Shown: one piece after another, positions 1-64,000 of the stretch | Layout of the letters: the number at the start of each line of letters is the position of its first letter | Numbering within the stretch: position 1 is the stretch's first letter | Source: Bacteroidales bacterium | GTDB lineage: Bacteria > Bacteroidota > Bacteroidia > Bacteroidales > GCA-2748055 | Direction: 5' to 3' | Length of the DNA: 64,000 bases | Assembly (NCBI GenBank): GCA_046485075.1 | Contig: JAWOHR010000150.1 | Span: 21,918-85,917 of the forward strand | Notes under the pieces: model-generated | The model's input: the letters and a program-made list of their open reading frames with translations, nothing else | What the model was told of the DNA's origin: nothing | The model's database searches: none | Translations under genes and position numbers: made by a program

Positions 1-18
1 CCGTTCTATTTTTAGGCC

Positions 19-1419
19 ATGAAAAGGAGATTATTGACCATAGGAGCCCTGATTATTTTGCTGACATCATTATCGGCACAGGAGTACTACAAGGTCACCA
101 AGCAGGCCCGTATCTCCACCGGGCTGGCTGAGGCTGCAGCTGTACCCTATGAGGATGGCGTGGTATACATTACCGAATCTACCAGTGTGGGTGCCAGCAG
201 TCCCACCGATGGCCAGGGCCGAAGGCTTTTTACCATGTTCTGGTACCAGCCGGGCACCGGGCAGAAGAGACCGTTCGTCGATGCACTGGTTACACAGATG
301 CACGAGGGACCGGTCTCATTCACCGGTGATTTCAAAACCATGGTCTTTGCGCAGCAGAGGCCCTCTGCCGATAACCGGGATTTTGATCCGCTGGGGCTCT
401 ATTTTTCTGAAAATGTAGATGGAAACTGGGTGAATATAAGACCATACGAATATAACGATCCCCAGTCCTGGCTTTTCTCTCCTGCATTAAGTGGAGATGG
501 CCACACCCTCTTTTTTTCAGCCAACTTCCCGGGTGGTGAAGGCGGATTTGACCTTTACGTTTCGCACCTTAACGGTGAACATTGGAGCAAACCCGAAAAC
601 CTGGGCCCAGGCGTAAACTCACCGGGGAATGAGATCTATCCATCCTTTCATGAATCGGGCAGACTGGTATTTTCCTCGAATGGGCATGACAACGATAAGG
701 CCGGGTATGACCTGTTCGAAACCATAAACACCCATGGGAAGTGGATCGCAGCCATCAAACTTCTGCCACCATTTAATTCCCTCTCCAACGATTATCATGC
801 CTGGTTCAATGCCGATATGAAAAGCGGGTACCTCACCAGCGATCGCCTGGGCGGATCCAAAGATATTTTTGAATTTGCAACCGATATTCCGGTATTTGAA
901 TCGGTTGCACCCATCAAAAAGACCTTCTACAAATACAGGATCTATGACCGGAAACTGGATACGGTGGATACAAACCTCTTCAACTATTCCTGGACCATCA
1001 ACGATACATTAACCATCCCCGGCCACGACATTATCTATAAGTTTCCCGGACCGGGCACCTATGTATGCAAACTGAATGTTTATGATATTCAGCTGGATAC
1101 CCTTGTGGAGGGGCAGACTGTGAAGAACCTGGACATCGAGCTCAATGAACAGGCTGTGATCGTTTGCCCTGACACGATCCGGGCGGGAACGGTTGTAAAT
1201 TTTGACGGAAGCCAATCCTATCTGCCCGGGTTTGATGTGGGCCGGTATGTATGGGATTTTGGAGATGGAAGGTTCGGACAGGGCATTTCTGTTCCGCACA
1301 CGTACAACTATCCGGGAAAATTCAAAGTCATACTTGGAGTGGAGGAACGAAAGCAGGGCAGGAGGCATGAGCCCCAGGTACGTGCCAATTTCAAGGAGGT
1401 GGTGGTAACCTCTGAATAG
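19..1419 (+). CDS. Secreted PD40 (TolB-like beta-propeller repeat) protein with C-terminal PKD domain
   Basis: 466-aa ORF. N-terminal signal peptide MKRRLLTIGALIILLTSLSAQ. PD40-like blades (LFFSANFPGGEGGFDLYVS, EIYPSFHESGRLVFSSN). C-terminal PKD-like FDGSQSY...YVWDFGDG. Confidence 0.6.
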   Translation: MKRRLLTIGALIILLTSLSAQEYYKVTKQARISTGLAEAAAVPYEDGVVYITESTSVGASSPTDGQGRRLFTMFWYQPGTGQKRPFVDALVTQMHEGPVSFTGDFKTMVFAQQRPSADNRDFDPLGLYFSENVDGNWVNIRPYEYNDPQSWLFSPALSGDGHTLFFSANFPGGEGGFDLYVSHLNGEHWSKPENLGPGVNSPGNEIYPSFHESGRLVFSSNGHDNDKAGYDLFETINTHGKWIAAIKLLPPFNSLSNDYHAWFNADMKSGYLTSDRLGGSKDIFEFATDIPVFESVAPIKKTFYKYRIYDRKLDTVDTNLFNYSWTINDTLTIPGHDIIYKFPGPGTYVCKLNVYDIQLDTLVEGQTVKNLDIELNEQAVIVCPDTIRAGTVVNFDGSQSYLPGFDVGRYVWDFGDGRFGQGISVPHTYNYPGKFKVILGVEERKQGRRHEPQVRANFKEVVVTSE

Positions 1420-1522
1420 TTTCATTTCTCACATTTACAGTTAGTTACACGTTCGTTTATAACTCGTGTTTTTTTTTGCACGAATTTTGTATACTTTTAG
1501 TCCTAATAGAAAAAAGGAACAA

Positions 1523-2485
1523 ATGATCAGACAAATATATATAGTTATCTTATTGACAGTTAGCGTCTTAGGATTTTCTCAGCCGGTACCCAACGTGGAG
1601 GAGAACATTCCTTACCTGATGACCTTCGGACCCTCAGCAGAAACCAGCTGGGGCGATGATGATTTCTCCCAGGCTTTTTTCTTCCTTATACCCGAGGAGT
1701 ACACCCAACCCTTTTTCATCCGGGTATTTGATCCCGATACGGGAGGCGAGATTGATGAAATAGCCGGTGTTTTTAACACCAGGCAGGTGTATGAAGTCTA
1801 TGGCGGGGAGACCGCCTGGTCTGAACCCTTTGCGCGTGAGACTTCTCCCATAGGAAACTACAAGAGCGGGACCCTGCTGGCTTCACGTGCTTTTGCTGAG
1901 AATCCCAGGTATGATAACAGCTGGTACACCTTTGGGCCCTTTAACCCGGTTCAGGGTGAATATGTGGAGCAGTATCACGGCCGGGTATTCAAGATTATTT
2001 GCGAAGGAGTCGAGGGTGATGACGGAAATATGTATCGTTATTTCCTGAGCACCAATGCCGAGGAGAACAGACCCATTGAGGGAGCCAATGCTTTTGCATA
2101 CGAATACTCGTTCAGGATGCATAACACCACCCAGGAGGTTGCTCATATCTATCCATACGTGGAGGTGGGTACCAAATCTGTAAAAGTGTCCAATTTCGAC
2201 TGGGATAATGACGGGAGTATCGTGGTGATCTCAGTGGCCAGGCAGGGTCAGGAGGTGAATATATCGAAAGAGGACAACTGGGCTTTCGATGATCTTGTGG
2301 TTCAGCCTGAGGAGATCGGGACCTCTTATGATTTTCGTTTTGTGAAAGCAGTACCGCTGGTGAAAAATAATAATGTGGTTGTAAATGTTCGCAACCAGTT
2401 TGACGAAGCGTTGCCGTTCTACACCATCCCCATCGGCGGTGTTCCCAAGTACAGGGGTGAGGTGGAGTTTGAACCCATAGAATAG
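1523..2485 (+). CDS. Secreted hypothetical protein
   Basis: ORF 1466..2485. Internal ATG at 1523 gives a signal peptide (MIRQIYIVILLTVSVLGFSQ). No family recognised. Sits directly upstream of the sensor-phosphatase gene. Confidence 0.5.
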   Translation: MIRQIYIVILLTVSVLGFSQPVPNVEENIPYLMTFGPSAETSWGDDDFSQAFFFLIPEEYTQPFFIRVFDPDTGGEIDEIAGVFNTRQVYEVYGGETAWSEPFARETSPIGNYKSGTLLASRAFAENPRYDNSWYTFGPFNPVQGEYVEQYHGRVFKIICEGVEGDDGNMYRYFLSTNAEENRPIEGANAFAYEYSFRMHNTTQEVAHIYPYVEVGTKSVKVSNFDWDNDGSIVVISVARQGQEVNISKEDNWAFDDLVVQPEEIGTSYDFRFVKAVPLVKNNNVVVNVRNQFDEALPFYTIPIGGVPKYRGEVEFEPIE

Positions 2486-2504
2486 TATAAAATCATTTGC
2501 TCGC

Positions 2505-5500
2505 GTGAAAAGGTTACCGCTCCTGTTTACCCTGATGCTGATCTCTTTTGGAGGGTCAGCCCAGACCTATCAGTTTTTCAATTTTGGTTTAGCCGAGGGA
2601 CTGTGCGACAAATTTGCCTATACCATAAACCAGGATCCCGACGGATTCCTGTGGGTAGGTACCGGCCAGGGCCTTTGCCGGTTCGACGGCAAAGTATTTG
2701 ACCAGGAGTTTCAGGGAGATTCGGTTCCCTCCAGCATTGCTTTTTGCAGCCTGCTCGACTCCAGGGGAAGGTTATGGTTCGGCCACGACAATGGAATGAT
2801 TTCCATGCTGGAAGAGGGACGTTTCAGGCAAATCACACCTTTGGAGGGTCCGCGTTCATCCATACATGCCATCCGGGAAGATGCAGGCGGAAACATCATT
2901 GCGCTTCTGCAGCAGAGTGGCCTGATGATTATTTCTCCCAATCTTGAGGTTCGCTATGTGGGCGGAGTTCCGGGAGACCAGAACAATCCCTTTGCAGGCA
3001 AGTTTCTCAATAATTTTCAGATCACCCCCGAGGGTGTCTTGTTGGTGGGATCAAACGACGGGCTGAGCATCTTCCGCTTTGATGAATCGCTGGATACCTA
3101 TGTTCATACAGGAGATATCGCCGAACTGCGTTACATGGTGGTTCAGGAGATCGTGCCTGCCATCCATCCGGGTGAATTCTGGGTAGGTACAGAAGATGAA
3201 GGGATCTACTCAATCATAGGAAGCGGGTATGACCCCTTGCAGTTTGAAGTCCACAAGATCGGTGAGCAGGCGGGACTGGGATATGCCCGTGTTACATCGA
3301 TCCGGTTTGATGGCAGGCGAAGGGTCTGGATAACCGACTATGGCAAAGGGATTCACCGGATTGAGCTTGACGAAAATGGTGAGATTGGAAACTCCGTTCT
3401 TTTCAGCCAGGAGAACGGCATTCCGGATGAGTACATCAACCAGGTTTTTATCGATGAGGAGGGTAACCAGTGGTTTTCCTCCCAGGGGAACGGAATTGCC
3501 GTATTACGCGACCAGGCATTCACTTTTATTGATATCTGGGATGATGTGCAGTTCCCCGGGGTGAGTGCCATATGTAACAGGGGGACCGATTACTGGTTCG
3601 GAGGCAATTCCAGGCTTGCTTATTACTCAGAGGTGTCTGGGCGATATTCCTTCATGGGAACTGGCGACGGATTACCGGCAGACGATATCACCGCTCTATA
3701 CCTTGATTCAGGTAATGATCTCTATATCGGAACCAGGGAGAGTGGCCTGTATATGAAGGAGGATGGGAGCCTTCGGATCCGTCCCCTGCTTGTTTCAGGG
3801 AATTCACTGGACAATATCGTAAACGCCATTGACGGGAACGGGGATAGTATCTTCGTGGCCACCAATAATGGAGTCTACACTTACAATCCGGCCAACGGAC
3901 ATCGCACCTACTTTTCAACCACCAATGGTCTCCCCCATAACAAAGTGAATGATATCCTGGTAGATCGCGAGGGTATTGCATGGGTGGCAACGCTCACCAG
4001 CGGCTTGTTTGGGATCAGGCCCAATCAGGAGATAGAGGAGGTAATTATAGAAGGAAAACCCAAGCTTGAGTTCATCTCTCTTGCGGAGGATAAGAACGGG
4101 GCTATATGGGCAGGTACCTATGGAGATGGTGTCTTTATGTTTGCAGATGACACCCTGTCGTGGTTCAACGCAGAAACAGGCCTGAAAAATGAATATATCT
4201 ATTCGATCGGTCTCGATCCCAGGGGTTATGTATGGATCGGTCACAGGGAGGGATTTAGCCGCATCGATCCTCAACGAGATATAATCCGAACCTTTGGGAA
4301 AGAGGCAGGTTTTACATCCGACATATCACGCAATGCATCCATCAGCACTCCATCCGGAGGCCTGCTGTTTGGTTCCACCCTTGGTGTGATCAGGTATGAT
4401 GCCTTTCAGGCGAAAGAGGATACCGTCCCGCCAAGATTAAGTCTTAAATCGGTGGTTATCTCAGACATACCCTATGATCCCACCCAGCCCATAAAGCTTA
4501 AGTATGACAGGTATCGTATCCGGATCGATTTTGTGGGAATCAACCTGAGTAATCCCGAGCAGGTTACCTACCAGTATAAACTTGAGGGCTATGAAGATGA
4601 GTGGTCCGATGTTTCCGGGGTACCCTACGCCTTTTACGGAAGGGTGGAGGATGGGAATTACCAATTCCTCCTCAGGGCGTGCGACAGCAACGGGAATTGT
4701 ACAATGGAGCCCATCAGTCTCGAGATCATTGTTAAAATACCCATCTGGAAAGCCTGGTGGTTTATCACCACTGCCATTTTACTGGTTCTGGCCACCATCT
4801 TTATTATTTTCAAAATAAGGGAGAGAAACCAGAAGGCGATTCAGGAATATCTTCAGCGCCAGTTGGATGAACGTACCAGGGAGGTGATTATGCAGAAGGA
4901 GGAGATCGAGGTGAAAAACCGGGATATTACCGACTCCATTAACTATGCCCAGCGGATTCAGGCCAGCATCCTGCCACCTATCAAAAAACTCCATGATGCA
5001 TTTTCGGGCAGCTTCGTTTTTTACCAGCCCAGGGATATTGTGAGCGGGGACTTTTACTGGTATGAGAGGGTAGCAGAGGACCGGTTTATGGTGGTTTGCG
5101 CCGACTCCACCGGGCATGGGGTGCCGGGAGCCTTTATGTCCATGATCGGTACCACATTGATCAAAGATATTTGTCTCAGGGCCGGTATCCAGAAACCTTC
5201 ACAGGTACTCACTACCCTTGATAATGAGGTGCGGGAGTCCCTTAATCAGAATAAGGAGGCCAGCGGTTCCAATGACGGAATGGATATTATTGTGGCCGAG
5301 ATAGATACGAAAAGTTATAAACTGACGGTGAGTTCGGCCATGCGACCTGTGATTGTTTACGCTGGAGATGAGCAGATCTATATCAAAGGGAGTCGCAGCT
5401 CCATTGGAGGTCAAATGGACGAGGACCGGTCGGAGAAAGATTTCATAGACCAGGTGTTCCAGCTTAAGAAGGGAGATATTATATACATGTTTTCGGATGG

Positions 5501-5687
5501 TTATCCCGATCAGTTTGGCGGACCGCTGGGCAGAAAATTCAAGATGGTGAGACTCAAGAACCTGTTGAGGGATATCCATGAAAAGCCCATGGAGGAGCAG
5601 TATAACTATATCAAAAGCAACTTTTTCCTCTGGAAGGAGGATCTTGAACAGGTGGATGATGTACTCTTTATGGGGATCAAGTTGTAG
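2505..5687 (+). CDS. Hybrid sensor: periplasmic two-component-regulator propeller repeats + Y_Y_Y domain, one TM helix, cytoplasmic PP2C/SpoIIE serine phosphatase
   Basis: 1060 aa with GTG start and signal peptide. Repeated propeller motifs (GFLWVGTGQGL, LWFGHDNG, IWAGTYGDGV). Y_Y_Y motif YQYKLEGYEDEWSDV. TM helix WWFITTAILLVLATIFIIF. PP2C/SpoIIE motifs SGDFYWYE, CADSTGHGVPGAFMS, FSDGYPDQFGG. Confidence 0.8.
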   Translation: MKRLPLLFTLMLISFGGSAQTYQFFNFGLAEGLCDKFAYTINQDPDGFLWVGTGQGLCRFDGKVFDQEFQGDSVPSSIAFCSLLDSRGRLWFGHDNGMISMLEEGRFRQITPLEGPRSSIHAIREDAGGNIIALLQQSGLMIISPNLEVRYVGGVPGDQNNPFAGKFLNNFQITPEGVLLVGSNDGLSIFRFDESLDTYVHTGDIAELRYMVVQEIVPAIHPGEFWVGTEDEGIYSIIGSGYDPLQFEVHKIGEQAGLGYARVTSIRFDGRRRVWITDYGKGIHRIELDENGEIGNSVLFSQENGIPDEYINQVFIDEEGNQWFSSQGNGIAVLRDQAFTFIDIWDDVQFPGVSAICNRGTDYWFGGNSRLAYYSEVSGRYSFMGTGDGLPADDITALYLDSGNDLYIGTRESGLYMKEDGSLRIRPLLVSGNSLDNIVNAIDGNGDSIFVATNNGVYTYNPANGHRTYFSTTNGLPHNKVNDILVDREGIAWVATLTSGLFGIRPNQEIEEVIIEGKPKLEFISLAEDKNGAIWAGTYGDGVFMFADDTLSWFNAETGLKNEYIYSIGLDPRGYVWIGHREGFSRIDPQRDIIRTFGKEAGFTSDISRNASISTPSGGLLFGSTLGVIRYDAFQAKEDTVPPRLSLKSVVISDIPYDPTQPIKLKYDRYRIRIDFVGINLSNPEQVTYQYKLEGYEDEWSDVSGVPYAFYGRVEDGNYQFLLRACDSNGNCTMEPISLEIIVKIPIWKAWWFITTAILLVLATIFIIFKIRERNQKAIQEYLQRQLDERTREVIMQKEEIEVKNRDITDSINYAQRIQASILPPIKKLHDAFSGSFVFYQPRDIVSGDFYWYERVAEDRFMVVCADSTGHGVPGAFMSMIGTTLIKDICLRAGIQKPSQVLTTLDNEVRESLNQNKEASGSNDGMDIIVAEIDTKSYKLTVSSAMRPVIVYAGDEQIYIKGSRSSIGGQMDEDRSEKDFIDQVFQLKKGDIIYMFSDGYPDQFGGPLGRKFKMVRLKNLLRDIHEKPMEEQYNYIKSNFFLWKEDLEQVDDVLFMGIKL

Positions 5688-5702
5688 GCAGGGGAGCCAT
5701 TC

Positions 5703-6221
5703 CTAATACTGATCCAGGTCAATTCCGCTTAATACAATCACATCGGTGGTGTCTGTATTACTCCTGTTAAAACTCCTGTCCATGATATAGAAGGTATAGA
5801 AAATGGTATCGTGGACGATAACCGGGTATGAAATATCAAGATCCATGGTGCCCTTCGTTGGATGTTTATTCAAATAGGGAATCCTGTATTTCAGAATCCC
5901 GCCTTTCGATTCGGGTATCTTTACAAACTCATATCCCTCGAGGTCATATAACTGCAGGAAGAAATTGTACTTTAAGCTGTCTGGAAGGAGCGGATTTGAG
6001 TTTTCCTCAAACGGTTGCAATCCCAGGTTTCCGTCCCCATCGGTAAAATCGAAGGTAATCCTGCCAATCACCACTTTATTGCCAAGTTCATCCTCGGAAA
6101 TATAGATTCCAAATCCCTGGTAGTCCACCACCGGTTCGTCGGGGTAAACCTCAGTGACCTCATTGCAGGAGACCAGCAGCATCAACCCCATCCAAAAGGC
6201 AAAGTGTGCAAGTTTCATCAT
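5703..6221 (-). CDS. Hypothetical lipoprotein
   Basis: 172 aa. Lipobox-type signal MMKLAHFAFWMGLMLLVSC. No recognised family. Confidence 0.5.
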   Translation of the reverse strand: MMKLAHFAFWMGLMLLVSCNEVTEVYPDEPVVDYQGFGIYISEDELGNKVVIGRITFDFTDGDGNLGLQPFEENSNPLLPDSLKYNFFLQLYDLEGYEFVKIPESKGGILKYRIPYLNKHPTKGTMDLDISYPVIVHDTIFYTFYIMDRSFNRSNTDTTDVIVLSGIDLDQY

Positions 6222-6245
6222 ACTCTTTAACTACAAAAATCCTGC

Positions 6246-7553
6246 CTATTTTTTCCGCATGAATATTTTTATAGGAACACCCGTGAAAGAAAAATGTTCC
6301 CTGATCTTATTTTCAAGGTATCGCTTGTAGGACTCGCGTACATATTGAGGGAGGTTGCAGTAAAATGCGAAAGAGGGGGCGTGGGTGGGAAGCTGGGTCA
6401 CATATTTTATTTGAATAAATTTTCCTTTTACCGATGGGGGATGATTTACTTCAATGGCTTCCTGCATCACCTCGTTAAGCCTGGAGGTGGGAATTCGTTG
6501 TATTCGATTCTCATATACCTGAACGGCCACTTCCAACGCCTTATGGATTCTCTGTTTGGTGAGCGCCGATACAAACAGAATGGGTACATCATCGAAGGGT
6601 TCCAGCCGAAGCTTGATCTGTTTTTCAAACTCCTTCATGGTTTGGGTCTCCTTCTCCACCAGGTCCCATTTGTTCACCAGTAAAACCACACCTTTCCAGT
6701 TTCTTTCGATCAGGCGAAAGACATTCACATCCTGTGCCTCGATCCCGATGGTAGCATCGATCATCAGGAGGCACACATCCGAATTTTCAATAGCCCTTAC
6801 CGACCGCATCACCGAGTAAAATTCCAGGTCCTCTTTCACCTTGCTCTTTTTTCTCAGACCGGCGGTATCCACCAGGATAAAGTCATGGTTGAATTTGGTA
6901 TACCTGGTATGGATGGAGTCCCTGGTGGTTCCGGAAATGGGAGTTACAATGTTTCTCTCTTCTCCCACCAGAGCATTCACAAATGAGGATTTCCCAACAT
7001 TGGGACGCCCCACCACAGCAATTTTAGGAATCTCTTCCTCCACAACCTCCTCTTTCTTGTCCCCGAAGAGCGAAGTGAGGTGGTCGAGTAACTCACCTGT
7101 TCCACTTCCGTTAATGGAAGAGAGGGGGTAGTAATCTCCAAGTCCCAGACCGTAAAAAGTGGTGGCTTCAAAGAGCCGCTGGGAGTTATCCACCTTATTG
7201 ACCACCAGGACCACCGGTTTTTTGATTTTTCTCAGCATCTCCGCAACGGTCGCATCCAGGTCTGTGATGCCGGAAATTACATCTACCAGGAAGACCACTA
7301 CATCGGCCTCATCGATGGCCAGAATCACCTGTTTACGGATCTCTTCCTCAAACACGTCATCGGAGTTGACTACATATCCGCCGGTGTCGATGATGCTGAA
7401 TTCGTGGCCATTCCAGATTACCTTCCCATAGTGACGATCACGGGTTACACCGCTCTCCTCGTCCACGATCGCCTGCCTGGATTCCGTGAGACGATTGAAA
7501 AAGGTTGATTTACCTACGTTTGGTCTTCCGACAATGGCCACTATTTTCCCCAT
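6246..7553 (-). CDS. der: Ribosome-biogenesis GTPase Der (EngA), tandem G domains + KH-like C-terminus
   Basis: Two P-loops ([14 protein letters not shown] and [14 protein letters not shown]), DTGG/DTAG and NKVD/NKWD motifs. Start set at the second ATG (MGKIVAIVG). Confidence 0.95.
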
Positions 7554-7565
7554 ATGCAAATTGAT

Positions 7566-8444
7566 TTAGAGGTATCCGAATTTCCTGATCTGTTTCTCGT
7601 TGTTTCGCCAATCCTTATTCACTTTGACCTTCATCTCCAGGAAAACCTTCTTATTAAAAAAAGCTTCCATATCAAGTCGTGAATCCCGGCCTACCCTTTT
7701 CAGGGCTTTGCCACCGTTCCCGATCAGGATGCCCTTCTGACTCTCTCTCTCCACATAAATGACCGCATAAATCCTGATCAGATTTGCCTCCTCTTTGAAG
7801 GATTCAATCTCAACCTCCACAGCATAGGGGATCTCCTGTTTATACTGAAGCAGGATTTTTTCCCTGATCATTTCGCCGGTGAGGAATCTTTCGGATTTAT
7901 CAGTGAGTGCATCTTTGGGGTAGTAGGGAGGCGATTCGGGAAGGTAGTGGAGAATCCGGCGGAAAACCAGGTCAACATTGAATTTCACCAGGGCACTGAT
8001 GGGTATCTTTTCCGCTTTGGGGAGGATCCCATCCCACATCTCCATGGCTTCGGTAACCTGTTCCTGGTTACTAAGATCGATTTTATTGATGACCAGAAGA
8101 ACCGGTGTTTTGAACTTCACCAGTTTTCTCAGGAAAGTCTCCTCAGGATCCGGTTTCTCACCGATCTCGGTCATGTAAACAATTACATCGGCATCCACAA
8201 GGGCCGACCGGGCAGCCTTGAGCATGGCTTCCTGCAGTTTGTAGTTGGGCTCCAGAATTCCGGGTGTGTCAGAAAAGATAACCTGGTAATTTGGATCATT
8301 CACAATCCCAAGGATCCGGTGACGTGTAGTCTGGGCCTTGGCAGTGATAATGGAGAGTTTTTCACCTACCATGGCATTCATCAGCGTGGATTTCCCAACA
8401 TTGGGTTTTCCGAGGATGTTTACATATCCTGCTTTGTGCTCCAT
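7566..8444 (-). CDS. era: GTPase Era
   Basis: 292 aa. GKPNVGKSTLMN P-loop, DTPG, NKID, C-terminal KH domain. Adjacent to der on the same strand. Confidence 0.95.
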   Translation of the reverse strand: MEHKAGYVNILGKPNVGKSTLMNAMVGEKLSIITAKAQTTRHRILGIVNDPNYQVIFSDTPGILEPNYKLQEAMLKAARSALVDADVIVYMTEIGEKPDPEETFLRKLVKFKTPVLLVINKIDLSNQEQVTEAMEMWDGILPKAEKIPISALVKFNVDLVFRRILHYLPESPPYYPKDALTDKSERFLTGEMIREKILLQYKQEIPYAVEVEIESFKEEANLIRIYAVIYVERESQKGILIGNGGKALKRVGRDSRLDMEAFFNKKVFLEMKVKVNKDWRNNEKQIRKFGYL

Positions 8445-8448
8445 GGAC

Positions 8449-9420
8449 CTATTCGTATGCGTTCATTTTTAAGCGACTCACCTCCTGATCGGTAAGGAAA
8501 CGCCATTTGCCCCTGGGCAGGTTCTTTTTTGTAAGACCTGCAAAGTAGACCCGGTCGAGGCGGGTCACGCGGTATTCCAGGTGTTCAAACATCCTCCTTA
8601 CAACCCGGTTGCGACCCGAATGGATCTCAAGTCCGACCTCCTTTTTGCTGTCGGCAGTCACATAGCTGATCCCATCGGCCTGAATAAATCCATCTTCAAG
8701 GGTTACCCCTTCGGATAGTTGCTTCATATGGGCAGCAGTGATCCCTTTGTCCAGGTAAACATGGTAAATCTTCTTCTTGTTATAGCCTGGATGGGTTAAT
8801 TTCTTAGCGAGTTCACCATCGTTGGTAAAAAGCAGCACCCCGGTGGTTTGCCGGTCGAGCCGTCCGACCGGGTAGATCCTTTCGGGACATGCCCCCTCCA
8901 CCAGCATCATCACGGTTTTTCTTTCCCTGGGATCGTCGGTGGTAGTAACATAATCTTTTGGTTTATTCAAAAGCAGGTATACTTTCCGCTCGGTTTGCAT
9001 CCGTTTCCCGTTGTAACGCACATCATCACCAGGAGATATCTTTGTCCCCAACTCGGTGATACTCTTGCCGTTCACGGTGATGACCCCAGCCGAGATCAAC
9101 TGGTCAGCCTCCCGCCTGGAACAGATCCCCGATGAGGCAATGAATTTATTGAGCCTGATGGAGTCATCTCCTGCAGCCTTAACAGGTTTTCCACCCTTTT
9201 TGGGGCTCTCTTTGGAAAAGCTGCCGCCTTTGCCCTCTTTTGAGAAGCTGCCCTTTTTGGAAAAGCTTCTGCCCTTTGGGGAAGTTCCGGGTCCTTTGGA
9301 TGGGTCCTCCTTTAAATCACCGCTCTGCCTGCTCTTGCCAAATGTGACGGATTCGTGTCGCATTTTCCCTTCCTGCCTGCTTTTACTGAACTTGTTTTTA
9401 TCTGGTCCGGTTTTGTCCAA
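8449..9420 (-). CDS. rluB: RsuA/RluB-family 23S rRNA pseudouridine synthase with S4 domain and Lys/Gly/Ser-rich N-terminal tail
   Basis: S4 domain (IRLNKFIASSGICSRREADQLI) and catalytic VGRLDRQTTGVLLFTNDG motif. ~85-aa basic low-complexity N-terminus with GSFSKE-like repeats. Confidence 0.85.
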   Translation of the reverse strand: MDKTGPDKNKFSKSRQEGKMRHESVTFGKSRQSGDLKEDPSKGPGTSPKGRSFSKKGSFSKEGKGGSFSKESPKKGGKPVKAAGDDSIRLNKFIASSGICSRREADQLISAGVITVNGKSITELGTKISPGDDVRYNGKRMQTERKVYLLLNKPKDYVTTTDDPRERKTVMMLVEGACPERIYPVGRLDRQTTGVLLFTNDGELAKKLTHPGYNKKKIYHVYLDKGITAAHMKQLSEGVTLEDGFIQADGISYVTADSKKEVGLEIHSGRNRVVRRMFEHLEYRVTRLDRVYFAGLTKKNLPRGKWRFLTDQEVSRLKMNAYE

Positions 9421-9549
9421 TTCCCTGATTATTAGTTGTTGTTAAAAGCTACAAAGATACAGCTAATTGGGAAACATTGTTGACATAATAGTTTTAACTT
9501 TAGGGTCGTTTTAAAAAATGGATTTCTTACATATTTAATTATTAGGGAA

Positions 9550-10953
9550 ATGAGTCTGGTTATTTCAATTTCGGGAATCAGAGGTACCATTGGGGGTCGC
9601 CCCGGTGAAGGTTTAACTCCAATGGATACCGTTCGTTTTGCCTCCTCCTACGGTGCCTGGCTGAGGGAGCAAACCGGGAAAGAGCGTCCGCTTGTTGTCA
9701 TGGGCCGGGATGCCCGCATATCCGGCCCCCTGGTCGAGCAGCTTGTGGCTGCAACTCTTTCCTTCATGGGGATCGATGTGTTGAACGCAGGACTTGCTAC
9801 CACGCCGACCGTTGAGCTGGCGGTTACCCGGGCCAAGGCCGATGGTGGAATCATCCTTACAGCCAGTCACAATCCGGCCCAGTGGAATGCGCTGAAACTG
9901 CTCAATGGAAAGGGTGAGTTTCTCTCAGCAAAGGAGGGTGAATCCATTCTGAGGAGAGCCCTTGAAGACGATTTTAATTACGCAGAGATAAATAATCTGG
10001 GGTCGGTTAAACCTTTGGAAGGAATAGATATCCAACATATCAATGAAGTAGTAGGGTTGAAGCTGGTGGATGTTGAAAAGATCAAAGCAAAAAAGTTCCG
10101 TGTGGCCATCGATTGTGTAAATTCTGTAGGGGGAATCATCCTGCCAGAGCTGCTGAAAGCTTTGGGGGTGGATGATATTGTGGAACTCTACTGTGAACCC
10201 CATGGCAGATTTCCTCACAATCCCGAGCCCCTTCCTGAGAATCTCACGGAAATTTCTGCCGTGATGATCAGGGAGGGTGCCGATGTGGGTTTCGTTGTGG
10301 ATCCCGATGTCGACCGGCTGGCCATAGTTTGTGAAGACGGTTCCATGTTTGGCGAAGAATACACACTGGTGGCTGTGGCTGATTATGTGTTGCAACACAC
10401 ACCGGGAAACACTGCATCGAATCTTTCATCCACCAGGGCACTCAGGGACGTAACAGAAGGATATGGATATACCTATGTACCTTCCGCAGTGGGAGAAGTG
10501 AATGTGGTGGAGGCGATGAAGGCAAATCATTGTGTCATCGGGGGTGAAGGTAACGGTGGGGTTATTTATCCCGGGCTTCATTATGGCCGGGATGCCCTGG
10601 TTGGGATTGCACTGTTCCTCACTCACCTTGCGGAAAGCGGACTTTCCTGCAGTCACCTGAGGCAGAAATATCCCGATTATACCATCTCAAAAAACAAAAT
10701 GGTACTTCCCGACGGAACCGATCCCGACCGCGTACTGGCTGCCTTTAAGAAGGAGTATGCCCATCACCAGGTAAACACGGTGGATGGTGTAAAGGTGGAT
10801 ATGCCCGAGGGGTGGGTACACCTGCGCAAATCCAATACGGAACCCATCATCAGATTGTATGCCGAGGCTCAAAGCAGTCAGGAGGCTGACAGACTGGCCG
10901 GTGAGGCAATGGAGACCATACGCAGATTGTTGAATGAAAAAGAATCAAAGTAA
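9550..10953 (+). CDS. glmM: Phosphoglucosamine mutase / alpha-D-phosphohexomutase
   Basis: 467 aa. Active-site loop TASHNPAQWNALK and metal loop VDPDVDRLA. Four-domain phosphohexomutase length. Confidence 0.8.
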   Translation: MSLVISISGIRGTIGGRPGEGLTPMDTVRFASSYGAWLREQTGKERPLVVMGRDARISGPLVEQLVAATLSFMGIDVLNAGLATTPTVELAVTRAKADGGIILTASHNPAQWNALKLLNGKGEFLSAKEGESILRRALEDDFNYAEINNLGSVKPLEGIDIQHINEVVGLKLVDVEKIKAKKFRVAIDCVNSVGGIILPELLKALGVDDIVELYCEPHGRFPHNPEPLPENLTEISAVMIREGADVGFVVDPDVDRLAIVCEDGSMFGEEYTLVAVADYVLQHTPGNTASNLSSTRALRDVTEGYGYTYVPSAVGEVNVVEAMKANHCVIGGEGNGGVIYPGLHYGRDALVGIALFLTHLAESGLSCSHLRQKYPDYTISKNKMVLPDGTDPDRVLAAFKKEYAHHQVNTVDGVKVDMPEGWVHLRKSNTEPIIRLYAEAQSSQEADRLAGEAMETIRRLLNEKESK

Positions 10954-10965
10954 GTATTAAACATC

Positions 10966-12369
10966 ATGAAGAGAAAAACTTTATTGGCCATTGTTATCCC
11001 GGTTGCGCTGATCACTGCACTGATCCTATACTCGGTACTTTCAGGCAAGGAGAAGGAGGTCGTACTGGAAACGGAACCCCAATTGGGAAGGTTTGAGATT
11101 TCGGTTATGATTACCGGGGAACTGCAGGCCATACGGGAGACCGAAATCGAGGCTCCTTCCTCACTGCGCAGCAGGAACATCCGGCTACGCAGCGTGAAGA
11201 TCCAGGAGCTGATCCCGGAAGGAACCGTTGTTGATTCGGGCGACTGGATCGCCACGCTGGACCGCTCGGAGGCCGATAACTCGCTGAAGGACATCATGGA
11301 CAACCTCGAAAAGTCTGAGTCAGAATACATGCGTACCAAGCTGGATACCACCATGCAGTTAAGGCAGTTAAGGGATGACCTGATCAACCTGAATTTTGCC
11401 AGGGAAGAAGCCGGGATCGCCCTGGAGCAGTCCAAATTCGAACCCCCTGCCACCATTCGCCAGGCGGAGATCGAACTTGAAAAAGCCTCACGGGCCTATG
11501 ATCAGGCCAGGCAGAACTACTCCCTGAAAGTCAGGCAGGCTGCAGCCGATATGCGTGAAGCAGAGATCAACCTGGCGAGGGAAAAGCGAAGCCAGCAGGA
11601 GATGGTTACCGTCCTTACACAATTTGATATTTACGCCCCGGGTTCCGGAATGGTGATTTATAAAAGGGACTGGGACGGAACAAAACGTACTGCCGGTACC
11701 GAGATCAATACATGGGACCTTGCCGTTGCCACCCTGCCGGATATGTCCACAATGATTTCCCAGACCTATGCCAATGAAATTGATATCAGCAAGATCAAAG
11801 TAGGACAGATGGTGAGGGTGGGAGTGGATGCCTTTCCGGATAAAAAGTATACCGGTCAGGTGATGGAGGTGGCCAATATAGGTCAGCAGCTTCCCAATAC
11901 CGACGCAAAGGTTTTCGAGGTCCGCATCGAATTGAATGAGCGGGATACCATCCTGAGACCCTCCATGACCACCAGCAACCAGATTATTACCCAGGTTCTT
12001 GACAGTGTAATCTTTGTTCCCATGGAGGCGGTGCATGCCAACGACAGCCTAACATTTGTCTATACCCGTGCAGGGGAAAAGCAGGTCGTTGTGCTGGGTG
12101 AATCCAATGAGAATTTCATTGTGGTGGAAATGGGGCTCAGGGCAGGAGAGAAACTCTTCCTTTCCATGCCGGAGGAACCCGAGTCGTTCAAATATTCCGG
12201 GCTGGAACTCATGGAGATGATCAAGGCACGGAAAGCTGAAGATTTGGAGCGGATGCAGAACCAGCAGCCGGTGAAGAAGAGAACCACCCCTCCCCGGCAA
12301 TCCCCGAACGTACGTAATTCCAACGGGCAAAAGCCCGCTGTAGAACAGGTCGCAAGACCACAAGGATAA
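10966..12369 (+). CDS. Efflux periplasmic adaptor (HlyD/MacA family)
   Basis: 467 aa. N-terminal TM anchor, long coiled-coil region, beta-barrel C-terminal region. First gene of a tightly packed three-gene operon. Confidence 0.8.
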   Translation: MKRKTLLAIVIPVALITALILYSVLSGKEKEVVLETEPQLGRFEISVMITGELQAIRETEIEAPSSLRSRNIRLRSVKIQELIPEGTVVDSGDWIATLDRSEADNSLKDIMDNLEKSESEYMRTKLDTTMQLRQLRDDLINLNFAREEAGIALEQSKFEPPATIRQAEIELEKASRAYDQARQNYSLKVRQAAADMREAEINLAREKRSQQEMVTVLTQFDIYAPGSGMVIYKRDWDGTKRTAGTEINTWDLAVATLPDMSTMISQTYANEIDISKIKVGQMVRVGVDAFPDKKYTGQVMEVANIGQQLPNTDAKVFEVRIELNERDTILRPSMTTSNQIITQVLDSVIFVPMEAVHANDSLTFVYTRAGEKQVVVLGESNENFIVVEMGLRAGEKLFLSMPEEPESFKYSGLELMEMIKARKAEDLERMQNQQPVKKRTTPPRQSPNVRNSNGQKPAVEQVARPQG

Positions 12370-12373
12370 GCTT

Positions 12374-13735
12374 ATGAGCAGGTACTTTCACGATATTGTT
12401 ATTGCCATTGAATCGATCATGGCGAACCAGTTAAGGAGCCTTCTGACTGCACTGGGTATTATATTCGGCGTGGCTGCGGTGATCACGATGCTGGCCATTG
12501 GCCGGGGGGCTCAGAAAGAGATCCTGGAACAGATCAAAATGGTAGGCGTTAACAATATTATGATCACCCCCATTGTGGAGGCAGCTTCTGGCGATGATTC
12601 GGAATCGAGCGGGGAGAGCAAGCAGGCAAAGAAATTCTCCCCCGGCCTCACCCTGGAAGATGTGAAAGCCATTCAGGATGTGCTTCCTTCGGTCAAAAGG
12701 GTTTCTCCCGAAATCGCTCTCAACAGTTATGTGATACAGGGTGGAAAACGCGCAACCGCAAAATTGCTTGGGGTATCCAATGAATATTTCGAAATCTTCA
12801 ACCTGCAGCTTTCAGAGGGCACATTCTTCAACAGTTACCAGGAGGAGAACGGAATTCCGGTCTGCGTGATAGGCGATAACATCAAGAGCAAATTCTTCAG
12901 CAAAGAGAATCCCATAGGGAACTACATCAAGTTTGACAAAGTCTGGCTAAAGGTGGTGGGGGTGCTGGAAAAATCCGATGTCAGCCTGACCCGTTTCGAG
13001 AACATCGGTGTCAATGTCATGAACGATAACATCTATATACCGGTAGGGACCATGCTGCTCAGGTACCAGAACCGGGCCCTGGTGGGGTCACGCATCAAGG
13101 GAAGCGCAGGGACCAGCATGATGGGGGGTCGTTTTCATTCCATCGCCATCAGTGTAAGCCCCACCCAGAACTCCTCATCCAATTACCACCAGCTGGACCG
13201 GATCGTAGTACAGGTGAATGAATCATTCGAACTTTCTCCCTCCACCGAACTCCTGGCCCGTTTGATGCTCAGGCGGCATGAAGAGGTGAAGGACTTCGAG
13301 ATTACTGTTCCCGAACTGCTGCTGAAACAGGAGCAGCGTACCAAGGATGTTTTCAATATAGTACTTGGGGCTATAGCCAGCATTTCACTTCTGGTGGGAG
13401 GGATTGGGATCATGAACATCATGTTTGCCTCTGTGATGGAGCGTATTAAGGAGATCGGGACCCGGCTGGCCATTGGGGCTCAGAAGAGGGATATCGTGGT
13501 CCAGTTCCTGGCCGAGGCTGTACTGATCAGTGTAAGCGGCGGTCTGGTGGGGGTTATCATCGGGATTGTATCTTCCTTCCTGATTACCAAATTTGCCGAT
13601 ATCATGACCGTAGTAACACCCATCAGCGTGGTCATTTCATTTGCAGTATCTGCTTCAGTGGGAGTGATATTTGGATACTCCCCGGCTAAACGGGCATCCG
13701 AAAGGGATCCCATAGAATCATTAAGGTATGAATAA
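12374..13735 (+). CDS. MacB-type ABC transporter permease (FtsX fold with large periplasmic domain), no fused ATPase
   Basis: 453 aa. TM1 (LLTALGIIFGVAAVITMLAI), ~270-aa periplasmic domain, C-terminal FtsX 3-TM bundle (GGIGIMNIMFASVMERIKEIGTRLAIGA). Confidence 0.85.
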   Translation: MSRYFHDIVIAIESIMANQLRSLLTALGIIFGVAAVITMLAIGRGAQKEILEQIKMVGVNNIMITPIVEAASGDDSESSGESKQAKKFSPGLTLEDVKAIQDVLPSVKRVSPEIALNSYVIQGGKRATAKLLGVSNEYFEIFNLQLSEGTFFNSYQEENGIPVCVIGDNIKSKFFSKENPIGNYIKFDKVWLKVVGVLEKSDVSLTRFENIGVNVMNDNIYIPVGTMLLRYQNRALVGSRIKGSAGTSMMGGRFHSIAISVSPTQNSSSNYHQLDRIVVQVNESFELSPSTELLARLMLRRHEEVKDFEITVPELLLKQEQRTKDVFNIVLGAIASISLLVGGIGIMNIMFASVMERIKEIGTRLAIGAQKRDIVVQFLAEAVLISVSGGLVGVIIGIVSSFLITKFADIMTVVTPISVVISFAVSASVGVIFGYSPAKRASERDPIESLRYE

Positions 13736-15227
13736 TATGTATCGCATCGCAATTTTCTTAGTCGTTCTTCTTTTTTCCAGGGATATGAAGGCTCAGAGTG
13801 AATCGGAAGCCGGGGATATCATACTTACTCTTCCTGAGGTGATCGAGCTGGCCCGGGACCAGTCGCTGATGGGACTGATGGCACGGCACCAGTTTCGCAG
13901 CAGCTATTGGGAGTACCGAACCCACATCGCAAGGTTCAGGCCCGGGTTGAGTCTCGAAGCAACCATCCCCTCGCTGAATAACGTTATGAGGAGTGTGACC
14001 CAGCCCGACGGATCGGAAAAATTCGTCACTACCTCCAACATGCAGACGGGCCTGGATCTGCAGCTCAACCAAAATATAGGGTTAACAGGGGGACAGGTGT
14101 TTGTGACCTCCCAGATTCAGCGAAACGATAATTTTACTGAGGATCCTCCCACCACCTATCTTGCCTATCCTGTCACAATCGGGTTCATACAACCCATTAA
14201 CGGATATAACTCACTGCGATGGGACCGGAAAATTGAGCCCATGAAATATGAGGAGGCGAAACTGGCCTATATCAACACCATGGAGCGGGTAAGCCAGCGT
14301 GCAGTAGGTTACTTTTTTGACCTGGCGCTGGCCCAGATAAATCTTGAGATTGCTAAAAAAAATTATGCCAATACTGATACACTTTACCAGATTGCCGTTG
14401 GTCGCTACCAGCTGGGTACCATTGCTGAGAATGAGCTATTGCAAATGGAGTTAAGTTCCCTCAATTCGGGTGCAGCGCTGAATGAAGCCAACATCGACCT
14501 GGCATTGCGCAAATCAAGACTCAGATCCTTCCTTGGTTTCAACGACCGGGTGAACGTGGAGTTAATCCTTCCCAGGGACGTGCCCGATATGACCCTCGAT
14601 TTCAGCAGGACCTTATCAGAGGCAAAAGCCAACAACCCGGAGATCCTGAGTATGCAAAGGCAGCTGCTCGAAGCGGAACGTCAGGTAGATGAGGCCAAGT
14701 CCCAGAAAGGAATCAGGGCCGATCTGTTTGCACAGGTGGGATTGAGCCAGAATGCAGAGACCATCAGTGGAGCCTACCAGAACCCCATTAACCAACAGCG
14801 TGTTCAGGTGGGTGTGCAGGTGCCCTTACTTGACTGGGGACTGGGACGCGGACAATACCGGATGGCCCAGTCGGCCCAGGAGGTAACCCGGACAGATGTG
14901 AGGCAGTCACAGATTGATTTTGATGAAAATATCTTTCTCCAGGTGATGCAGTTTAACCTTCAGGATGACCAGGTGGTCATTGCCTCAAAGGCAGATACCA
15001 TTGCCAACCTCCGGTACGAGGTGACCAAGCAGCGGTTCCTCATCGGGAAGATCGATGTACTGGATCTGAACGTGGCCCTTGAAGAGAAGGATGTGGCCAG
15101 GCGGGGATTTGTACAGGCACTCAGGAACTACTGGAATTACTACTACGATCTGAGGGGCTTAACCCTGTATGACTGGCAGAAGGATATAAAGCTTTTGGAG
15201 GATTTCGACGAACTCCTGGTGCAATAA
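13728..15227 (+). CDS. TolC-family outer membrane efflux protein
   Basis: 499 aa with signal peptide. Two-repeat OEP architecture. Overlaps the permease gene by 8 nt. Confidence 0.85.
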   Translation: MNNMYRIAIFLVVLLFSRDMKAQSESEAGDIILTLPEVIELARDQSLMGLMARHQFRSSYWEYRTHIARFRPGLSLEATIPSLNNVMRSVTQPDGSEKFVTTSNMQTGLDLQLNQNIGLTGGQVFVTSQIQRNDNFTEDPPTTYLAYPVTIGFIQPINGYNSLRWDRKIEPMKYEEAKLAYINTMERVSQRAVGYFFDLALAQINLEIAKKNYANTDTLYQIAVGRYQLGTIAENELLQMELSSLNSGAALNEANIDLALRKSRLRSFLGFNDRVNVELILPRDVPDMTLDFSRTLSEAKANNPEILSMQRQLLEAERQVDEAKSQKGIRADLFAQVGLSQNAETISGAYQNPINQQRVQVGVQVPLLDWGLGRGQYRMAQSAQEVTRTDVRQSQIDFDENIFLQVMQFNLQDDQVVIASKADTIANLRYEVTKQRFLIGKIDVLDLNVALEEKDVARRGFVQALRNYWNYYYDLRGLTLYDWQKDIKLLEDFDELLVQ

Positions 15228-15231
15228 CCTC

Positions 15232-16416
15232 CTATTTCCTGAACTTTTCAGAATAGTTAAAAACCCAATTCAGGATCGACTCATCCATTTTGGTTAATTG
15301 CTGACCCCTGCGCGCCATAACCAGCGAAGCAGTCTCCAGCACCTTATTCATTTGATTGGTGGTCATCCCGGCGGCTCCTCCCCAGGAAAATGAGGGGATG
15401 AAAGTGCGGGGGAATCCCGAACCGAATATATTGGCAGCAACCCCGACCACCGTTCCCGTATTGAACATGGTATTGATTCCGCACTTGGAGTGATCACCCA
15501 TGATCAGTCCGCAGAATTGCAATCCCGATTTAATAAATCTTTCCTTCGGGTAGTTCCAGACTTTTACCTCTGCATAGTTGTTCTTGAGGTTGGAGTTGTT
15601 GGTGTCTGCACCCAGGTTGCACCATTCTCCGAGAACCGAGTTTCCCAGGAACCCGTCATGTCCCTTGTTGGAGTTGGAATGAATCACACAATTGTTTACC
15701 TCACCACCTATTTTACTGTAGGGTCCGATGGTGGTGGGACCATAAACCTTTGCCGCCAGTTTCACCGTTGATCCTTCACAGAGTGCAAAGGGTCCCCTGA
15801 TCACGCTCCCCTCCATAATCTCACTGTTTGGTCCAAGGTAGATGGGACCCGTTGAGGCATTGAGTGTGATGTGTTCTCCCCTGAATCCCGGCTCAATAAA
15901 AATATTTTCCGGCGAAATGACCCTCACCGTATCACTCAATCGACCGCTCTTCCTGCCAGCTGTAATCAACTCCAGATCAGCCCCAATCTCCTGCCCGTTC
16001 AATTGGAATATTTTCCAGGGGAAATCGATCATAAAAACCTCCCCGGAGAATTCGTCGGCCGAATCCATCCACTTTTGAAGGTTGAACTTTTTCGCTTCGG
16101 AAGCTCCGGTACGAAAACCCAGCAAGAGATCCCCTTTTTTCAGGGAATCTCCCTTCTGAAGAGTCCGCAGGACGTTTACGAGCGCTTCACCGGGAAGGAG
16201 TGAGCCGTTTATCAGCAGGTTATCCGTTCCTGCAATGAATGGAAACTTTCCCGACAGATGTTTTTGAGTCAGGTAAGCGGGAGTTGTTGATTCAAGGTGT
16301 TTTGCCCACTTCTCTGCAATGGTCAGAATCCCTACCCTGAGGTCGGCAACCGGGCGGGTAAAGGTAAGGGGAAGCAGGTTTTCCCAGGAGTGGTCATCGA
16401 AGAGGATGAGCTGCAT
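15232..16416 (-). CDS. GlmU-like putative sugar nucleotidyltransferase with left-handed beta-helix C-terminal domain
   Basis: Start set at MQLILFDD (the ORF-track start is 57 nt upstream). N-terminal nucleotidyltransferase-like region. Hexapeptide-repeat region (GPYSKIGGEVNNCVIHSNSNKGHDGFLGNSVLGEWCNLGADT). Confidence 0.65.
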   Translation of the reverse strand: MQLILFDDHSWENLLPLTFTRPVADLRVGILTIAEKWAKHLESTTPAYLTQKHLSGKFPFIAGTDNLLINGSLLPGEALVNVLRTLQKGDSLKKGDLLLGFRTGASEAKKFNLQKWMDSADEFSGEVFMIDFPWKIFQLNGQEIGADLELITAGRKSGRLSDTVRVISPENIFIEPGFRGEHITLNASTGPIYLGPNSEIMEGSVIRGPFALCEGSTVKLAAKVYGPTTIGPYSKIGGEVNNCVIHSNSNKGHDGFLGNSVLGEWCNLGADTNNSNLKNNYAEVKVWNYPKERFIKSGLQFCGLIMGDHSKCGINTMFNTGTVVGVAANIFGSGFPRTFIPSFSWGGAAGMTTNQMNKVLETASLVMARRGQQLTKMDESILNWVFNYSEKFRK

Positions 16417-16489
16417 TTTTTGTTTTAAATGTACAAAAAAAAGCCACCCTGCGAGGGATGGCTTTTTCCACAAAGGTTATGAATACCTT

Positions 16490-16756
16490 CTATTTTTTCT
16501 TCTTGTCCAGGTGTGTCTTGTAGCGGTTCATGAATTTGTCCACTCGACCGGCGGTATCAACCAGTTTCATCTTACCTGTATAGAAAGGGTGAGAAGAGCT
16601 GGAAATTTCCAGTTTGATCAGCGGGTATTCAATCCCGTCATCCAATTTAACAGTCTCCCTGGAATTTGCAGTTGACTTGGTTATGAAGGTTTCCCCGTTG
16701 GACATGTCCCTGAAAGCAACAAGTCTGTAATTCTTTGGATGTATATCTTTTTTCAT
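16490..16756 (-). CDS. rpmE2: 50S ribosomal protein L31, type B (no CxxC zinc knuckle)
   Basis: 88 aa. [29 protein letters not shown] and HPFYTGK motifs. Confidence 0.9.
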
Positions 16757-16790
16757 GGTACGATTACTTTCATTTTTTCAAAACGGAATG

Positions 16791-16821
16791 CAAAGATAAA
16801 AATGTTTGTCAGAACTTCAAA
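16791..16821 (-). promoter_or_regulatory. Bacteroidota sigma-A type promoter for rpmE2 (TTTG-N19-TATCTTTG)
   Basis: Minus strand reads TTTG, 19-nt spacer, TATCTTTG, matching the TTTG / TAnnTTTG consensus. The -7 box ends ~34 nt upstream of the ATG. Confidence 0.5.
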
Positions 16822-16846
16822 ATATTTTGTCATAAATAGATGCCTG

Positions 16847-18055
16847 TCAGCTGGATATTAATGCGCCGGGAGGCAACTTGTCCAGATTAACCACCTCTCC
16901 CATAAACCGCTCAAAGGGTTTCTCCCTGTCGAACAGGTACCTGTAGGTAATATGTGTTTTTGTATGTTGGGCGCCGGTGTTCAGGTAGAGATCAATCATT
17001 TTAGGATTGAAATCGCCCACCCATGACAATTCAATGTGTTTAAAATAGGGTTTGTTTTTCACAGCCTCATTGAGCTGCCATATGATTCCGGACTCAACGC
17101 CAGAATTTTGAAATTTCGGGACGACGCCTGCAACAGTACCCCTGAAACGGGTAATGGTATTCTTTTTTTTATAATAGAGGAAGCGTAATTTGTTGACCAG
17201 GTGTAATTTCCCGTTCAGGTGTCTGAATATCTGGTTGGCATCGGGAAGAAACATAAAGAAAGAGATGGGCTTGCCCTCATAATATGCATACCAGATCAGC
17301 TCGGGATCCATGATGTCCCTGATCTTTCGCAGCTCATCGTTAAGAGAATCCGGATCCATGGGGGTAAAATCCTTCCTGAGGGGCCGCCAGGCATCGTTAT
17401 AGATGGAGATGGTATCCTCAATAAACTTTGATTTAAGTTTAGGATCAAAATGCTTGTAGGAGTATCCCTTGCGTTTATTGATCCACTCTGCAATTTTCCA
17501 GAAACGCTCCGGGAACGGTTTATCCAGGTCAATCTGAAAACTCAGTTGCCTGTAATATAGTTTAAAGCCGTAATTTTCGAAAAGCGCCTGGTAATAGGGG
17601 TGGTTGTAGGTCATCCCCAGGACCGGTGGTGTAAAGCCTTGAACCAGGCAACCCCAGTTGGTGTCGTTCTCCCCGAAATTGATTGGGCCTGTCATGGCTT
17701 CATACCCCTGCCCGGTAAGCCACTGTTTTGCAGTATCGAAAAGCAGGTTTGCCACCGCGGGGTCATTGACCGTTTCAAAAAATCCGCAACCCCCGCTTTT
17801 CACCTCTTCAGACCCGTCCTTATCGCGGTCATAGAACGCTGCGATACGACCTGCCACATGGTTCTTTTCATCCAATGCGATCCAACGTACCGCATCCCCG
17901 TGCTTGTAGTAGGGATTCACTTTCCGGTTGAAGGCCTTCCGGATCTCGCTGTCGAACGGGATGACGTAGTTGGGATCATCCCTGTAGAGTTCACGGGGAA
18001 ACATAAGAAATGCTCTTTCACTGCTTCTGTTGTTTACCGGAACAATCTTTATCAT
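16847..18055 (-). CDS. Uncharacterised ~400-aa protein, GNAT-like acyltransferase fold suspected
   Basis: 402 aa. Recognised only as a recurrent Bacteroidota family (MIKIVPV...FLMFPRELYRDDPNYVIP). 4-nt ATGA overlap with the upstream PLP enzyme gene. Confidence 0.45.
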   Translation of the reverse strand: MIKIVPVNNRSSERAFLMFPRELYRDDPNYVIPFDSEIRKAFNRKVNPYYKHGDAVRWIALDEKNHVAGRIAAFYDRDKDGSEEVKSGGCGFFETVNDPAVANLLFDTAKQWLTGQGYEAMTGPINFGENDTNWGCLVQGFTPPVLGMTYNHPYYQALFENYGFKLYYRQLSFQIDLDKPFPERFWKIAEWINKRKGYSYKHFDPKLKSKFIEDTISIYNDAWRPLRKDFTPMDPDSLNDELRKIRDIMDPELIWYAYYEGKPISFFMFLPDANQIFRHLNGKLHLVNKLRFLYYKKKNTITRFRGTVAGVVPKFQNSGVESGIIWQLNEAVKNKPYFKHIELSWVGDFNPKMIDLYLNTGAQHTKTHITYRYLFDREKPFERFMGEVVNLDKLPPGALISS

Positions 18056-19521
18056 AGTTTAAACCAGTCTTCCATGATCTTATCTTCAATGGGATGCCCG
18101 ACCTGCGAGTGGTGAATGTACTCATTCTTCCTGGGTATATAAACATACTCTTCCGCCCACTTGTGGTGGTGAAGGGTGATCTCCCGGATGGCCTGAAGGA
18201 TCAGCCTCACCTCCTCATCGGTCATGGTGGGGTGAAGCGACCATCTCACCCATCCCGGCTTTTCAGTGAGGTCGCCGTGATTTATTTTCTCAGTGATCTC
18301 CTGCGACTGGTCGTAGGAAACTTCCAGGAGAAAATGACCATAGGTTCCGGCACAGGCACAGCCTCCGCGGGTCTGGATGCCAAACCGGTCATTCAGCAAC
18401 TTAACGAAAAGGTTGAAATGAATGTCAGGATGAAAAAAGGAGATTACACCCAGCCTTTTGTCGACATCCCTGGCAAGTATTTCAATCCCCTGGATTTTTC
18501 GCAGTCCGGGTAGAGCGATCTCCAGGAGCTCCTCCTCCCTTGCCAGGATCTTATCCACACCCATCTGCTCCTTCAGCTTAATGGCCAGGGAGGCTTTGAT
18601 GGACTGCAGAAAACCGGGTGTGCCCCCGTCTTCCCTTACCTCTATGTCATCCACATATTTATACTTTCCCCATGGATTGGTCCAATCGACAGTCCCCCCG
18701 CCAGGGTTATCCGGCACCTCGGCTGCATACATGGCTTTATCAAAAATAAGCACTCCCGAGGAACCGGGCCCGCCAAGAAATTTATGGGGAGAGAAAAAGA
18801 TGGCATCCAGTTTCTCCATAGGATCTTCGGGGTGCATATCCATTTTCATATAGGGAGCGCTGGCTGCAAAATCGATGAAAACCACCCCCCCGTATTCATG
18901 CATGATCCGGGCCATTTCGTGGTAGGGAGTATTGACTCCTGTCACATTGGAACAAGCCGTAAATGAACCGATCTTAAATTTACGGTTCCTGTAAAGCTCC
19001 AGCTTCCTTCTCAGGTCATCCAAATCCACACGCAAGTCGCCGGTGGGTTCAATCATTACCACATCGGCCAGGGTTTCGAACCATGAGGTGTGATTGGAGT
19101 GGTGTTCCATGTGGGTGAGAAAGACCACCGGACGGTCGGCCTGTTTCACACAATCATTGCTGCCACCGCAACCCTTCAGACTGAGGATCCTCATGAGCTT
19201 GTTGATTACCGCTGTCATACCGTAACCGGCAGTGATAATTACATCGTTTGGACCTGCATTCACATGCTCCTTGATCAGCTTATGTGAACGTTGGTAGGCC
19301 CTGGTCATCAACGTACCGGTCAGGGTGGTCTCACTATGCGTGTTGGCTACGAATGGACCGAACTGATGCTGTAATTTATTCTCAATGGGTTCATAGAGTC
19401 TCCCGCTTGCGATCCAGTCCGCATAGATAATACGCCTCGTGCCGTATGGCGATTCAAAGGTGGTTTCGTTCCCGATGATCTTCTCCCTGAAAGGTTCGAA
19501 ATATTTTTCTAAATCACTCAC
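18052..19521 (-). CDS. Aminotransferase class V-fold PLP-dependent enzyme (cysteine desulfurase-like)
   Basis: Class V fold motifs (FSPHKFLGGPGSSGVL with PLP lysine; HHSNHTSW). The ORF-track start at 19623 would overlap the upstream gene by 91 nt. A GTG at 19521, 11 nt after that gene's TAA, gives VSDLEKYFEPFR, so that start was chosen. Confidence 0.8.
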   Translation of the reverse strand: MSDLEKYFEPFREKIIGNETTFESPYGTRRIIYADWIASGRLYEPIENKLQHQFGPFVANTHSETTLTGTLMTRAYQRSHKLIKEHVNAGPNDVIITAGYGMTAVINKLMRILSLKGCGGSNDCVKQADRPVVFLTHMEHHSNHTSWFETLADVVMIEPTGDLRVDLDDLRRKLELYRNRKFKIGSFTACSNVTGVNTPYHEMARIMHEYGGVVFIDFAASAPYMKMDMHPEDPMEKLDAIFFSPHKFLGGPGSSGVLIFDKAMYAAEVPDNPGGGTVDWTNPWGKYKYVDDIEVREDGGTPGFLQSIKASLAIKLKEQMGVDKILAREEELLEIALPGLRKIQGIEILARDVDKRLGVISFFHPDIHFNLFVKLLNDRFGIQTRGGCACAGTYGHFLLEVSYDQSQEITEKINHGDLTEKPGWVRWSLHPTMTDEEVRLILQAIREITLHHHKWAEEYVYIPRKNEYIHHSQVGHPIEDKIMEDWFKL

Positions 19522-19532
19522 TTCGTTTTTTT

Positions 19533-20282
19533 TTAATCCCTTCCGGCAAACCTGGATAGCAGCCTCAGGAATTCTATATAAAGCCATATCAGTGTTACCA
19601 TCAATCCGAATGCCCCATACCATTCCATGTATTTGGGAGCACTCATCTGAGATCCTTTCTCTATGAAATCGAAGTCCATGATCAGGTTCAGGGCTGCTAC
19701 CACGATAATCACCAGGCTGATGACGATTCCCAGGGGACCTGAAGAATGCATGAAACCCATGGGAATTCCCAGCAGGCTCAGGATCCAGCTGATCAGGTAT
19801 GCAAAGAAAACCGCACCCGTGGCCATCATCACACCCCTTCTGAATTTTGGCGTAGCCCTGATATGGCCCGACCGGTAAAGAAACAACATGGTAAAGAGTG
19901 TCCCGATGGTCAGGAGTACAGCCTGGAATGCCACTCCGGGGTATTGTGCATTGATCACAGCACTGATGGCTCCCAGGAACATGCCTTCCAGGATGGCGTA
20001 GACTGGAGCCGTATATGGTGAGGATTTGGGACTGAAAATGGTGATCATTGCCAAAATGAAACCGCCTATTCCACCGATGATTGCCAGGGTGCCCACCCTG
20101 CCCGGATCATCACCCAGAACCAATTTCCATGTGTAGGATGCCGAAGCGATCAACAGCAGAAGCATCAATCCTATTTTATTGAGTGTACCGCTGATGGTCA
20201 TGACACTTTCCGAAGCAGAACGGCCTGCTTTTTCATATATACTTCCTGTCATCACAGGATTTGATGATCTTAATGCTCTCAT
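19533..20282 (-). CDS. Bax inhibitor-1/YccA-family integral membrane protein
   Basis: 249 aa with ~7 predicted TM helices. N-terminal SSNPV...motif typical of the family. Confidence 0.7.
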   Translation of the reverse strand: MRALRSSNPVMTGSIYEKAGRSASESVMTISGTLNKIGLMLLLLIASASYTWKLVLGDDPGRVGTLAIIGGIGGFILAMITIFSPKSSPYTAPVYAILEGMFLGAISAVINAQYPGVAFQAVLLTIGTLFTMLFLYRSGHIRATPKFRRGVMMATGAVFFAYLISWILSLLGIPMGFMHSSGPLGIVISLVIIVVAALNLIMDFDFIEKGSQMSAPKYMEWYGAFGLMVTLIWLYIEFLRLLSRFAGRD

Positions 20283-20401
20283 GGTTCAAAAATTAGTTTC
20301 AAATATATATTATTTACATCGATTGGGTGATCAAAGGGCATGCCAATCAACAGGCCGGCCTGAAGCATGACACAATTGCAGTATAATTCTTACTTTTGGA
20401 G

Positions 20402-21679
20402 ATGTTTCAGGCCCTTCGCAAAATCTGGTACAACGAATTTTTCAAAAATGTGGCCACCCTGATCTCCGGGACTACATTTGCCCAGGCCTTTTCTGTGGTG
20501 ATTTATGTGGTCCTGAGTCGAATCTATACGGAGGAGGACTTTGGCGTTTTCGGCCTCTATATGAACATCCTCAGTATCGCACTGATCTTCTCAACAGCCA
20601 AGTATGAACTGGCCATCCTGTTGCCCAGGAGTGATCATGAATCGGTTAACCTCCTGGGCCTTTCGGGAGTGATCAGTATAACGGTCAGCCTTACCTTGCT
20701 GTTCATTATTATCCTGTTTAACAGCCTGATTTGCAGATGGCTGGGAAGTGATGAGATCTCACCATGGTTATATTTTATTCCCTTCTCCACGTTGCTTGTT
20801 GGCCTCTTTACATCTTTCCGGAACTACTCAAACCGCCAGAAGCGCTACAAACTTATTGCCTGGGCCAACATTGCCCAGAGCCTTGGGAACTCGCTGTTGA
20901 AACTTGGCCTGGGCCTGGCTATGGCAGGAGCAGCAGGTCTGATCTTCGGAGTGGTTTTTGGTCAGCTGGTGGGATTACTCTTGCTTTTGGTGGTTTTTAT
21001 CCGGACCAACCGGCAAAAATGGTCCTGGTTAAAACTTTCTGAAATGAAAAGATTGGGAAAAGAGTACAATCTTTTTCCAAGGTATAACATGTGGCAGGGT
21101 CTTGTGAATAATCTTTCAGGCGCCCTCCCGGTATTTATTTTAAGCTCGTGGTTCTCCACCGGCATTGCAGGTATATTCACCTTCGGTTACATGGTCCTCT
21201 ACCGGCCGGTAAACCTGGTGGCCACTGCGTTTTACCAGGTTTTCTTTCAACGGTTTTCGGAAAGGCAAAGAGCGGGGCAGCCCATTCTGTCCGAGATAAG
21301 GCTTTTTCTTACCAGGACCATCCAATGGCTGATTGTACCGTTTGTGGCCTTTGGTATTTTCGCCCCTGGAATTTTCGGGTTTTTGTTTGGAGAGAGATGG
21401 ATTGAAGCGGGAAAATATGCCCAGATCATGTTGCCATGGATCTTTGCGGTGAGTCTGACCATGCCCCTCTCCTTCATCCCCGATTTGTATAAAAAACAGA
21501 GGACCGCCTTATTCATTGACTCGATCCGGTTGGTGGGAAGGGGGCTGGCCCTGGCTGCAGGGGTTATGATGGAAAGTGTTTACCTTGGCCTGGCACTTTA
21601 TAGCGGAGTGAGTGCCCTGATGATCCTCTACAGCCTGGTCTGGTATATCAGGGTGGTAAAAAAAGAATCAAAAAAGTGA
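20402..21679 (+). CDS. Oligosaccharide/polysaccharide flippase (Wzx-like, MOP superfamily)
   Basis: ~425 aa with ~12 TM helices. N-terminal FKNVATLISGTTFAQ typical of Wzx-type flippases. ATG at 20402. Confidence 0.75.
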   Translation: MFQALRKIWYNEFFKNVATLISGTTFAQAFSVVIYVVLSRIYTEEDFGVFGLYMNILSIALIFSTAKYELAILLPRSDHESVNLLGLSGVISITVSLTLLFIIILFNSLICRWLGSDEISPWLYFIPFSTLLVGLFTSFRNYSNRQKRYKLIAWANIAQSLGNSLLKLGLGLAMAGAAGLIFGVVFGQLVGLLLLLVVFIRTNRQKWSWLKLSEMKRLGKEYNLFPRYNMWQGLVNNLSGALPVFILSSWFSTGIAGIFTFGYMVLYRPVNLVATAFYQVFFQRFSERQRAGQPILSEIRLFLTRTIQWLIVPFVAFGIFAPGIFGFLFGERWIEAGKYAQIMLPWIFAVSLTMPLSFIPDLYKKQRTALFIDSIRLVGRGLALAAGVMMESVYLGLALYSGVSALMILYSLVWYIRVVKKESKK

Positions 21680-22488
21680 TGATGCCTAAGATTGGAAAAG
21701 CACTCAAAGCCCTCTGGTGGATTGCACGTAAACCCATATTGCTGAATCGTGTTCTGAGCGACGAGGATACATGGAAGGGCTATGTGGATAAAACTTTTGC
21801 ATTACCCGGTGGATTGCCCGTGATTACCATGGATCAGCTGGGTATCAATCCTGTGGTCAACCTGGGGCCCATGACCTTCCTGGATGGCGGATCCCTGCCC
21901 ACCGATATGATGTTGCTGGCCGGAATGGCAGAGAGGATAGAGGGATGCCGGTATTTTGAGATCGGAACCTGGCGTGGAGAGAGCGTCGCCAATGTTTCAT
22001 CCAGGTGCAGGGATTGTTACACCCTGTCTCTTACCGATGAAGAGATGAGATCCATGGGCATGCATGAAAAAACGATCTCCTCCCATCGGCTTTTTTCCAA
22101 AGAGATTAAAAATGTAACTCATCTGAGGGGCAATTCCAGGAGTTACAATTTTGCAGCGCTGGATCAAAAATTTGATCTGATCTTTATTGATGGGGACCAC
22201 CACTATGATACCATCGTAAGTGATACCCGGAATATCTTCCGTCACCTGGTTCACGACCAGAGTATCGTGGTCTGGCACGACTATGGATTCCACCCCGACA
22301 AAGTGCGTTTCGAGGTGATGGCTGCCATCCTGGACGGAGCGGGTCCCGGCCGGGCAGACAAAATCTATCATGTGGCCCATACCAAGTGTGCCATCTTTTC
22401 AGGCAGGGTGATCCATTCAAAACCCGCTGAATTTCCTTCGGACCCCGTAGAGTCCTATACATTTAAACTCACCCGCAAAGCACCCTGA
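21679..22488 (+). CDS. Class I SAM-dependent methyltransferase (Methyltransf_24-like)
   Basis: FEIGTWRGES (motif I-like) and LIFIDGDHHYDTIVSD. Start overlaps the flippase stop. Confidence 0.6.
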   Translation: MMPKIGKALKALWWIARKPILLNRVLSDEDTWKGYVDKTFALPGGLPVITMDQLGINPVVNLGPMTFLDGGSLPTDMMLLAGMAERIEGCRYFEIGTWRGESVANVSSRCRDCYTLSLTDEEMRSMGMHEKTISSHRLFSKEIKNVTHLRGNSRSYNFAALDQKFDLIFIDGDHHYDTIVSDTRNIFRHLVHDQSIVVWHDYGFHPDKVRFEVMAAILDGAGPGRADKIYHVAHTKCAIFSGRVIHSKPAEFPSDPVESYTFKLTRKAP

Positions 22489-23672
22489 TGGATACACCGC
22501 GCCGCATATTGGTCATTCCTTCCTGGTACCCGCCCGATGGGGGTTATTTTTTCAAGGAGCACAGTGAATCGATCTCCCGTATGGGTTACCAGGTGGATGT
22601 ACTGGTGAACCGGGTGATCGGAGTCCGCAAGCTGATGCAGGCCGGAGTATCTGCCCTTCAGACTTTCAGGGTAGGGGATGAAAACCCTCTTCGGGTGGTC
22701 CGTTCTGTTTACCTGAAAATTCCGGGAAACGAGAAACGGAATATCAAAGGTTGGTCGCATCAGGTAGTGAAGCTTTACGCACGTTACCAGAGAAGGTTTG
22801 GTAAACCTGACCTGATCCTGGCCCACAGTGTTACCTGGGCCGGATATGCTGCCGGTCTGATTCATCTGAAATACGATGTTCCCTACCTGGTGGTAGAGCA
22901 CAGGAGCTTTTTTGTCTGGAGTACCCCCGAGGCCAGGAACATGGTAAGGCCGTTCTACCTGCCCTTTTTTGAGGAAGCATTCAGGAACTGCCATACAGTG
23001 GTGCCTGTTTCGGGCAGTTTGATGAAGGGACTCACCCAGCTGATGCCATGGGTCGAAAAGAAAGCAGTCATCATACCCAACCTGATCAGGGAGGATATGT
23101 TTGTTCCCCCCGGGAGCACCAGGAAAACAGATCCATTTGTTTTTTTCTGGGCGGGAAGACTTGAACATGTAAAAGGCATCGATGTTTTGCTGAAGGCTGT
23201 TGATATTCTGAAAAAGAAAAAGATCACGGGGTTCAGGGTCAGACTGGCTGGCAGGGGGAGTCTTCGGGAAGGGCTGGAGTTCCAGTCGGAAGAGCTGGGA
23301 CTCTCCCAGGTGGTGGAATTCCTGGGCAGGATCTCAAGGGAAGAGATGCAAAAGGAGATGCAGGGTGCCAATTGTTTTGTCCTGCCCTCACGTTATGAAG
23401 CATTCGGGGCCGTACTGATCGAAGCCATGGCCTCGGGACTACCGGTAATCGCAACCCGTTCGGGTGGTCCCGATGATATTGTGAATAAGGAGAATGGATT
23501 ACTGATCGGGACGGAAGATGCCCAACAGCTGGCATCGGCCATGGAGCAGATCATGACCTCCTATGGCTCATATTCAGCCGGAAAAATAAGGGAAAGCACC
23601 CTGAAACAATATGGGGAGAAAGCGGTGATGAAAAAGTATCATGAACTCTTTCAGCACATATTGAATCAATAA
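22488..23672 (+). CDS. Glycosyltransferase family 4 (GT-B, group 1)
   Basis: 394 aa. C-terminal EAFGAVLIEAMASGLPVIATRSGGPDDIV (EX7E-type motif). ATG overlaps the preceding TGA. Confidence 0.85.
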   Translation: MDTPRRILVIPSWYPPDGGYFFKEHSESISRMGYQVDVLVNRVIGVRKLMQAGVSALQTFRVGDENPLRVVRSVYLKIPGNEKRNIKGWSHQVVKLYARYQRRFGKPDLILAHSVTWAGYAAGLIHLKYDVPYLVVEHRSFFVWSTPEARNMVRPFYLPFFEEAFRNCHTVVPVSGSLMKGLTQLMPWVEKKAVIIPNLIREDMFVPPGSTRKTDPFVFFWAGRLEHVKGIDVLLKAVDILKKKKITGFRVRLAGRGSLREGLEFQSEELGLSQVVEFLGRISREEMQKEMQGANCFVLPSRYEAFGAVLIEAMASGLPVIATRSGGPDDIVNKENGLLIGTEDAQQLASAMEQIMTSYGSYSAGKIRESTLKQYGEKAVMKKYHELFQHILNQ

Positions 23673-23709
23673 ATATTCACCAAACAAATTCGCTGACAGA
23701 AATTTTTTA

Positions 23710-23717
23710 TAAATTTG
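23710..23717 (+). promoter_or_regulatory. Candidate -7 promoter box TAAATTTG upstream of tRNA-His
   Basis: Exact TAnnTTTG match 12 nt upstream of the tRNA 5' end. No good -33 TTTG at the expected spacing. Confidence 0.35.
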
Positions 23718-23728
23718 CACTCCCAAAC

Positions 23729-23806
23729 GGTGGATGTAGCTCAGCTGGTTAGAGCGCTGGATTGTGGTTCCAGAGGTCGCCGGTTCGAACCCGGTCTTCC
23801 ACCCCA
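23729..23806 (+). tRNA. tRNA-His (anticodon GTG), encoded G-1 and CCA
   Basis: Cloverleaf read by eye: extra 5' G, acceptor GTGGATG, D-arm AGCTCAGCTGGTTAGAGC, anticodon stem-loop CTGGA-TTGTGGT-TCCAG, T-arm GCCGG-TTCGAAC-CCGGT, 3' ...CCACC-CCA. Confidence 0.9.
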
Positions 23807-23813
23807 CACTAAA

Positions 23814-23845
23814 AACCGACAGGCAAACCCTGGCGGTTTTTTTTT
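23814..23845 (+). terminator. Rho-independent terminator after tRNA-His
   Basis: AACCGACAGG / CCTGGCGGTT stem (one mismatch), 5-nt loop, then a run of 9 T. Confidence 0.7.
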
Positions 23846-23868
23846 AGAAAATTGTTAACTTGGTTTTC

Positions 23869-24960
23869 ATGAAAAGAACAATCGGGCTGTTATTTCTCCT
23901 GATCACCCTGCATATGGTCTCTGGCTGCACAGGAGACAAGGAAATATTTGTGGCTTATTCTGATCCCCGGATCACCTATGAAGGCAGAATCGACACCTTA
24001 CAAATGGAGGCGGCAGCGTTGTACTGGTCGGGTTCATCCATCCGTATCAATTTCCAGGGGGGGTCCATTTCGGCATTGATGAGCGAGAGCAGGGGCGATA
24101 ACTATTACAATGTCATCATAGACCAGGACTCGTTTTTTATATTGAGGCCGGGTACCATGAAGAAATATTATACCCTGGCTTCCAATTTATCTGCCGGCGA
24201 TCACACCGTAGAGCTATTTAAGCGAACCGAATGGGACAGGGGCAGAAGTGCGTTTTATGGATTTAAAATCGGGGGAAGAGCGAAAGTACTGGCAAAATCG
24301 CCCGCGAAAAAAAGGAAGATGGAGTTTTACGGCAACTCCATCACGGCAGGTTATGCCGTGGAGGACTCTTCAGGAGGTGACTCGCCCGATAGCACCTACA
24401 CCAATAATTACCTGAGCTATTCGGCTATTCTTGCCAGACACTACGATGCAGAATACAGGTGCACCTGTAAAAGCGGCATAGGCATAACCATCAGCTGGTT
24501 TCCCGCTATCATGCCCGAAATTTATGACCGTTTGAATCCTGAAGATCCTCAGAGTCAATGGGATTTCTCCCTCTACCAGAGTGATGTGGTGATCATTAAC
24601 CTGATGCAGAATGATTCCTGGCTGGTTCATATGCCTGAACATCCGGAGTATCAGGCGAGGTTTGGTGAAGAGGCTCCCGGCGAGACCGCCATTATTGAGG
24701 CATACCGGCAGTTTGTGGCAAATATCCGGTACCACTATCCCCGGGCACATATCATCTGTGCACTTGGAAGTATGGATGCCACCCGGGAGGGATCACCGTG
24801 GCCCGGATATGTTACACAGGCTGTCAACGATCTGAACGACAGCAGGATTTATACCCATTTTGTAGCCTACAAGGATACTCCCGGTCACCCCTCAATCATC
24901 GAACAGGAGGAAATGGCCAAAAGTTTCATCCAATTTATTGATGAGAATATAGATTGGTAA
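23869..24960 (+). CDS. SGNH/GDSL-type esterase with N-terminal beta-sandwich domain (CE2-like carbohydrate acetylesterase), lipoprotein
   Basis: Lipobox LHMVSGC. Block I FYGNSITAGY. C-terminal DTPGHPS (D..H catalytic pair). Confidence 0.65.
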   Translation: MKRTIGLLFLLITLHMVSGCTGDKEIFVAYSDPRITYEGRIDTLQMEAAALYWSGSSIRINFQGGSISALMSESRGDNYYNVIIDQDSFFILRPGTMKKYYTLASNLSAGDHTVELFKRTEWDRGRSAFYGFKIGGRAKVLAKSPAKKRKMEFYGNSITAGYAVEDSSGGDSPDSTYTNNYLSYSAILARHYDAEYRCTCKSGIGITISWFPAIMPEIYDRLNPEDPQSQWDFSLYQSDVVIINLMQNDSWLVHMPEHPEYQARFGEEAPGETAIIEAYRQFVANIRYHYPRAHIICALGSMDATREGSPWPGYVTQAVNDLNDSRIYTHFVAYKDTPGHPSIIEQEEMAKSFIQFIDENIDW

Positions 24961-25867
24961 AGTACTGAAGGTCGGATTGAACTGATTTCACGAATTGCTC
25001 TTTGTATATACTCAGCTCCTTTTCGCCCCGCTCGGCCCCTCCAAGCGGATATTCATAGTGAATGGAAAAATGGGCAGAGATCTTTAATTTCTGAAGCTCT
25101 TCCAGGTACGCTTTAAAGGGGACGATCCCTTTTCCCAGCGGTACATTGACCACCGTGCTGCCTTCCCAGGTATAGTCTTTAATGTCAAGGCTGTTGATAT
25201 AGGGACTCAGAATTTCCAGGAATACCGGCCATGTATCAGGCCCCTCTACCATGGCATGCCTGATATCGAACTGCACCCCGGTCCACCTGGGATCCAGTCC
25301 ATCGATCATCTTCAAAAGGTCCCATCCCGAACTGCCAACGGAGAGTCCTGCGTGGTTCTGGTAGGATGCGGCAATATGATTGGCCTGATTGATCACCTGA
25401 AGCTGACTCATCTGCTTTCGTGCATGACTCAGGGCATCGGCAACCGGAACTCCTTTTTTGTAACTGAACCAACCCGGTCTGTAGAGGCCAATACCCAGTT
25501 TCCCGGCGGTTTCCAGGATATCCCGGGTCAGGGAATCTTCCGAATCAATGATTTCTGTGGTGATCATGGGAACCTCCATCCCCTCGGCCCGGATCTTTTC
25601 GACGGCTATCGGGAGATCCCTTTTTACATTTTCCGGAAGAACATGTCCGCCTTTTCTAACGGTCAGGTCGATCCCGGTAAACCCGATCTCCGAAGCCAGC
25701 CTGGCCATCTCAACAAATCCCAGCCAGTGAAGATGTTTGGAGAAGATACAGATATAGGGTTTCAACTCCCCCTGAGGAGGTCTGGGTCTGCCCAATGCCC
25801 CTGCCGGTAAAAGCGATGTCAGCATGGCAGCTGTGGTGGTTTGTTTTATGAATTTTCTTCTTTCCAT
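24935..25867 (-). CDS. Tat-exported xylose-isomerase-like TIM-barrel protein (sugar phosphate isomerase/epimerase family)
   Basis: Start set at MERRKFIKQTTTAAMLTSLLPAGALG (twin-arginine signal). AP-endonuclease-2/TIM-barrel-like body. Confidence 0.7.
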   Translation of the reverse strand: MERRKFIKQTTTAAMLTSLLPAGALGRPRPPQGELKPYICIFSKHLHWLGFVEMARLASEIGFTGIDLTVRKGGHVLPENVKRDLPIAVEKIRAEGMEVPMITTEIIDSEDSLTRDILETAGKLGIGLYRPGWFSYKKGVPVADALSHARKQMSQLQVINQANHIAASYQNHAGLSVGSSGWDLLKMIDGLDPRWTGVQFDIRHAMVEGPDTWPVFLEILSPYINSLDIKDYTWEGSTVVNVPLGKGIVPFKAYLEELQKLKISAHFSIHYEYPLGGAERGEKELSIYKEQFVKSVQSDLQYFTNLYSHQ

Positions 25868-26044
25868 CGAATTGAATGGTGTGGTTTCCGTCAGAACGGT
25901 TCTTTTAAAGGAGATACCAAGATCGAACAAAATATCTGAAACTGTTGAATTTTGACCTCAAATTTCTTCAGAACCGCGTTCATTTCTGTAAAAAATATTT
26001 ATATATAAGAATCATATATATAATAATGTTATATATTTGTCGTT

Positions 26045-26377
26045 ATGATCGCAAACGATTTACTTAAAGGTACCTTGAGAACCATTGTTTTAAAGTTGTT
26101 GGCCGACAACGGACGGATGTACGGGTATGAGATTACCAAAAAGGTGGAGGAGCTCACCACCGGTAAAATCAAACTCACATTTGGAGCCCTCTACCCGGTT
26201 TTGCATAAACTGGAGGCTGACGGACACATCTCCATTGAACAGGAGTATATCGGGAAGCGTGTCCGGAAGTATTACACTCTAACCGAGACAGGGAGAACCT
26301 GGACTGAGCAGAAAGTGGATGATTTTTTTGATTTTGTAAATACACTCACCCACGTGCTGAAGCCAACGCCTGCCTGA
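26045..26377 (+). CDS. PadR-family transcriptional regulator
   Basis: 110 aa. LKGTLRTIVLKLLADNGRMYGYEITKKVEELT...GALYPVLHKLEADGHI winged-HTH. Confidence 0.9.
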   Translation: MIANDLLKGTLRTIVLKLLADNGRMYGYEITKKVEELTTGKIKLTFGALYPVLHKLEADGHISIEQEYIGKRVRKYYTLTETGRTWTEQKVDDFFDFVNTLTHVLKPTPA

Positions 26378-26378
26378 G

Positions 26379-27599
26379 ATGATTGCCGCAATTCCTGACG
26401 ACAGTTATGAACGCATCAAAGCCGACCTTGTCAGTCGCGGACTAACCTGCAACCGGCTCCTTGATGAACTGTTGGACCATGTTTGTTGCATGGTGGAGGA
26501 GTCTATGGATGAGGGACTTGATTTTGAGTCTTCCTACAACCAGGTTCTTCGCTCCATTCCTGAGAAACGGCTTACAGAAATCCAGCACCAGACTTTATTA
26601 AACCTTGACAAAAAATTTCAAAGAATGAAAAATTTCACGTATCTGTTCGGATTGACATCTGCGATCCTGACCATACTTGGTTCGTTATTTAAAAGAATGC
26701 ACTGGCCCGGTGCCGGTATCATGATTACTGTAGGAATGATGCTGATCGTCTTCGTCTTCCTGCCTCTCTACTTTATTACCAGCCAAAGGGAACAGGTTGA
26801 AAAAAAGAACCCGGTTTATGCCATTGTCGGTTACCTGACCATTGCCCTGCTGCTGGCCGGCGCAACCTTTAAGGTTATGCACTGGCCGGGAGCCGGATGG
26901 CTGATCTACTCCAGTATTGGCTTCCTGCTTATTGGCTTTGTACCCCTTTATGTGGTCAATGCATTTCAAAGAAGCGGGAAAGAGAAAGCCAACCTGCCCT
27001 ATATTGTGATGTTGCTGGTGGGGATCGCCTGTGTGATGGTAATGGGCAATGTCAATATGGGCAAGGATCTTATTGATATATACCAGAAAGAAGCAGTGGC
27101 CAACCAGCAGCAAACCGCTGCGGCACAGGAACATACCGCCTGGCTGCTGGAGGTGGCCCGGGAGGGTCCAAATGCCGGTCAACTGGCCATCATCTCAAAA
27201 ATACACGACCAGGCCAGGGATCTTCAGGTGATGATCCATGATATGCAGGAGGGAATGGTTGCTTTCGTGGGTCAGCCGGGGGCATCGATCCAGGAGGTGA
27301 AGGGAAAGGACAATAAGAATGCTGGCAGGGAGGCCATCCTTGATAACGGACTGGGACATGCCTTTATCCTGGAGTCCAGACAATTTGCTGCCATGCTGGA
27401 TGAGGTGGTAAAGGATTCCGTTGCAAAAATCCAGATCGGGGATCACCTGGAATTTGCCGGATTGCCCTTCGAATATGAGCACGGACCCAGGGGAGTGGAG
27501 AAAGCCCCGCTGATGAAGAACTATTATAAGAACACCGATGCTTCCAAGGGAATAGCCCTGGCCGAATATGTGGCCATTGCAACCCTGCTGCACCCCTGA
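26379..27599 (+). CDS. PadR-associated membrane protein: cytoplasmic helical N-domain, 4-6 TM with duplicated GldL-like FKxMHWPGAG motif, extracytoplasmic helical C-domain
   Basis: 406 aa. Start is 1 nt after the PadR stop. Motifs GSLFKRMHWPGAG and GATFKVMHWPGAG. C-terminal ~190 aa is Q/A-rich and helical. Confidence 0.6.
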   Translation: MIAAIPDDSYERIKADLVSRGLTCNRLLDELLDHVCCMVEESMDEGLDFESSYNQVLRSIPEKRLTEIQHQTLLNLDKKFQRMKNFTYLFGLTSAILTILGSLFKRMHWPGAGIMITVGMMLIVFVFLPLYFITSQREQVEKKNPVYAIVGYLTIALLLAGATFKVMHWPGAGWLIYSSIGFLLIGFVPLYVVNAFQRSGKEKANLPYIVMLLVGIACVMVMGNVNMGKDLIDIYQKEAVANQQQTAAAQEHTAWLLEVAREGPNAGQLAIISKIHDQARDLQVMIHDMQEGMVAFVGQPGASIQEVKGKDNKNAGREAILDNGLGHAFILESRQFAAMLDEVVKDSVAKIQIGDHLEFAGLPFEYEHGPRGVEKAPLMKNYYKNTDASKGIALAEYVAIATLLHP

Positions 27600-27619
27600 A
27601 TGGTGCCTGTAATAACAGA

Positions 27620-27645
27620 AAAAGGGGTCCGTAAGAACCCCTTTT
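27620..27645. terminator. Hairpin terminator (9-bp stem AAAAGGGGT/ACCCCTTTT, 8-nt loop)
   Basis: Lies 21 nt after the stop at 27599. A/T tracts on both sides would allow it to work for both convergent transcripts. Confidence 0.5.
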
Positions 27646-27838
27646 AACTAACCACTTAAACCTAAAAAGAAAGGACGTAAGATTTGTTTTCAAGGTTTGT
27701 AATCCATATTATATGCCAAAAGATGCAAACTTCAGGAAACAAGCGTAGTAGGTGTTATTTCAGGTGATTGGAATCAGGAATAAAGTGAACGGTTGTGGTA
27801 CCGGCATGTACGATTCCGCACGTTTTTCAACGCAATTA

Positions 27839-28027
<189 letters not shown>

Positions 28028-28471
28028 CTATTTCTTTGTCCAGGTTGTCTTTCGTCCCAGTGCCTTGATCCCCGCAACATACCCTTTGATGTAAAGGTTG
28101 TCGTAGTCGCCATTCTCAAACCATGCGTAGCAATCGTATGTTTTGCCGTTTTTAGGATCGTAAATGGTTCCCCCTCCCCACTCTTTTTTATCGGAATTGT
28201 ATTTGAAATTTTTTAAAATGGTCAGGCCCATCACAGGCTTTTTAGCCAGATTTGCATCAGGGTTCTCCTTGTCCAGCTTAGGCGCACCAAATTCATTCGG
28301 CTCCTCCAGCCAGACGATCTTTCCTGAGATTTTTCCATCCGGTCCGCTTTTGACTTCAATTTTTGATGTCTTCTCTTCGTTAAACCAGGTTCCTTCAATT
28401 TTATTGGACTGTGCGTTGAGGAACAGGGGAATTAAAAGTGCAGTAACAGCAATAAACAGATGCTTTTTCAT
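28028..28471 (-). CDS. DUF2147-domain secreted protein
   Basis: Start set at MKKHLFIAVTALLIPLFLNAQ. Motifs IEGTWFNEEKTSKIEV, GKIVWLEEPN, GGTIYDPKNGKTYDCY. Confidence 0.7.
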   Translation of the reverse strand: MKKHLFIAVTALLIPLFLNAQSNKIEGTWFNEEKTSKIEVKSGPDGKISGKIVWLEEPNEFGAPKLDKENPDANLAKKPVMGLTILKNFKYNSDKKEWGGGTIYDPKNGKTYDCYAWFENGDYDNLYIKGYVAGIKALGRKTTWTKK

Positions 28472-28532
28472 ATTTTGAGATTTAGTTAAGGGAGGCAAAA
28501 TAGTGAATTCGCCCGTGAACTACAATACCCTC

Positions 28533-29039
28533 TTAAATTCTTACGTATTCAGTATAGGTGTGGGCGTATGGGTTTTTCTCCCCGGCTTCCACTGATTCGG
28601 ATGAAACGGCCCTCCATTGTGTGAAATCGATTTGAGGGAAGAATGTATCTGCCTCAAAGGAGCAATGGACCCGGGTCAGGTAAAGTTTACCGGCCAGTGG
28701 AAGGAACTGGGCATAAACCATGCCCCCACCAATGACAAAGCACTCTTCCAACGAGCGGGTCATGGCAATCGCCTCATCGATGGACCGTGCCATTTCACAC
28801 CCGTCGAAGGTCTCGTCAGCCACATCGGTGATTACAATATGCTTACGGTTGGGGAGCGTGCCATTGGGCAGTGAAAGGAAGGTGTTCCTCCCCATGATCA
28901 ACGTATGGCCTGTGGTCAGGCGTTTAAACCGCTTCAGGTCATCCGGGATGTGGCATAACAGTTTATTGTCTTTCCCGATGGCCTGGTTTTCTGCAATAGC
29001 CACGATGATAGAGATGTTGTGCAGGATATTGGTTTCCAT
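28533..29039 (-). CDS. folA: Dihydrofolate reductase
   Basis: 168 aa. IVAIAENQAIGKDNKLLCHIPDDLKRFKRLTTGHTLIMGRNTF. Immediately downstream of thyA. Confidence 0.9.
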   Translation of the reverse strand: METNILHNISIIVAIAENQAIGKDNKLLCHIPDDLKRFKRLTTGHTLIMGRNTFLSLPNGTLPNRKHIVITDVADETFDGCEMARSIDEAIAMTRSLEECFVIGGGMVYAQFLPLAGKLYLTRVHCSFEADTFFPQIDFTQWRAVSSESVEAGEKNPYAHTYTEYVRI

Positions 29040-29040
29040 A

Positions 29041-29835
29041 TCAGACAGAGATTGCTCCCTTTATATGTGGGTGTGGATCGTAATTTTCCACGGTGAAATC
29101 TTCAAATTTAAAACCGAAAATATCCCTGATCTCCGGATTAAGACGGACAGTGGGAAGGGCTCTTGGTTCCCTGCTCAGCTGGAGACCGACCTGCTCCAGG
29201 TGGTTCAGGTAGATATGTGCATCCCCCAGGGTAAGAATGAATTCACCAGCCTGAAGTCCGGTTACCTGTGCCATCATCATCAAAAGAAATGAATAGGAGG
29301 CGATGTTGAAGGGTACTCCCAGGAAAATATCGGCACTCCGCTGGTATAACTGGCAGGAGAGTTTTCCATCAGCCACGTAAAACTGGAAAAGAATATGACA
29401 CGGTGGCAGGGCCATATCGTCCAGTTCACCCACGTTCCAGGCGCTGACAATATGACGCCTTGAGTCGGGGTTATTTAAAATGGATTGAACCACTGAAGAG
29501 ATCTGGTCCACATGACCCCCTCCCGCGGTGGGCCAGCTTCTCCATTGGAAGCCATAGATGTGTCCCAGGTTTCCGTTTTCATCGGCCCATTCGTTCCATA
29601 TCCTGACTCCGTGATCATTCAGATATTTCGTATTGGTTTCTCCCCGGAGAAACCAGAGTAGTTCGTGAATGATTGATTTGATGTGTAGTTTTTTGGTGGT
29701 CATCAGGGGAAATCCCCTGGAAAGGTCAAATCGCATCTGGTACCCGAAGGTGCTAACGGTTCCCGTTCCGGTGCGGTCCTCCTTCCTGACACCGTTCTCC
29801 GATACATGGGATAAAAGATCGAGATACTGTTTCAT
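29041..29835 (-). CDS. thyA: Thymidylate synthase (ThyA)
   Basis: 264 aa. MKQYLDLL...DRTGTGT, active-site [23 protein letters not shown]. Confidence 0.97.
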
Positions 29836-29934
29836 GATTTCAACTTCTCCGGGTGGTAAAAGTAGACAATCGACCCTGAATTATAAAGGAAAAAATATCA
29901 ACACCAAAATCACTATATTTGGGGTTGAGAATCT

Positions 29935-31044
29935 ATGAAGAACTGGTTTACACCACGCACCCTGCTTGTGGCAGCCGGAGTGGTCATACTGGCACTGCTG
30001 GTGTGGCGATTCTCAAATATTGTGGCCTATATTCTCATAGCCTCGGTGATCTCACTCGTTGCCCGGCCTCTGGTAAGGTTACTTGGAAGGATCCATCTAT
30101 GGAAATGGCAAATTCCAGTCTCCATACGCGCACTGCTCACCCTTCTGTTGATCTGGACGGTTTTTTTTGGATTCTTCCGGATATTTATTCCTTTGATCGC
30201 AACGAAAGCACAAGAACTTTCCAATATCGAATCCGGAATGATTGTCCAGGAATTTGAAGGCCCTATCCGGCATCTTGAGCAGTGGATTGGAAAACTGAAC
30301 CTGTTGGATGCCACCGATTTTTCCCTGATGGATGAAATTCAATCACGGTTCAGCTCTCTCCTCAGTGTTGAGGCGGTTACCGACCTGCTGGCAGATATGG
30401 CTTCAATTCTGGGGAATCTGGCATGGGCCATCTTTGCCATCTCCTTTATCACCTTCTTTCTCCTGAAAGAGGAGAAGCTGATTTCCGGGTATATTGTAAC
30501 CATCTTCCCGGAAGATAAGGAGCAGGCATTTACCCACGCCCTGGAGTCGATTAAAAGGTTGCTCCGCAGGTATTTCATAGGAATCCTGTTGCAGATGGCA
30601 GGAATCCTCACCATGGTGACCCTGGGACTGACCATCGTGGGGATTGGTTTCTATAATGCACTGATAATTGGGTTGTTGGCTGCCATACTGAATATCATTC
30701 CTTACCTTGGGCCCTGGATGGGAGCTGCCCTTGGAATCATCCTGGGAGTGGCAGCCCATTTGGATATGGACGTTTCCACACAATTGGCCCCCATGTTAGG
30801 ATATATGATGCTGGTTTTTATCATAACCCAGCTCACCGATAATGTACTCTTCCAGCCTGTTATCTTCGGAACCAGTGTTTATGCTCACCCCATTGAGATT
30901 TTTATTGTGATTATGATGGCAGGAAGTCTGGCCGGGATTGTGGGTATGATACTGGCCATTCCCACATATACCGTGATCAGGGTTTTCGCCAAAGAATTTT
31001 TTAATAACTTTAGGGTGGTCCAGAAGCTGACCGAGAAGATATGA
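29935..31044 (+). CDS. AI-2E family transporter (PerM/YhhT-like permease)
   Basis: 369 aa with ~8 TM. IPYLGPWMGA and QPVIFG motifs typical of the family. Confidence 0.8.
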   Translation: MKNWFTPRTLLVAAGVVILALLVWRFSNIVAYILIASVISLVARPLVRLLGRIHLWKWQIPVSIRALLTLLLIWTVFFGFFRIFIPLIATKAQELSNIESGMIVQEFEGPIRHLEQWIGKLNLLDATDFSLMDEIQSRFSSLLSVEAVTDLLADMASILGNLAWAIFAISFITFFLLKEEKLISGYIVTIFPEDKEQAFTHALESIKRLLRRYFIGILLQMAGILTMVTLGLTIVGIGFYNALIIGLLAAILNIIPYLGPWMGAALGIILGVAAHLDMDVSTQLAPMLGYMMLVFIITQLTDNVLFQPVIFGTSVYAHPIEIFIVIMMAGSLAGIVGMILAIPTYTVIRVFAKEFFNNFRVVQKLTEKI

Positions 31045-31466
31045 CCCTACTCCGATTATTCGCCATCGCATATTGCACTTTGTGGCTGTTACCCGTTGCA
31101 AGCGGGCAGCATAACGAAACTTTAACAGGGGTTGCGCAGGTTACGGTAGGAACGGTGACCATGACAGATTCCGCTGCAGTCGATTCCTCAGGTACCCAAC
31201 TGGTGATTCCAAATGTATTTACTCCTAATAAGGACGGGACTCATGATTATTTTGAAGTGGTAACCGATGGTGCCACTGTTTATGAATTCAGTGTTTTCAC
31301 GCGCACCGGTACCCAGGTGTTTCATTCCAACTCACCTCGGATTTTCTGGGATGGTACAAGCAGTGCAGGACTCGAACTGTCGGAGGGTGTATACTACTAT
31401 GTCATTGAGGAAGAGGGAGGATCGGAGCCCTATTCCAGTACCGGGTTTATCTACCTGTTCCGTTAA
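31041..31466 (+). CDS. Mini-protein: signal peptide + T9SS type-B (gliding-motility-associated, CHU_C) C-terminal sorting domain
   Basis: 141 aa. LVIPNVFTPNKDGTHDYFEV...IFWDGTS...GVYYYVIEE...GFIYLFR. ATGA overlap with the AI-2E gene. Confidence 0.7.
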   Translation: MTLLRLFAIAYCTLWLLPVASGQHNETLTGVAQVTVGTVTMTDSAAVDSSGTQLVIPNVFTPNKDGTHDYFEVVTDGATVYEFSVFTRTGTQVFHSNSPRIFWDGTSSAGLELSEGVYYYVIEEEGGSEPYSSTGFIYLFR

Positions 31467-31470
31467 TAAT

Positions 31471-32352
31471 CTACCTGGATAATTTCTTAACGATCCATGC
31501 GAAAAGCAGGGTGGTGAAAAAGGTAAAGGAGCCATAAACCACTGCGACCAGCGACATTGCCTGACTTTTCAGCAGCGTGGTTGCCACAAAAATGGCCAGT
31601 GCCGAATTCTGCAGCCCTACTTCAATCACGATGGTAAAACGGTCCCTGAGCCTCAGTCCTGCCAGTCTGGCTACGAGCAATCCCGTTCCCATGGCTGCCA
31701 GGTGCAATGCCAGGGTATATGGAAGAATGGTGGTAAAATCCCTGAAATTGGCAGATTCTCCTTCCCGTTCAAAAAGGACAACCCCTGCATAGATCAGGGC
31801 CAGAAGGATCGGAAGAACTATTTTCAGTGGTTTTTCAAGTCCGTCAGCCAGGGAAGGCTTCCATTTTCTGATCCGTGTTCCTATAAAAGCAGGCAAAAGT
31901 GTGATCAGGAATACATTTAACATGGTCTCACCAACATTGAGCCTGATGCTGGCATCCTGATGGATGAAAAACGTCAGCGAAAGAGAAACCACCAGTGGCA
32001 TGGTGATCAGGGTGATAACGCTGTTGATGGCGGTCATTGAAATGGAAAGTGCAACATTTCCCCTGAGTAAATAGGTGACCAGGTTGGAGGTTGCCCCGCC
32101 CGGACATGCCGCTATAATCATCAGTCCCACTTTATACAGCGGATCGATGTTACTGATCAGTCCAATTAAAAAGGCAATCAGTGGCAGAAGCAACATCTGA
32201 CTGATGATCCCCGTGGCGACAGCCCTGGGATAGAGGAAAATATTCCTGAAATCACGATCTGACAGGGAAAGTCCCATACCAAGGGTTATAATACCAAGGG
32301 TAATGGGAAGGAATATCTCTGAAAAGAGTGATTGCATGACTACAAGGTACAT
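31471..32352 (-). CDS. Bile acid:sodium symporter (BASS) family transporter
   Basis: 293 aa with ~9-10 TM. AACPGGATSNLVTYL motif. Confidence 0.8.
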   Translation of the reverse strand: MYLVVMQSLFSEIFLPITLGIITLGMGLSLSDRDFRNIFLYPRAVATGIISQMLLLPLIAFLIGLISNIDPLYKVGLMIIAACPGGATSNLVTYLLRGNVALSISMTAINSVITLITMPLVVSLSLTFFIHQDASIRLNVGETMLNVFLITLLPAFIGTRIRKWKPSLADGLEKPLKIVLPILLALIYAGVVLFEREGESANFRDFTTILPYTLALHLAAMGTGLLVARLAGLRLRDRFTIVIEVGLQNSALAIFVATTLLKSQAMSLVAVVYGSFTFFTTLLFAWIVKKLSR

Positions 32353-32427
32353 GATTCAGCGTAATAATTTATACAGGTTAAAAATTATATAACTGTTGGA
32401 CAGAAATTCCAATCAATAGCTTTAAAT

Positions 32428-32441
32428 TAGCAATATTGCTA
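32428..32441. promoter_or_regulatory. Perfect 14-bp palindrome TAGCAATATTGCTA upstream of actA (candidate operator)
   Basis: Self-complementary 14-mer ending 36 nt upstream of the actA ATG (32478). Confidence 0.3.
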
Positions 32442-32477
32442 CATAAAATAAAAGCATTCAAAAAACCTGATCTGGAC

Positions 32478-33605
32478 ATGACAAAAGTTTCAAGTCTGGC
32501 TTTTGCCCTTTTCTTCCTTACATCACTATTTCTAATACCCCGTCTAGCCCTCTGCGAAGATGGCGAACACGATGCCGGGCATCGTTCCGAGGGTCTTATG
32601 CGTGGTGAACGCCTGTTTTACGGCCTGATTGAAGGAAAGTTCGAATCCAAAGCCTGTGCCGATTGCCACAATACCATTGAGATCGACACCTTCAACTGGA
32701 ATCCCAGCGCATGGGAGATTGCCAGCCAATTTAAAAACCGAAGTGCTGAGGAGTTTAAAAAAGCGGTTCTCAAGCCAACCGGGAACACCATGTCGGCCAT
32801 GCACCTGACCTTCAATCTTACCGACAGCGATGTGGAGATGATTAAGCTGTTCCTGGATGATTTCGAAGAACAGGGACTTGCCACAAAGAAGCCGGTGATC
32901 AATAAAATCTTTCTCTTTCTGCTGCTTGGAGTGGTTCTCACCTGGGTCGTCCTGGATGTCTTCTTCTTTAAGAAGGTGAAGCGGCGTTATATCCTGGCCA
33001 TTATTTTTATCGGAGCGATTGGTGTACAGGGTAAACTTCTGGTGGATGCAGGTACCTCCCTGGGGAGGCAGGAGCTTTACGAGCCCGATCAGCCCATTAA
33101 ATTTTCCCATGCGGTTCATGCCGGAGATAACCAGATCGATTGCCAGTATTGCCATACAACCGTAGGGTATTCGAAGTCGGCCGGCATTCCTGATGCAGGT
33201 ATTTGCTGGAATTGTCATTCCATCGTCCGGGATGGTGCCCGTTCGGGAAAACACCAGATCAGCAAGGTTGTGGAGGCGTACGAGAGCGGAACTCCCATTG
33301 AATGGATCCGCATTCATAACCTGCAGGACCACGTCTTTTTCAACCATTCACAACATGTGACTGTTGCGGGCATTGATTGTGCCACCTGTCATGGCCCCAT
33401 TGAGGAGATGGACCGGGTCAGGCAGGTCAGCGACCTGAGTATGGGATGGTGCATCAACTGTCATCGGGATACCGAAGTGCAATTTTTCGATAACGCTTTT
33501 TACGACCAGTACAAGGAGCTGCATGAAAAGGTAAAATCGGGTGAAATTGAACGGGTTACTGCCGATCTCACCGGCGGAACCGAATGCTCCAAATGTCACT
33601 ATTAA
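32478..33605 (+). CDS. actA: Alternative complex III subunit ActA, multihaem cytochrome c (six CxxCH motifs)
   Basis: CADCH, CQYCH, CWNCH, CATCH, CINCH, CSKCH. First gene of an actABCDEF-ordered cluster. ATG at 32478 gives a signal peptide. Confidence 0.85.
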   Translation: MTKVSSLAFALFFLTSLFLIPRLALCEDGEHDAGHRSEGLMRGERLFYGLIEGKFESKACADCHNTIEIDTFNWNPSAWEIASQFKNRSAEEFKKAVLKPTGNTMSAMHLTFNLTDSDVEMIKLFLDDFEEQGLATKKPVINKIFLFLLLGVVLTWVVLDVFFFKKVKRRYILAIIFIGAIGVQGKLLVDAGTSLGRQELYEPDQPIKFSHAVHAGDNQIDCQYCHTTVGYSKSAGIPDAGICWNCHSIVRDGARSGKHQISKVVEAYESGTPIEWIRIHNLQDHVFFNHSQHVTVAGIDCATCHGPIEEMDRVRQVSDLSMGWCINCHRDTEVQFFDNAFYDQYKELHEKVKSGEIERVTADLTGGTECSKCHY

Positions 33606-33619
33606 ATCCTGATCATCCC

Positions 33620-36562
33620 ATGGAAAAACATTGGAGGAGTTTAGAAGAATATAAGAATGGTACAGACCCTCACCAGGAAAACCGGACTGAGCTTGACAGC
33701 AGGGTGGTGGATGCTCCGGCCTCACGTCGTGATTTCCTTAAATTATTCGGTTTCAGTGCAGCGAGTGCCGCTGTTTTGAGCAGTTGTGAAAAACCGGTAC
33801 AGAAAGCCATCCCTTACCTGATCAAACCCGAACAGGTTACTCCCGGGAAAGCCAGTTATTATGCATCGACCTTTTTCGATGGCACAGAGTATTGCAGTGT
33901 GGTGGTGAAGGTCAGGGACGGCCGTCCCATTAAAATTGAGGGCAACCACCATTCGCCCGTCTCCCGCGGTGGCACCTCCGCACGGGTTCAGGCTTCTGTG
34001 TTGAACCTCTATGATGATGCCCGTTACAAGGAACCTTCAGCAGACGGGAAAACCATCTCCTGGGAGGATGCGGATCAGCTTGTAACCAGCAGGCTTGCTG
34101 AGGGAGGCCGCACGGTGATTCTTACTCCCACGGTCATCAGTCCCTCCAGTGCAGAGGTAATTGGAAATTTCTTCCGGGCCTATCCAAATTCAGAATGGAT
34201 TCAGTATGATGAGGTTTCTGCATCGGGCATCAGGGAGGCTCACCTGGAGGTATTTGGAGCAGCGGTGATCCCCGGTTTTCATTTTGACAGGGCGGGCTAT
34301 ATTCTCTCTTTTGATGCCGACTTTCTTGGAACCTGGCTCACACCCGTGGAGTTTGCCAGGGATTATGCAACCACCAGGGAGGTGAGCAAAGAGAATCCTT
34401 TCATGTCAAAACATGTACAGGTGGAATCGGCGCTCTCCATGACCGGTTCAAATGCCGATGAACGGATTCCAGTCACCCCCAGGGAATCGATGCTGATGCT
34501 GGCTGATATTTACAACAGGCTGGCCGCCGCTTCAGGTCAGCCAAATGTGAAGGCTCCACCCTGTGTGACTGATGTGGGGGACCTTGTCAATGCGTTGCTG
34601 GAGCACAAGGGAACATCCCTGGTGGTGTGCGGATCCAATGATCCTGCTGTGCAAAAGATGGTGGCCGGTATCAACCATATGCTGGGTAACTATGGCACCA
34701 CCCTCGATTTGGAGAGATGCATACAGGTTAAAAAAGGAGATGACAAAGGATTCCTGGCCTTTCTTCAGGAACTGGAAAATGGCGGGGTGGATAACCTGCT
34801 CATGATGGACGTAAACCCGGTATACAGCCTGGGCGGATTTGAAGCCCTGGGTAAAGCCGGATTTACTCTTTATATGGGAAGCGCCCTCAATGAGACTGCC
34901 GGGGCAGCTAAGGTCATCTGTCCCACGCCACATTATCTTGAAGCCTGGGGGGATGCCGAACCGCTTAAAGGCTCCTACAGCCTTCAGCAACCTTGTATTC
35001 ATCCTATATTTAATACCAGGTCTTTCCAGGACTCCCTGTTGACCTGGGCGGGAGAGGAGGCTTCCTACCGCGACAGGCTGGAGTCCTGGTGGAAGAATCA
35101 CATCGCTCCGCCAGAGGAGAGGGGATCGGAACAGTGGTGGGTAAATACTTTGCAGGCAGGATTTTACCAGGACCAAAGGAATCCCTTCCCTGCTTCAGAA
35201 AACTACGCCGCTCCCCATGTGGATATCAATCCACCCCAAAACGATATGGCGCTTACCCTATACACCACGGTGGCTCTGAACGACGGGCGTTATGCCAACA
35301 ATCCGTGGTTACAGGAGTTGCCTGATCCCATTACCAAGGCGTGCTGGGATAACTATCTGTTGGTTTCAGGGGCCGATGCAGCCTCGATGGGGCTTGAGGA
35401 TGAGGAGGTGGTTAAACTCAACGGGATCGATGTTCCTGTAATCATACAGCCCGGGCAGGCCCGGGGAACAGTCTCCATGGCCTTGGGATATGGTCGTACC
35501 AGCTCCGGGAAAGTGGGAAGCAACGTGGGTGTTAACGCTTTTCGGTTTGTGAAGTACATGGATGGTTCCAGATCCTATTGTCTGGATGGGGTTACCATTG
35601 AGAAAACAAACAGGAGTTATCCCATCGCCAGGACTCAAACCCACCACACCATGGAGGGCCGGCCCATCGTGAGGGAGACGACCCTGAAAGAGTTCCAGGG
35701 TGACCCAAATGCGGGGAATCACTTTCACCTGGAGGCAGAGGCTCAACACCAGACCCTTTACCCCGAGGCAAGGTTCGATGGCTTCCACTGGGGACTCATG
35801 GTGGATCTGAACAAGTGTACCGGTTGCAATAACTGCATTGTAGCCTGTACCTCCGAGAACAATGTGGCTGTTGTGGGTAAGGAGGAGGTAAAAAAACGGA
35901 GGATCATGCACTGGATGCGTATCGACCGTTACTTTTCAGATGAACCGGAGAATCCCAGGGTTTTCCACCAGCCTGTGATGTGCCAGCACTGCGACAATGC
36001 TCCATGCGAGAATGTTTGTCCGGTTTCAGCAACCATGCACAGCAATGAGGGTCTCAACCAGGTGGCCTATGTAAGATGTATCGGTACCAAGTATTGCATC
36101 AATAACTGTCCCTACCGGGTAAGGAGATTCAACTGGTACAAGTATATTAAAAACGACAAGTTTGACTATAACCTGAACAGCGATCTGGCACGCCTTGTTC
36201 TGAATCCCGATGTAACGGTTCGTGAGCGCGGGGTGGTGGAGAAGTGCAGCTTCTGCGTGCAGCGGATCCAGGAGAAGAAGATGGAGTCCAAACTTGAGAA
36301 TCGTCCGCTAAAAGATGGAGAGATTCAACCGGCCTGTGTTCAGTCCTGTCCCTCCGGGGCATTGGTATTCGGTAATATGAATGATCCGGAGTCAAAGGTG
36401 AGCAGGCTCAGGATGCAGGAACGGAACTACCACCTTCTGGAACAGTTGCATACCCTTCCGTCGGTTGGGTATCTTACCAGGGTGCGAAATGTGATGCCGG
36501 ATGCAGCTGCCGGAGTTCAACCCGGCCATGAACCGGAAGAGAAACACGATCAACATGGTTAA
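33620..36562 (+). CDS. actB: Alternative complex III subunit ActB (fused B1 molybdopterin-oxidoreductase-like + B2 4Fe-4S ferredoxin-like), Tat signal
   Basis: Start at MEKHWRSLEEY. SRRDFLKLFG twin-arginine motif. C-terminal Cys clusters (CTGCNNCIVAC, CQHCDNAPCENVCP, CIGTKYCINNCP, CSFC...CVQSCP). Confidence 0.9.
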   Translation: MEKHWRSLEEYKNGTDPHQENRTELDSRVVDAPASRRDFLKLFGFSAASAAVLSSCEKPVQKAIPYLIKPEQVTPGKASYYASTFFDGTEYCSVVVKVRDGRPIKIEGNHHSPVSRGGTSARVQASVLNLYDDARYKEPSADGKTISWEDADQLVTSRLAEGGRTVILTPTVISPSSAEVIGNFFRAYPNSEWIQYDEVSASGIREAHLEVFGAAVIPGFHFDRAGYILSFDADFLGTWLTPVEFARDYATTREVSKENPFMSKHVQVESALSMTGSNADERIPVTPRESMLMLADIYNRLAAASGQPNVKAPPCVTDVGDLVNALLEHKGTSLVVCGSNDPAVQKMVAGINHMLGNYGTTLDLERCIQVKKGDDKGFLAFLQELENGGVDNLLMMDVNPVYSLGGFEALGKAGFTLYMGSALNETAGAAKVICPTPHYLEAWGDAEPLKGSYSLQQPCIHPIFNTRSFQDSLLTWAGEEASYRDRLESWWKNHIAPPEERGSEQWWVNTLQAGFYQDQRNPFPASENYAAPHVDINPPQNDMALTLYTTVALNDGRYANNPWLQELPDPITKACWDNYLLVSGADAASMGLEDEEVVKLNGIDVPVIIQPGQARGTVSMALGYGRTSSGKVGSNVGVNAFRFVKYMDGSRSYCLDGVTIEKTNRSYPIARTQTHHTMEGRPIVRETTLKEFQGDPNAGNHFHLEAEAQHQTLYPEARFDGFHWGLMVDLNKCTGCNNCIVACTSENNVAVVGKEEVKKRRIMHWMRIDRYFSDEPENPRVFHQPVMCQHCDNAPCENVCPVSATMHSNEGLNQVAYVRCIGTKYCINNCPYRVRRFNWYKYIKNDKFDYNLNSDLARLVLNPDVTVRERGVVEKCSFCVQRIQEKKMESKLENRPLKDGEIQPACVQSCPSGALVFGNMNDPESKVSRLRMQERNYHLLEQLHTLPSVGYLTRVRNVMPDAAAGVQPGHEPEEKHDQHG

Positions 36563-36579
36563 CAAACAAAAAATATACG

Positions 36580-37974
36580 ATGTATAATACGGAAATCAGG
36601 GGTCCGCTGATCCTGGGGAACAAATCCCTGGGGCAGATTACAGCCGATATCACTTCCCCGCTATATGCACGTCCCAAGTTCTGGTGGATCGTTGGACTTG
36701 GAATCAGTTCGGTGCTGATGCTGCTGGGATTCTGGTCCATTTATGTGACCATCTCGCAGGGGATTGGCACATGGGGGGTCAATAATACCGTGGGTTGGGG
36801 ATGGGCCATCATTAATTTCGTCTGGTGGATCGGGATCGGTCATGCCGGTACCGCCTTCTCCATTTTCCTGCTCATCCTCCGGCAGGAGTGGCGATCGTCC
36901 ATCAACCGTGCTGCAGAAGCAATGACCGTGGTAGCCGTCGGGTGTGCAGCCATCTTTCCGGCCCTTCACATGGGCCGTATCTGGGATGCGTTTTTCATTT
37001 TTCCCTATCCCAATACAAGGGGACCGCTATGGGTCAATTACAATTCACCCCTCTTCTGGGACTTTATAGCCATCTCTGCCTACCTGCTGATCTCCGCCTC
37101 TTTCTGGTACCTGGGAATGATCCCCGACTTTGCCACTATACGCGACAATGCCAAATCTAAAATAAAAAAGGCAGCTTACGGCTTTTTTGCCATGGGCTGG
37201 AGGGGTTCTGTGGGAGAGTGGAAACGTTATGAAGGGCTCAGTTATATCCTGGGTGGCATTGCAGCAGTCCTGGTTGTATCGGTTCATTCGATTGTATCAA
37301 CCGACTTTGCCGTCTCCGTGGAACCCGGCTGGCATACCACCATTTTTCCACCCTACTTCGTGGTGGGGGCTATCTTTTCCGGATTTGGCATGGTGATGAC
37401 CCTGATGATTATCCTTCGCAAAATTTATAAACTGGAAGATTTTGTGACCAATGCACACCTGGATAAAGTGGCTAAAATTCTGATATTCATATCACTGATC
37501 ATGGGGACAGCCTACCTGACAGAAATTTTTGTGGCATGGTACTCGGGCAATGAATATGAGATTTTCACCTTTTTTCACAACCGCATTACCGGCGAGTTTA
37601 CCATCCAGTTCTGGTGCATGTTCATCTTCAATGCCCTGGTGCCGCAGCTCATGTGGTTTAAGAAGATCCGCAGTAACCTGCTGGTGGTGTTCATTATTTC
37701 CATTCTCATTAATGTGGGGATGTGGTTCGAACGGTTTAACATTGTAGTCACCTCCCTTACGAAGGATTATCTCCCCTCAGCCTGGGCAAGCTATTCTCCG
37801 ACAATGGTGGAGATCTCCATGTACCTGGGTACCCTGGGCATTTTTACATTCGGGGTGCTGCTTTTCTTCAAGTATATCCCCATGATCGCCATCAGTGAGG
37901 TGAAAGCGGTGAATAAGTATCAGGTGAACAGTACACACTCTTCAGAGGAAGAAAAGGTTAAAAAAGGAGATTAA
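36580..37974 (+). CDS. actC: Alternative complex III subunit ActC (NrfD/PsrC-family quinol-interacting membrane subunit)
   Basis: 464 aa with ~10 TM. WGWAIINFVWWIGIGHAGT motif typical of NrfD-like proteins. Confidence 0.9.
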   Translation: MYNTEIRGPLILGNKSLGQITADITSPLYARPKFWWIVGLGISSVLMLLGFWSIYVTISQGIGTWGVNNTVGWGWAIINFVWWIGIGHAGTAFSIFLLILRQEWRSSINRAAEAMTVVAVGCAAIFPALHMGRIWDAFFIFPYPNTRGPLWVNYNSPLFWDFIAISAYLLISASFWYLGMIPDFATIRDNAKSKIKKAAYGFFAMGWRGSVGEWKRYEGLSYILGGIAAVLVVSVHSIVSTDFAVSVEPGWHTTIFPPYFVVGAIFSGFGMVMTLMIILRKIYKLEDFVTNAHLDKVAKILIFISLIMGTAYLTEIFVAWYSGNEYEIFTFFHNRITGEFTIQFWCMFIFNALVPQLMWFKKIRSNLLVVFIISILINVGMWFERFNIVVTSLTKDYLPSAWASYSPTMVEISMYLGTLGIFTFGVLLFFKYIPMIAISEVKAVNKYQVNSTHSSEEEKVKKGD

Positions 37975-37978
37975 GACG

Positions 37979-38482
37979 ATGGACACTCAATATTTAATAG
38001 GGGTTTTTGATGATGAGCAATCCATACTCGCAGCATTCCGTAAGATGAAGGAGGAGGCGCTGGAAATCGAGGATGTGTTTACTCCCTACCCCATCCACGA
38101 AATCCTGGATCAACATGGCAAAAAATCCAAAATCACCATTGTGGGGTGGTTTTACGGCCTGTTTTCCGCCCTGGCCGTATTGGCTTTCCTGTTTTACACG
38201 GCTGTAATTGACTGGCCGCTTAATTACGGAGGGAAACCCAGCAGTGCGTTCCCTTCCTTTTTAGTGGTTACCATCATCCTGACCATTTTTAGCATTACCA
38301 TCCTGAGCCTCTTTACCTTCTCGTGGCGCGCCAACCTTTGGCCGAGCAATGAGAAACCGATTTTCCATGAAAGGGCAACCGACGATAAATTTGTGATCCT
38401 GGTGAAAAAGGAGAGGGTGGATCAAAAGAGGGTTGCCCTGGTTTTCAAAGAGGCAGGTGCATCTGAAATTCTAGAAAAGTAA
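37979..38482 (+). CDS. actD: Alternative complex III subunit ActD (DUF3341)
   Basis: 167 aa. Soluble N-domain + 2 TM. Position between actC and actE. Confidence 0.8.
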   Translation: MDTQYLIGVFDDEQSILAAFRKMKEEALEIEDVFTPYPIHEILDQHGKKSKITIVGWFYGLFSALAVLAFLFYTAVIDWPLNYGGKPSSAFPSFLVVTIILTIFSITILSLFTFSWRANLWPSNEKPIFHERATDDKFVILVKKERVDQKRVALVFKEAGASEILEK

Positions 38483-38486
38483 AAAT

Positions 38487-39053
38487 ATGAGCATGATAAG
38501 AAACCTCTCTCTTGCAGCATTTGGTTTACTGGCGATGATCTCGTGCGACAGGACCCGTTCCACCACCGGATGGGATTACATGCCCGATATGTACTATTCA
38601 AATGCCTACGAATCCTACACCCCCAATCCAAATTTTGACGACAGGCTCACCATGAGAATGCCAGTGGAGGGTACTGTGCCGATGGATATGGTACCCTATC
38701 CCTGGAAGAAAACCGATGAGGACCGGATTTCCGCAGGCGAGGCCCTGGTGAATCCATGGGAGGCAACAGCAGAGAATCTTGCAAGGGGTGAGGCAGCTTA
38801 TGGAATATTCTGTACCTCATGTCACGGAGAGAGAGGGGATGGCCAGGGATTTCTCTTTACCAGTAAAAAATACCCCTTTCCCCCTGCCAGTCTGATCAAT
38901 GAAAAAGTGACTGCCCTGAGGGACGGGGAGATCTATCACTCCATCACGGTGGGATACGGGATCATGGGTGCCCATGGAGGCATGATCCGGCAGGATGATC
39001 GCTGGAAGATCATTTTACACATTCGTGAGAACCTTCAACAACAGGCGCCCTAA
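38487..39053 (+). CDS. actE: Alternative complex III subunit ActE, monohaem cytochrome c lipoprotein
   Basis: Lipobox LLAMISC. Single CTSCH motif followed by GERGDGQG. Confidence 0.8.
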   Translation: MSMIRNLSLAAFGLLAMISCDRTRSTTGWDYMPDMYYSNAYESYTPNPNFDDRLTMRMPVEGTVPMDMVPYPWKKTDEDRISAGEALVNPWEATAENLARGEAAYGIFCTSCHGERGDGQGFLFTSKKYPFPPASLINEKVTALRDGEIYHSITVGYGIMGAHGGMIRQDDRWKIILHIRENLQQQAP

Positions 39054-39064
39054 ATTCATTTCAC

Positions 39065-40228
39065 ATGGAAGAGAGACTCAAATTATCCCGGATCTATATC
39101 ATTGGAACCTTGACCATGATTGCCATTGGAATCGCGGCAATGGTGATTGCCTTCTCGGGTGATCCTCAAAGGGCATGGGCCAACTACCTGTTAAACAATG
39201 TCTATTTTCTCTCCCTTGCCGTGGGGGCCATGCTGTTTTTATCCATCCAGCGGGTAACACACTCGGGCTGGTCTGCCGGTTTCATTCGGGTTCCTGAAGC
39301 AATGGGGGCCTATATTCCTGTGGCAGCAGTGCTTTTCCTGCTACTGATCCCCGGCGCACATTCACTCTACCACTGGTCACATGTTGATGCGGTCTCACAC
39401 GATCCGTTACTGGCACATAAGGCTCCCTACCTGAACCTTCCCTTCTGGGTGACCAGGATGGTGGTCTATTTCGGACTATGGATCCTGATGACAGGGCTGC
39501 TCCGGCGTCTCTCACGGAAAGAGGACCAATCCGGAGGCATCACTTACTTTAAAAAAGGGGAGCACTATGCCAGGATCTATATTTTTATCGTCATTATTAC
39601 CTTCACATTTGCCATGATCGACTGGGTCATGTCTATCGATGCCCACTGGTACAGCACCATTTTTGCCATCAGAAACTTTGTGGCTGCATTTCACCATGCC
39701 TCCATTGTGATCGCCTTTGTGGTTTTGATTCTCCACCAGCGCGGGTACTTTCCATTTCTGACAAAATATCACGTGGGTGATTTTTCCAGGTACATTTTCA
39801 TGTTGTGTATTATCTGGGGCTACTTCTGGTTTTCGGAATTCATGCTGATCTGGTATGCCAACATTCCCGAAGAGACCGTCTATTTCGTCACCCGTCTCAG
39901 GGGAGAAGGTTGGAGAACCTTTTTCTTTGCCAACATCCTGATTAACTGGTTTCTCCCGTTTGTATTACTGATGCCAAAAGCCACGGCCCAAAACAAGCTG
40001 GTGGTGAAAATCGTGATTCCGTTTTTGATCGTGGGGCAGTTTATCGATCTCTACATGCAGATATTCCCCGGTACAGTTGGCAAACAGGTACTTGGTTTCC
40101 AGGAGATCGGCATGTTCATCGGGTTTGCAGGATTGTTCATGTTGGTGATCGGGTATGCATTGACCCGGGCCAGTCTTTACCCCGTCAACCACCCCTACCT
40201 GGGGGAGTGCAAAAATCATCATACCTGA
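39065..40228 (+). CDS. actF: Alternative complex III subunit ActF (second NrfD-like membrane subunit)
   Basis: 387 aa, polytopic. Position after actE. Confidence 0.8.
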   Translation: MEERLKLSRIYIIGTLTMIAIGIAAMVIAFSGDPQRAWANYLLNNVYFLSLAVGAMLFLSIQRVTHSGWSAGFIRVPEAMGAYIPVAAVLFLLLIPGAHSLYHWSHVDAVSHDPLLAHKAPYLNLPFWVTRMVVYFGLWILMTGLLRRLSRKEDQSGGITYFKKGEHYARIYIFIVIITFTFAMIDWVMSIDAHWYSTIFAIRNFVAAFHHASIVIAFVVLILHQRGYFPFLTKYHVGDFSRYIFMLCIIWGYFWFSEFMLIWYANIPEETVYFVTRLRGEGWRTFFFANILINWFLPFVLLMPKATAQNKLVVKIVIPFLIVGQFIDLYMQIFPGTVGKQVLGFQEIGMFIGFAGLFMLVIGYALTRASLYPVNHPYLGECKNHHT

Positions 40229-40232
40229 AAGA

Positions 40233-41072
40233 GTGACCCACCCCTATCGCTATTTTCACTTTCTCAGTCTCGACATAGTACTTGGAGCGGTAGCCACCTC
40301 GGTGCTGGCTGCCAGACTCTTTTCGGCAAATCCGGGGTGGGCCTGGTGGGCCTCCCTGGCCATGACCATCTGGATCCTTTACATGGGCGACCATCTTCTG
40401 GATGCATGGAAACACCGGAAAAACAGTCACCGCGAGATGCACAAAGTGATTTTCACAAACAAACGCAATCTGATATACATCCTAGGTATGGTTACCGTGG
40501 TCAATCTGTTCGTGGTATTTAATTTTCTTGACCCCGGCATGCTGAAAGCATCACTGCTGCTGGGGGGGGCGGTATTCCTGTTTTACGCCATGCGACACAT
40601 TTTCAAACGGAACCGGTTGCTATTTATTCCGGGTGAGGTTTTTGTACTGATCCTTTATATGACCGGAACCTGGATGGGCCCCTTCATTTCCCGTACACTC
40701 CCCGTCACCTCGGGCCATATCCTGGTTCTGATCATGATGGCCGGAGTTCTCCTTCTGAATCTTGGTGTGATCTCCCTTTATGATGCCGGGATCGACAAAC
40801 GGCTGGGGATCTCAACCCTGGCCGGAACACTAGGCAAAAAGGCAACCCGAAACCTGATGATCGCCACGGCCATTCTGGTTCTGGTGATGGCCCTGCTTCA
40901 GTTCCTGGTTTATGGAGCAGAACGCGCATCCAGGTTTGCCTTGATCCTGGCAGGAATGGAAGGATTGCTTCTCTGGGTACTGCTGAGGCCCTCCCTGTTC
41001 AGAAAACAGGAGGCATACCGACTGGTTGCCGATGCGATCCTCTACATGGGCTTCCTCTCCCTTCTTATTTAA
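40233..41072 (+). CDS. Divergent UbiA-superfamily-like polytopic membrane protein (function unknown)
   Basis: 279 aa with ~8 TM. GTG start 5 nt after the actF stop. Two Asp-rich motifs: YMGDHLLDAWKHRKN and LYDAGIDKRLGISTLAGTLG. Confidence 0.45.
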   Translation: MTHPYRYFHFLSLDIVLGAVATSVLAARLFSANPGWAWWASLAMTIWILYMGDHLLDAWKHRKNSHREMHKVIFTNKRNLIYILGMVTVVNLFVVFNFLDPGMLKASLLLGGAVFLFYAMRHIFKRNRLLFIPGEVFVLILYMTGTWMGPFISRTLPVTSGHILVLIMMAGVLLLNLGVISLYDAGIDKRLGISTLAGTLGKKATRNLMIATAILVLVMALLQFLVYGAERASRFALILAGMEGLLLWVLLRPSLFRKQEAYRLVADAILYMGFLSLLI

Positions 41073-41118
41073 AAGTGAATATGGCCATTGCCCCTAAAAG
41101 TGAATATGGCCATTGCCC
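41070..41118 (+). repeat. Perfect 24-nt direct repeat at 25-nt period (TAAAAGTGAATATGGCCATTGCCC x2), first copy includes the TAA stop
   Basis: Copies at 41070..41093 and 41095..41118. A partial inverted copy (GGCCATATTC) lies at 41170..41179. Confidence 0.9.
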
Positions 41119-41216
41119 TCCTCGCTTAAAACCTTCGTAAACGAATGTTTATAGGCTTCGGAGTCCAACGGCCATATTCCCTATGTTGCGAAAGGTTATC
41201 AAACGAGGCAGCCTAC

Positions 41217-41235
41217 AATTCGTTGAAAACGAATT
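41217..41235. terminator. Perfect 8-bp hairpin AATTCGTT-GAA-AACGAATT between convergent operons
   Basis: Lies 73 nt downstream of the minus-strand HMA gene stop and 145 nt downstream of the plus-strand stop. No U-tract. Confidence 0.3.
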
Positions 41236-41307
41236 TCAGCAACAAGTTTGATATCCTGAAGCAAAGAAAGGATTAAACAAGATAGACCTCAAAAGGAAAG
41301 GGAATGC

Positions 41308-41634
41308 CTAAATTTCCCCAACAACCTCGTAGCCGGTCTCGGCGATCTTTGCAGAGATCTCATCCACTGAAGTGAGGTTCTCGTCGAACTTCACTTTGGT
41401 CCACTTTTCCTCAAAGGAGGACTCCACGGTAGCAATTCCGTCAAGGGCTTTGACCCCGGCATTTATTGCATTCTCACAACCCTCGCAGGTCATGCCGTTT
41501 ACATTAAGAACCACTTCAACCCATTGGGCATCAGCGGAGATTTCGGTCTTCTCTGCCTGGGATGCATCTGTTTTTGGTGGTGTATTACAGGCCACCATCC
41601 ACAGGGTAGCCAGTCCGATCCATAAAATTTTCAT
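41308..41634 (-). CDS. Exported heavy-metal-associated (HMA, CopZ-like) domain lipoprotein
   Basis: 108 aa. Lipobox LWMVAC. Ferredoxin-like HMA domain with GMTCEGC metal-binding motif. Confidence 0.8.
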   Translation of the reverse strand: MKILWIGLATLWMVACNTPPKTDASQAEKTEISADAQWVEVVLNVNGMTCEGCENAINAGVKALDGIATVESSFEEKWTKVKFDENLTSVDEISAKIAETGYEVVGEI

Positions 41635-41645
41635 AGGTTCAGGTT

Positions 41646-42101
41646 TTAATAATCAAGTGTTAAAATCCGGCCTTCCGTGAAGTCCAGGAATCTCTCTTTT
41701 TCTGCAATTTTCAAGCCATCCCGGAGATCGTCATTTTCAACTCCTGCAACTTTCATGCAGGCTGGACAGGCCAGGATCTCCACACCGCGGTTGAGCAAGC
41801 GTTCAAAAATCTCGTCCGACGCATCGAAAGGATCCATCTTCAGATTTGGGGCATCGTTCACTACCATGTCGATGCCGTCCTGATCAAAGAATACCAGTAC
41901 ATCATGGGTGGTTGAGAACTTATCTGCAAGCATCAGAGCCATCAGCACGGCATGGGAATCTTCAGCACCTTTGCTGATGTGGATGAAGACTCCGTCGGTC
42001 TTCTTTTCTGATTGTTCAGCCGAAGCAGGTGCCTGTTCCACACGGAGGCATGCCACAGTAAGGAGTGGGATCAGAAGGAGCATAAATGTTTGTTTCATCA
42101 T
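41646..42101 (-). CDS. Exported DsrE/DsrF-like fold lipoprotein with CPAC motif
   Basis: 151 aa. Lipobox LLTVAC. Pattern VFIHISKG...VLVFFDQDGI...GVEILACPACMKVAG resembles DsrE-family (COG1416-like) proteins. Confidence 0.55.
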   Translation of the reverse strand: MMKQTFMLLLIPLLTVACLRVEQAPASAEQSEKKTDGVFIHISKGAEDSHAVLMALMLADKFSTTHDVLVFFDQDGIDMVVNDAPNLKMDPFDASDEIFERLLNRGVEILACPACMKVAGVENDDLRDGLKIAEKERFLDFTEGRILTLDY

Positions 42102-42113
42102 TGTCAGGGGGTT

Positions 42114-43004
42114 TTAGTAAATGGTTGTTTCGACTAATTTATTGGCAATCAATGCCAGGATGATCACCAGGTAGAACAAATTTACAGTAATAAATGCCTT
42201 TTTCCAATGTTGTATCAGATCGCCCCGGTAAGAAAGTCTGAACATCCTGATCAAAAAGCCTATGCTAAGGATAATCAGCAGTGCCGAGATCAGCCGGTTT
42301 CCCATCATGGGTGTCACTGGCAGCATCAGAACAATCACGGCGGTTGCGGCAATCCAGATAAAGCTCAGGTTTCTGATCTGGCGGGGCAGCAGCAGGTTGG
42401 TGATTACCGGCAACCCTGCATCCCTGAACTGGCTCCCGACTTTCAGAAGGAGGAGCCAATAGTGAGGCATTTGTCCCACGAAAAGCAAAAATGATACGGA
42501 CAAAATCTCCAGGTCCCATGGTGATCCTCCGGCAGCAGTCCACCCGATCAGTGGAGGAAGGGCACCAATGAGTGCTCCCGGGAAAACTGCAAAAGCTGTA
42601 ATCCGCTTCAGCGGGGTGTAGACCCCGTTATACCAGATCAGGGTAAACAGCCCGATGGCCGCCGCCAGGGGTTTACCCGGGAGTACCAGGATCACAACTC
42701 CTGCAAGCGAGAAAATCATAGAGATCAGGATCGCATGCCGGAGTTTGATCTTACCTGCCGGGATGGGCCTTCCCCGGGTGCGATCCATCAGGGCATCGGT
42801 CTCTCTCTCCTGGATCTGGTTGAGGGTACCCGATCCCATGGAGAGAAGAAACACGCCGGAAATGACCAGCCATGCATCTTTGTCCAGGAGGGGGGTGTGG
42901 AGGAAATAACCGAGAAAACCGGTCAGGGCTACAGGCAGGGCAATGGTAAATTTGCCCAGTTTTAAAACTGCATAAAGATATGAACCGCCTGATTTTCTAC
43001 TCAT
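42114..43004 (-). CDS. ctaB: Protohaem IX farnesyltransferase (haem O synthase)
   Basis: 296 aa, UbiA family. NQIQERETDALMDRTRGRPIPAG motif. 8-nt overlap with the subunit II gene. Confidence 0.9.
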   Translation of the reverse strand: MSRKSGGSYLYAVLKLGKFTIALPVALTGFLGYFLHTPLLDKDAWLVISGVFLLSMGSGTLNQIQERETDALMDRTRGRPIPAGKIKLRHAILISMIFSLAGVVILVLPGKPLAAAIGLFTLIWYNGVYTPLKRITAFAVFPGALIGALPPLIGWTAAGGSPWDLEILSVSFLLFVGQMPHYWLLLLKVGSQFRDAGLPVITNLLLPRQIRNLSFIWIAATAVIVLMLPVTPMMGNRLISALLIILSIGFLIRMFRLSYRGDLIQHWKKAFITVNLFYLVIILALIANKLVETTIY

Positions 43005-43950
43005 TGAGTTCTTTCAGATACTCGATAATCAGTTTGAGCTCCTCTTCGCTGACCATCCCTTCATAGGAGAGCATCAGGCCTTTTCCGTATCCTTTCACAA
43101 TATCGGCGTTGGGATCGTATATGGAACGTTTTACATACTCCTCATCCATCACCTGCTCACGCTCCTCCCTGCCGGTTAAAACGGTTCGGGTCGTTCCCCA
43201 ACCACTTAGGTAGGAGGGCCCTACCAGCTTGGATCCATCCTGGGAATGGCAAGCATTACAGCCATTTTTCTGAAGAACGGCCCACCCCTGATCAGCCAGT
43301 GAGGCTTCTGAACCCACAGCCGGGCCGGTTACCGCCGTCGTATCGGTAATCCAGGCTTCAAACTCATCCCCGGGCATTACAATCACGGCTGAATTCATAT
43401 AGGAATGCTCCAGACCGCAGTATTCTGCACAAAAAAGATCAAACCTTCCAACGGTCCCGGGGATGAACCACATCACCTTATCCTGCCCGGGAACCATATC
43501 CTCCTTGACCCGGAAGGCCGGGATATACAGGGCGTGAAGAACATCCAGAGCCACCAGGTCGAGAATAACCGGTTCATTGAGGGGGACATAAAGCGTGTCG
43601 GTGATTTTTCCATTTTCATACTGAAACTGGAAATTCCACATTCTTGCAATGGCCTTTACATGCATGGCCTCATCCGGCGGATTCTTCATGGGCCGCCATC
43701 CCATCCATCCAAAATAGAACATAATAAGCACCAGGATCAATGGAATGGCTGTCCAGATCAACTCTAGCCTGGTGCTTCCTTCATTTTGTACGGCCCTGGG
43801 ATGCTTCTCCTTCCTGTATTTGTAAATGAACACAATCATCAGGATGGTTAGGCCGATCAGAAAGAAGGCTGAGATACCAAGGATCAACATGAAGGCCAGG
43901 TCAACGCCATGGACAAAATTGGAAGCTTCTTGTGGAACAGCAGTATACAT
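42997..43950 (-). CDS. ctaC: Cytochrome c oxidase subunit II with fused C-terminal cytochrome c domain (caa3-type)
   Basis: Start set at MYTAVPQEA (ATG 43950, 11 nt after the subunit IV stop). Two TM. CuA site FCAEYCGLEHSYM. C-terminal CNACH haem c motif. Confidence 0.9.
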   Translation of the reverse strand: MYTAVPQEASNFVHGVDLAFMLILGISAFFLIGLTILMIVFIYKYRKEKHPRAVQNEGSTRLELIWTAIPLILVLIMFYFGWMGWRPMKNPPDEAMHVKAIARMWNFQFQYENGKITDTLYVPLNEPVILDLVALDVLHALYIPAFRVKEDMVPGQDKVMWFIPGTVGRFDLFCAEYCGLEHSYMNSAVIVMPGDEFEAWITDTTAVTGPAVGSEASLADQGWAVLQKNGCNACHSQDGSKLVGPSYLSGWGTTRTVLTGREEREQVMDEEYVKRSIYDPNADIVKGYGKGLMLSYEGMVSEEELKLIIEYLKELNE

Positions 43951-43961
43951 GGACTGGGAGT

Positions 43962-44246
43962 TTATCTGAATGCGAAATCGAGGAAAGTAATGATTATAAC
44001 AGCGGTAAACAGAAGAAAGACGAATCCGGTCATAAGCCTGAACATCCGCTCGCCAAACCTTAAGTGCATAAAAATGGCAAGAACCACGAACGATTTGACA
44101 GAAGCCAGCAGCAGGGCCACAGCGGTGGACCATTTGGTGAGTTCAATCTGTGTCACTGCCACAGATGTTGCTGTCAGGGTCAGCAACAGAAGGAGAATGA
44201 GACCGTAGGTCCGGTAGGATACAATATGGTGTGTTGATTCAGACAT
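43962..44246 (-). CDS. Cytochrome c oxidase subunit IV (prokaryotic COX4_pro-type)
   Basis: 94 aa with 3 TM. Begins MSESTHHIVSYRTYGLILL. Confidence 0.7.
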   Translation of the reverse strand: MSESTHHIVSYRTYGLILLLLLTLTATSVAVTQIELTKWSTAVALLLASVKSFVVLAIFMHLRFGERMFRLMTGFVFLLFTAVIIITFLDFAFR

Positions 44247-44257
44247 ATGCTAAACAT

Positions 44258-44875
44258 TTAAGTAATCAGGTAAAACAACGGGAAAAGGAAAATCCAGATG
44301 AGATCCACCAGGTGCCAGTATAGTCCGCCGTTTTCAAGCAACTGGAAATTGTCAAAGGTGAGTTGATCCTTCCATACCCTGACAAAACCGAATCCAAGCA
44401 GAACCATTCCCACAATGATATGGAGTGCATGCAGCCCGGTCATAAAAAAATAGAGTCCGAAAAAGAGTATATCCCCCTGTCCGAGATCATCCAGCACAGG
44501 GGAGCCGGGGAATAGCCCGTGACCGATCTTGCCGCTCCATTCGAAATATTTGTTCACCAGGAAAACCAGGGCCAGAACCAGTGTGGTGCCAATCAGCAAC
44601 AGGGTGGTCCGTTTGTCCTTCTTCTGGATCGCTGTCGTAGACATGGCAATGGTCATACTGCTGACCAGCAAGATCACCGTGTTGATGGTTCCAATGGTCA
44701 CATCCAGTTCCTGTGCTGCAATATGAAAGGCCTGGTGGTTTTTGAAACGGTAAACAGAATAGACGATAAAGAGCCCGCCAAACAGCAGCAGTTCGGTAAA
44801 AATGAATAGCCACATGCCAAGCTTGGAACCCAGATCATCCCTGTGCTCATTATGGTGTACAGTGGTTTCAGACAT
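44258..44875 (-). CDS. ctaE: Cytochrome c oxidase subunit III
   Basis: 205 aa with 5 TM. GLHALHIIVG and YWHLVDLIWIFLFPLFY motifs. Confidence 0.9.
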   Translation of the reverse strand: MSETTVHHNEHRDDLGSKLGMWLFIFTELLLFGGLFIVYSVYRFKNHQAFHIAAQELDVTIGTINTVILLVSSMTIAMSTTAIQKKDKRTTLLLIGTTLVLALVFLVNKYFEWSGKIGHGLFPGSPVLDDLGQGDILFFGLYFFMTGLHALHIIVGMVLLGFGFVRVWKDQLTFDNFQLLENGGLYWHLVDLIWIFLFPLFYLIT

Positions 44876-44886
44876 AAAAATGCGAT

Positions 44887-46497
44887 TTAATCAAACTTAT
44901 AGGTTGCTTTGTCGATCACCGGAACCTCATCAAAGTTCTCCAGGGAGGGTGGTGACTGAATCCTCCACTCCAGGCCGGTTCCGCCCCAGGGATTGTGCGC
45001 GGCGATTGGGCCGCTTCGGGCAGATTTGATCAGGTTTGTGATCGTGATGATCAAACCGGTGATCATGACCAGAGCCCCGAATGAAGAGATGATATTCGGA
45101 CCATGGAACTCTTCAAGGTAATCAAAGTAACGGCGTGGCATCCCTTTGATTCCCAGGTAGAACATCGGACCGTACAGGGAGACAAATCCAATGAAAAAAA
45201 TGATCCATCCCGTCCTGGCCCAACTATTGTCATACATTCGGCCGTAGATGACCGGAAACCAGTAGTGGATGGCCCCGAAAAAGGCAAACCCCACACCTCC
45301 GAACACGATGAAGTGAAAATGGGCCACCACAAAAGCTGTATCATGTACATGTACATTGGTGGCCAGTGCACCCAGAACAAGTCCGGTGAGTCCGCCGATC
45401 ATAAAGATGAAAATAAATGAAGAGGCCCACAGAAACGGAACCTCAAGACTGATGGAACCCCTGTGCATGGTTGAGATCCAGTTAAAGACCTTGATGGCAC
45501 TCGGGATGGCCACAATAAAGGTAAGGATCGAAAATGTAAAGAGTGCGGTGCCGCTCATGCCCGAGGTGAACATGTGGTGCGCCCATACAAAATAGCCCAC
45601 AAAAGCAATGGCAATTGTGGAGATCACCATGGCCGTATACCCAAAAATGGTCTTCTTTGTAAAGGTGGGGATAATCTCCGTAATGGCCCCCATTGCCGGA
45701 AGGATCATGATGTATACCGCCGGGTGAGAATAGATCCAGAAAAGATGCTGATAGAGCAGGGGATCGCCCCCTTTGGCCGGATCAAAGAATCCGATACCGA
45801 GAATCCGCTCGCCGGCAACCATCAGCAGGGTAATTCCCACAATGGGGGTGGCAAGCAACTGAATCCAGGCCGTTCCGTAAAGGGTCCAGGGAAACAGGGG
45901 CATTTTCATCCAGGTCATCCCCGGTGCCCGCATCCTGTGAATGGTTACGATAAAATTCAACCCGGTAAGAATGGACGAGAACCCAAGTACGAATGCGCCA
46001 AGGGCGGCGGGCAGCATATTGGTTCCCGTTTTAAAGCTATAGGGGGCATAGAAGGTCCACCCGGTATCGGGAGGTCCGTTTCCAAAAAGGGAGACGATCA
46101 CCAGTATGGAACCCAAAACATAGATGTACCATGAAAAAAGGTTCAGCCTCGGGAAAGCCACATCCCTGGCCCCGATCTGAATGGGCAGCAGGAAATTTCC
46201 GAAAACAGCCGGAAGGCCGGGGATCACGATTAAAAAAATCATAATCACCCCATGCACTGTAAATGTGGCATTATATGCCTGCGGGCCCATAAGGGTTTTG
46301 CCCGGGGCAATCAGCTCAAGTTTCATGAGAAGCCCCAATATCACCCCGATGGTAAACCAGGCCATCATGGAGTAGAGATAGAGCAGTGCAATCCTTTTGT
46401 GGTCGGTGGAGAGAATCCATTTGAAGATTCCCTTTCTTCCCATATCCTCCTCCAAATAGGTTTTATAACCTCTGCTCTCCGAATTTTGTGAAGTCAT
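44887..46497 (-). CDS. ctaD: Cytochrome c oxidase subunit I (haem-copper oxidase, A-type)
   Basis: 536 aa. WFFGHP-like region (LFWIYSHPAVYIMILP), VWAHHMF, HDTAFVVAHFHFIVFGG. Confidence 0.97.
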   Translation of the reverse strand: MTSQNSESRGYKTYLEEDMGRKGIFKWILSTDHKRIALLYLYSMMAWFTIGVILGLLMKLELIAPGKTLMGPQAYNATFTVHGVIMIFLIVIPGLPAVFGNFLLPIQIGARDVAFPRLNLFSWYIYVLGSILVIVSLFGNGPPDTGWTFYAPYSFKTGTNMLPAALGAFVLGFSSILTGLNFIVTIHRMRAPGMTWMKMPLFPWTLYGTAWIQLLATPIVGITLLMVAGERILGIGFFDPAKGGDPLLYQHLFWIYSHPAVYIMILPAMGAITEIIPTFTKKTIFGYTAMVISTIAIAFVGYFVWAHHMFTSGMSGTALFTFSILTFIVAIPSAIKVFNWISTMHRGSISLEVPFLWASSFIFIFMIGGLTGLVLGALATNVHVHDTAFVVAHFHFIVFGGVGFAFFGAIHYWFPVIYGRMYDNSWARTGWIIFFIGFVSLYGPMFYLGIKGMPRRYFDYLEEFHGPNIISSFGALVMITGLIITITNLIKSARSGPIAAHNPWGGTGLEWRIQSPPSLENFDEVPVIDKATYKFD

Positions 46498-46500
46498 ATG

Positions 46501-47268
46501 TTACTGAGTTTTTCTTTTTCTGTAAAACAGGAGTACAATAAACAGAACCAGTGCCAGGAAGATGATCAATGTGGCCGAAACTTTGGTAATGTTCAGTACA
46601 TATTGCTGTCCCTGTGGATCCAGGGAGTAGCAATATTGCAGAACGCGGTTGATGGTTGGACCCGATTTACCTGCACCGGCATCGATAATCGACATTTTGA
46701 GTTCGAAGGGGAGGAAGTAGATCCCGTTCAAATACCTGGAAATCTTTCCCTCTGGGGTCAGGATAATCAGTGTGGCTGCATGTATGAAGTCGTTTCCGGT
46801 GGGCTTGTACCTGAATCCTGTGGCCCCGGTCAGCCGGGCAATGCTGGCACTGTCGCTGGTGAAGAAGAGCCATCCGTTTTCGGCCTCCTCCTTTTTCTTC
46901 ATCAGGTTCAGGTAATTGTTCTTTTTGTGAATGGCAAGGTCGGTGTTCTCCCTTGCATCGAAGCTGATGGTCAGTGCCTGGTAATCCCTGCCCAGTACCA
47001 GGTCGGTCCCGTCCATGGCATTGGAGAGGCCGTCCATCAGCGGGGAGCAGATACCGGGACACCGGAAGTAGACAAAATTCAGGATCGTGGGTTTGTCGAT
47101 CAAATCACCAATGATAACCGTATCCCCGTGTTCGTCCACCAGCATGGCGTCCATGGGGATGTACTGATTGAGTTTCTCAATGATGCCAATCTCCAGTTCA
47201 GCTTCCTGTTGCGCATTGATCACACCAAAAGTGATCAGCAGGATGATTGTGGTCAGGATTTTATTCAT
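46501..47268 (-). CDS. SCO1/SenC-family copper chaperone (thioredoxin fold), C-terminal TM anchor
   Basis: 255 aa. FVYFRCPGICSPL (CxxxC) and downstream conserved His (DFIHAATL). First gene of the oxidase operon. Confidence 0.85.
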   Translation of the reverse strand: MNKILTTIILLITFGVINAQQEAELEIGIIEKLNQYIPMDAMLVDEHGDTVIIGDLIDKPTILNFVYFRCPGICSPLMDGLSNAMDGTDLVLGRDYQALTISFDARENTDLAIHKKNNYLNLMKKKEEAENGWLFFTSDSASIARLTGATGFRYKPTGNDFIHAATLIILTPEGKISRYLNGIYFLPFELKMSIIDAGAGKSGPTINRVLQYCYSLDPQGQQYVLNITKVSATLIIFLALVLFIVLLFYRKRKTQ

Positions 47269-47387
47269 TGCATATATTTAACAAATATCCGTTGAAATGG
47301 GTTGATATAAGTACTAAAGATGGTAAAAATTTTGTCTATTTATAGCAAATAAAAATAAACAACCCTGATCAGTACGGTTTAGATTTA

Positions 47388-47395
47388 TAAATTTG
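47388..47395 (+). promoter_or_regulatory. Candidate -7 promoter box TAAATTTG for the cyd operon
   Basis: Exact TAnnTTTG match 20 nt upstream of the DUF4492 ATG. The same decamer TATAAATTTG precedes tRNA-His. No clear -33 box. Confidence 0.3.
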
Positions 47396-47415
47396 TTAAC
47401 CGAACTTTATGAAAA

Positions 47416-47619
47416 ATGATTAAAAGGGTTTTCAGGTTCTATTATGAAGGTTTCAGGAGCATGACCTGGGGGAAGAAATTGTGGGGAATTGTGCTGATCA
47501 AGCTATTTATCATGTTCGCCATCCTTCGGATCTTTTTTTTCCCTGATATCCTGAAACGAGACTTTTCATCGGACGAAGAACGAAGCAATTATGTACTGGA
47601 ACAACTCACTAATCCTTAA
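47416..47619 (+). CDS. DUF4492 small membrane protein (Bacteroidota cyd-operon leader gene)
   Basis: 67 aa. FRFYYEGFRSMTWGKKLWGIVLIKLFIMFAILRIFFFP. Immediately upstream of cydA. Confidence 0.6.
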   Translation: MIKRVFRFYYEGFRSMTWGKKLWGIVLIKLFIMFAILRIFFFPDILKRDFSSDEERSNYVLEQLTNP

Positions 47620-47624
47620 AACAA

Positions 47625-49187
47625 ATGATCGATTCAATTGATATGTCTTTGGTGGACTGGTCAAGGGGGCAATTTGCCCTCACCGCCATGTTTCACTGGA
47701 TTTTCGTGCCATTGACACTCGGTCTCTCATTCATCGTGGCCTTCATGCACACCATATACTTCCGGACCGGTGATGAGGAGTGGAAGCGGATCACCAAATT
47801 CTGGATGAAACTATTCGGGATCAATTTTGCAATCGGGGTCTCCACGGGAATTATCCTTGAATTTGAATTCGGAACCAACTGGTCCAACTACTCGTGGTTC
47901 GTGGGGGATATATTCGGAGCGCCCCTGGCCATTGAAGGAATTCTGGCCTTTTTCATGGAGTCCACCTTTATCGCCGTAATGTTCTTCGGATGGAATAAAG
48001 TGAGTAAACGCTTTCATCTGACCGCCTCCTGGCTCACTGCAATTGGAGCCAATCTGTCGGCCGTCTGGATCCTGGTCGCCAATGCCTGGATGCAACATCC
48101 GGTTGGAACAGCCTTTAACCCCGAGACTGCCCGTAATGAAATGACCAGCTTCTGGGATGTGATATTCTCCGATGTGGCAGTCAATAAGTTTCTTCATACG
48201 GTTACCTCCAGTTTCCTTTTGGGTTCCCTTTTCGTAATCGCGGTCAGCGCCTGGTTTCTGCTTCGGAAAAGGGAGGTGCTTTTTGCAAAGCGAAGTACGA
48301 TTGTCGCTTCGGTTTTCGGGGTTATTGCTGCCATCGCCACCATTACCACAGGCGATACTTCTGCAAGGATCGTGGCCAGGAAACAACCCATGAAATTTGC
48401 AGCCATGGAGGCCCTTTACGAAGGACAGACCCATGCGCCGCTGGTGGCCATCGGGGCCATGCGTACCGATACCACAAAAATCCCCAATCCGCGCGAGGAT
48501 TTTATCTTTAAAATCGAGATTCCCAATGCCCTCTCCTACATGGTTTTCCTGACCCCCAGCGGATTTGTTCCAGGGATTACAGACCTGGTATACGGGAACG
48601 CGGAGCAGGGAATTATCTCTTACGAGAGTAAAATTCAAAGGGGAGTCGTGGCCATACAAACCCTGAAGGAATTGAAAAAGGCGAAGGAGAGAGGGGATGA
48701 AGCCACCTATACGGCCCTGCTGGATAAATTCGGGGATCCGGAGTGGCTCAATACATATTACCAGTACCTCGGGTATGGTTATTACAACGGAAGGGAGCTG
48801 AAAGAGCTGATACCCAATGTGAAATTAAATTTCTACTCCTTTCATGTGATGGTGATGCTGGGATTACATTTCATGATTTTAACCCTGATTGTTCTTTGGT
48901 TAAGCCTAAAGAACAGGTGGGGAGATCATAAATGGCTGTTATGGGTAGCCATCATCACCCTCCCCATGCCCTGGATCGCCAGTCAGAGTGGATGGCTGGT
49001 GGCCGAGATGGGCAGGCAGCCCTGGGTGGTTTATGAGCTGATGCCGACCATTTCAGCCGTAACCAAGCTGAGTCCGGGAGCCGTGCAGGCAACCTTCTGG
49101 ATCTTCCTGGCCACCTTTACCATCCTGTTCATTGCCGAAGTAAAAATTATGGTTACACAGATTAAAAAAGGACCTGGAGGGAAATAG
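47625..49187 (+). CDS. cydA: Cytochrome bd ubiquinol oxidase subunit I
   Basis: 520 aa. FHWIFVPLTLG, GWNKVSK, long Q-loop, C-terminal GWLVAEMGRQPWVV. Confidence 0.95.
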   Translation: MIDSIDMSLVDWSRGQFALTAMFHWIFVPLTLGLSFIVAFMHTIYFRTGDEEWKRITKFWMKLFGINFAIGVSTGIILEFEFGTNWSNYSWFVGDIFGAPLAIEGILAFFMESTFIAVMFFGWNKVSKRFHLTASWLTAIGANLSAVWILVANAWMQHPVGTAFNPETARNEMTSFWDVIFSDVAVNKFLHTVTSSFLLGSLFVIAVSAWFLLRKREVLFAKRSTIVASVFGVIAAIATITTGDTSARIVARKQPMKFAAMEALYEGQTHAPLVAIGAMRTDTTKIPNPREDFIFKIEIPNALSYMVFLTPSGFVPGITDLVYGNAEQGIISYESKIQRGVVAIQTLKELKKAKERGDEATYTALLDKFGDPEWLNTYYQYLGYGYYNGRELKELIPNVKLNFYSFHVMVMLGLHFMILTLIVLWLSLKNRWGDHKWLLWVAIITLPMPWIASQSGWLVAEMGRQPWVVYELMPTISAVTKLSPGAVQATFWIFLATFTILFIAEVKIMVTQIKKGPGGK

Positions 49188-49189
49188 TT

Positions 49190-50320
49190 ATGTTTGGAAA
49201 TCTTTCATATCTGGCATTACAGCAATACTGGTTTGTCATTGTATCCCTTCTGGGAGCCATCCTGGTCTTTCTCTTTTTCGTGCAGGGTGGCCAGACTTTC
49301 ATATTCCGTATTGGAAAATCAGAATCGGAACGGACCATCATCGTGAATACCCTGGGCCGAAAGTGGGAGTTCACCTTCACCACCCTTGTTACTTTCGGAG
49401 GCGCTTTCTTCGCATCTTTTCCCCTGTTTTATGCCACCAGTTTCGGTGGAGCCTACTGGGTATGGATGGCTATCCTGTTTGCCTTCGTAATCCAGGCGGT
49501 ATCCTATGAGTTTCGCACAAAGGCCAGCAATTTCCTGGGACAGCGCACCTATGAAAGGTTTCTCTTTCTGAACGGGTTACTGGGGACCTTCCTGGTGGGT
49601 GTGGCGGTGGCAACCTTCTTTTCAGGGGCCCGGTTTTCATTGAATGAGATGAACAGTGTCACCTGGGCCACAGAGGTACGCGGACTGGAGGCAGCATTGA
49701 GTTTGTTCAACCTTTCGCTGGGTCTGACCGTTTTTTTCCTGGCCAGGGTATTGGGACTTCTCTATTTCATGAAGACCATCGACAATGAGAATATTATTGC
49801 CAGGACCAAAAAGGCATTGATTTGGAACGCTGTTCCCTTCCTGGTATTCTTCCTGGTATTCGCCGTATGGCTCATGCTCAGGGATGGTTTCGCAGTGAAT
49901 CCCGAAACAGGCGTTATTTTTATGGAGCCCTATAAATACCTGCACAACCTTGTGGCCATGCCCATCGTCCTGCTCCTTTTCCTGGTGGGGGTAGTGGCCG
50001 TCCTGGGTGGTATTGCCAGCGGAATTTTGAGGGATTCCGGCAACGGAATCTGGTTTGCAGGTCCGGGTACTGTCATGGTGGTCTTCTCGCTTTTTATGCT
50101 GGCGGGTATGAACAACACAGCATTCTATCCCTCATCATACGATCTGCAAAGCTCACTGACCATTGTGAATGCATCCTCAAGTCGCTATACGCTGGTGGCC
50201 ATGAGCTGGGTATCGCTTTTTGTGCCTTTCGTACTGGCCTATATCATTTATGCATGGAGGTCGCTGAATAAAAAGAAGATTGATGAGAAGGAGATGGAAT
50301 CGGAGCATCATGTATATTAG
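49190..50320 (+). CDS. cydB: Cytochrome bd ubiquinol oxidase subunit II
   Basis: 376 aa, polytopic. Starts 2 nt after the cydA stop. Confidence 0.9.
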   Translation: MFGNLSYLALQQYWFVIVSLLGAILVFLFFVQGGQTFIFRIGKSESERTIIVNTLGRKWEFTFTTLVTFGGAFFASFPLFYATSFGGAYWVWMAILFAFVIQAVSYEFRTKASNFLGQRTYERFLFLNGLLGTFLVGVAVATFFSGARFSLNEMNSVTWATEVRGLEAALSLFNLSLGLTVFFLARVLGLLYFMKTIDNENIIARTKKALIWNAVPFLVFFLVFAVWLMLRDGFAVNPETGVIFMEPYKYLHNLVAMPIVLLLFLVGVVAVLGGIASGILRDSGNGIWFAGPGTVMVVFSLFMLAGMNNTAFYPSSYDLQSSLTIVNASSSRYTLVAMSWVSLFVPFVLAYIIYAWRSLNKKKIDEKEMESEHHVY

Positions 50321-50387
50321 TGCACAGTAAACAGTGCACAGTGCACAGTGGAAAGTGCTCAGTGGACAGTGGACAGTGCTCAGTGCA
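50318..50387 (+). repeat. Heptanucleotide tandem array, 10 units, fused to the TAG stop of cydB, followed by T7
   Basis: TAGTGCA CAGTAAA CAGTGCA CAGTGCA CAGTGGA AAGTGCT CAGTGGA CAGTGGA CAGTGCT CAGTGCA, then TTTTTTT. Confidence 0.9.
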
Positions 50388-50430
50388 TTTTTTTATGAAT
50401 CATTCGGGTTAGAACAAAAACTTTTAATTG

Positions 50431-50559
50431 ATGTATATAGGAGCAATCATCGGATACCTGTCGTGGCCCTTTATGATCGCGGTCAGTTACTATTTGGTGC
50501 GCTGGGCACTCCGTTATTTTGAAAAACAACAGGCACGGGCAGAACGTACTGAAGAGTAA
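50431..50559 (+). CDS. Candidate 42-aa single-TM small protein (below the ORF-track cutoff)
   Basis: ATG...TAA translated by hand: MYIGAIIGYLSWPFMIAVSYYLVRWALRYFEKQQARAERTEE. One hydrophobic helix then a charged tail. A/T-rich upstream context. Ends 9 nt before the pssA ATG. Confidence 0.35.
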   Translation: MYIGAIIGYLSWPFMIAVSYYLVRWALRYFEKQQARAERTEE

Positions 50560-50568
50560 CGGATCCCT

Positions 50569-51297
50569 ATGAAAAAGCACCTCCCCAACCTGTTTACCCT
50601 GCTGAACCTTTCCTGCGGGGTGGTGGCCATTGTCCTTACCCTTGAAGGACAATGGCATTGGTCTGTTTATCTCCTGTTGATTGCCGCACTTTTCGATTTC
50701 CTTGATGGTATGACAGCCCGGTTGCTCAAGGCCACCAGCGAGATTGGAAAGCAGCTCGATTCATTGGCCGATATGGTCACATTCGGGTTGCTTCCGGCCA
50801 TTTTTATTTACTCAATTTTCAGACAACAATTTGTTTTGGCCGATGCTGTACTCTATCCCCGATCTCTGCAGTGGCTGATACTCCTGTCGGTGATCATGGT
50901 ACCTGTTCTGTCAGCAATACGGCTGGCCCGGTTCAACCTGGAAGAGCGCGGTGCTACTTTTTTCATTGGGTTGCCCACCCCGGCGCATGCCCTTTTCTGG
51001 GCCGGCCTTTACTGGCAGTTTATGAAGGATGAGGTGCTCTTTGGTACTGCGGTAAACCTCTATTTTCTGTGGGCTGTGATGTGGATTATGGCATTGCATA
51101 TGATCATGCCGGTTCCCATGTATTCCCTGAAGTTTAAAAATTTTAATCTCAGAGGAAACCTGATCCGTTATATTCTGCTCATGATTTCAGGGATTGTCCT
51201 GGTCCTTACAGGGATTCCCGGGATCACACTGGTGATCTTAACCTATATATTACTCTCTCTTCTGAACCTTTTGCTACAGATAAGGGTTTCCCATTAG
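50569..51297 (+). CDS. pssA: CDP-diacylglycerol--serine O-phosphatidyltransferase (CDP-alcohol phosphatidyltransferase family)
   Basis: 242 aa. DFLDGMTARLLKATSEIGKQLDSLADMVTFG motif (D-G-x2-A-R-x8-G-x3-D-x3-D). Confidence 0.85.
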   Translation: MKKHLPNLFTLLNLSCGVVAIVLTLEGQWHWSVYLLLIAALFDFLDGMTARLLKATSEIGKQLDSLADMVTFGLLPAIFIYSIFRQQFVLADAVLYPRSLQWLILLSVIMVPVLSAIRLARFNLEERGATFFIGLPTPAHALFWAGLYWQFMKDEVLFGTAVNLYFLWAVMWIMALHMIMPVPMYSLKFKNFNLRGNLIRYILLMISGIVLVLTGIPGITLVILTYILLSLLNLLLQIRVSH

Positions 51298-51329
51298 GGA
51301 ATTCAGGTTTTCCCATTAACCAATAGCAA

Positions 51330-52172
51330 ATGAGCAGACCATACCAGTCCTTCGCCAGAAGGATCAGTGAATTCAGTAACGGAAATTGCACTGCCGTACC
51401 GTCCGTTGCGGAGACCCATAAGTTTACAGACTCCCTGATTAAAGCCCTCTTCCCCATCATGGAAAACAGGTCCTCCGATCCGGATGGACTTGCTTTGGAG
51501 CTGGAGCGCTGTACCATCAGGTTGAAGGATCTACTCCGATCCATCGACAAATCATTGCTGCAATCACCCGAAGGGCTGGTCTCCCTGTTTTTCCAGAGGC
51601 TTCCCGGGGTATTCGAACAGCTGGTCTCCGATGCCGAGTCCATCACCCGTTTTGACCCCGCCTCCAGCTGTGTGGAGGAGATCGTTCTTTGTTATCCCGG
51701 CTTCTACTGTATCACGGTTTACCGCCTTGCCAATATCCTTTATAATCTGGGCGTACCTGTAATTCCCCGGGTGATGACAGAGTATGCCCACGGCAAAACC
51801 GGGATCGACATCAACCCGGGTGCGGAAATTGGTTCTCCCTTTTTCATCGATCATGGAACCGGAATCGTAATCGGGGAGACCGCCCGGATCGGTGAGCATG
51901 TGAAGATTTACCAGGGGGTGACCCTGGGAGCCCTTACCGTGGAGAAGAGACTGGCCAAAACCAAGCGTCACCCCACCATTGAGGATCACGTGGTGATCTA
52001 TGCAGGGAGCACCATCCTGGGGGGCGAGACCACCATCGGTCACCATACGGTGGTGGGAGGGAATACCTGGATCACCGAAAGCGTAATTCCCTACTCGGTG
52101 GTTTACAGAAACCACCGGGTGGTGATCAGGGATAGCAGGGATTATAAAGCACCCTATGATTTTGTGATATAG
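51330..52172 (+). CDS. cysE: Serine O-acetyltransferase
   Basis: 280 aa. Hexapeptide-repeat region GIDINPGAEIGSPFFIDHGTGIVIGETARIGEHVKIYQGVTLG. Adjacent to cysK. Confidence 0.85.
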   Translation: MSRPYQSFARRISEFSNGNCTAVPSVAETHKFTDSLIKALFPIMENRSSDPDGLALELERCTIRLKDLLRSIDKSLLQSPEGLVSLFFQRLPGVFEQLVSDAESITRFDPASSCVEEIVLCYPGFYCITVYRLANILYNLGVPVIPRVMTEYAHGKTGIDINPGAEIGSPFFIDHGTGIVIGETARIGEHVKIYQGVTLGALTVEKRLAKTKRHPTIEDHVVIYAGSTILGGETTIGHHTVVGGNTWITESVIPYSVVYRNHRVVIRDSRDYKAPYDFVI

Positions 52173-52194
52173 AAAAGATTCAAACGAATAGATT

Positions 52195-53106
52195 ATGAAA
52201 TACGAAAATATATTGGAGAGCATTGGAAATACCCCTCACCTGCGTTTGGGAAAATTGTTTCCCGGTGCGGGGAATGTCTGGGTAAAGCTTGAGCGGGTTA
52301 ATCCCGGGGGGAGTATCAAGGATCGTATTGCCGATGCCATGGTAAGTGATGCTGAGGTGAGGGGGGTTTTGCCAAAAGGGGCGACCATCATCGAACCTAC
52401 ATCAGGAAATACCGGGATCGGGCTGGCCATGGTTGCTGCAGTGAAGGGATACAGGATCATCCTGGTCATGCCAGAATCCATGTCGGTGGAGCGTAGAAAC
52501 ATCCTCAGGGCATATGGTGCGGAGATCGTTCTTACACCCCGTGAGAAAGGGATGAAGGGGTCCATGGCCAGGGCTGAAGAGCTGGCTTCGGAAATTACCC
52601 CTTCCTGGATTCCCTCCCAATTTGACAACAGTGCCAATCCGGCCATCCATGAGGCCACAACCGCGAGGGAAATTCTGGCCGATTTCACTGGCGGGATCGA
52701 TTATTTGGTGACGGGGGTGGGTACAGGTGGACATATTACCGGTGTGGCCAGGTTACTGAAGAAGGAGATGCCTGCATTAAAGGTGTTCGCAGTGGAGCCT
52801 GCGGAGTCGGCAGTCATTGCCGGGGGAGAACCCTCCCCACATGGAATCATGGGAATTGGTGCCGGTTTTATTCCCCCGAACCTGGATACCTCTCTGCTGG
52901 ATGGCACCATTGCCATAACAAAGGCTGAAGCGTACGATTATGCCCGCAGGGCTGCAAGGGAAGAGGGACTTTTTGGAGGAATTTCATCGGGAGCCTCCCT
53001 GGCGGCAGTCTCCAGGTTGTTAAAACAGGTGGATCCCGGTTCAACCATCCTTACCTTCAATTACGATACAGGGGAAAGATATCTTTCAGTAGATGATCTC
53101 TTTTAA
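52195..53106 (+). CDS. cysK: Cysteine synthase A (O-acetylserine sulfhydrylase)
   Basis: 303 aa. NPGGSIKDR (PLP lysine), [20 protein letters not shown]. Confidence 0.95.
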
Positions 53107-53141
53107 GAGGTTTTTGTATTTTTGAGCCAATTGTTGCTTTT

Positions 53142-53573
53142 ATGATGGAAATCCCTCTTAAAATTGCTGTCGATTTTGACGGTACCATAGTTGAACACAG
53201 ATATCCGGCCATCGGGAAGGAGCTTCTTTTCGCTTTCGATACCCTGCGTGCACTGCAGAAACAAAAGCACCTGCTGATTCTTTGGACCTACCGTACCGGA
53301 AAGGAGCTGGATGAGGCAGTGGAATTTTGCAGGCAGAACGGGGTTGAGTTTTACGCGGTAAACAAAAGCTACCCGGAGGAGGTGTTTGATGACCTCTACT
53401 CCAGCCGGAAGATCGAGGCAGACCTTTTCATTGACGACAGAAATATAGGGGGAATGCTTGGCTGGGGTGAAATCTACCATTTGATCAATCCCAATGAACA
53501 ACCCGACTTGCAGAAAGAGCTGAACAGCCTTCCCCGGAAACGACCCTTTTTAAAACGCCTCCTGGGTATTTAA
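53142..53573 (+). CDS. Small HAD-like hypothetical protein
   Basis: 143 aa. N-terminal DxDxT-type motif (VDFDGTIV). No further family assignment. Confidence 0.4.
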   Translation: MMEIPLKIAVDFDGTIVEHRYPAIGKELLFAFDTLRALQKQKHLLILWTYRTGKELDEAVEFCRQNGVEFYAVNKSYPEEVFDDLYSSRKIEADLFIDDRNIGGMLGWGEIYHLINPNEQPDLQKELNSLPRKRPFLKRLLGI

Positions 53574-53586
53574 TTCCAGTTAAGAG

Positions 53587-54711
53587 ATGACCAGAATCCT
53601 TCTTCCCCTTCTTGTGGCCACGGTAATGCTTTCAGGGTGCGGACCAAGGAATGGTGTCTCCGCAAAGAAGGAGCCCTCAAAACAGCAGGCCCCTGCTGCT
53701 CAGGCCAGACTTTCTACCCTTGTGGAACCGGAAGAGTCGGTTATGTTGACGCTGGGTATGGATATCCCGGTTCGGTTGGAGTATCCCGACACGGTTTCGG
53801 TCGATTCGGTACAGATCTTCCTGGGTGGTACACTGATTCATACCCTGGAAGCCGCTACCGGCTTTCCTGAAGGCGGGCCGGTGGAGGCGAGGATTCCCAC
53901 CGGGTCGGAGAGAACCGGCAGATCCGGTGTTAGGTTGAGGGTTTTCTTCAAAGGCGGAGGCTCCGAGAATCAGAGTCGGCAGGTCACCCTCTTGTCGGAT
54001 CTGAAACCCGTGGAGTATGGATTCTCCCTGGTAAAGGAGTACCCGCACGATGTGGAGGCATATACCCAGGGACTGCAATTTATGGATGGATGGCTCTATG
54101 AGGGGACCGGTAACTATGGCACCTCCTCCCTGAGAAAGGTGAACCTGGAATCCGGGGAGGTGGTGAAGATCCGAAACCTGGATCCCACTCTTTTCGGGGA
54201 AGGAATCACATTGATGGGTGAGCGGATCTACCAGCTTACCTATAAGTCACAGGTTGGCTTTATCTATGATAAATCATCCTTTGATGAGATTCAGAAGGTT
54301 TATTATCAGAATAAGGAGGGGTGGGGGCTTACGCACAATGGAAAGGAGCTGATCATGAGCGACGGTACCCATGTGATCTATTTTCTCGATCCCGGTTTGT
54401 TTACCGTAAACAGGCAGATCGAGGTTTATAACGATCAGGGACCTGTCCAGAGCCTGAATGAACTGGAGTATATCCATGGAAAAATTTGGGCCAACAGGTA
54501 CTATACCGATGAGATTGTGATCATTGATCCTGAAACAGGTAAGGTGGAGGGGCGCATCAATCTGAAGGGAATTCTGAAAGCGGGCGACCGTAAGTCCAAT
54601 ACGGATGTTCTGAATGGCATTGCATGGGATGAAGAGGGTGACCGGCTTTTTGTAACCGGGAAGTTCTGGCCCAAACTATTTGAAATCAGGCTATCCTCTC
54701 CCCTGAAATAA
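53587..54711 (+). CDS. Glutaminyl-peptide cyclotransferase (beta-propeller type) lipoprotein with N-terminal extra domain
   Basis: Lipobox VMLSGC. YTQGLQFMDGWLYEGTGNYGTSSLRKVNLESGEV and NGIAWDEEGDRLFVTGKFWP. Confidence 0.75.
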   Translation: MTRILLPLLVATVMLSGCGPRNGVSAKKEPSKQQAPAAQARLSTLVEPEESVMLTLGMDIPVRLEYPDTVSVDSVQIFLGGTLIHTLEAATGFPEGGPVEARIPTGSERTGRSGVRLRVFFKGGGSENQSRQVTLLSDLKPVEYGFSLVKEYPHDVEAYTQGLQFMDGWLYEGTGNYGTSSLRKVNLESGEVVKIRNLDPTLFGEGITLMGERIYQLTYKSQVGFIYDKSSFDEIQKVYYQNKEGWGLTHNGKELIMSDGTHVIYFLDPGLFTVNRQIEVYNDQGPVQSLNELEYIHGKIWANRYYTDEIVIIDPETGKVEGRINLKGILKAGDRKSNTDVLNGIAWDEEGDRLFVTGKFWPKLFEIRLSSPLK

Positions 54712-55624
54712 TCCGCACACTTCTCGGAATGATCCGGAAACTGGCCGGACCCTGGCCCAGTGTTTCCCCGTCGGTCTCCAGCTGCAGTTTTGAGGTACCC
54801 CCGATCTGAACCGATTGTCCCAGGTAAGTCTCAACCCGGCTGTGGTTGACTATACTCCCGTTATAAAGGCGTTTTACGTTGGCAAGTACATTCAGTTTCC
54901 CTATTTTTTTGATCAGTGTGATCGAGTAGAGACCATCGTCGGCAATGGCGTGAGGTACCTGGATCATGCCGCCTCCATTGTATTTACATATTCCCACATT
55001 CATGGAGAAGATGCTCCGGTTAAAGGATAGTCCGTCTATCTGGATATCCGCTTTTTGAGCTTTGTAGCCCATCAGGCTGGTAAAAATGTTGTAGAAGTAT
55101 AACAGGGAACTGCTTTTCCCCCTGTCCTTCATACGGTTTGAACGCGCCACCACCCTGGCACCGAAACCCATCCCTGCAATATTGATGAAATACCGTTTCC
55201 ACTCCTTCCCGTTTTTGGTATACTGTACCAGTCCGGCATCCTGGATAAAGGTGCGTTGTTTTTTGATGGTTTTCACAGCCTCCTCATAGTCAAGCGGAAT
55301 GTTAAACATTTTTGCCCAATCATTTCCGGTTCCCACTGAGATCATCCCCAGCATCACCTCGGTGGTGTGAACAACCCCCTGGGCAAAGAGACCATTGATC
55401 ACTTCGTTCATGGTTCCATCACCCCCCACCACAATAATCCGGGAGTAGCCCTCTTTGATCTTGGTTCTGGCAATAATCGCTGCATGAAGCCGCCTGTTGG
55501 TGAAAAAGGGTTCAAAATTAATCCCGTGTTTCCGCAGGCAAGTTTCTATTTCGGGCCAGTCCCGCTCGGTTTTTCCTCCGCCTGCTGCCTTATTTACGAT
55601 CACAATCCAGTTGGTCTTGCTCAT
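54686..55624 (-). CDS. Diacylglycerol/lipid kinase family protein (YegS/BmrU-like)
   Basis: Start set at MSKTNWIVIVNKAAGGGK. IIVVGGDGTMNEVINGL and GTGNDWAK motifs. Confidence 0.85.
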   Translation of the reverse strand: MSKTNWIVIVNKAAGGGKTERDWPEIETCLRKHGINFEPFFTNRRLHAAIIARTKIKEGYSRIIVVGGDGTMNEVINGLFAQGVVHTTEVMLGMISVGTGNDWAKMFNIPLDYEEAVKTIKKQRTFIQDAGLVQYTKNGKEWKRYFINIAGMGFGARVVARSNRMKDRGKSSSLLYFYNIFTSLMGYKAQKADIQIDGLSFNRSIFSMNVGICKYNGGGMIQVPHAIADDGLYSITLIKKIGKLNVLANVKRLYNGSIVNHSRVETYLGQSVQIGGTSKLQLETDGETLGQGPASFRIIPRSVRIISGERIA

Positions 55625-55731
55625 TATGATTCTTCTGATCCGCAACAAAGATAGTCAAGTTATAAGCATGGATTGTTGATAAGGTGTTCAAAAATGAAAA
55701 ATCATTGTTTACAATAACGAAATGACTAAAA

Positions 55732-55761
55732 TTTGCGGGGGAGACTAAAATAGTAAATTTG
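55732..55761 (+). promoter_or_regulatory. Candidate promoter for parAB (TTTG-N18-TAAATTTG)
   Basis: -33 TTTG at 55732..55735 and exact -7 TAnnTTTG at 55754..55761. Spacing is one nt shorter than the usual 19-21. ~66-nt leader to the parA ATG. Confidence 0.4.
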
Positions 55762-55827
55762 AACCCTGCAAGCGAGAAGAGAAGAGACCATCCCGTTTCT
55801 ATTAAATCAATCAGAAAAAAAAAGCCA

Positions 55828-56628
55828 ATGGGAAAAGTAATTGCATTAGCGAATCAGAAGGGAGGAGTCGGGAAAACTACGTCTGCCATTAACCTGGGAG
55901 CCAGCCTGGCTGTGCTTGAGAAGAGGGTATTGATCATCGATGCTGACCCACAGGCAAATGCAACTTCCGGATCAGGGTTTGATATCAAGAAGGTGAAGAC
56001 CAGCATTTATGAGTGCCTCATTGAGGATGCGGATCCACGTAAAATTATTCTCAACAGCGAGATCGAGCTTCTGGATCTGATCCCATCGCACATCGACCTG
56101 GTGGGGGCTGAGATCGAGATGCTGAATATGAACGAACGTGAATACATGCTTAAAAATGTGATTGCGCAGGTGAGGGACGATTATGATTATATCCTGATTG
56201 ACTGCTCTCCCTCTCTGGGGCTGATCACGGTCAATGCATTAACGGCTGCCGATTCTGTAATCATACCGGTACAGTGCGAGTATTTCGCTTTGGAGGGGTT
56301 GGGGAAACTTCTGAATACCATCAATATCATTCAGCGGGGTCTTAATCCCGAACTGGAAATTGAAGGCTTCCTGCTTACCATGTACGATGGCAGGCTAAGG
56401 TTATCCAACCAGGTGGTGGATGAGGTGAAGAAGCATTTTCAGCAAATGGTCTTTGAAACGATCATCCAGAGGAACATTAAACTCAGCGAGGCGCCCAGTT
56501 TTGGGAAACCGGCCATTTTGTATGATGCCGAGTCGAGGGGCGCTGTGAGTTACCTTAACCTGGCCAGGGAAATCCTGCAGAAGAACGAGGAGACCCTTCT
56601 TAAACAGGAAGAAAAAGTACTGGACTAA
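55828..56628 (+). CDS. parA: Chromosome partitioning ATPase ParA/Soj
   Basis: Start at [18 protein letters not shown] (deviant Walker A). The ORF-track start 69 nt upstream was rejected. Confidence 0.95.
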
Positions 56629-56640
56629 TTAGACATCTCT

Positions 56641-57522
56641 ATGGCAGCTAAAAAAAACGCGTTGGGCAGGGGACTGGGAGCATTGATCGATGTTCCGGAC
56701 GATCAGCTGAGGGAACTGGTTCATTCACCCTCGGCGGTGAATGAGATCCCTTTGAACAACATTGCTGTAAATCCATTTCAACCCAGGACCCATTTCGACG
56801 AGGATGCCCTCAATGAACTGGTTGCATCGGTATTGGAACACGGGATCATTCAGCCCATCACTGTGCGAAAAGCGGCTGACAACAGCTACCAGCTGATTAC
56901 CGGTGAGCGCCGGCTTCGGGCTGCCCAGAAGGCTGGCCTGAAGCGCATCCCTGCCTACGTCAGGGAAGCGGGCGACGATACCATGATGGAACTTGCCCTT
57001 GTCGAGAATATTCAACGGGAGGATCTGGATGCCATTGAAGTTTCCATTTCGTACCAGAGGCTCATTGAAGAGTTCAACCTGACCCAGGAAAAACTTGGAG
57101 AGCGGGTTGGAAAAAAAAGAGCTACCATTACCAATTACCTCAGGCTTCTGAATCTTCCCGTAGAGGTGCAGAACGCCATAAGGGAGAAGAAGATCTCCAT
57201 GGGCCATGCCAGAGCCCTGTTGGGCATTGAGGACAAGGAACTTCAAATGGAAGTCTTCACGAAAATCCTGGCTCAGGACCTCTCAGTCAGGCAGGTGGAG
57301 AACCTGGCCCGTGGTTCAAAAACAACTCTTCCCCCGGAGCCGGATCCGAAGCAGGAGCAGATATCCGATTATGAGGAGTTGCGGGAGCACCTCTCTCACC
57401 ATTTCGGAGCCAACGTGGAGTTCAGGCGAAGCAATAAAGGCACAGGCCGCATCGTTATACCTTTCAAATCGGATGAGGACTTACAGCGCATTGTGAGCAT
57501 ATTCGATAAACCGGGTAAATGA
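56641..57522 (+). CDS. parB: Chromosome partitioning protein ParB/Spo0J
   Basis: 293 aa. QPRTHFDEDALNELVASVLEHGIIQPITVR and GERRLRAA ParB-box motifs. HTH (TQEKLGERVGKKRATITNYLRLL). Confidence 0.95.
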   Translation: MAAKKNALGRGLGALIDVPDDQLRELVHSPSAVNEIPLNNIAVNPFQPRTHFDEDALNELVASVLEHGIIQPITVRKAADNSYQLITGERRLRAAQKAGLKRIPAYVREAGDDTMMELALVENIQREDLDAIEVSISYQRLIEEFNLTQEKLGERVGKKRATITNYLRLLNLPVEVQNAIREKKISMGHARALLGIEDKELQMEVFTKILAQDLSVRQVENLARGSKTTLPPEPDPKQEQISDYEELREHLSHHFGANVEFRRSNKGTGRIVIPFKSDEDLQRIVSIFDKPGK

Positions 57523-58148
57523 ACAAAATTTTCCTTGCGGTGATGATCGCTTCTATCTATTCTGTCCGGTCAGCGGGCCAGGATCCGGATACGCTATCCT
57601 CACAATCCGATCGGCCGGTTTGGATATCGGATACCCTTTATGATTACCTGGGAGCCGATACAATATCACGCTACAGTGCGTCACCATTGGTCCAGGCAGA
57701 CTCAGCCCGGTTCCAGCCCGACTATAGCCACTCTGCCATCAGAGCCACCATGTATGCACTTGTTTTACCAGGACTGGGACAGGGCTATAACCGGAAGTTT
57801 TACAAGATACCCATCGTTTGGGTAGCCATGGGGGGAGCAGGCTATGCCATCAGCTATAATACCAGGAAGTACAAGATCTATAGCAGCGAGTATGCGCTCA
57901 ACCCCGACGATACCAATGAGCGCTACCTGAGGTACTGGAGGCGTAATATGGAGTTGAGCTACATTGCGATGATTGCCGTCTATGCCCTCCAGGTTGTGGA
58001 TGCATATGTGGATGCCCAACTCTTCAATTGGGATGTGAATGAGGAGCTCTCCATGGGAATCTCCCCTTCACTTCAACCACTGATGGTCCCCGGGAGTTTA
58101 ACCGGCCATGCTTATGGCCTTACATACAGTTTTAACCTTAGAAGATAA
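57519..58148 (+). CDS. DUF5683-domain protein
   Basis: 209 aa. LVLPGLGQGYNRKFYKIPIVW motif. Conserved position after parB in Bacteroidota. Confidence 0.7.
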   Translation: MNKIFLAVMIASIYSVRSAGQDPDTLSSQSDRPVWISDTLYDYLGADTISRYSASPLVQADSARFQPDYSHSAIRATMYALVLPGLGQGYNRKFYKIPIVWVAMGGAGYAISYNTRKYKIYSSEYALNPDDTNERYLRYWRRNMELSYIAMIAVYALQVVDAYVDAQLFNWDVNEELSMGISPSLQPLMVPGSLTGHAYGLTYSFNLRR

Positions 58149-59800
58149 TGATGGGAAAGATATATGGAGCGAAGTCCCTGTTAGCGGGGATGATATTTTT
58201 GGTTTTAAACACCGTTTTTATAAAAGGGCAGGATACACTGAATCAACCACTGTTTGACTCCATCCAGGAGCAGTTTTCCATGGAGGGTGAGATGGAACTT
58301 CGTACAGGGGCCAACCTGGACAGCCTGGCAAATCTCTGGTATGTGAACCAGTCTCTGGAAAGTGCTGTGGATGTTTATAACGCAGAAGCCGACACACTTG
58401 TACCCGATTTTCCCGATTCTGTCTACCTGGCCAGACTGGCAGAGATTCCTTCGGTTGTGGATCTGACTTACAACCGGATTGTCAGGAATTACATACAACT
58501 CTATACAATCAAAAGGCGTGAACAGGTGCGAAACATGCTGGGACTCTCCGAATACTATTTCCCGATTTTTGAGGAGATCTTTGATTTTTACGGAGTCCCT
58601 TTCGAGATAAAATACCTCTCTGTGATTGAATCGGCTCTGAATCCAAGGGCAGTATCCAGGGCGGGAGCGGTAGGAGCATGGCAGTTCATGTACGGCACGG
58701 GGAAGCATTATGGTCTAACCATCAACTCGCTGGTGGATGAGCGAAAGGACCCTGTGGCAGCCACCCGGGCTGCGGCGCGCTTCCTGGTGGATTTGTACGG
58801 GATGTATGGGGACTGGACCCTGGCATTGGCAGCCTATAACTGCGGACCCGGTAACGTGAACAAGGCGATCCGGCGTTCGGGAGGCAGGCGCAGTTTCTGG
58901 GAGATCTATTACTACCTGCCCCGGGAGACCCGTGGATATGTGCCTGCATTCATTGCAGCCACCTACACCATGAATTTTTACAAGGATCACCTGATTACCT
59001 CTGCACCCCCCATGATGCCAAGGGCTGTGGATACGATCATGGTTTATGAACCGTTGCACCTTGAACAGGTGGCCGGGGTGTTGAATGTCCCGGTGACGAT
59101 GCTCAGGGATTTGAATCCGCAGTACAGGTCCGATATTATACCGGGGACAACCAAACACCCTTATGCCATTAAGATTCCCATGGAGTTTACAGCAGCTTTT
59201 ATCGATATGCAGGATAGTATTTTCGCCTTTAAAGATTCGGTATTCTTTGATCCGAGTAAAGATGTGGCTTCCCCCCAGCACTATTCGGCCAGCTACCGGG
59301 TCGATCTTCCGGATGATAAGTATGATAAGCTGTATTATACGGTAAAGTCGGGCGACAACGTGGGTTATATCGCCGACTGGTATGACGTCAGGGCATCTGA
59401 TCTTCGATACTGGAACAACATCAGCCGGGACGTCATCCGGTCAGGTCAGAAACTTTTGATCTACAAGCCCAAAGGAAGTTCCGAAAAGTACGCCGAGGTG
59501 AATAATATGAGTTTTTCCCAAAGGCAGAAGTTTGCCGGAAGAGAGGCATCTGCAGCTGCCACCGGCCACTCTTCTGCATCAAACGCCCCACAGGGACCAT
59601 CCTCAGGAACGGCCTCCCAACCGGCCGTCTCCGGAACGGGTGACTACATAACCTACCGGGTGAAATCGGGCGATACCCTTTGGGAGATTGCAAGACAATA
59701 CCCGGGTGTGTCGGAAAGCGATATTGCCAGACTGAACAACATCAGCAACTCCTCAAAAATTCAGCCCGGACAGGTCATCAGGATCAAGCCTAATCGTTAA
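58148..59800 (+). CDS. Lytic transglycosylase (SLT/MltD-like) with two C-terminal LysM domains
   Basis: 550 aa. Catalytic region ESALNPRAVSRAGAVGAWQFMYGTG. LysM repeats YYTVKSGDNVGYIADWY and YRVKSGDTLWEIARQY. Confidence 0.85.
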   Translation: MMGKIYGAKSLLAGMIFLVLNTVFIKGQDTLNQPLFDSIQEQFSMEGEMELRTGANLDSLANLWYVNQSLESAVDVYNAEADTLVPDFPDSVYLARLAEIPSVVDLTYNRIVRNYIQLYTIKRREQVRNMLGLSEYYFPIFEEIFDFYGVPFEIKYLSVIESALNPRAVSRAGAVGAWQFMYGTGKHYGLTINSLVDERKDPVAATRAAARFLVDLYGMYGDWTLALAAYNCGPGNVNKAIRRSGGRRSFWEIYYYLPRETRGYVPAFIAATYTMNFYKDHLITSAPPMMPRAVDTIMVYEPLHLEQVAGVLNVPVTMLRDLNPQYRSDIIPGTTKHPYAIKIPMEFTAAFIDMQDSIFAFKDSVFFDPSKDVASPQHYSASYRVDLPDDKYDKLYYTVKSGDNVGYIADWYDVRASDLRYWNNISRDVIRSGQKLLIYKPKGSSEKYAEVNNMSFSQRQKFAGREASAAATGHSSASNAPQGPSSGTASQPAVSGTGDYITYRVKSGDTLWEIARQYPGVSESDIARLNNISNSSKIQPGQVIRIKPNR

Positions 59801-59841
59801 TTCCCATTTGGAATTCCCGCGGTGAGAGCTATATTTGAAAA

Positions 59842-61311
59842 ATGAAGCCACTGCGGACCTTCATTTTTTTTGTTTCAGCAGCACTGCTGCTGTTACTCCT
59901 TGCCATTGTTTTTCCACGCGAGGGGATCTCTGTTAACCCTGACATCCATCTTAAATTCATGAATCTTTCCGATTTGTCCCAATCCGTTCAGGACAAGGAT
60001 GAGCTGGTGTATGAGCTGGTAACGGCTTCCACGGTAACAGAGGATCCGGAGGAGGGTTTTGAACTGCCCCTCGTGGAATTGCCGGAGGAGGAATCTTTTA
60101 AAGGGGAGTCAGCAGGGAATCTCCCGGTGATCTACCCTGCCAATACCGACAGCCTGAGGAGATCGGTCTACAGGATCAGATTTGCAGAAGGGGGCGCCCA
60201 TCTGCTTGATCCCTTCTTTTCGCAGTTGCAGGGGCTGCTTGAGGGTTCAATGGCCCGGACCAGGATCATGCATTTCGGAGACTCTCAAATCGAGAATGAC
60301 AGGATGACCGCATTGATCCGGTACCGCTTGCAGAAACAGTTTGGAGGTTCAGGAACCGGACTGGTACCGGCTATTCCGATTTACGGGGGAAATATGGCTT
60401 TCAGACAGGAGCAGGAGGGTGATTGGCTCCGTTACACCTTTTACGGAAGCCGGGATTCGACCATTAAACATAATGTCTACGGGGTCATGGGGGCTTTTAC
60501 GTCGGTTCCCTCGCCCAGAGGAGAGCAATGGCCCACCCTGCACTATACATTCAATACATCAAGGCGCAACGGGACGATCGACAGGGTCAGGGTATTCATG
60601 CACTCCTATGTCAGGGAGGCATCCCTTCATTTCATTGTGAATGATACCATCACGGATACCTTTCAGAATATTCCCGATGGCTTCAGCGTGGTCGATTACC
60701 GGCACCAATCCCCCATCAGGGAGCTCTCTCTCGCCATGAGCCTTCCGCAGGGAGGACGCATTTACGGGATATCTTTTGAATCTTTCCGGGGCCTTCAGAT
60801 GGATAATATCGCCATGCGGGGCGGATCGGGTCTGGTCTTTACCAAGATGAACCGGGAACAGCAGTTCAAGATGATGGAGTACCTTTCCCCCGGACTTATC
60901 ATACTCCAGTATGGTGGAAACGTGGTTCCATTTATCAATGCGGCCCGGTACCAGCAGTCGTTTAAACGGGAGCTCGATTTTATGAAAGAACTTTGCCCGG
61001 GTGTGCCTGTTATCGTGATCGGTCCATCCGACATGTCGATGAAGGTAAAGGGGGCTTTTGAGAGCTTCCCGGGCGTGGAACCTGTGAGGGATGCCCTGAA
61101 AAAGGCAACCCTGGATGCCGGTTTTGCCTTCTGGGACCTTTATGAGGCCATGGGTGGAAACAACTCAATGCCCTCTTTCGCAAAGGCCGATCCGCCGCTT
61201 GCAAACAGTGACTACATCCACTTCTCGGCACTGGGGATTAACCTGGTGGCCGAGATGTTTTACAATGCCCTTATGCTTGAGTATAAAGAGTATCAATCCC
61301 AAAGAAGGTAA
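59842..61311 (+). CDS. Membrane-anchored SGNH-hydrolase-fold protein (PatB/AlgX/AlgJ-like O-acetyltransferase partner)
   Basis: 489 aa. N-terminal TM anchor. Block I HFGDSQIEND and C-terminal DYIHFS (DxxH). Directly upstream of the MBOAT gene. Confidence 0.6.
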   Translation: MKPLRTFIFFVSAALLLLLLAIVFPREGISVNPDIHLKFMNLSDLSQSVQDKDELVYELVTASTVTEDPEEGFELPLVELPEEESFKGESAGNLPVIYPANTDSLRRSVYRIRFAEGGAHLLDPFFSQLQGLLEGSMARTRIMHFGDSQIENDRMTALIRYRLQKQFGGSGTGLVPAIPIYGGNMAFRQEQEGDWLRYTFYGSRDSTIKHNVYGVMGAFTSVPSPRGEQWPTLHYTFNTSRRNGTIDRVRVFMHSYVREASLHFIVNDTITDTFQNIPDGFSVVDYRHQSPIRELSLAMSLPQGGRIYGISFESFRGLQMDNIAMRGGSGLVFTKMNREQQFKMMEYLSPGLIILQYGGNVVPFINAARYQQSFKRELDFMKELCPGVPVIVIGPSDMSMKVKGAFESFPGVEPVRDALKKATLDAGFAFWDLYEAMGGNNSMPSFAKADPPLANSDYIHFSALGINLVAEMFYNALMLEYKEYQSQRR

Positions 61312-61313
61312 TC

Positions 61314-62831
61314 TTGAGTCAGCCATTATCCGATATATTCCTGTTTAATCCGGAGAAACCGCTGATCTTTACCGGGCTCTTTTTCTGGGTCTTCTACGGG
61401 GTTGTGCTGCTGATCTATTCGGGTATTTACCGGCAACGGGCCTTGAGGAATATCTTTCTTTTCGTGGCCAGTCTCTTTTTTTACTGGAAAACCTCCGGAT
61501 TATTCTTCCTGATCCTGGTCTTCTCCACCTTTTCCGACTACTACCTGGGGAACCTGATCTACCGTGCCCGAAAAATCTCATTGAAAAAGTTAGGGGTAAT
61601 CCTGAGCGTGGTAATCAACCTTTTCATGCTCTCCTACTTCAAGTACACCTACCTTTTCGTGGACACTTTAAACCAGCTTTTTAACCTGGATATCGAGGTC
61701 GTGAACCACCTGGCCATCTGGTCGAACAACCTCACCGGAACCCACTTTGATGTGAGTATGATCCTGCTTCCGGTGGGCATCTCCTTCTATACCTTCCAGA
61801 CCATTTCCTACACAGTGGATATCTACAGGGGCAAGGTCGATCCCGTAAGGCATCTCCTCGATTTCGGCTTCTATGTCTCCTTTTTCCCCCAACTGGTGGC
61901 CGGTCCCATTGTAAGGGCCTCGGAGTTCATCCCCCAGCTTTATAAGCGCTACAGCCTCTCCATGGAGGAGTTCGGCTTTGCCCTTTTCATGATTCTCAAA
62001 GGGCTCTTCAAGAAGATGTTCATAGGCGACTATATCGCCCTCAATTTCGTCGACCGGGTGTTTTCCAATCCCACGGGCTTCTCCGGATTTGAAAACCTGG
62101 CAGCACTGTTCGGATACTCACTGCAGGTCTATGTTGATTTTTCGGGATATACCGATATTGCCATCGGGGTGTCGCTGCTGCTTGGTTTCAGGCTTCCTAA
62201 AAATTTCAATTCACCCTATAAGGCCACCAATGTGGGCAATTTTTGGAAACGGTGGCATATCTCACTCTCCACATGGCTTCGCGACTACCTCTACATCCCC
62301 CTGGGCGGGAACCGAAGGGGAAGGATCATGACCGATGTAAACCTTATGATCACCATGCTGCTGGGGGGATTGTGGCACGGTGCCAGCTGGCAGTTTGTGG
62401 TTTGGGGCGGATTGAACGGAATCGGACTTGTGGTTTACAAACTGTGGCGGAAGGTGAGTCCGTACGAGAAAAGCAAACACTGGGCTGCAAGACTCTGGAA
62501 GATTGCCAACACCTTTATTTTTATCACCTTCACCCGCATATGGTTTCGTTCCGAATCCATGGAGAAAGCCAATCAGCTGATCGGACAGGTTATCCACCAT
62601 TTTAATGCAGCCATTATCCCCGATGTACTTTGGAGCTTTCGCCTGGTCTTCGCCGTGATGGCTCTGGGCTACTTCACCCATTGGGTTCCCGAACAATGGA
62701 AGATGAACCTTCTCAACCGGTTCATCCGGACGCCCCTGTGGGCGAAGGCGATCATCACCGTGGTGATTATTTTTGTAATCTACCAGTCATGGTCGGCCGG
62801 TCTCCATCCCTTTATCTATTTCCAGTTCTAA
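61314..62831 (+). CDS. MBOAT-family membrane O-acyltransferase (AlgI/PatA/DltB-like)
   Basis: 505 aa, polytopic. FWKRWHISLSTWLRDYLYIPLGGNRRG and GGLWHGASW (conserved His). TTG start 2 nt after the preceding stop. Confidence 0.9.
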   Translation: MSQPLSDIFLFNPEKPLIFTGLFFWVFYGVVLLIYSGIYRQRALRNIFLFVASLFFYWKTSGLFFLILVFSTFSDYYLGNLIYRARKISLKKLGVILSVVINLFMLSYFKYTYLFVDTLNQLFNLDIEVVNHLAIWSNNLTGTHFDVSMILLPVGISFYTFQTISYTVDIYRGKVDPVRHLLDFGFYVSFFPQLVAGPIVRASEFIPQLYKRYSLSMEEFGFALFMILKGLFKKMFIGDYIALNFVDRVFSNPTGFSGFENLAALFGYSLQVYVDFSGYTDIAIGVSLLLGFRLPKNFNSPYKATNVGNFWKRWHISLSTWLRDYLYIPLGGNRRGRIMTDVNLMITMLLGGLWHGASWQFVVWGGLNGIGLVVYKLWRKVSPYEKSKHWAARLWKIANTFIFITFTRIWFRSESMEKANQLIGQVIHHFNAAIIPDVLWSFRLVFAVMALGYFTHWVPEQWKMNLLNRFIRTPLWAKAIITVVIIFVIYQSWSAGLHPFIYFQF

Positions 62832-64000
62832 TTACTATTTTTATCCTGATTCCGCTACTGACACAAAAAATAATCACATTGCAAAAAAAGATCCGTCAAA
62901 AATTACCCGGCCTGGCACTATGGTTCATCTTTGTGGCCATGCTGACTACCATGGTGATCAATCACCGCTGGTCGGGCTCCAAACCCGGGGAAGGAAAAGT
63001 GATAGAATGGGATGTAATATCCTATTACAGTTATCTGCCGGCCACCTTCATCTATGGGGATGTAACCCTGGGTTTTCTGGATGATCAGGATTTTAAGTAC
63101 TATACTAAATTCTGGCCGGTTCAGCTTGAGAATGGAAACCGGTTGATCCTTACTACCATGGGCCTCTCCATGCTGTACAGCCCTTTCTTTTTGATGGCCC
63201 ATTGGATTTCACCGCTGGTGGGGAATACCCAGGATGGTTTTAACCAGACCTATCAGCTGTTTCTGATGCTCTCCAGCCTTTTTTGGGTCATGATGGGTTT
63301 GTGGGTATTACGGCGAATCCTGATGAGGTATTTTACCCCTTCGGCCACAGCAATCACCCTGGTTTTGATTGGACTGGGGACAAACCTTTTTTTCTATACC
63401 GTTCATGAAGGGCCCATGTCGCACGGATATAATTTCGCTTTTATCACCTTTTTTCTAAGCCTTGTCATTCGTTGGTATGAAGCTCCGACCTATCGTAAAT
63501 CGCTATTGCTGGGCCTTGTTTACGGTATGATCGTGCTGATCAGGCCCTCCAACATCATGGTGGGGATTCTCCTTGCAGGATGGGGGATTTCAACCCTGGA
63601 GGATTTAAAAAGACGCCCGCGATTCCTGTTTCAACACTCCGGACATATTCTGGTCATGTTGTTCATGTTCCTGATTCCCTGGATCCCTCAGATGATTTAC
63701 TGGAAAGCCGTAACAGGCCATTTCATATATAACTCATACAGTTCTTCGGGCAGCGATTTCTATTTCGGTTCCCCTCACATCTTCCATCTGCTGTTCAGTT
63801 TCCGCAAGGGGTGGTACCTGTATACCCCGTTGATGCTTGTGGCGACCTTCGGGCTCTTTTTCCTGGGAAGAAAATGTAAAGGCGCAACATGGCCCATTAC
63901 AGCCTACCTGTTGGTTCATATTTATGTTCTGGCCAGCTGGTGGTCGTGGTGGAACGGAGGGAGCTTTGGCCTCAGGTCATTTGTGGACCTGTACGGCGTG
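62789..64000 (+). CDS. Partial (3'-truncated by window end) polytopic GT-C/PMT_2-like glycosyltransferase-fold membrane protein
   Basis: Open frame translated by hand to the window end; it is absent from the ORF track because it has no stop. ...KVIEWDVISYYSYLPATFIYGD...LGTNLFFYTVHEGPMSHGYNF...RSFVDLYGV. Start uncertain: ATG 62789 overlaps the MBOAT 3' end, and TTG 62879 is an alternative. Confidence 0.5.
   Translation, partial: MVGRSPSLYLFPVLITIFILIPLLTQKIITLQKKIRQKLPGLALWFIFVAMLTTMVINHRWSGSKPGEGKVIEWDVISYYSYLPATFIYGDVTLGFLDDQDFKYYTKFWPVQLENGNRLILTTMGLSMLYSPFFLMAHWISPLVGNTQDGFNQTYQLFLMLSSLFWVMMGLWVLRRILMRYFTPSATAITLVLIGLGTNLFFYTVHEGPMSHGYNFAFITFFLSLVIRWYEAPTYRKSLLLGLVYGMIVLIRPSNIMVGILLAGWGISTLEDLKRRPRFLFQHSGHILVMLFMFLIPWIPQMIYWKAVTGHFIYNSYSSSGSDFYFGSPHIFHLLFSFRKGWYLYTPLMLVATFGLFFLGRKCKGATWPITAYLLVHIYVLASWWSWWNGGSFGLRSFVDLYGV

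Follow-up and report, generated by a model that had tools for sequence, protein, structure and literature searches.

A candidate copper-centre maturation pair, an exported DsrE-like protein and an HMA-domain lipoprotein, encoded in a Bacteroidales cytochrome oxidase operon

How cytochrome oxidase receives its copper has been worked out for a few model systems, namely α-proteobacteria, Thermus, Bacillus, Streptomyces and mitochondria, and we know of nothing established for the Bacteroidota or for anaerobes of sediments that now and then respire oxygen. Proteins of the DsrEFH/TusBCD/YchN family (PF02635) are cytoplasmic, and cytochrome bd is a copper-free oxidase. Copper insertion into oxidases has been termed 'a theme with variations' (PMC6696091). 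The known CuA pathway requires three roles to be filled, those of Sco, a Cu(I) chaperone and a thiol reductant, and its mechanism, which is of the TlpA-ScoI-PcuC type of Bradyrhizobium (with Sco and PCuAC in Thermus), is summarised in PMC6696091 and PMC7558416. In mitochondria, COA6 provides the thiol reductase activity towards Sco and COX2, and PCuAC is replaced by Cox17, a small cysteine-based Cu(I) carrier (PMC7254062, PMC6696091). A DsrE-like protein has been connected with metals before, in the SAO system: SaoD (CD2369 family) carries an invariant CxxC, its relatives adjoin metallochaperone and metal-import genes, and metal handling by proteins of this type was proposed on bioinformatics alone (10.1101/2022.07.06.499078).

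The window analysed here is a 64,000-nt stretch of a Bacteroidales contig (JAWOHR010000150.1), in which the list of open reading frames (ORFs) gives an oxidase operon on the minus strand in the order SCO-coxI-III-IV-II-ctaB-DsrE-like-HMA (Table 1). The original prediction had assigned the last two genes to this sco-cta operon, which was borne out by the gaps of 12 nt between ctaB and the DsrE-like gene and of 11 nt between the DsrE-like and HMA genes, and by synteny, which holds in 18 of 18 loci from related Bacteroidota species and also in L081, a locus on a 1.28-Mb contig with the same coxI...ctaB-DsrE-like-HMA order. The product of the first gene belongs to SCO1/SenC by a profile match just over the cut-off (23.7 bits against 22.8, weak and covering residues 43-115 only) together with its CxxxC motif, and the L081 gene in the same position also gave a weak SCO1-SenC match. 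The listed coxII ORF extends to 44133; the true start is probably Met62 at 43950, and its homologues in L081 and L026 are 316 and 317 aa long. The HDTxxVVxHFH motif of coxI was kept in related loci, and the CuA motif was found upstream of the DsrE-like gene in 16 of them. It had also been claimed that the operon holds SCO and neither PCuAC nor Cox11, and indeed neither was found within ±10 kb of the syntenic locus L081 or among the scanned ORFs of the window. A CcdA/DsbD-type electron donor for a periplasmic reductant was likewise absent from the Pfam-annotated ±10 kb of L081 and from the scanned window ORFs. Promoter and terminator scans over 40900-47700 remained at chance level.

Table 1. 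Genes of the oxidase operon and cysteine motifs of its last two products (positions in the window)
Feature	Position	Strand	Remarks
SCO-like protein, 255 aa	46501..47268	-	first gene of the operon; signal peptide, CPGIC motif, C-terminal membrane anchor
coxI, haem-copper oxidase subunit I, CuB-holding	44887..46497	-	syntenic L081 gene matches PF00115
coxIII	44258..44875	-	syntenic L081 gene matches PF00510
coxIV (prokaryotic COX4)	43962..44246	-	syntenic L081 gene matches PF03626
coxII, caa3 type	42997..43950	-	CuA motif CAEYCGLEHSYM and C-terminal cytochrome c domain
ctaB, haem O synthase	42114..43004	-	Pfam UbiA E 5e-38; NCBIfam cyoE_ctaB E 1.6e-44, under the model cut-off
DsrE-fold lipoprotein, predicted exported, 151 aa	41646..42101	-	Pfam DsrE, structural model, Foldseek
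Lipobox Cys18 codon, DsrE-like protein	42048..42050	-	read from DNA; invariant in 26 relatives
CPAC motif, Cys112-Cys115, DsrE-like protein	41757..41768	-	DNA TGT CCA GCC TGC
HMA-domain lipoprotein, predicted exported, 108 aa	41308..41634	-	last gene of the operon; Pfam HMA
Lipobox Cys16 codon, HMA protein	41587..41589	-	read from DNA; invariant in 18 relatives
GMTCEGC motif, HMA domain, predicted metal site	41476..41496	-	DNA GGC ATG ACC TGC GAG GGT TGT

The assignment of a DsrE fold, for which failure in a profile search had been named as a refutation, survived that search: the protein is a member of Pfam PF02635 with 35.6 bits against a cut-off of 22.7 (E 1.2e-8). Its AlphaFold2 model has a pLDDT of 82 overall and above 93 over residues 40-130, and the top 15 PDB matches of this model in Foldseek were all of DsrE, TusBCD or YchN type with a probability of 1.0, the matches including 2qs7, 3mc3, 1l1s, YchN (1jx7), DsrEFH (2hy5) and TusBCD (2d1p). 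A profile of the relatives matched 3mc3 as well (E 4.3e-7). In NCBIfam the only families to reach an E of 1 or less were DsrE2 and YedF, both as very weak matches. The sequence is 100% identical to the database entry 'MAG: DsrE family protein [Bacteroidales bacterium]'. The signal peptide ends in LLTVAC and, apart from the lipobox residue, the CPAC motif read from the DNA is the sole cysteine pair of the mature protein, both as originally described. In the model, CPAC lies at the end of strand 108-111 and caps the N-terminus of helix 113-119, a strand-to-helix junction of the kind on which the CxxC motifs of thioredoxin and HMA domains also lie. Cys112 aligns with the conserved cysteine of the DsrE-like structures 3mc3, 1l1s and 2pd2, which we take to be the persulfide-carrying position of DsrE and TusD. 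The second cysteine is peculiar to the family of the window protein, in which CPxC is invariant across phyla.

The HMA assignment was equally sound, with 62 of 62 profile positions of PF00403 covered (E 2.1e-13) and the GMxCxxC motif present. The signal peptide of this protein ends in LWMVAC, and the GMTCEGC cysteines form the only pair of the mature protein, again in agreement with the earlier reading; GM.C.GCE is invariant in the alignment of its relatives. It falls outside the described equivalogs: the CopZ models NF033795 and NF033794 gave 65 bits (cut-off 91) and 50 bits (cut-off 95), MerP (TIGR02052) 36.6 bits (cut-off 92.55), and the best NCBIfam match was to the C-terminal part of MerTP, at 70.6 bits against a cut-off of 180. 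Databases name this protein or its homologues 'cation transporter' or 'copper chaperone', and one JGI homologue 'mercuric ion transport protein'. Neither this protein nor its DsrE-like neighbour matched PCuAC (PF04314).

A survey of gene neighbours was carried out by degenerate DNA motif searches over fetched loci, which variants can escape. The order coxI...coxII-ctaB-DsrE-like-HMA recurs in each of the 18 loci from related Bacteroidota species, with identities of 54-97%; one of these (L006) carries a GMHC variant in its HMA protein, which the motif search passed over and which came to light when the ORFs were read. A second Bacteroidota lineage has the pair inverted, HMA before DsrE-like, and the two genes are still adjacent in loci of this order (L020, L026, L033, L044 and L127). 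The four of these loci with informative flanks have ctaB/coxII, SCO, ACIII or a CcoI/FixI-type copper ATPase beside the pair, the ATPase being divergent from it in L044.

Independent of these is an arrangement seen in 15 Desulfobacterota loci, where the DsrE-like gene is followed by PCuAC and then SCO with gaps of 40 and 29 nt. Both neighbours are firm Pfam matches (PCuAC E 5e-36 for the neighbour of the DsrE-like gene in L040; SCO1/SenC E 1.4e-41). The constant set would therefore consist of the DsrE-like protein, SCO and a Cu(I) carrier, with HMA and PCuAC as the interchangeable part, and this cluster, together with the copper ATPase of L044, fits a substitution of the HMA lipoprotein for PCuAC. 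Among about 70 metagenome loci with up to 72% identity to the Desulfobacterota type, the motif search, which can miss variants, found a PCuAC or SCO motif in none and an adjacent HMA motif in L127 only. Members in other phyla are mostly solitary, or lie beside disulfide reductase, rhodanese, thioredoxin, ferritin-like or ZIP genes, so the family is not copper-specific. Downstream of the gene for a cytoplasmic homologue in a cyanobacterium, a pyridine-nucleotide disulfide oxidoreductase is encoded after a gap of 28 nt, with rhodanese and sulfur-transporter genes coming next. In L075 the neighbours are a membrane thioredoxin and a thioredoxin reductase, a CoA-disulfide-reductase/rhodanese fusion lies near the DsrE-like gene in L083, where ZIP is the tight same-strand partner, and rhodanese and sulfur-transport genes occur in L074 and L083.

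The two proteins probably help to insert copper into cytochrome c oxidase, a role so far undescribed for the DsrE and HMA folds. More specifically, genomic context, the source of all the functional evidence, leads us to propose that they form an accessory copper-centre maturation module for the upstream caa3 oxidase, a reading to which we give somewhat less than an even chance. Gene structure, export signals, folds, motifs and the conserved linkage to oxidase and copper-chaperone genes are its observed basis; copper binding, the direction of transfer, reductase chemistry and the source of electrons would be the proposed parts of the module. Both proteins would be lipid-anchored in the periplasm and function as a pair. 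The HMA lipoprotein may bind Cu(I) at GMTCEGC and serve as an extracytoplasmic Cu(I) carrier, the role of PCuAC in other bacteria. The DsrE-fold protein, having retained the catalytic cysteine of its family and gained a second one three residues on (CPxC, at the helix N-terminus), may act as a dithiol/disulfide partner which keeps in the reduced state, or clear of sulfane sulfur, the copper-ligand cysteines of SCO, of the CuA site of CoxII and of the HMA protein. It is our proposal that these cysteines would thereby be able to accept copper, and the task would be that of the thioredoxin-like TlpA in Bradyrhizobium. The CPxC protein is best read as such a TlpA-like dithiol partner, a copper relay being the less likely alternative.

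The roles and location of the proteins appear similar to those of TlpA-ScoI-PcuC, since in both sets subunit II of the oxidase would be served by Sco, by a small Cu(I) chaperone and by an extracytoplasmic CxxC protein anchored in the membrane; the Desulfobacterota clusters, with true PCuAC and SCO genes, resemble that set too. TlpA-like features are the lipobox, the position of Cys112 ahead of helix 113-119 and an operon shared with SCO and coxII, and reductase activity is supposed by analogy. However, the CxxC protein here has a DsrE fold instead of a thioredoxin fold, with no thioredoxin-family Pfam match, and the putative Cu(I) carrier is a ferredoxin-like HMA domain where PCuAC is cupredoxin-like. 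With DsrEFH, TusBCD and YchN the protein shares its fold and the position of the conserved active-site cysteine, but it is an exported lipoprotein with a second invariant cysteine, and it has neither paralogous partner subunits nor TusA, DsrC or TusE neighbours within ±10 kb of L081, which sets it apart from DsrEFH and TusBCD. The HMA protein has a full-length domain with GMxCxxC in common with CopZ and MerP and is extracytoplasmic like MerP; it differs from both in that it is a lipoprotein whose linker spans about 25 residues, and in that its gene is part of an oxidase operon, invariably adjoins the DsrE-like gene and has no cop or mer genes around it. SaoD has a further invariant cysteine which is missing from the mature window protein, and the SAO neighbourhood (a MerB-like selenoprotein and others) is absent from this cox context, which sets the protein apart from SaoD. 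The division of labour would also be like that of COA6 and Cox17, whose folds and lineage are unrelated, and this is offered as an analogy only.

As for novelty, none of the papers in the library searched connects DsrE-like proteins with PCuAC or with copper chaperones, in agreement with the earlier remark that no described pairing of this kind was known to its author; the remark has to be qualified by SaoD, a bioinformatic precedent for a DsrE-like CxxC protein connected with metals. The observation behind the original prediction is correct and its interpretation, a copper/thiol relay, is partly supported: the Desulfobacterota clusters and the ATPase of L044 speak for it, while the lack of copper specificity in the family and the proximity of the inverted pair to cydAB speak against it. 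In L020, L026, L033 and L044 that pair lies 14-130 nt directly upstream of DUF4492-cydAB, i.e. of genes for a copper-free oxidase. Further counterpoints to a maturation module are that the linked loci may represent perhaps three or four independent evolutionary events, that contexts elsewhere in the family are heterogeneous, and that we know of no DsrE-fold disulfide reductase. Fusions which would join the DsrE-like domain to HMA, PCuAC or SCO were searched for and none was found; the fusions seen involve only BOF domains or long low-complexity linkers.

As an alternative, the DsrE-like protein may itself be a relay for Cu(I) or another soft metal: its CPxC, perhaps aided by the conserved His41 and His50 nearby, would bind the metal and pass it between a carrier (HMA or PCuAC) and its recipient or source (SCO or CuA) without redox catalysis. 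The tight same-strand partners, in two copper-linked lineages and two further loci, are metal-trafficking proteins rather than thiol-redox enzymes (HMA, PCuAC, SCO, the divergent CcoI-type ATPase of L044 and ZIP in L083), and relatives of SaoD adjoin the metal-import genes AztC/AztD. No electron donor would be required, in agreement with the many solitary genes. Two histidines and two cysteines are invariant in 19-20 sequences from many phyla, but distant members which keep a CxxC (CRTC, CKPC) have lost His41 and/or His50, and a Cys2His2 metal site is weakened because of this. Disulfide reductase, thioredoxin and rhodanese neighbours in three loci also point away from pure metal transfer, and from general knowledge we are aware of no DsrE-fold metalloprotein; we consider such a relay unlikely. 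It is rather improbable that the pair instead gives general protection of the envelope against oxygen, copper or sulfide stress, co-located and co-regulated with an aerobic respiratory island (ACIII, caa3 and cytochrome bd) and having no part in copper-centre assembly. The pair may share a transcript with the copper-free oxidase where it precedes cydAB, cydAB and ACIII lie on either side of the cox operon in the window, and two members of the family are fused to a BOF domain of the YgiW/YdeI periplasmic stress type. Other family neighbours are 1-Cys peroxiredoxin, catalase, bacterioferritin, rubrerythrin-like and Usp genes, yet the catalase and bacterioferritin have no signal peptides and are therefore cytoplasmic. 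Stress protection also leaves unexplained the tight DsrE-like-PCuAC-SCO unit and the constant presence of a partner of Cu(I)-chaperone type, and sits poorly with the position after ctaB, fixed in 18 species.

Two further explanations were rejected. Mercury-type heavy-metal resistance, with a MerP-like periplasmic HMA protein and a thiol protein, is suggested by the MerTP and MerP matches and by the JGI annotation; the scores are far under their cut-offs, merA, merT, merR and other efflux genes are absent from the operon and the scanned parts of the window, and the position within a respiratory operon is conserved, which makes it highly improbable. A classical persulfide-carrying sulfur relay like DsrEFH or TusBCD, placed in the operon by coincidence, would account for the DsrE fold, for the retained family cysteine and for the rhodanese and sulfur-transport neighbours in L074 and L083. 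It is hardly credible for a protein predicted to be exported and lipid-anchored, with an extra invariant cysteine and a copper-chaperone linkage kept in two phyla, and its partners (DsrF/H, TusB/C, TusA, DsrC) are absent within ±10 kb of L081.

Returning to the maturation module, a broader version would make the exported DsrE-fold CPxC proteins, as a small family that had escaped recognition, a new class of extracytoplasmic thiol/copper relay for haem-copper oxidase biogenesis, which does the job of TlpA with a sulfur-carrier fold, and would make the HMA lipoprotein, next to PCuAC and Cox17, the third means of supplying Cu(I) in the periplasm to have arisen independently; we regard this version as doubtful. 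In a sub-variant, the DsrE-like protein would strip sulfane sulfur off copper-ligand cysteines and so let copper centres assemble in sulfidic sediments. If the module is real, evolution would have turned the DsrE fold of sulfur relays into a periplasmic CxxC factor that serves metallochaperones, HMA domains could take the place of PCuAC outside the cytoplasm, and the tasks of Sco, chaperone and reductant would have been shared out anew among proteins of unrelated fold. Some 2,500 proteins that at present bear the names 'predicted peroxiredoxin' or 'DsrE family protein' would also gain a testable function. The homologues of the DsrE-like protein form at least 2459 clusters at 90% identity, by which we take the DsrE-like and HMA ORFs to be real genes. 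The family is nevertheless small (581 clusters at 50% identity) and rare, with matches in 163 of 185,579 species representatives, mostly of uncultured organisms. Nothing informative emerged from the context of the gene in KSB1, Planctomycetota, Acidobacteriota or several metagenome loci, and the ORFs of 39 aa that lie upstream of it in L085 and in L089 share no relationship.

The oxidase genes form a compact minus-strand operon that begins with a gene for a SCO-like protein and continues through coxI, coxIII, coxIV, coxII and ctaB to the DsrE-like and HMA genes. According to the original prediction, two exported CxxC lipoproteins end this operon as a candidate copper/thiol relay; on the window ORFs and DNA, its coordinates, gaps and motifs for both genes were all found to be correct. 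The mechanically called coxII ORF (42997-44133) overlaps coxIV by 172 nt. Its true start is probably Met62; the product then has 317 aa, in line with L026 and L081 (loci with a DsrE-like homologue), and coxII follows coxIV after 11 nt.

Oxidase operon of the window and genes around it
Feature	Position	Strand	Remarks
SCO-like gene	46501-47268	-	first gene of operon
coxI	44887-46497	-	ORF
coxIII	44258-44875	-	ORF
coxIV	43962-44246	-	ORF
coxII	42997 to ~43950	-	probable start; CuA motif CAEYCGLEHSYM and C-terminal cytochrome c domain
ctaB	42114-43004	-	ORF
DsrE-like gene	41646-42101	-	ORF, 151 aa; 12-nt gap after ctaB
HMA gene	41308-41634	-	ORF, 108 aa; 11-nt gap after DsrE-like gene
actABCDEF (complete ACIII operon)	32436-40228	+	convergent, flanks oxidase operon
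UbiA-like gene	40233-41072	+	directly after actF
DUF4492 ORF	47416-47619	+	67 aa; Pfam E 2.5e-31; 5 nt upstream of cydA
DUF4492-cydAB	47416-50320	+	divergent, on the other flank
serine acetyltransferase-like and cysteine synthase (PALP) genes	51330-53106	+	just downstream of cyd genes

The DsrE-like protein has a lipoprotein-type signal peptide (...LLTVAC) and, besides the lipobox Cys, only one Cys pair, CPAC, which the DNA encodes at 41757-41768. Its Pfam DsrE match scores 35.6 bits against a threshold of 22.7. An AlphaFold2 model built from 26 relatives, with pLDDT >93 for residues 40-130, had its PDB matches exclusively among structures of DsrE/DsrF type (SSO1126 (2qs7), 3mc3, MTH1491 (1l1s), YchN, DsrEFH and TusBCD; probability 1.0 each). 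In sequence and profile alignments with solved DsrE-like proteins, Cys112 falls on their conserved cysteine and Cys115 is peculiar to the family of the window protein. In the model, Cys112 ends strand 108-111 and caps helix 113-119, and the predicted geometry of Cys112/Cys115 is that of thioredoxin-type and HMA-type CxxC sites. The motif DG.F.H (His41), His50, CPxC and the exact C-terminal ending GRIL(T/S)LDY are invariant across phyla; distant members retain the CxxC and have lost the histidines. The protein is 100% identical to a Bacteroidales MAG entry named 'DsrE family protein', and JGI labels the family 'predicted peroxiredoxin'.

The HMA protein likewise has a lipoprotein-type signal peptide (...LWMVAC) and, besides the lipobox Cys, one Cys pair in GMTCEGC, read from the DNA at 41476-41496. 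It consists of a full-length HMA domain (Pfam E 2e-13) after a linker of ~25 residues, and scores under the CopZ and MerP equivalog cut-offs. The lipobox Cys and the motif GM.C.GCE are invariant among its relatives, and a Bacteroidales MAG entry 100% identical to it is named 'cation transporter'.

One genome per GTDB species was scanned with the DsrE-like protein, which yielded 163 relatives, and 80 of the 163 loci were retrieved. L001-L018 are Bacteroidota MAGs throughout (54-97% identity), and their neighbouring genes were scored by motif search where flanks sufficed. All such loci have a coxI motif ~3.2 kb and a CuA motif ~1.3 kb ahead of the DsrE-like gene and, 100-300 nt beyond it, a same-strand HMA motif, L006 being missed by the HMA search solely because its HMA reads GMHC. 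Gene order by Pfam annotation is identical in L081 (1.28-Mb contig, 71% identity): SCO, COX1, COX3, COX4, COX2, UbiA, DsrE and HMA share one strand, cydBA and DUF4492 lie divergently on the opposite strand ahead of SCO, and a convergent UbiA-like gene and ACIII lie beyond HMA.

A second Bacteroidota lineage, comprising Lentimicrobiaceae and some Bacteroidales, has the HMA gene before the DsrE-like gene (L020, L026, L033, L044 and L127, the last placed from its upstream HMA motif alone). What lies upstream of this inverted pair differs between loci: L026 has ctaB and coxII there, and in three others the neighbour is divergent, namely an SCO-like gene (L020), ACIII (L033) and a P-type ATPase of the CcoI/FixI type whose domains are ATPase-cat_bd, HMA and E1-E2 (L044). 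The pair stays adjacent although its order is inverted, which speaks for a joint function of the two proteins. In all four loci read downstream (L020, L026, L033, L044) the pair is followed by DUF4492-cydAB, after 14-130 nt where measurable, and this close linkage to cydAB is a weak point of a copper-assembly mechanism.

In Desulfobacterota, the product of the DsrE-like gene contains the motif CPGC along with a Sec signal. Downstream of this gene lie a genuine PCuAC gene (PF04314, E 5e-36) and then a genuine SCO1/SenC gene (E 1.4e-41), at intervals of 40 and 29 nt. Six genome loci, two of which belong to a single MAG, contain this unit, as do 9/9 metagenome contigs of >=83% identity with enough downstream DNA; by motif search, PCuAC and SCO motifs were absent from all metagenome loci of <=72% identity to the Desulfobacterota type. 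Genes for SCO and a small Cu(I) carrier accompany the DsrE-like gene in two phyla, the carrier being HMA in one and PCuAC in the other. Of all the evidence, this linkage speaks most strongly for a putative PCuAC role of the HMA lipoprotein and a putative action of the DsrE-like protein on or with these chaperones.

The DsrE-like family is small, with 581 clusters at 50% identity (E <=1e-3) out of 1.84 billion and at least 2459 at 90% identity, and most of it comes from uncultured lineages of sediment type. Beyond the two copper-linked clades the gene usually stands alone, and its recurrent neighbours are of two kinds, thiol/sulfur redox and metals. In the cultured cyanobacterium Pleurocapsales LEGE 10410 (L074, 7983-8351), the 122-aa homologue lacks a signal peptide and is a cytoplasmic branch within an otherwise exported family; a pyridine-nucleotide disulfide oxidoreductase gene follows after 28 nt and, further on, Usp, rhodanese and YeeE-type sulfur transporter genes, in an apparent operon. 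Other redox neighbours are a membrane thioredoxin, thioredoxin reductase and DUF302 (L075), a CoA-disulfide-reductase/rhodanese fusion and DUF302 (L083), and a 1-Cys peroxiredoxin (L057); those of the metal type are ZIP, ferritin-like and bacterioferritin genes. Two members (P0355, P0363) have an N-terminal BOF domain (YgiW/YdeI-type periplasmic OB-fold stress protein) fused to the DsrE-like domain, and among family members no fusion to HMA, PCuAC or SCO was found. This mixture of neighbours, together with the lack of copper-chaperone fusions, suggests that the chemistry of the family is general and CxxC-based, and that the copper-chaperone partnership is a lineage-specific use.

Three components are known to be required for CuA assembly (PMC6696091; PMC7558416): Sco, a soluble chaperone for Cu(I), which is PCuAC or, in mitochondria, Cox17, and a thiol reductant that serves the ligand cysteines, a part played by TlpA, COA6 or Sco itself. 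The window operon encodes SCO, a CxxC protein and a Cu(I)-type carrier with an HMA domain, each facing the periplasm, and roles can be proposed from this parallel. The HMA lipoprotein would be the Cu(I) donor, and the DsrE-fold protein its dithiol partner, whose task would be to hold the cysteines in SCO, CoxII and HMA in a reduced state or clear of sulfane sulfur. The DsrE-like protein might instead carry the metal directly, as the genes next to its own in the operons of the copper-linked lineages encode metal-trafficking proteins and the SaoD family (Haft; 10.1101/2022.07.06.499078) is a precedent for metal-associated DsrE-like CxxC proteins. Since its neighbours in other lineages include disulfide reductases and thioredoxins, we prefer redox chemistry by a small margin, judging from gene context. 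No electron donor for such a reductant was found within the Pfam-annotated +/-10 kb of L081 or among the scanned window ORFs.

Metallochaperone modules that serve the copper centres of oxidases are already known as a kind of system; if our reading is true, the folds used here (DsrE and HMA) would be new to it. Full-text searches found no paper combining DsrE with PCuAC or with copper lipoproteins, and reviews on bacterial copper trafficking (PMC6696091, PMC7558416) mention no such component.

Some further features of these loci were observed. DUF302 adjoins the DsrE-like gene in two unrelated phyla (L083, 7213-7635; L075, 8514-8984). A loose gene set, including ferritin-like/DUF2202, SAM methyltransferase, ICMT/PEMT-type methyltransferase, DUF134, Nitro_FeMo-Co and radical SAM, recurs near it in Verrucomicrobia, a cyanobacterium, an anammox-like planctomycete, Ignavibacteria and Phycisphaerae (L083, 4853-7181; L074, 6706-9378; L087, 5410-6984; L057, 3729-7730; L025, 8413-9174). 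Long members of the DsrE-like family other than the BOF fusions are lipoproteins that have linkers of low complexity and the motif CRTC or CKPC. The window SCO-like protein is divergent: it reads CPGIC where CxxxCP is usual, its membrane anchor is C-terminal instead of N-terminal, and its Pfam score barely exceeds the cut-off; this form also occurs in L020 and L081.

ACIII, the oxidase operon and DUF4492-cydAB together make up a respiratory island of ~18 kb that is kept in L081. The small DUF4492 gene also precedes cydAB in L026, L033, L044 and L081, and in the inverted-order lineage it comes straight after the pair. The UbiA-like product is of the 'LA_0991 family prenyltransferase-like' type (NCBIfam E 1.6e-37, below cut-off), and its gene has the same place after ACIII in L081 and L006. 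The serine acetyltransferase-like and PALP genes, likewise present near cyd in L081, probably serve ordinary cysteine biosynthesis.

Follow-up and report, generated by a model that had tools for sequence, protein, structure and literature searches.

Why should two genes that lie 22 kb apart, one for a subunit of cytochrome bd and the other for a DUF2147 protein, each end on a stop codon that is also the first triplet of a tandem heptamer array? The question arises in a 64-kb stretch of DNA (64,000 nucleotides, hereafter the window) from a metagenome-assembled genome (MAG) of an uncultured member of the Bacteroidales. An initial annotation read the shared arrangement as a positioned 3'-end element rather than random microsatellite expansion. 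We think it probable that the array behind cydB is instead a hypervariable heptanucleotide simple sequence repeat (SSR) of CAGTGNN type, that is, a variable-number tandem repeat (VNTR) in a tolerant non-coding spacer, with its gene-side edge set by selection.

The cydB gene (positions 49190 to 50320, forward strand) is a 376-aa ORF for cytochrome bd subunit II (Pfam PF02322 Cyt_bd_oxida_II, 5e-69; TIGR00203 cydB), and what we call array 2 (50318 to 50387, forward strand) opens with its TAG stop, 50318-50320. This array consists of ten heptamers of the form (C/T/A)AGTNNN, all in register, with the consensus AGTGCAC or CAGTGSW; in order they read TAGTGCA, CAGTAAA, CAGTGCA, CAGTGCA, CAGTGGA, AAGTGCT, CAGTGGA, CAGTGGA, CAGTGCT and CAGTGCA, and a T7 tract (50388 to 50394, forward strand) follows immediately. 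Direct reading, Tandem Repeats Finder (TRF) and motif counts agree on it, TRF giving period 7 with 9.9 copies and a score of 82, and also period 21 with a score of 103. Array 1 (27835 to 28030, reverse strand) is longer, with 196 nt and 28 units of the types TAGTGCT, CAGTGCT, CAGTGGA, CAGGGAA, CAGTACT and CAGTAAT, in part arranged in 14-nt higher-order blocks of CAGTGCT plus CAGGGAA. It is opened by the TAG stop (28030-28028) of the DUF2147 gene (28028 to 28498, reverse strand; Pfam PF09917, 2.2e-31). Direct reading bears out the initial annotation on all of these points of sequence: the unit order, TAG start and T7 of array 2 are exact, CAGTGCT and CAGTGGA recur identically in array 1 when it is read in the direction of DUF2147, and both arrays belong to one heptamer family, each fused to the TAG of its gene. 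With at most one mismatch, the doublet CAGTGNNCAGTG matches the window 36 times, where shuffles give 3.3 +/- 1.8 matches; the two arrays account for 32 of these 36. A lag-7 scan found no third array of this kind in the 64 kb, and neither array has an inverted partner there. The rotated consensus CACAGTG resembles the V(D)J/Transib heptamer and GTGCAC resembles a restriction palindrome; we regard both likenesses as coincidence.

If the array behind cydB were a conserved element, one might expect it to be kept at the same site in relatives, which we recovered through their cydB homologues. The closest genome (L001, 95.5% DNA identity over 21 kb) has three units, TAGTGCA, CAGTGAA and CAGTGCA, and then T7; the next (L002, 94.2% DNA identity) has five, TAGTGCT, CAGAGGA, CAGTGCT, CAGTGCT and CAGTGCG, and then T9; and an independent assembly, L003, has the same five units as L002. 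The flanks are identical in all four, so that 10, 3 and 5 units (exact counts being uncertain in short-read MAGs) stand between the same sequences, and the length differences are multiples of 7, i.e., whole units. An array stands at the cydB site in three independent assemblies, and on this ground we rejected an assembly artefact as the source of array 2. Only the three closest genomes keep the T tract, as T7, T7 and T9. Relatives further away have other sequences there: one (L124, cydB 89% identical in amino acids) reads TAG CG CAGTGCT AGA followed by CTAACCC-type heptamers, another (L126, 88%) has TAA, about 17 AAATGGT/AAATAGT units and then AATTACC/AATAACT units, and a third (L125, 86%) has TAA and 16 nt before the ATG of the next small ORF, with no array. 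The C-terminus of CydB, ...EHHVY*, is in the same position in the relatives, so that the cydB stop stands at the ancestral codon position while everything behind it turns over. In about 220 kb of sequence from this clade, all tandem repeats with at least 3.5 copies and a TRF score above 40 have period 7 or a multiple of it. Such a pattern is the signature of a hypermutable heptanucleotide SSR and not of a conserved element. Whole 7-nt units, and also 14- and 21-nt blocks, would be gained and lost by replication slippage or unequal recombination.

The DUF2147 site gives a similar picture and adds a possible view of how such an array arrives. No array is present at the orthologous DUF2147 sites of four relatives (L247, L248, L249 and L250; 79-81% amino acid identity), where the gene ends in TAA or TAG and is followed by 16-35 nt of unrelated spacer and then by a conserved block, GTTGAAAAnCGTGCG...CGTTCACTT.... 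The same GTTGAAAAnCGTGCG...CGTTCACTT... block lies 3' of array 1 in the window, which marks the downstream sequence as homologous. The window protein ends in ..TWTKK* and the relatives in ..TWTKTKLD* and ..LWTKTTL*, the former being 2-3 codons shorter. Compared with these relatives, array 1 has taken the place of the last 2-3 DUF2147 codons together with the spacer, and its first unit now supplies the stop. The claim of a positioned 3'-end element thus fares poorly at both sites: unit number differs among genomes about 94-95% identical, other heptamers or none are found at 86-89% cydB identity, and the DUF2147 orthologues have no array at all. The opposition to microsatellite expansion also falls away, in that array 2 is a microsatellite with a non-random edge.

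A sequence element at the 3' end of a gene might still act through RNA structure, and the T7 tract raises the specific possibility of an intrinsic terminator or attenuator after cydB, in which AGUGCAC pairs with GUGCAUU, U7 follows, and the repeat has expanded inside the loop. The three-unit form in L001 fits this, as it is predicted to form a 7-bp stem (AGUGCAC with GUGCAUU) with an 8-nt loop and U5, at -9.2 kcal/mol for the 46-nt fold, and the centroid structure of array 2 retains the pairing of the first unit with the last. The tract itself, T7, T7 and T9 in the three closest genomes, speaks for the same reading. But the pairing is weak and is lost in L002, the z-scores of the cydB-site arrays are -1.07, -0.39 and +0.67, none of them significant, and a consensus terminator scan makes no call at the site, with nothing ending at 50388. 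The initial annotation had seen no convincing hairpin before the U tract, and with a z-score of -0.39 for array 2 and pairing confined to its first and last units we agree. More generally, the predicted fold of array 2 is no better than shuffles (z = -0.39), that of array 1 is worse (z = +4.4), the complementary strand of array 2 folds unremarkably, and neither array does better than shuffles on either strand; Rfam 15 gave no match at the gathering threshold or at E <= 1. On these grounds we set a structured RNA aside. A U tract is not a general feature of such arrays either: array 1 has none, and in other genomes a T-rich tail follows only 3 of 253 arrays among the matches listed.

The genetic setting also bears on termination. 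The gene order is DUF4492, cydA, cydB, a 42-codon ORF and a pssA-like gene; the 42-codon ORF (50431 to 50559, forward strand) encodes a small membrane peptide that is strongly conserved in six related loci and has no Pfam or NCBIfam match. Array 2 occupies the spacer between cydB and this next cistron, ending 43 nt before its ATG. Because the small ORF and pssA come next with the same orientation as cydB and the spacer in L125 is only 16 nt, the site appears to be an intercistronic spacer within an operon and not the end of a transcription unit. We therefore consider a terminator at this position very unlikely.

The operon setting suggests another role, in which copy number serves as a contingency (tuning) locus: changes in the spacing between cydB and the small ORF would alter expression of the 42-codon ORF and pssA within populations. 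At six loci the small-ORF ATG indeed lies 16, 46, 61, 74, 110 or 167 nt behind the cydB stop, a variation made up mostly of heptamer repeats, and SSRs in untranslated regions can modulate expression, according to what is stated in PMC12721329. Several observations make us regard such tuning as highly improbable. Phase-variable SSRs sit within an ORF, between promoter elements or in the 5'UTR of the regulated gene, whereas array 2 begins at a stop, lies outside any ORF and ends 43 nt before the ATG; nothing ties it to a promoter, start codon or reading frame. The genes concerned are housekeeping genes rather than surface or antigen genes, and array 1 has no co-directional gene downstream at all. 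Rehm et al. likewise thought phase variation unlikely for the heptamers they studied (PMC4692102). A last possibility within this setting is that the TAG is read through or recoded, which would extend CydB at its C-terminus. In favour of it are the start of the array on the stop and the lack of stops in the sense strand of its core units. Against it, the arrays of the near-identical genomes differ in length by 49 and 35 nt, neither of them divisible by 3, and there are relatives with TAA and no array. We reject read-through as having a negligible chance of being right, because genomes this close would have its product leave the array in differing frames. None of these three readings (terminator, contingency locus, read-through) is as strong as that of a slipping SSR in a tolerant spacer.

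How far does the stop-fused layout extend beyond this window? We scanned one genome per GTDB species with the pattern (CAGTG[CG][AT])3 and metagenomes with a central CAGTGC[AT] unit demanded, and also viral contigs. Among the matches listed, the genome scan returned arrays from Acidobacteriota, Planctomycetota, Chloroflexota, Verrucomicrobiota, Cyanobacteria, Bacteroidota, Deltaproteobacteria and Streptomyces, with CAGTGGT arrays in the majority; the matches listed for the genome and metagenome scans belong mostly to other phyla and include no new locus from the window's species. Pooling the three scans gave 315 non-redundant arrays among the matches listed, to which we applied crude ORF calls of at least 150 aa. 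Their placement is polar. Sense arrays begin 0-9 nt after a co-directional stop in 36 of 117 cases, against 4 of 140 for antisense arrays (Fisher p = 3e-10, among the matches listed). Upstream of start codons the preference is reversed: arrays whose sense strand is ACCACTG come within 30 nt of the start in 62 of 130 cases, those whose sense strand is CAGTG in 18 of 88 (p = 5e-5, again among the matches listed), and across the 315 listed arrays it is the 5' end of the CAGTG strand that tends to touch the gene boundary. Exact fusions to a stop number at least 9 of the 315 pooled arrays (9 of the 117 with a co-directional upstream gene). Eight of them, from the genome and metagenome matches listed, are confirmed as TAG, and seven of these eight join genes with Pfam domains (enoyl-CoA hydratase, alpha/beta hydrolase, YHS, protein kinase, HlyIII, sortilin/BNR and FtsH). 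We also considered the mirror-image fusion, ORFs ending on the TGA of antisense arrays, and discarded it: these are mostly shadow ORFs, because only 3 of 10 have Pfam domains.

The stop-fused grammar that the initial annotation proposed from two genes is therefore a genuine recurrent tendency, real and non-random, and one already reported for another heptamer family. It is not a rule. In a relative with 86% cydB identity (L082), two co-directional genes enclose an antisense array of 17 CAGTGCT/CAGTACT units, which stops 2 nt short of the downstream ATG, and a second array, also antisense, stands 12 nt after the stop of the gene downstream of the first. With its antisense arrays, L082 shows that even this lineage follows the sense, stop-fused layout only as a tendency, and of the expectation that other copies would be stop-adjacent, the part that holds is the excess of sense arrays within 9 nt of a stop, while the L082 array that abuts a start codon goes against it. 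Nor is the TAG itself specific. Among the matches listed, the stops near arrays are TAG in 24 cases, TGA in 21 and TAA in 10 (n = 55). TAG at 24 of 55 exceeds its background of 24%, and 17 of the 55 stops are in phase with the repeat (p = 0.0013), but once the exact fusions are removed neither TAG nor phase enrichment is left among these arrays. At least five more of the listed arrays begin immediately after TGA, and some ORFs stop on variant units within an array (CAGTAGT, CAGTGAT, CAGTAAG).

We propose that the edge reflects what a gene end can tolerate. The sense strand of CAGTGCT, CAGTGGA and CAGTGCA is stop-free in all three frames: reading the units gives CAG, TGC, TCA, GTG, CTC, AGT, GCT and, for the other units, the corresponding codons. 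Next to a gene end, an array would then be viable only with a stop just before it or as its first triplet, and because the sense strand has no stop in any frame, the gene-side edge would be set by selection. A single transition turns CAG into TAG, and a native TAG with TG behind it already agrees with four of the five core bases. At cydB the array probably persists because the spacer to the small ORF tolerates added length, with near-neutral gain and loss of units behind a fixed stop. At DUF2147 the array stands in place of the last 2-3 codons and the spacer and provides the stop itself; this truncation shows that such encroachment does occur. A sequence-specific function is probably unneeded in this scheme, and the direct effect of an array would be a variable lengthening of the 3'UTR or intercistronic spacer.

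Several observations sit less comfortably with a slipping, near-neutral repeat. The strong polar grammar, at stops (36/117 vs 4/140) and at starts (62/130 vs 18/88), is not obviously predicted by pure neutrality, and our arguments about selection are hypothetical. Both window arrays are exact TAG fusions, against 9 of 117 among the pooled matches listed. All three of the closest genomes retain the T7-T9 tract. In the viral contigs of IMG/VR, 58 stretches contain (CAGTGGT)3, whereas two composition-matched shuffles of it match 16 and 8, and this 4- to 7-fold excess hints at some sequence-specific driver. On one phage-like 10-kb contig (L254) nearly every intergenic region has one or two arrays, about 17 in all, and nearly all of these regions combine a sense array after the stop with an antisense array abutting the next start.

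These observations lend some weight to the alternative that the arrays are positioned functional 3'-end RNA elements, for example a multivalent binding platform or a stop-codon context element acting on translation termination, mRNA stability or coupling to the next cistron, with the stop fusion being part of the function. The position and orientation of arrays relative to stops are non-random across phyla, further exact fusions exist and mostly join genes with recognizable domains, and the same grammar has been published for GGGAATC repeats. In L254 the stop-side and start-side arrays could pair as a hairpin, and all six of the inverted pairs among the pooled matches listed run forward-then-reverse. 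On the other side, unit sequence, copy number and presence all vary between close relatives at orthologous sites, L082 has the same unit family antisense beside a start codon, and the window arrays lack an inverted partner, have RNA that is not unusually structured, and belong to a group in which TAG is not required. We consider a functional 3' element unlikely, and keep it under consideration because the slippage reading does not fully explain strand polarity across phyla.

The window arrays can be placed among heptamer systems described before. In most prokaryotic genomes no class of long SSR is more abundant than the heptanucleotide repeats, whose proposed cause is slippage related to the polymerase footprint (Mrazek 2007, as summarized in PMC4679880 and PMC4692102). 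As outlined in those summaries, they resemble the window arrays in being tandem 7-nt repeats, intergenic, present at several loci per genome and variable in length between close relatives. The window arrays share each of these traits: array 2 consists of head-to-tail 7-nt copies beyond chance, both arrays are non-coding, and the unit family occurs at more than one dispersed locus (two in the window and two in L082). To our knowledge, neither the units CAGTGCT, CAGTGGA and CAGTGCA nor a Bacteroidales MAG host has been described for the heptanucleotide long SSRs of Mrazek.

The closest published parallel in placement comes from the GGGAATC and GGGGA(C/T)T heptamers of Xanthomonas and Nostoc, which vary greatly in length and sequence between close relatives, form inverted pairs and have no function found (Rehm et al. 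2015, PMC4692102). They show a strong bias towards the coding strand very near or overlapping the stop, and towards the non-coding strand just upstream of ORFs (PMC4692102), the same positional grammar that we find for CAGTG-type arrays; for such repeats the G-rich strand is expected to be coding and to lie 0-50 nt from a stop or overlap it, and both window arrays overlap the stop. The two families differ in composition. GGGAATC-type units have G3-4 tracts and form G-quadruplexes (G4), whereas array 2 has no GGG and array 1 has GGG only in its CAGGGAA units, 14 nt apart, so that a quadruplex, which takes at least four G3 tracts with short loops, is not predicted from either array. TAACTGA repeats, known from Beggiatoaceae, Cyanobacteria and some Bacteroidetes, lie mostly a few nt upstream of start codons in sense orientation (MacGregor 2015, PMC4679880), and relatives without them have shorter spacers (PMC4679880). 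They too are intergenic heptamers, and the reverse complement of (TAACTGA)n is (CAGTTAT)n, with the same CAGT core. In contrast to them, the window arrays follow stops with the CAGT strand as sense, and array 2 has other units, the opposite polarity and an end 43 nt before the ATG. In the viral contigs, CAGTTAT/CAGTAAT units are mixed with CAGTGGT arrays. The STRRs of cyanobacteria reportedly have the units CCCCAGT, TTGGTCA and CAACAGT (Mazel et al. in 1990 are said to have described them). Like the window arrays they are tandem heptamers dispersed in intergenic DNA, with rotated units that share a CAGT or CATT core, but their units and phylum are different and we treat the likeness as analogy, not membership. 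The REP/BIME elements of enterobacteria are dispersed, non-coding and found mostly 3' of genes or between cistrons, with effects that vary with how far they lie from the stop. A REP is an imperfect palindrome of about 35 nt; the window arrays share their dispersed 3' placement but are tandem heptamers without significant structure. Literature searches by unit sequence (CAGTGGT, CAGTGCT and STRR units) returned only unrelated papers.

It is tempting to join these families further and to regard the CAGT-core arrays (CAGTGGT, CAGTGCT, CAGTTAT and possibly the STRRs) as one pan-bacterial polar intergenic class, with the G/U-rich strand fused to stops and its complement to starts, kept by a sequence-specific process or function such as a protein that binds the repeats or a hairpin from stop to start that couples translation. 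The window arrays would then be working instances of the class and not neutral microsatellites. We consider this broader idea decidedly unlikely.

Having placed the arrays behind cydB and DUF2147, we can ask what they mean. The function of heptamer repeats, the commonest long simple repeats of prokaryotes, has been a question since the cyanobacterial STRRs were described; the heptamer class is known and functionally unexplained, and the two window arrays are new members of it. For the biology of cytochrome bd itself, array 2 probably matters little. Such arrays do have practical effects, in that they break short-read assemblies and can shift annotated stops, as in the shortened DUF2147. Stop-proximal, strand-specific placement holds for a non-G4 family in many phyla, which disfavours G4 structure as the reason for that placement. 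Within the Bacteroidales, the cydB site provides an evolutionary series, in which the same spacer holds no array, three, five or ten units, or unrelated heptamers.

CAGTG-type heptamer arrays recur well beyond the window, and they are dense in a phage-like viral contig, L254 (IMG/VR contig IMGVR_UViG_3300047586_000106; 10,085 nt), where CAGTGGT arrays occur at about 17 per 10 kb and occupy almost all intergenic regions. The usual layout there is a stop codon followed by a sense array, and then an antisense array ending 2-6 nt 5' of the next start codon; one sense array, at position 2863, is fused to a TAG. In the mRNA, pairing of the sense and antisense arrays would give a hairpin spanning stop to start. 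Two CAGTGC-type arrays also lie in L082, the locus of a relative with 86% cydB identity (3045-3161 and 3884-3921), both antisense to the gene between them, which encodes a 235-aa membrane protein; one array ends 2 nt before the ATG of this gene, and the other begins 12 nt 3' of its stop. Intergenic spacers of two further relatives carry heptamers unrelated to the CAGTG type (L126, 11131-11294 and 13092-13143; L124, 11141-11165), in the families AAATGGT/AAATAGT, AATAACT/AATTACC, GCTATTT and CTAACCC, and these spacers include that of cydB, the site of the 10-unit array in the window.

Between the 28-unit array at the DUF2147 gene and a gldL-like gene (26379-27599) lie about 240 nt of non-coding DNA (window about 27590-27834), which are also conserved in relatives whose DUF2147 proteins are 79-81% identical. 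A bidirectional, terminator-like hairpin closes this stretch (about 27620-27646, AAAAGGGGTCCGTAAGAACCCCTTTT). An Rfam search of the region gave no match, and we consider it a candidate for either a small RNA or a 3' regulatory region.

Elsewhere in the window, TRF reported a direct duplication of 25 nt, TAAAAGTGAATATGGCCATTGCCCC, whose two copies (41070-41118) are 100% identical; the related locus L001 carries a duplication like it, also of 25 nt, at 1878-1927.

The cydB gene itself lies directly 5' of a 42-codon ORF (window 50431-50559, + strand) in all six related loci (6/6). The ORF is conserved, and its product, a small membrane peptide (MYIGAIIGYLSWPFMI.VSY..VRWALRYFEKQ...), has no match in Pfam or NCBIfam; in this Bacteroidales lineage, cytochrome bd may have it as a small subunit or accessory peptide not described before.
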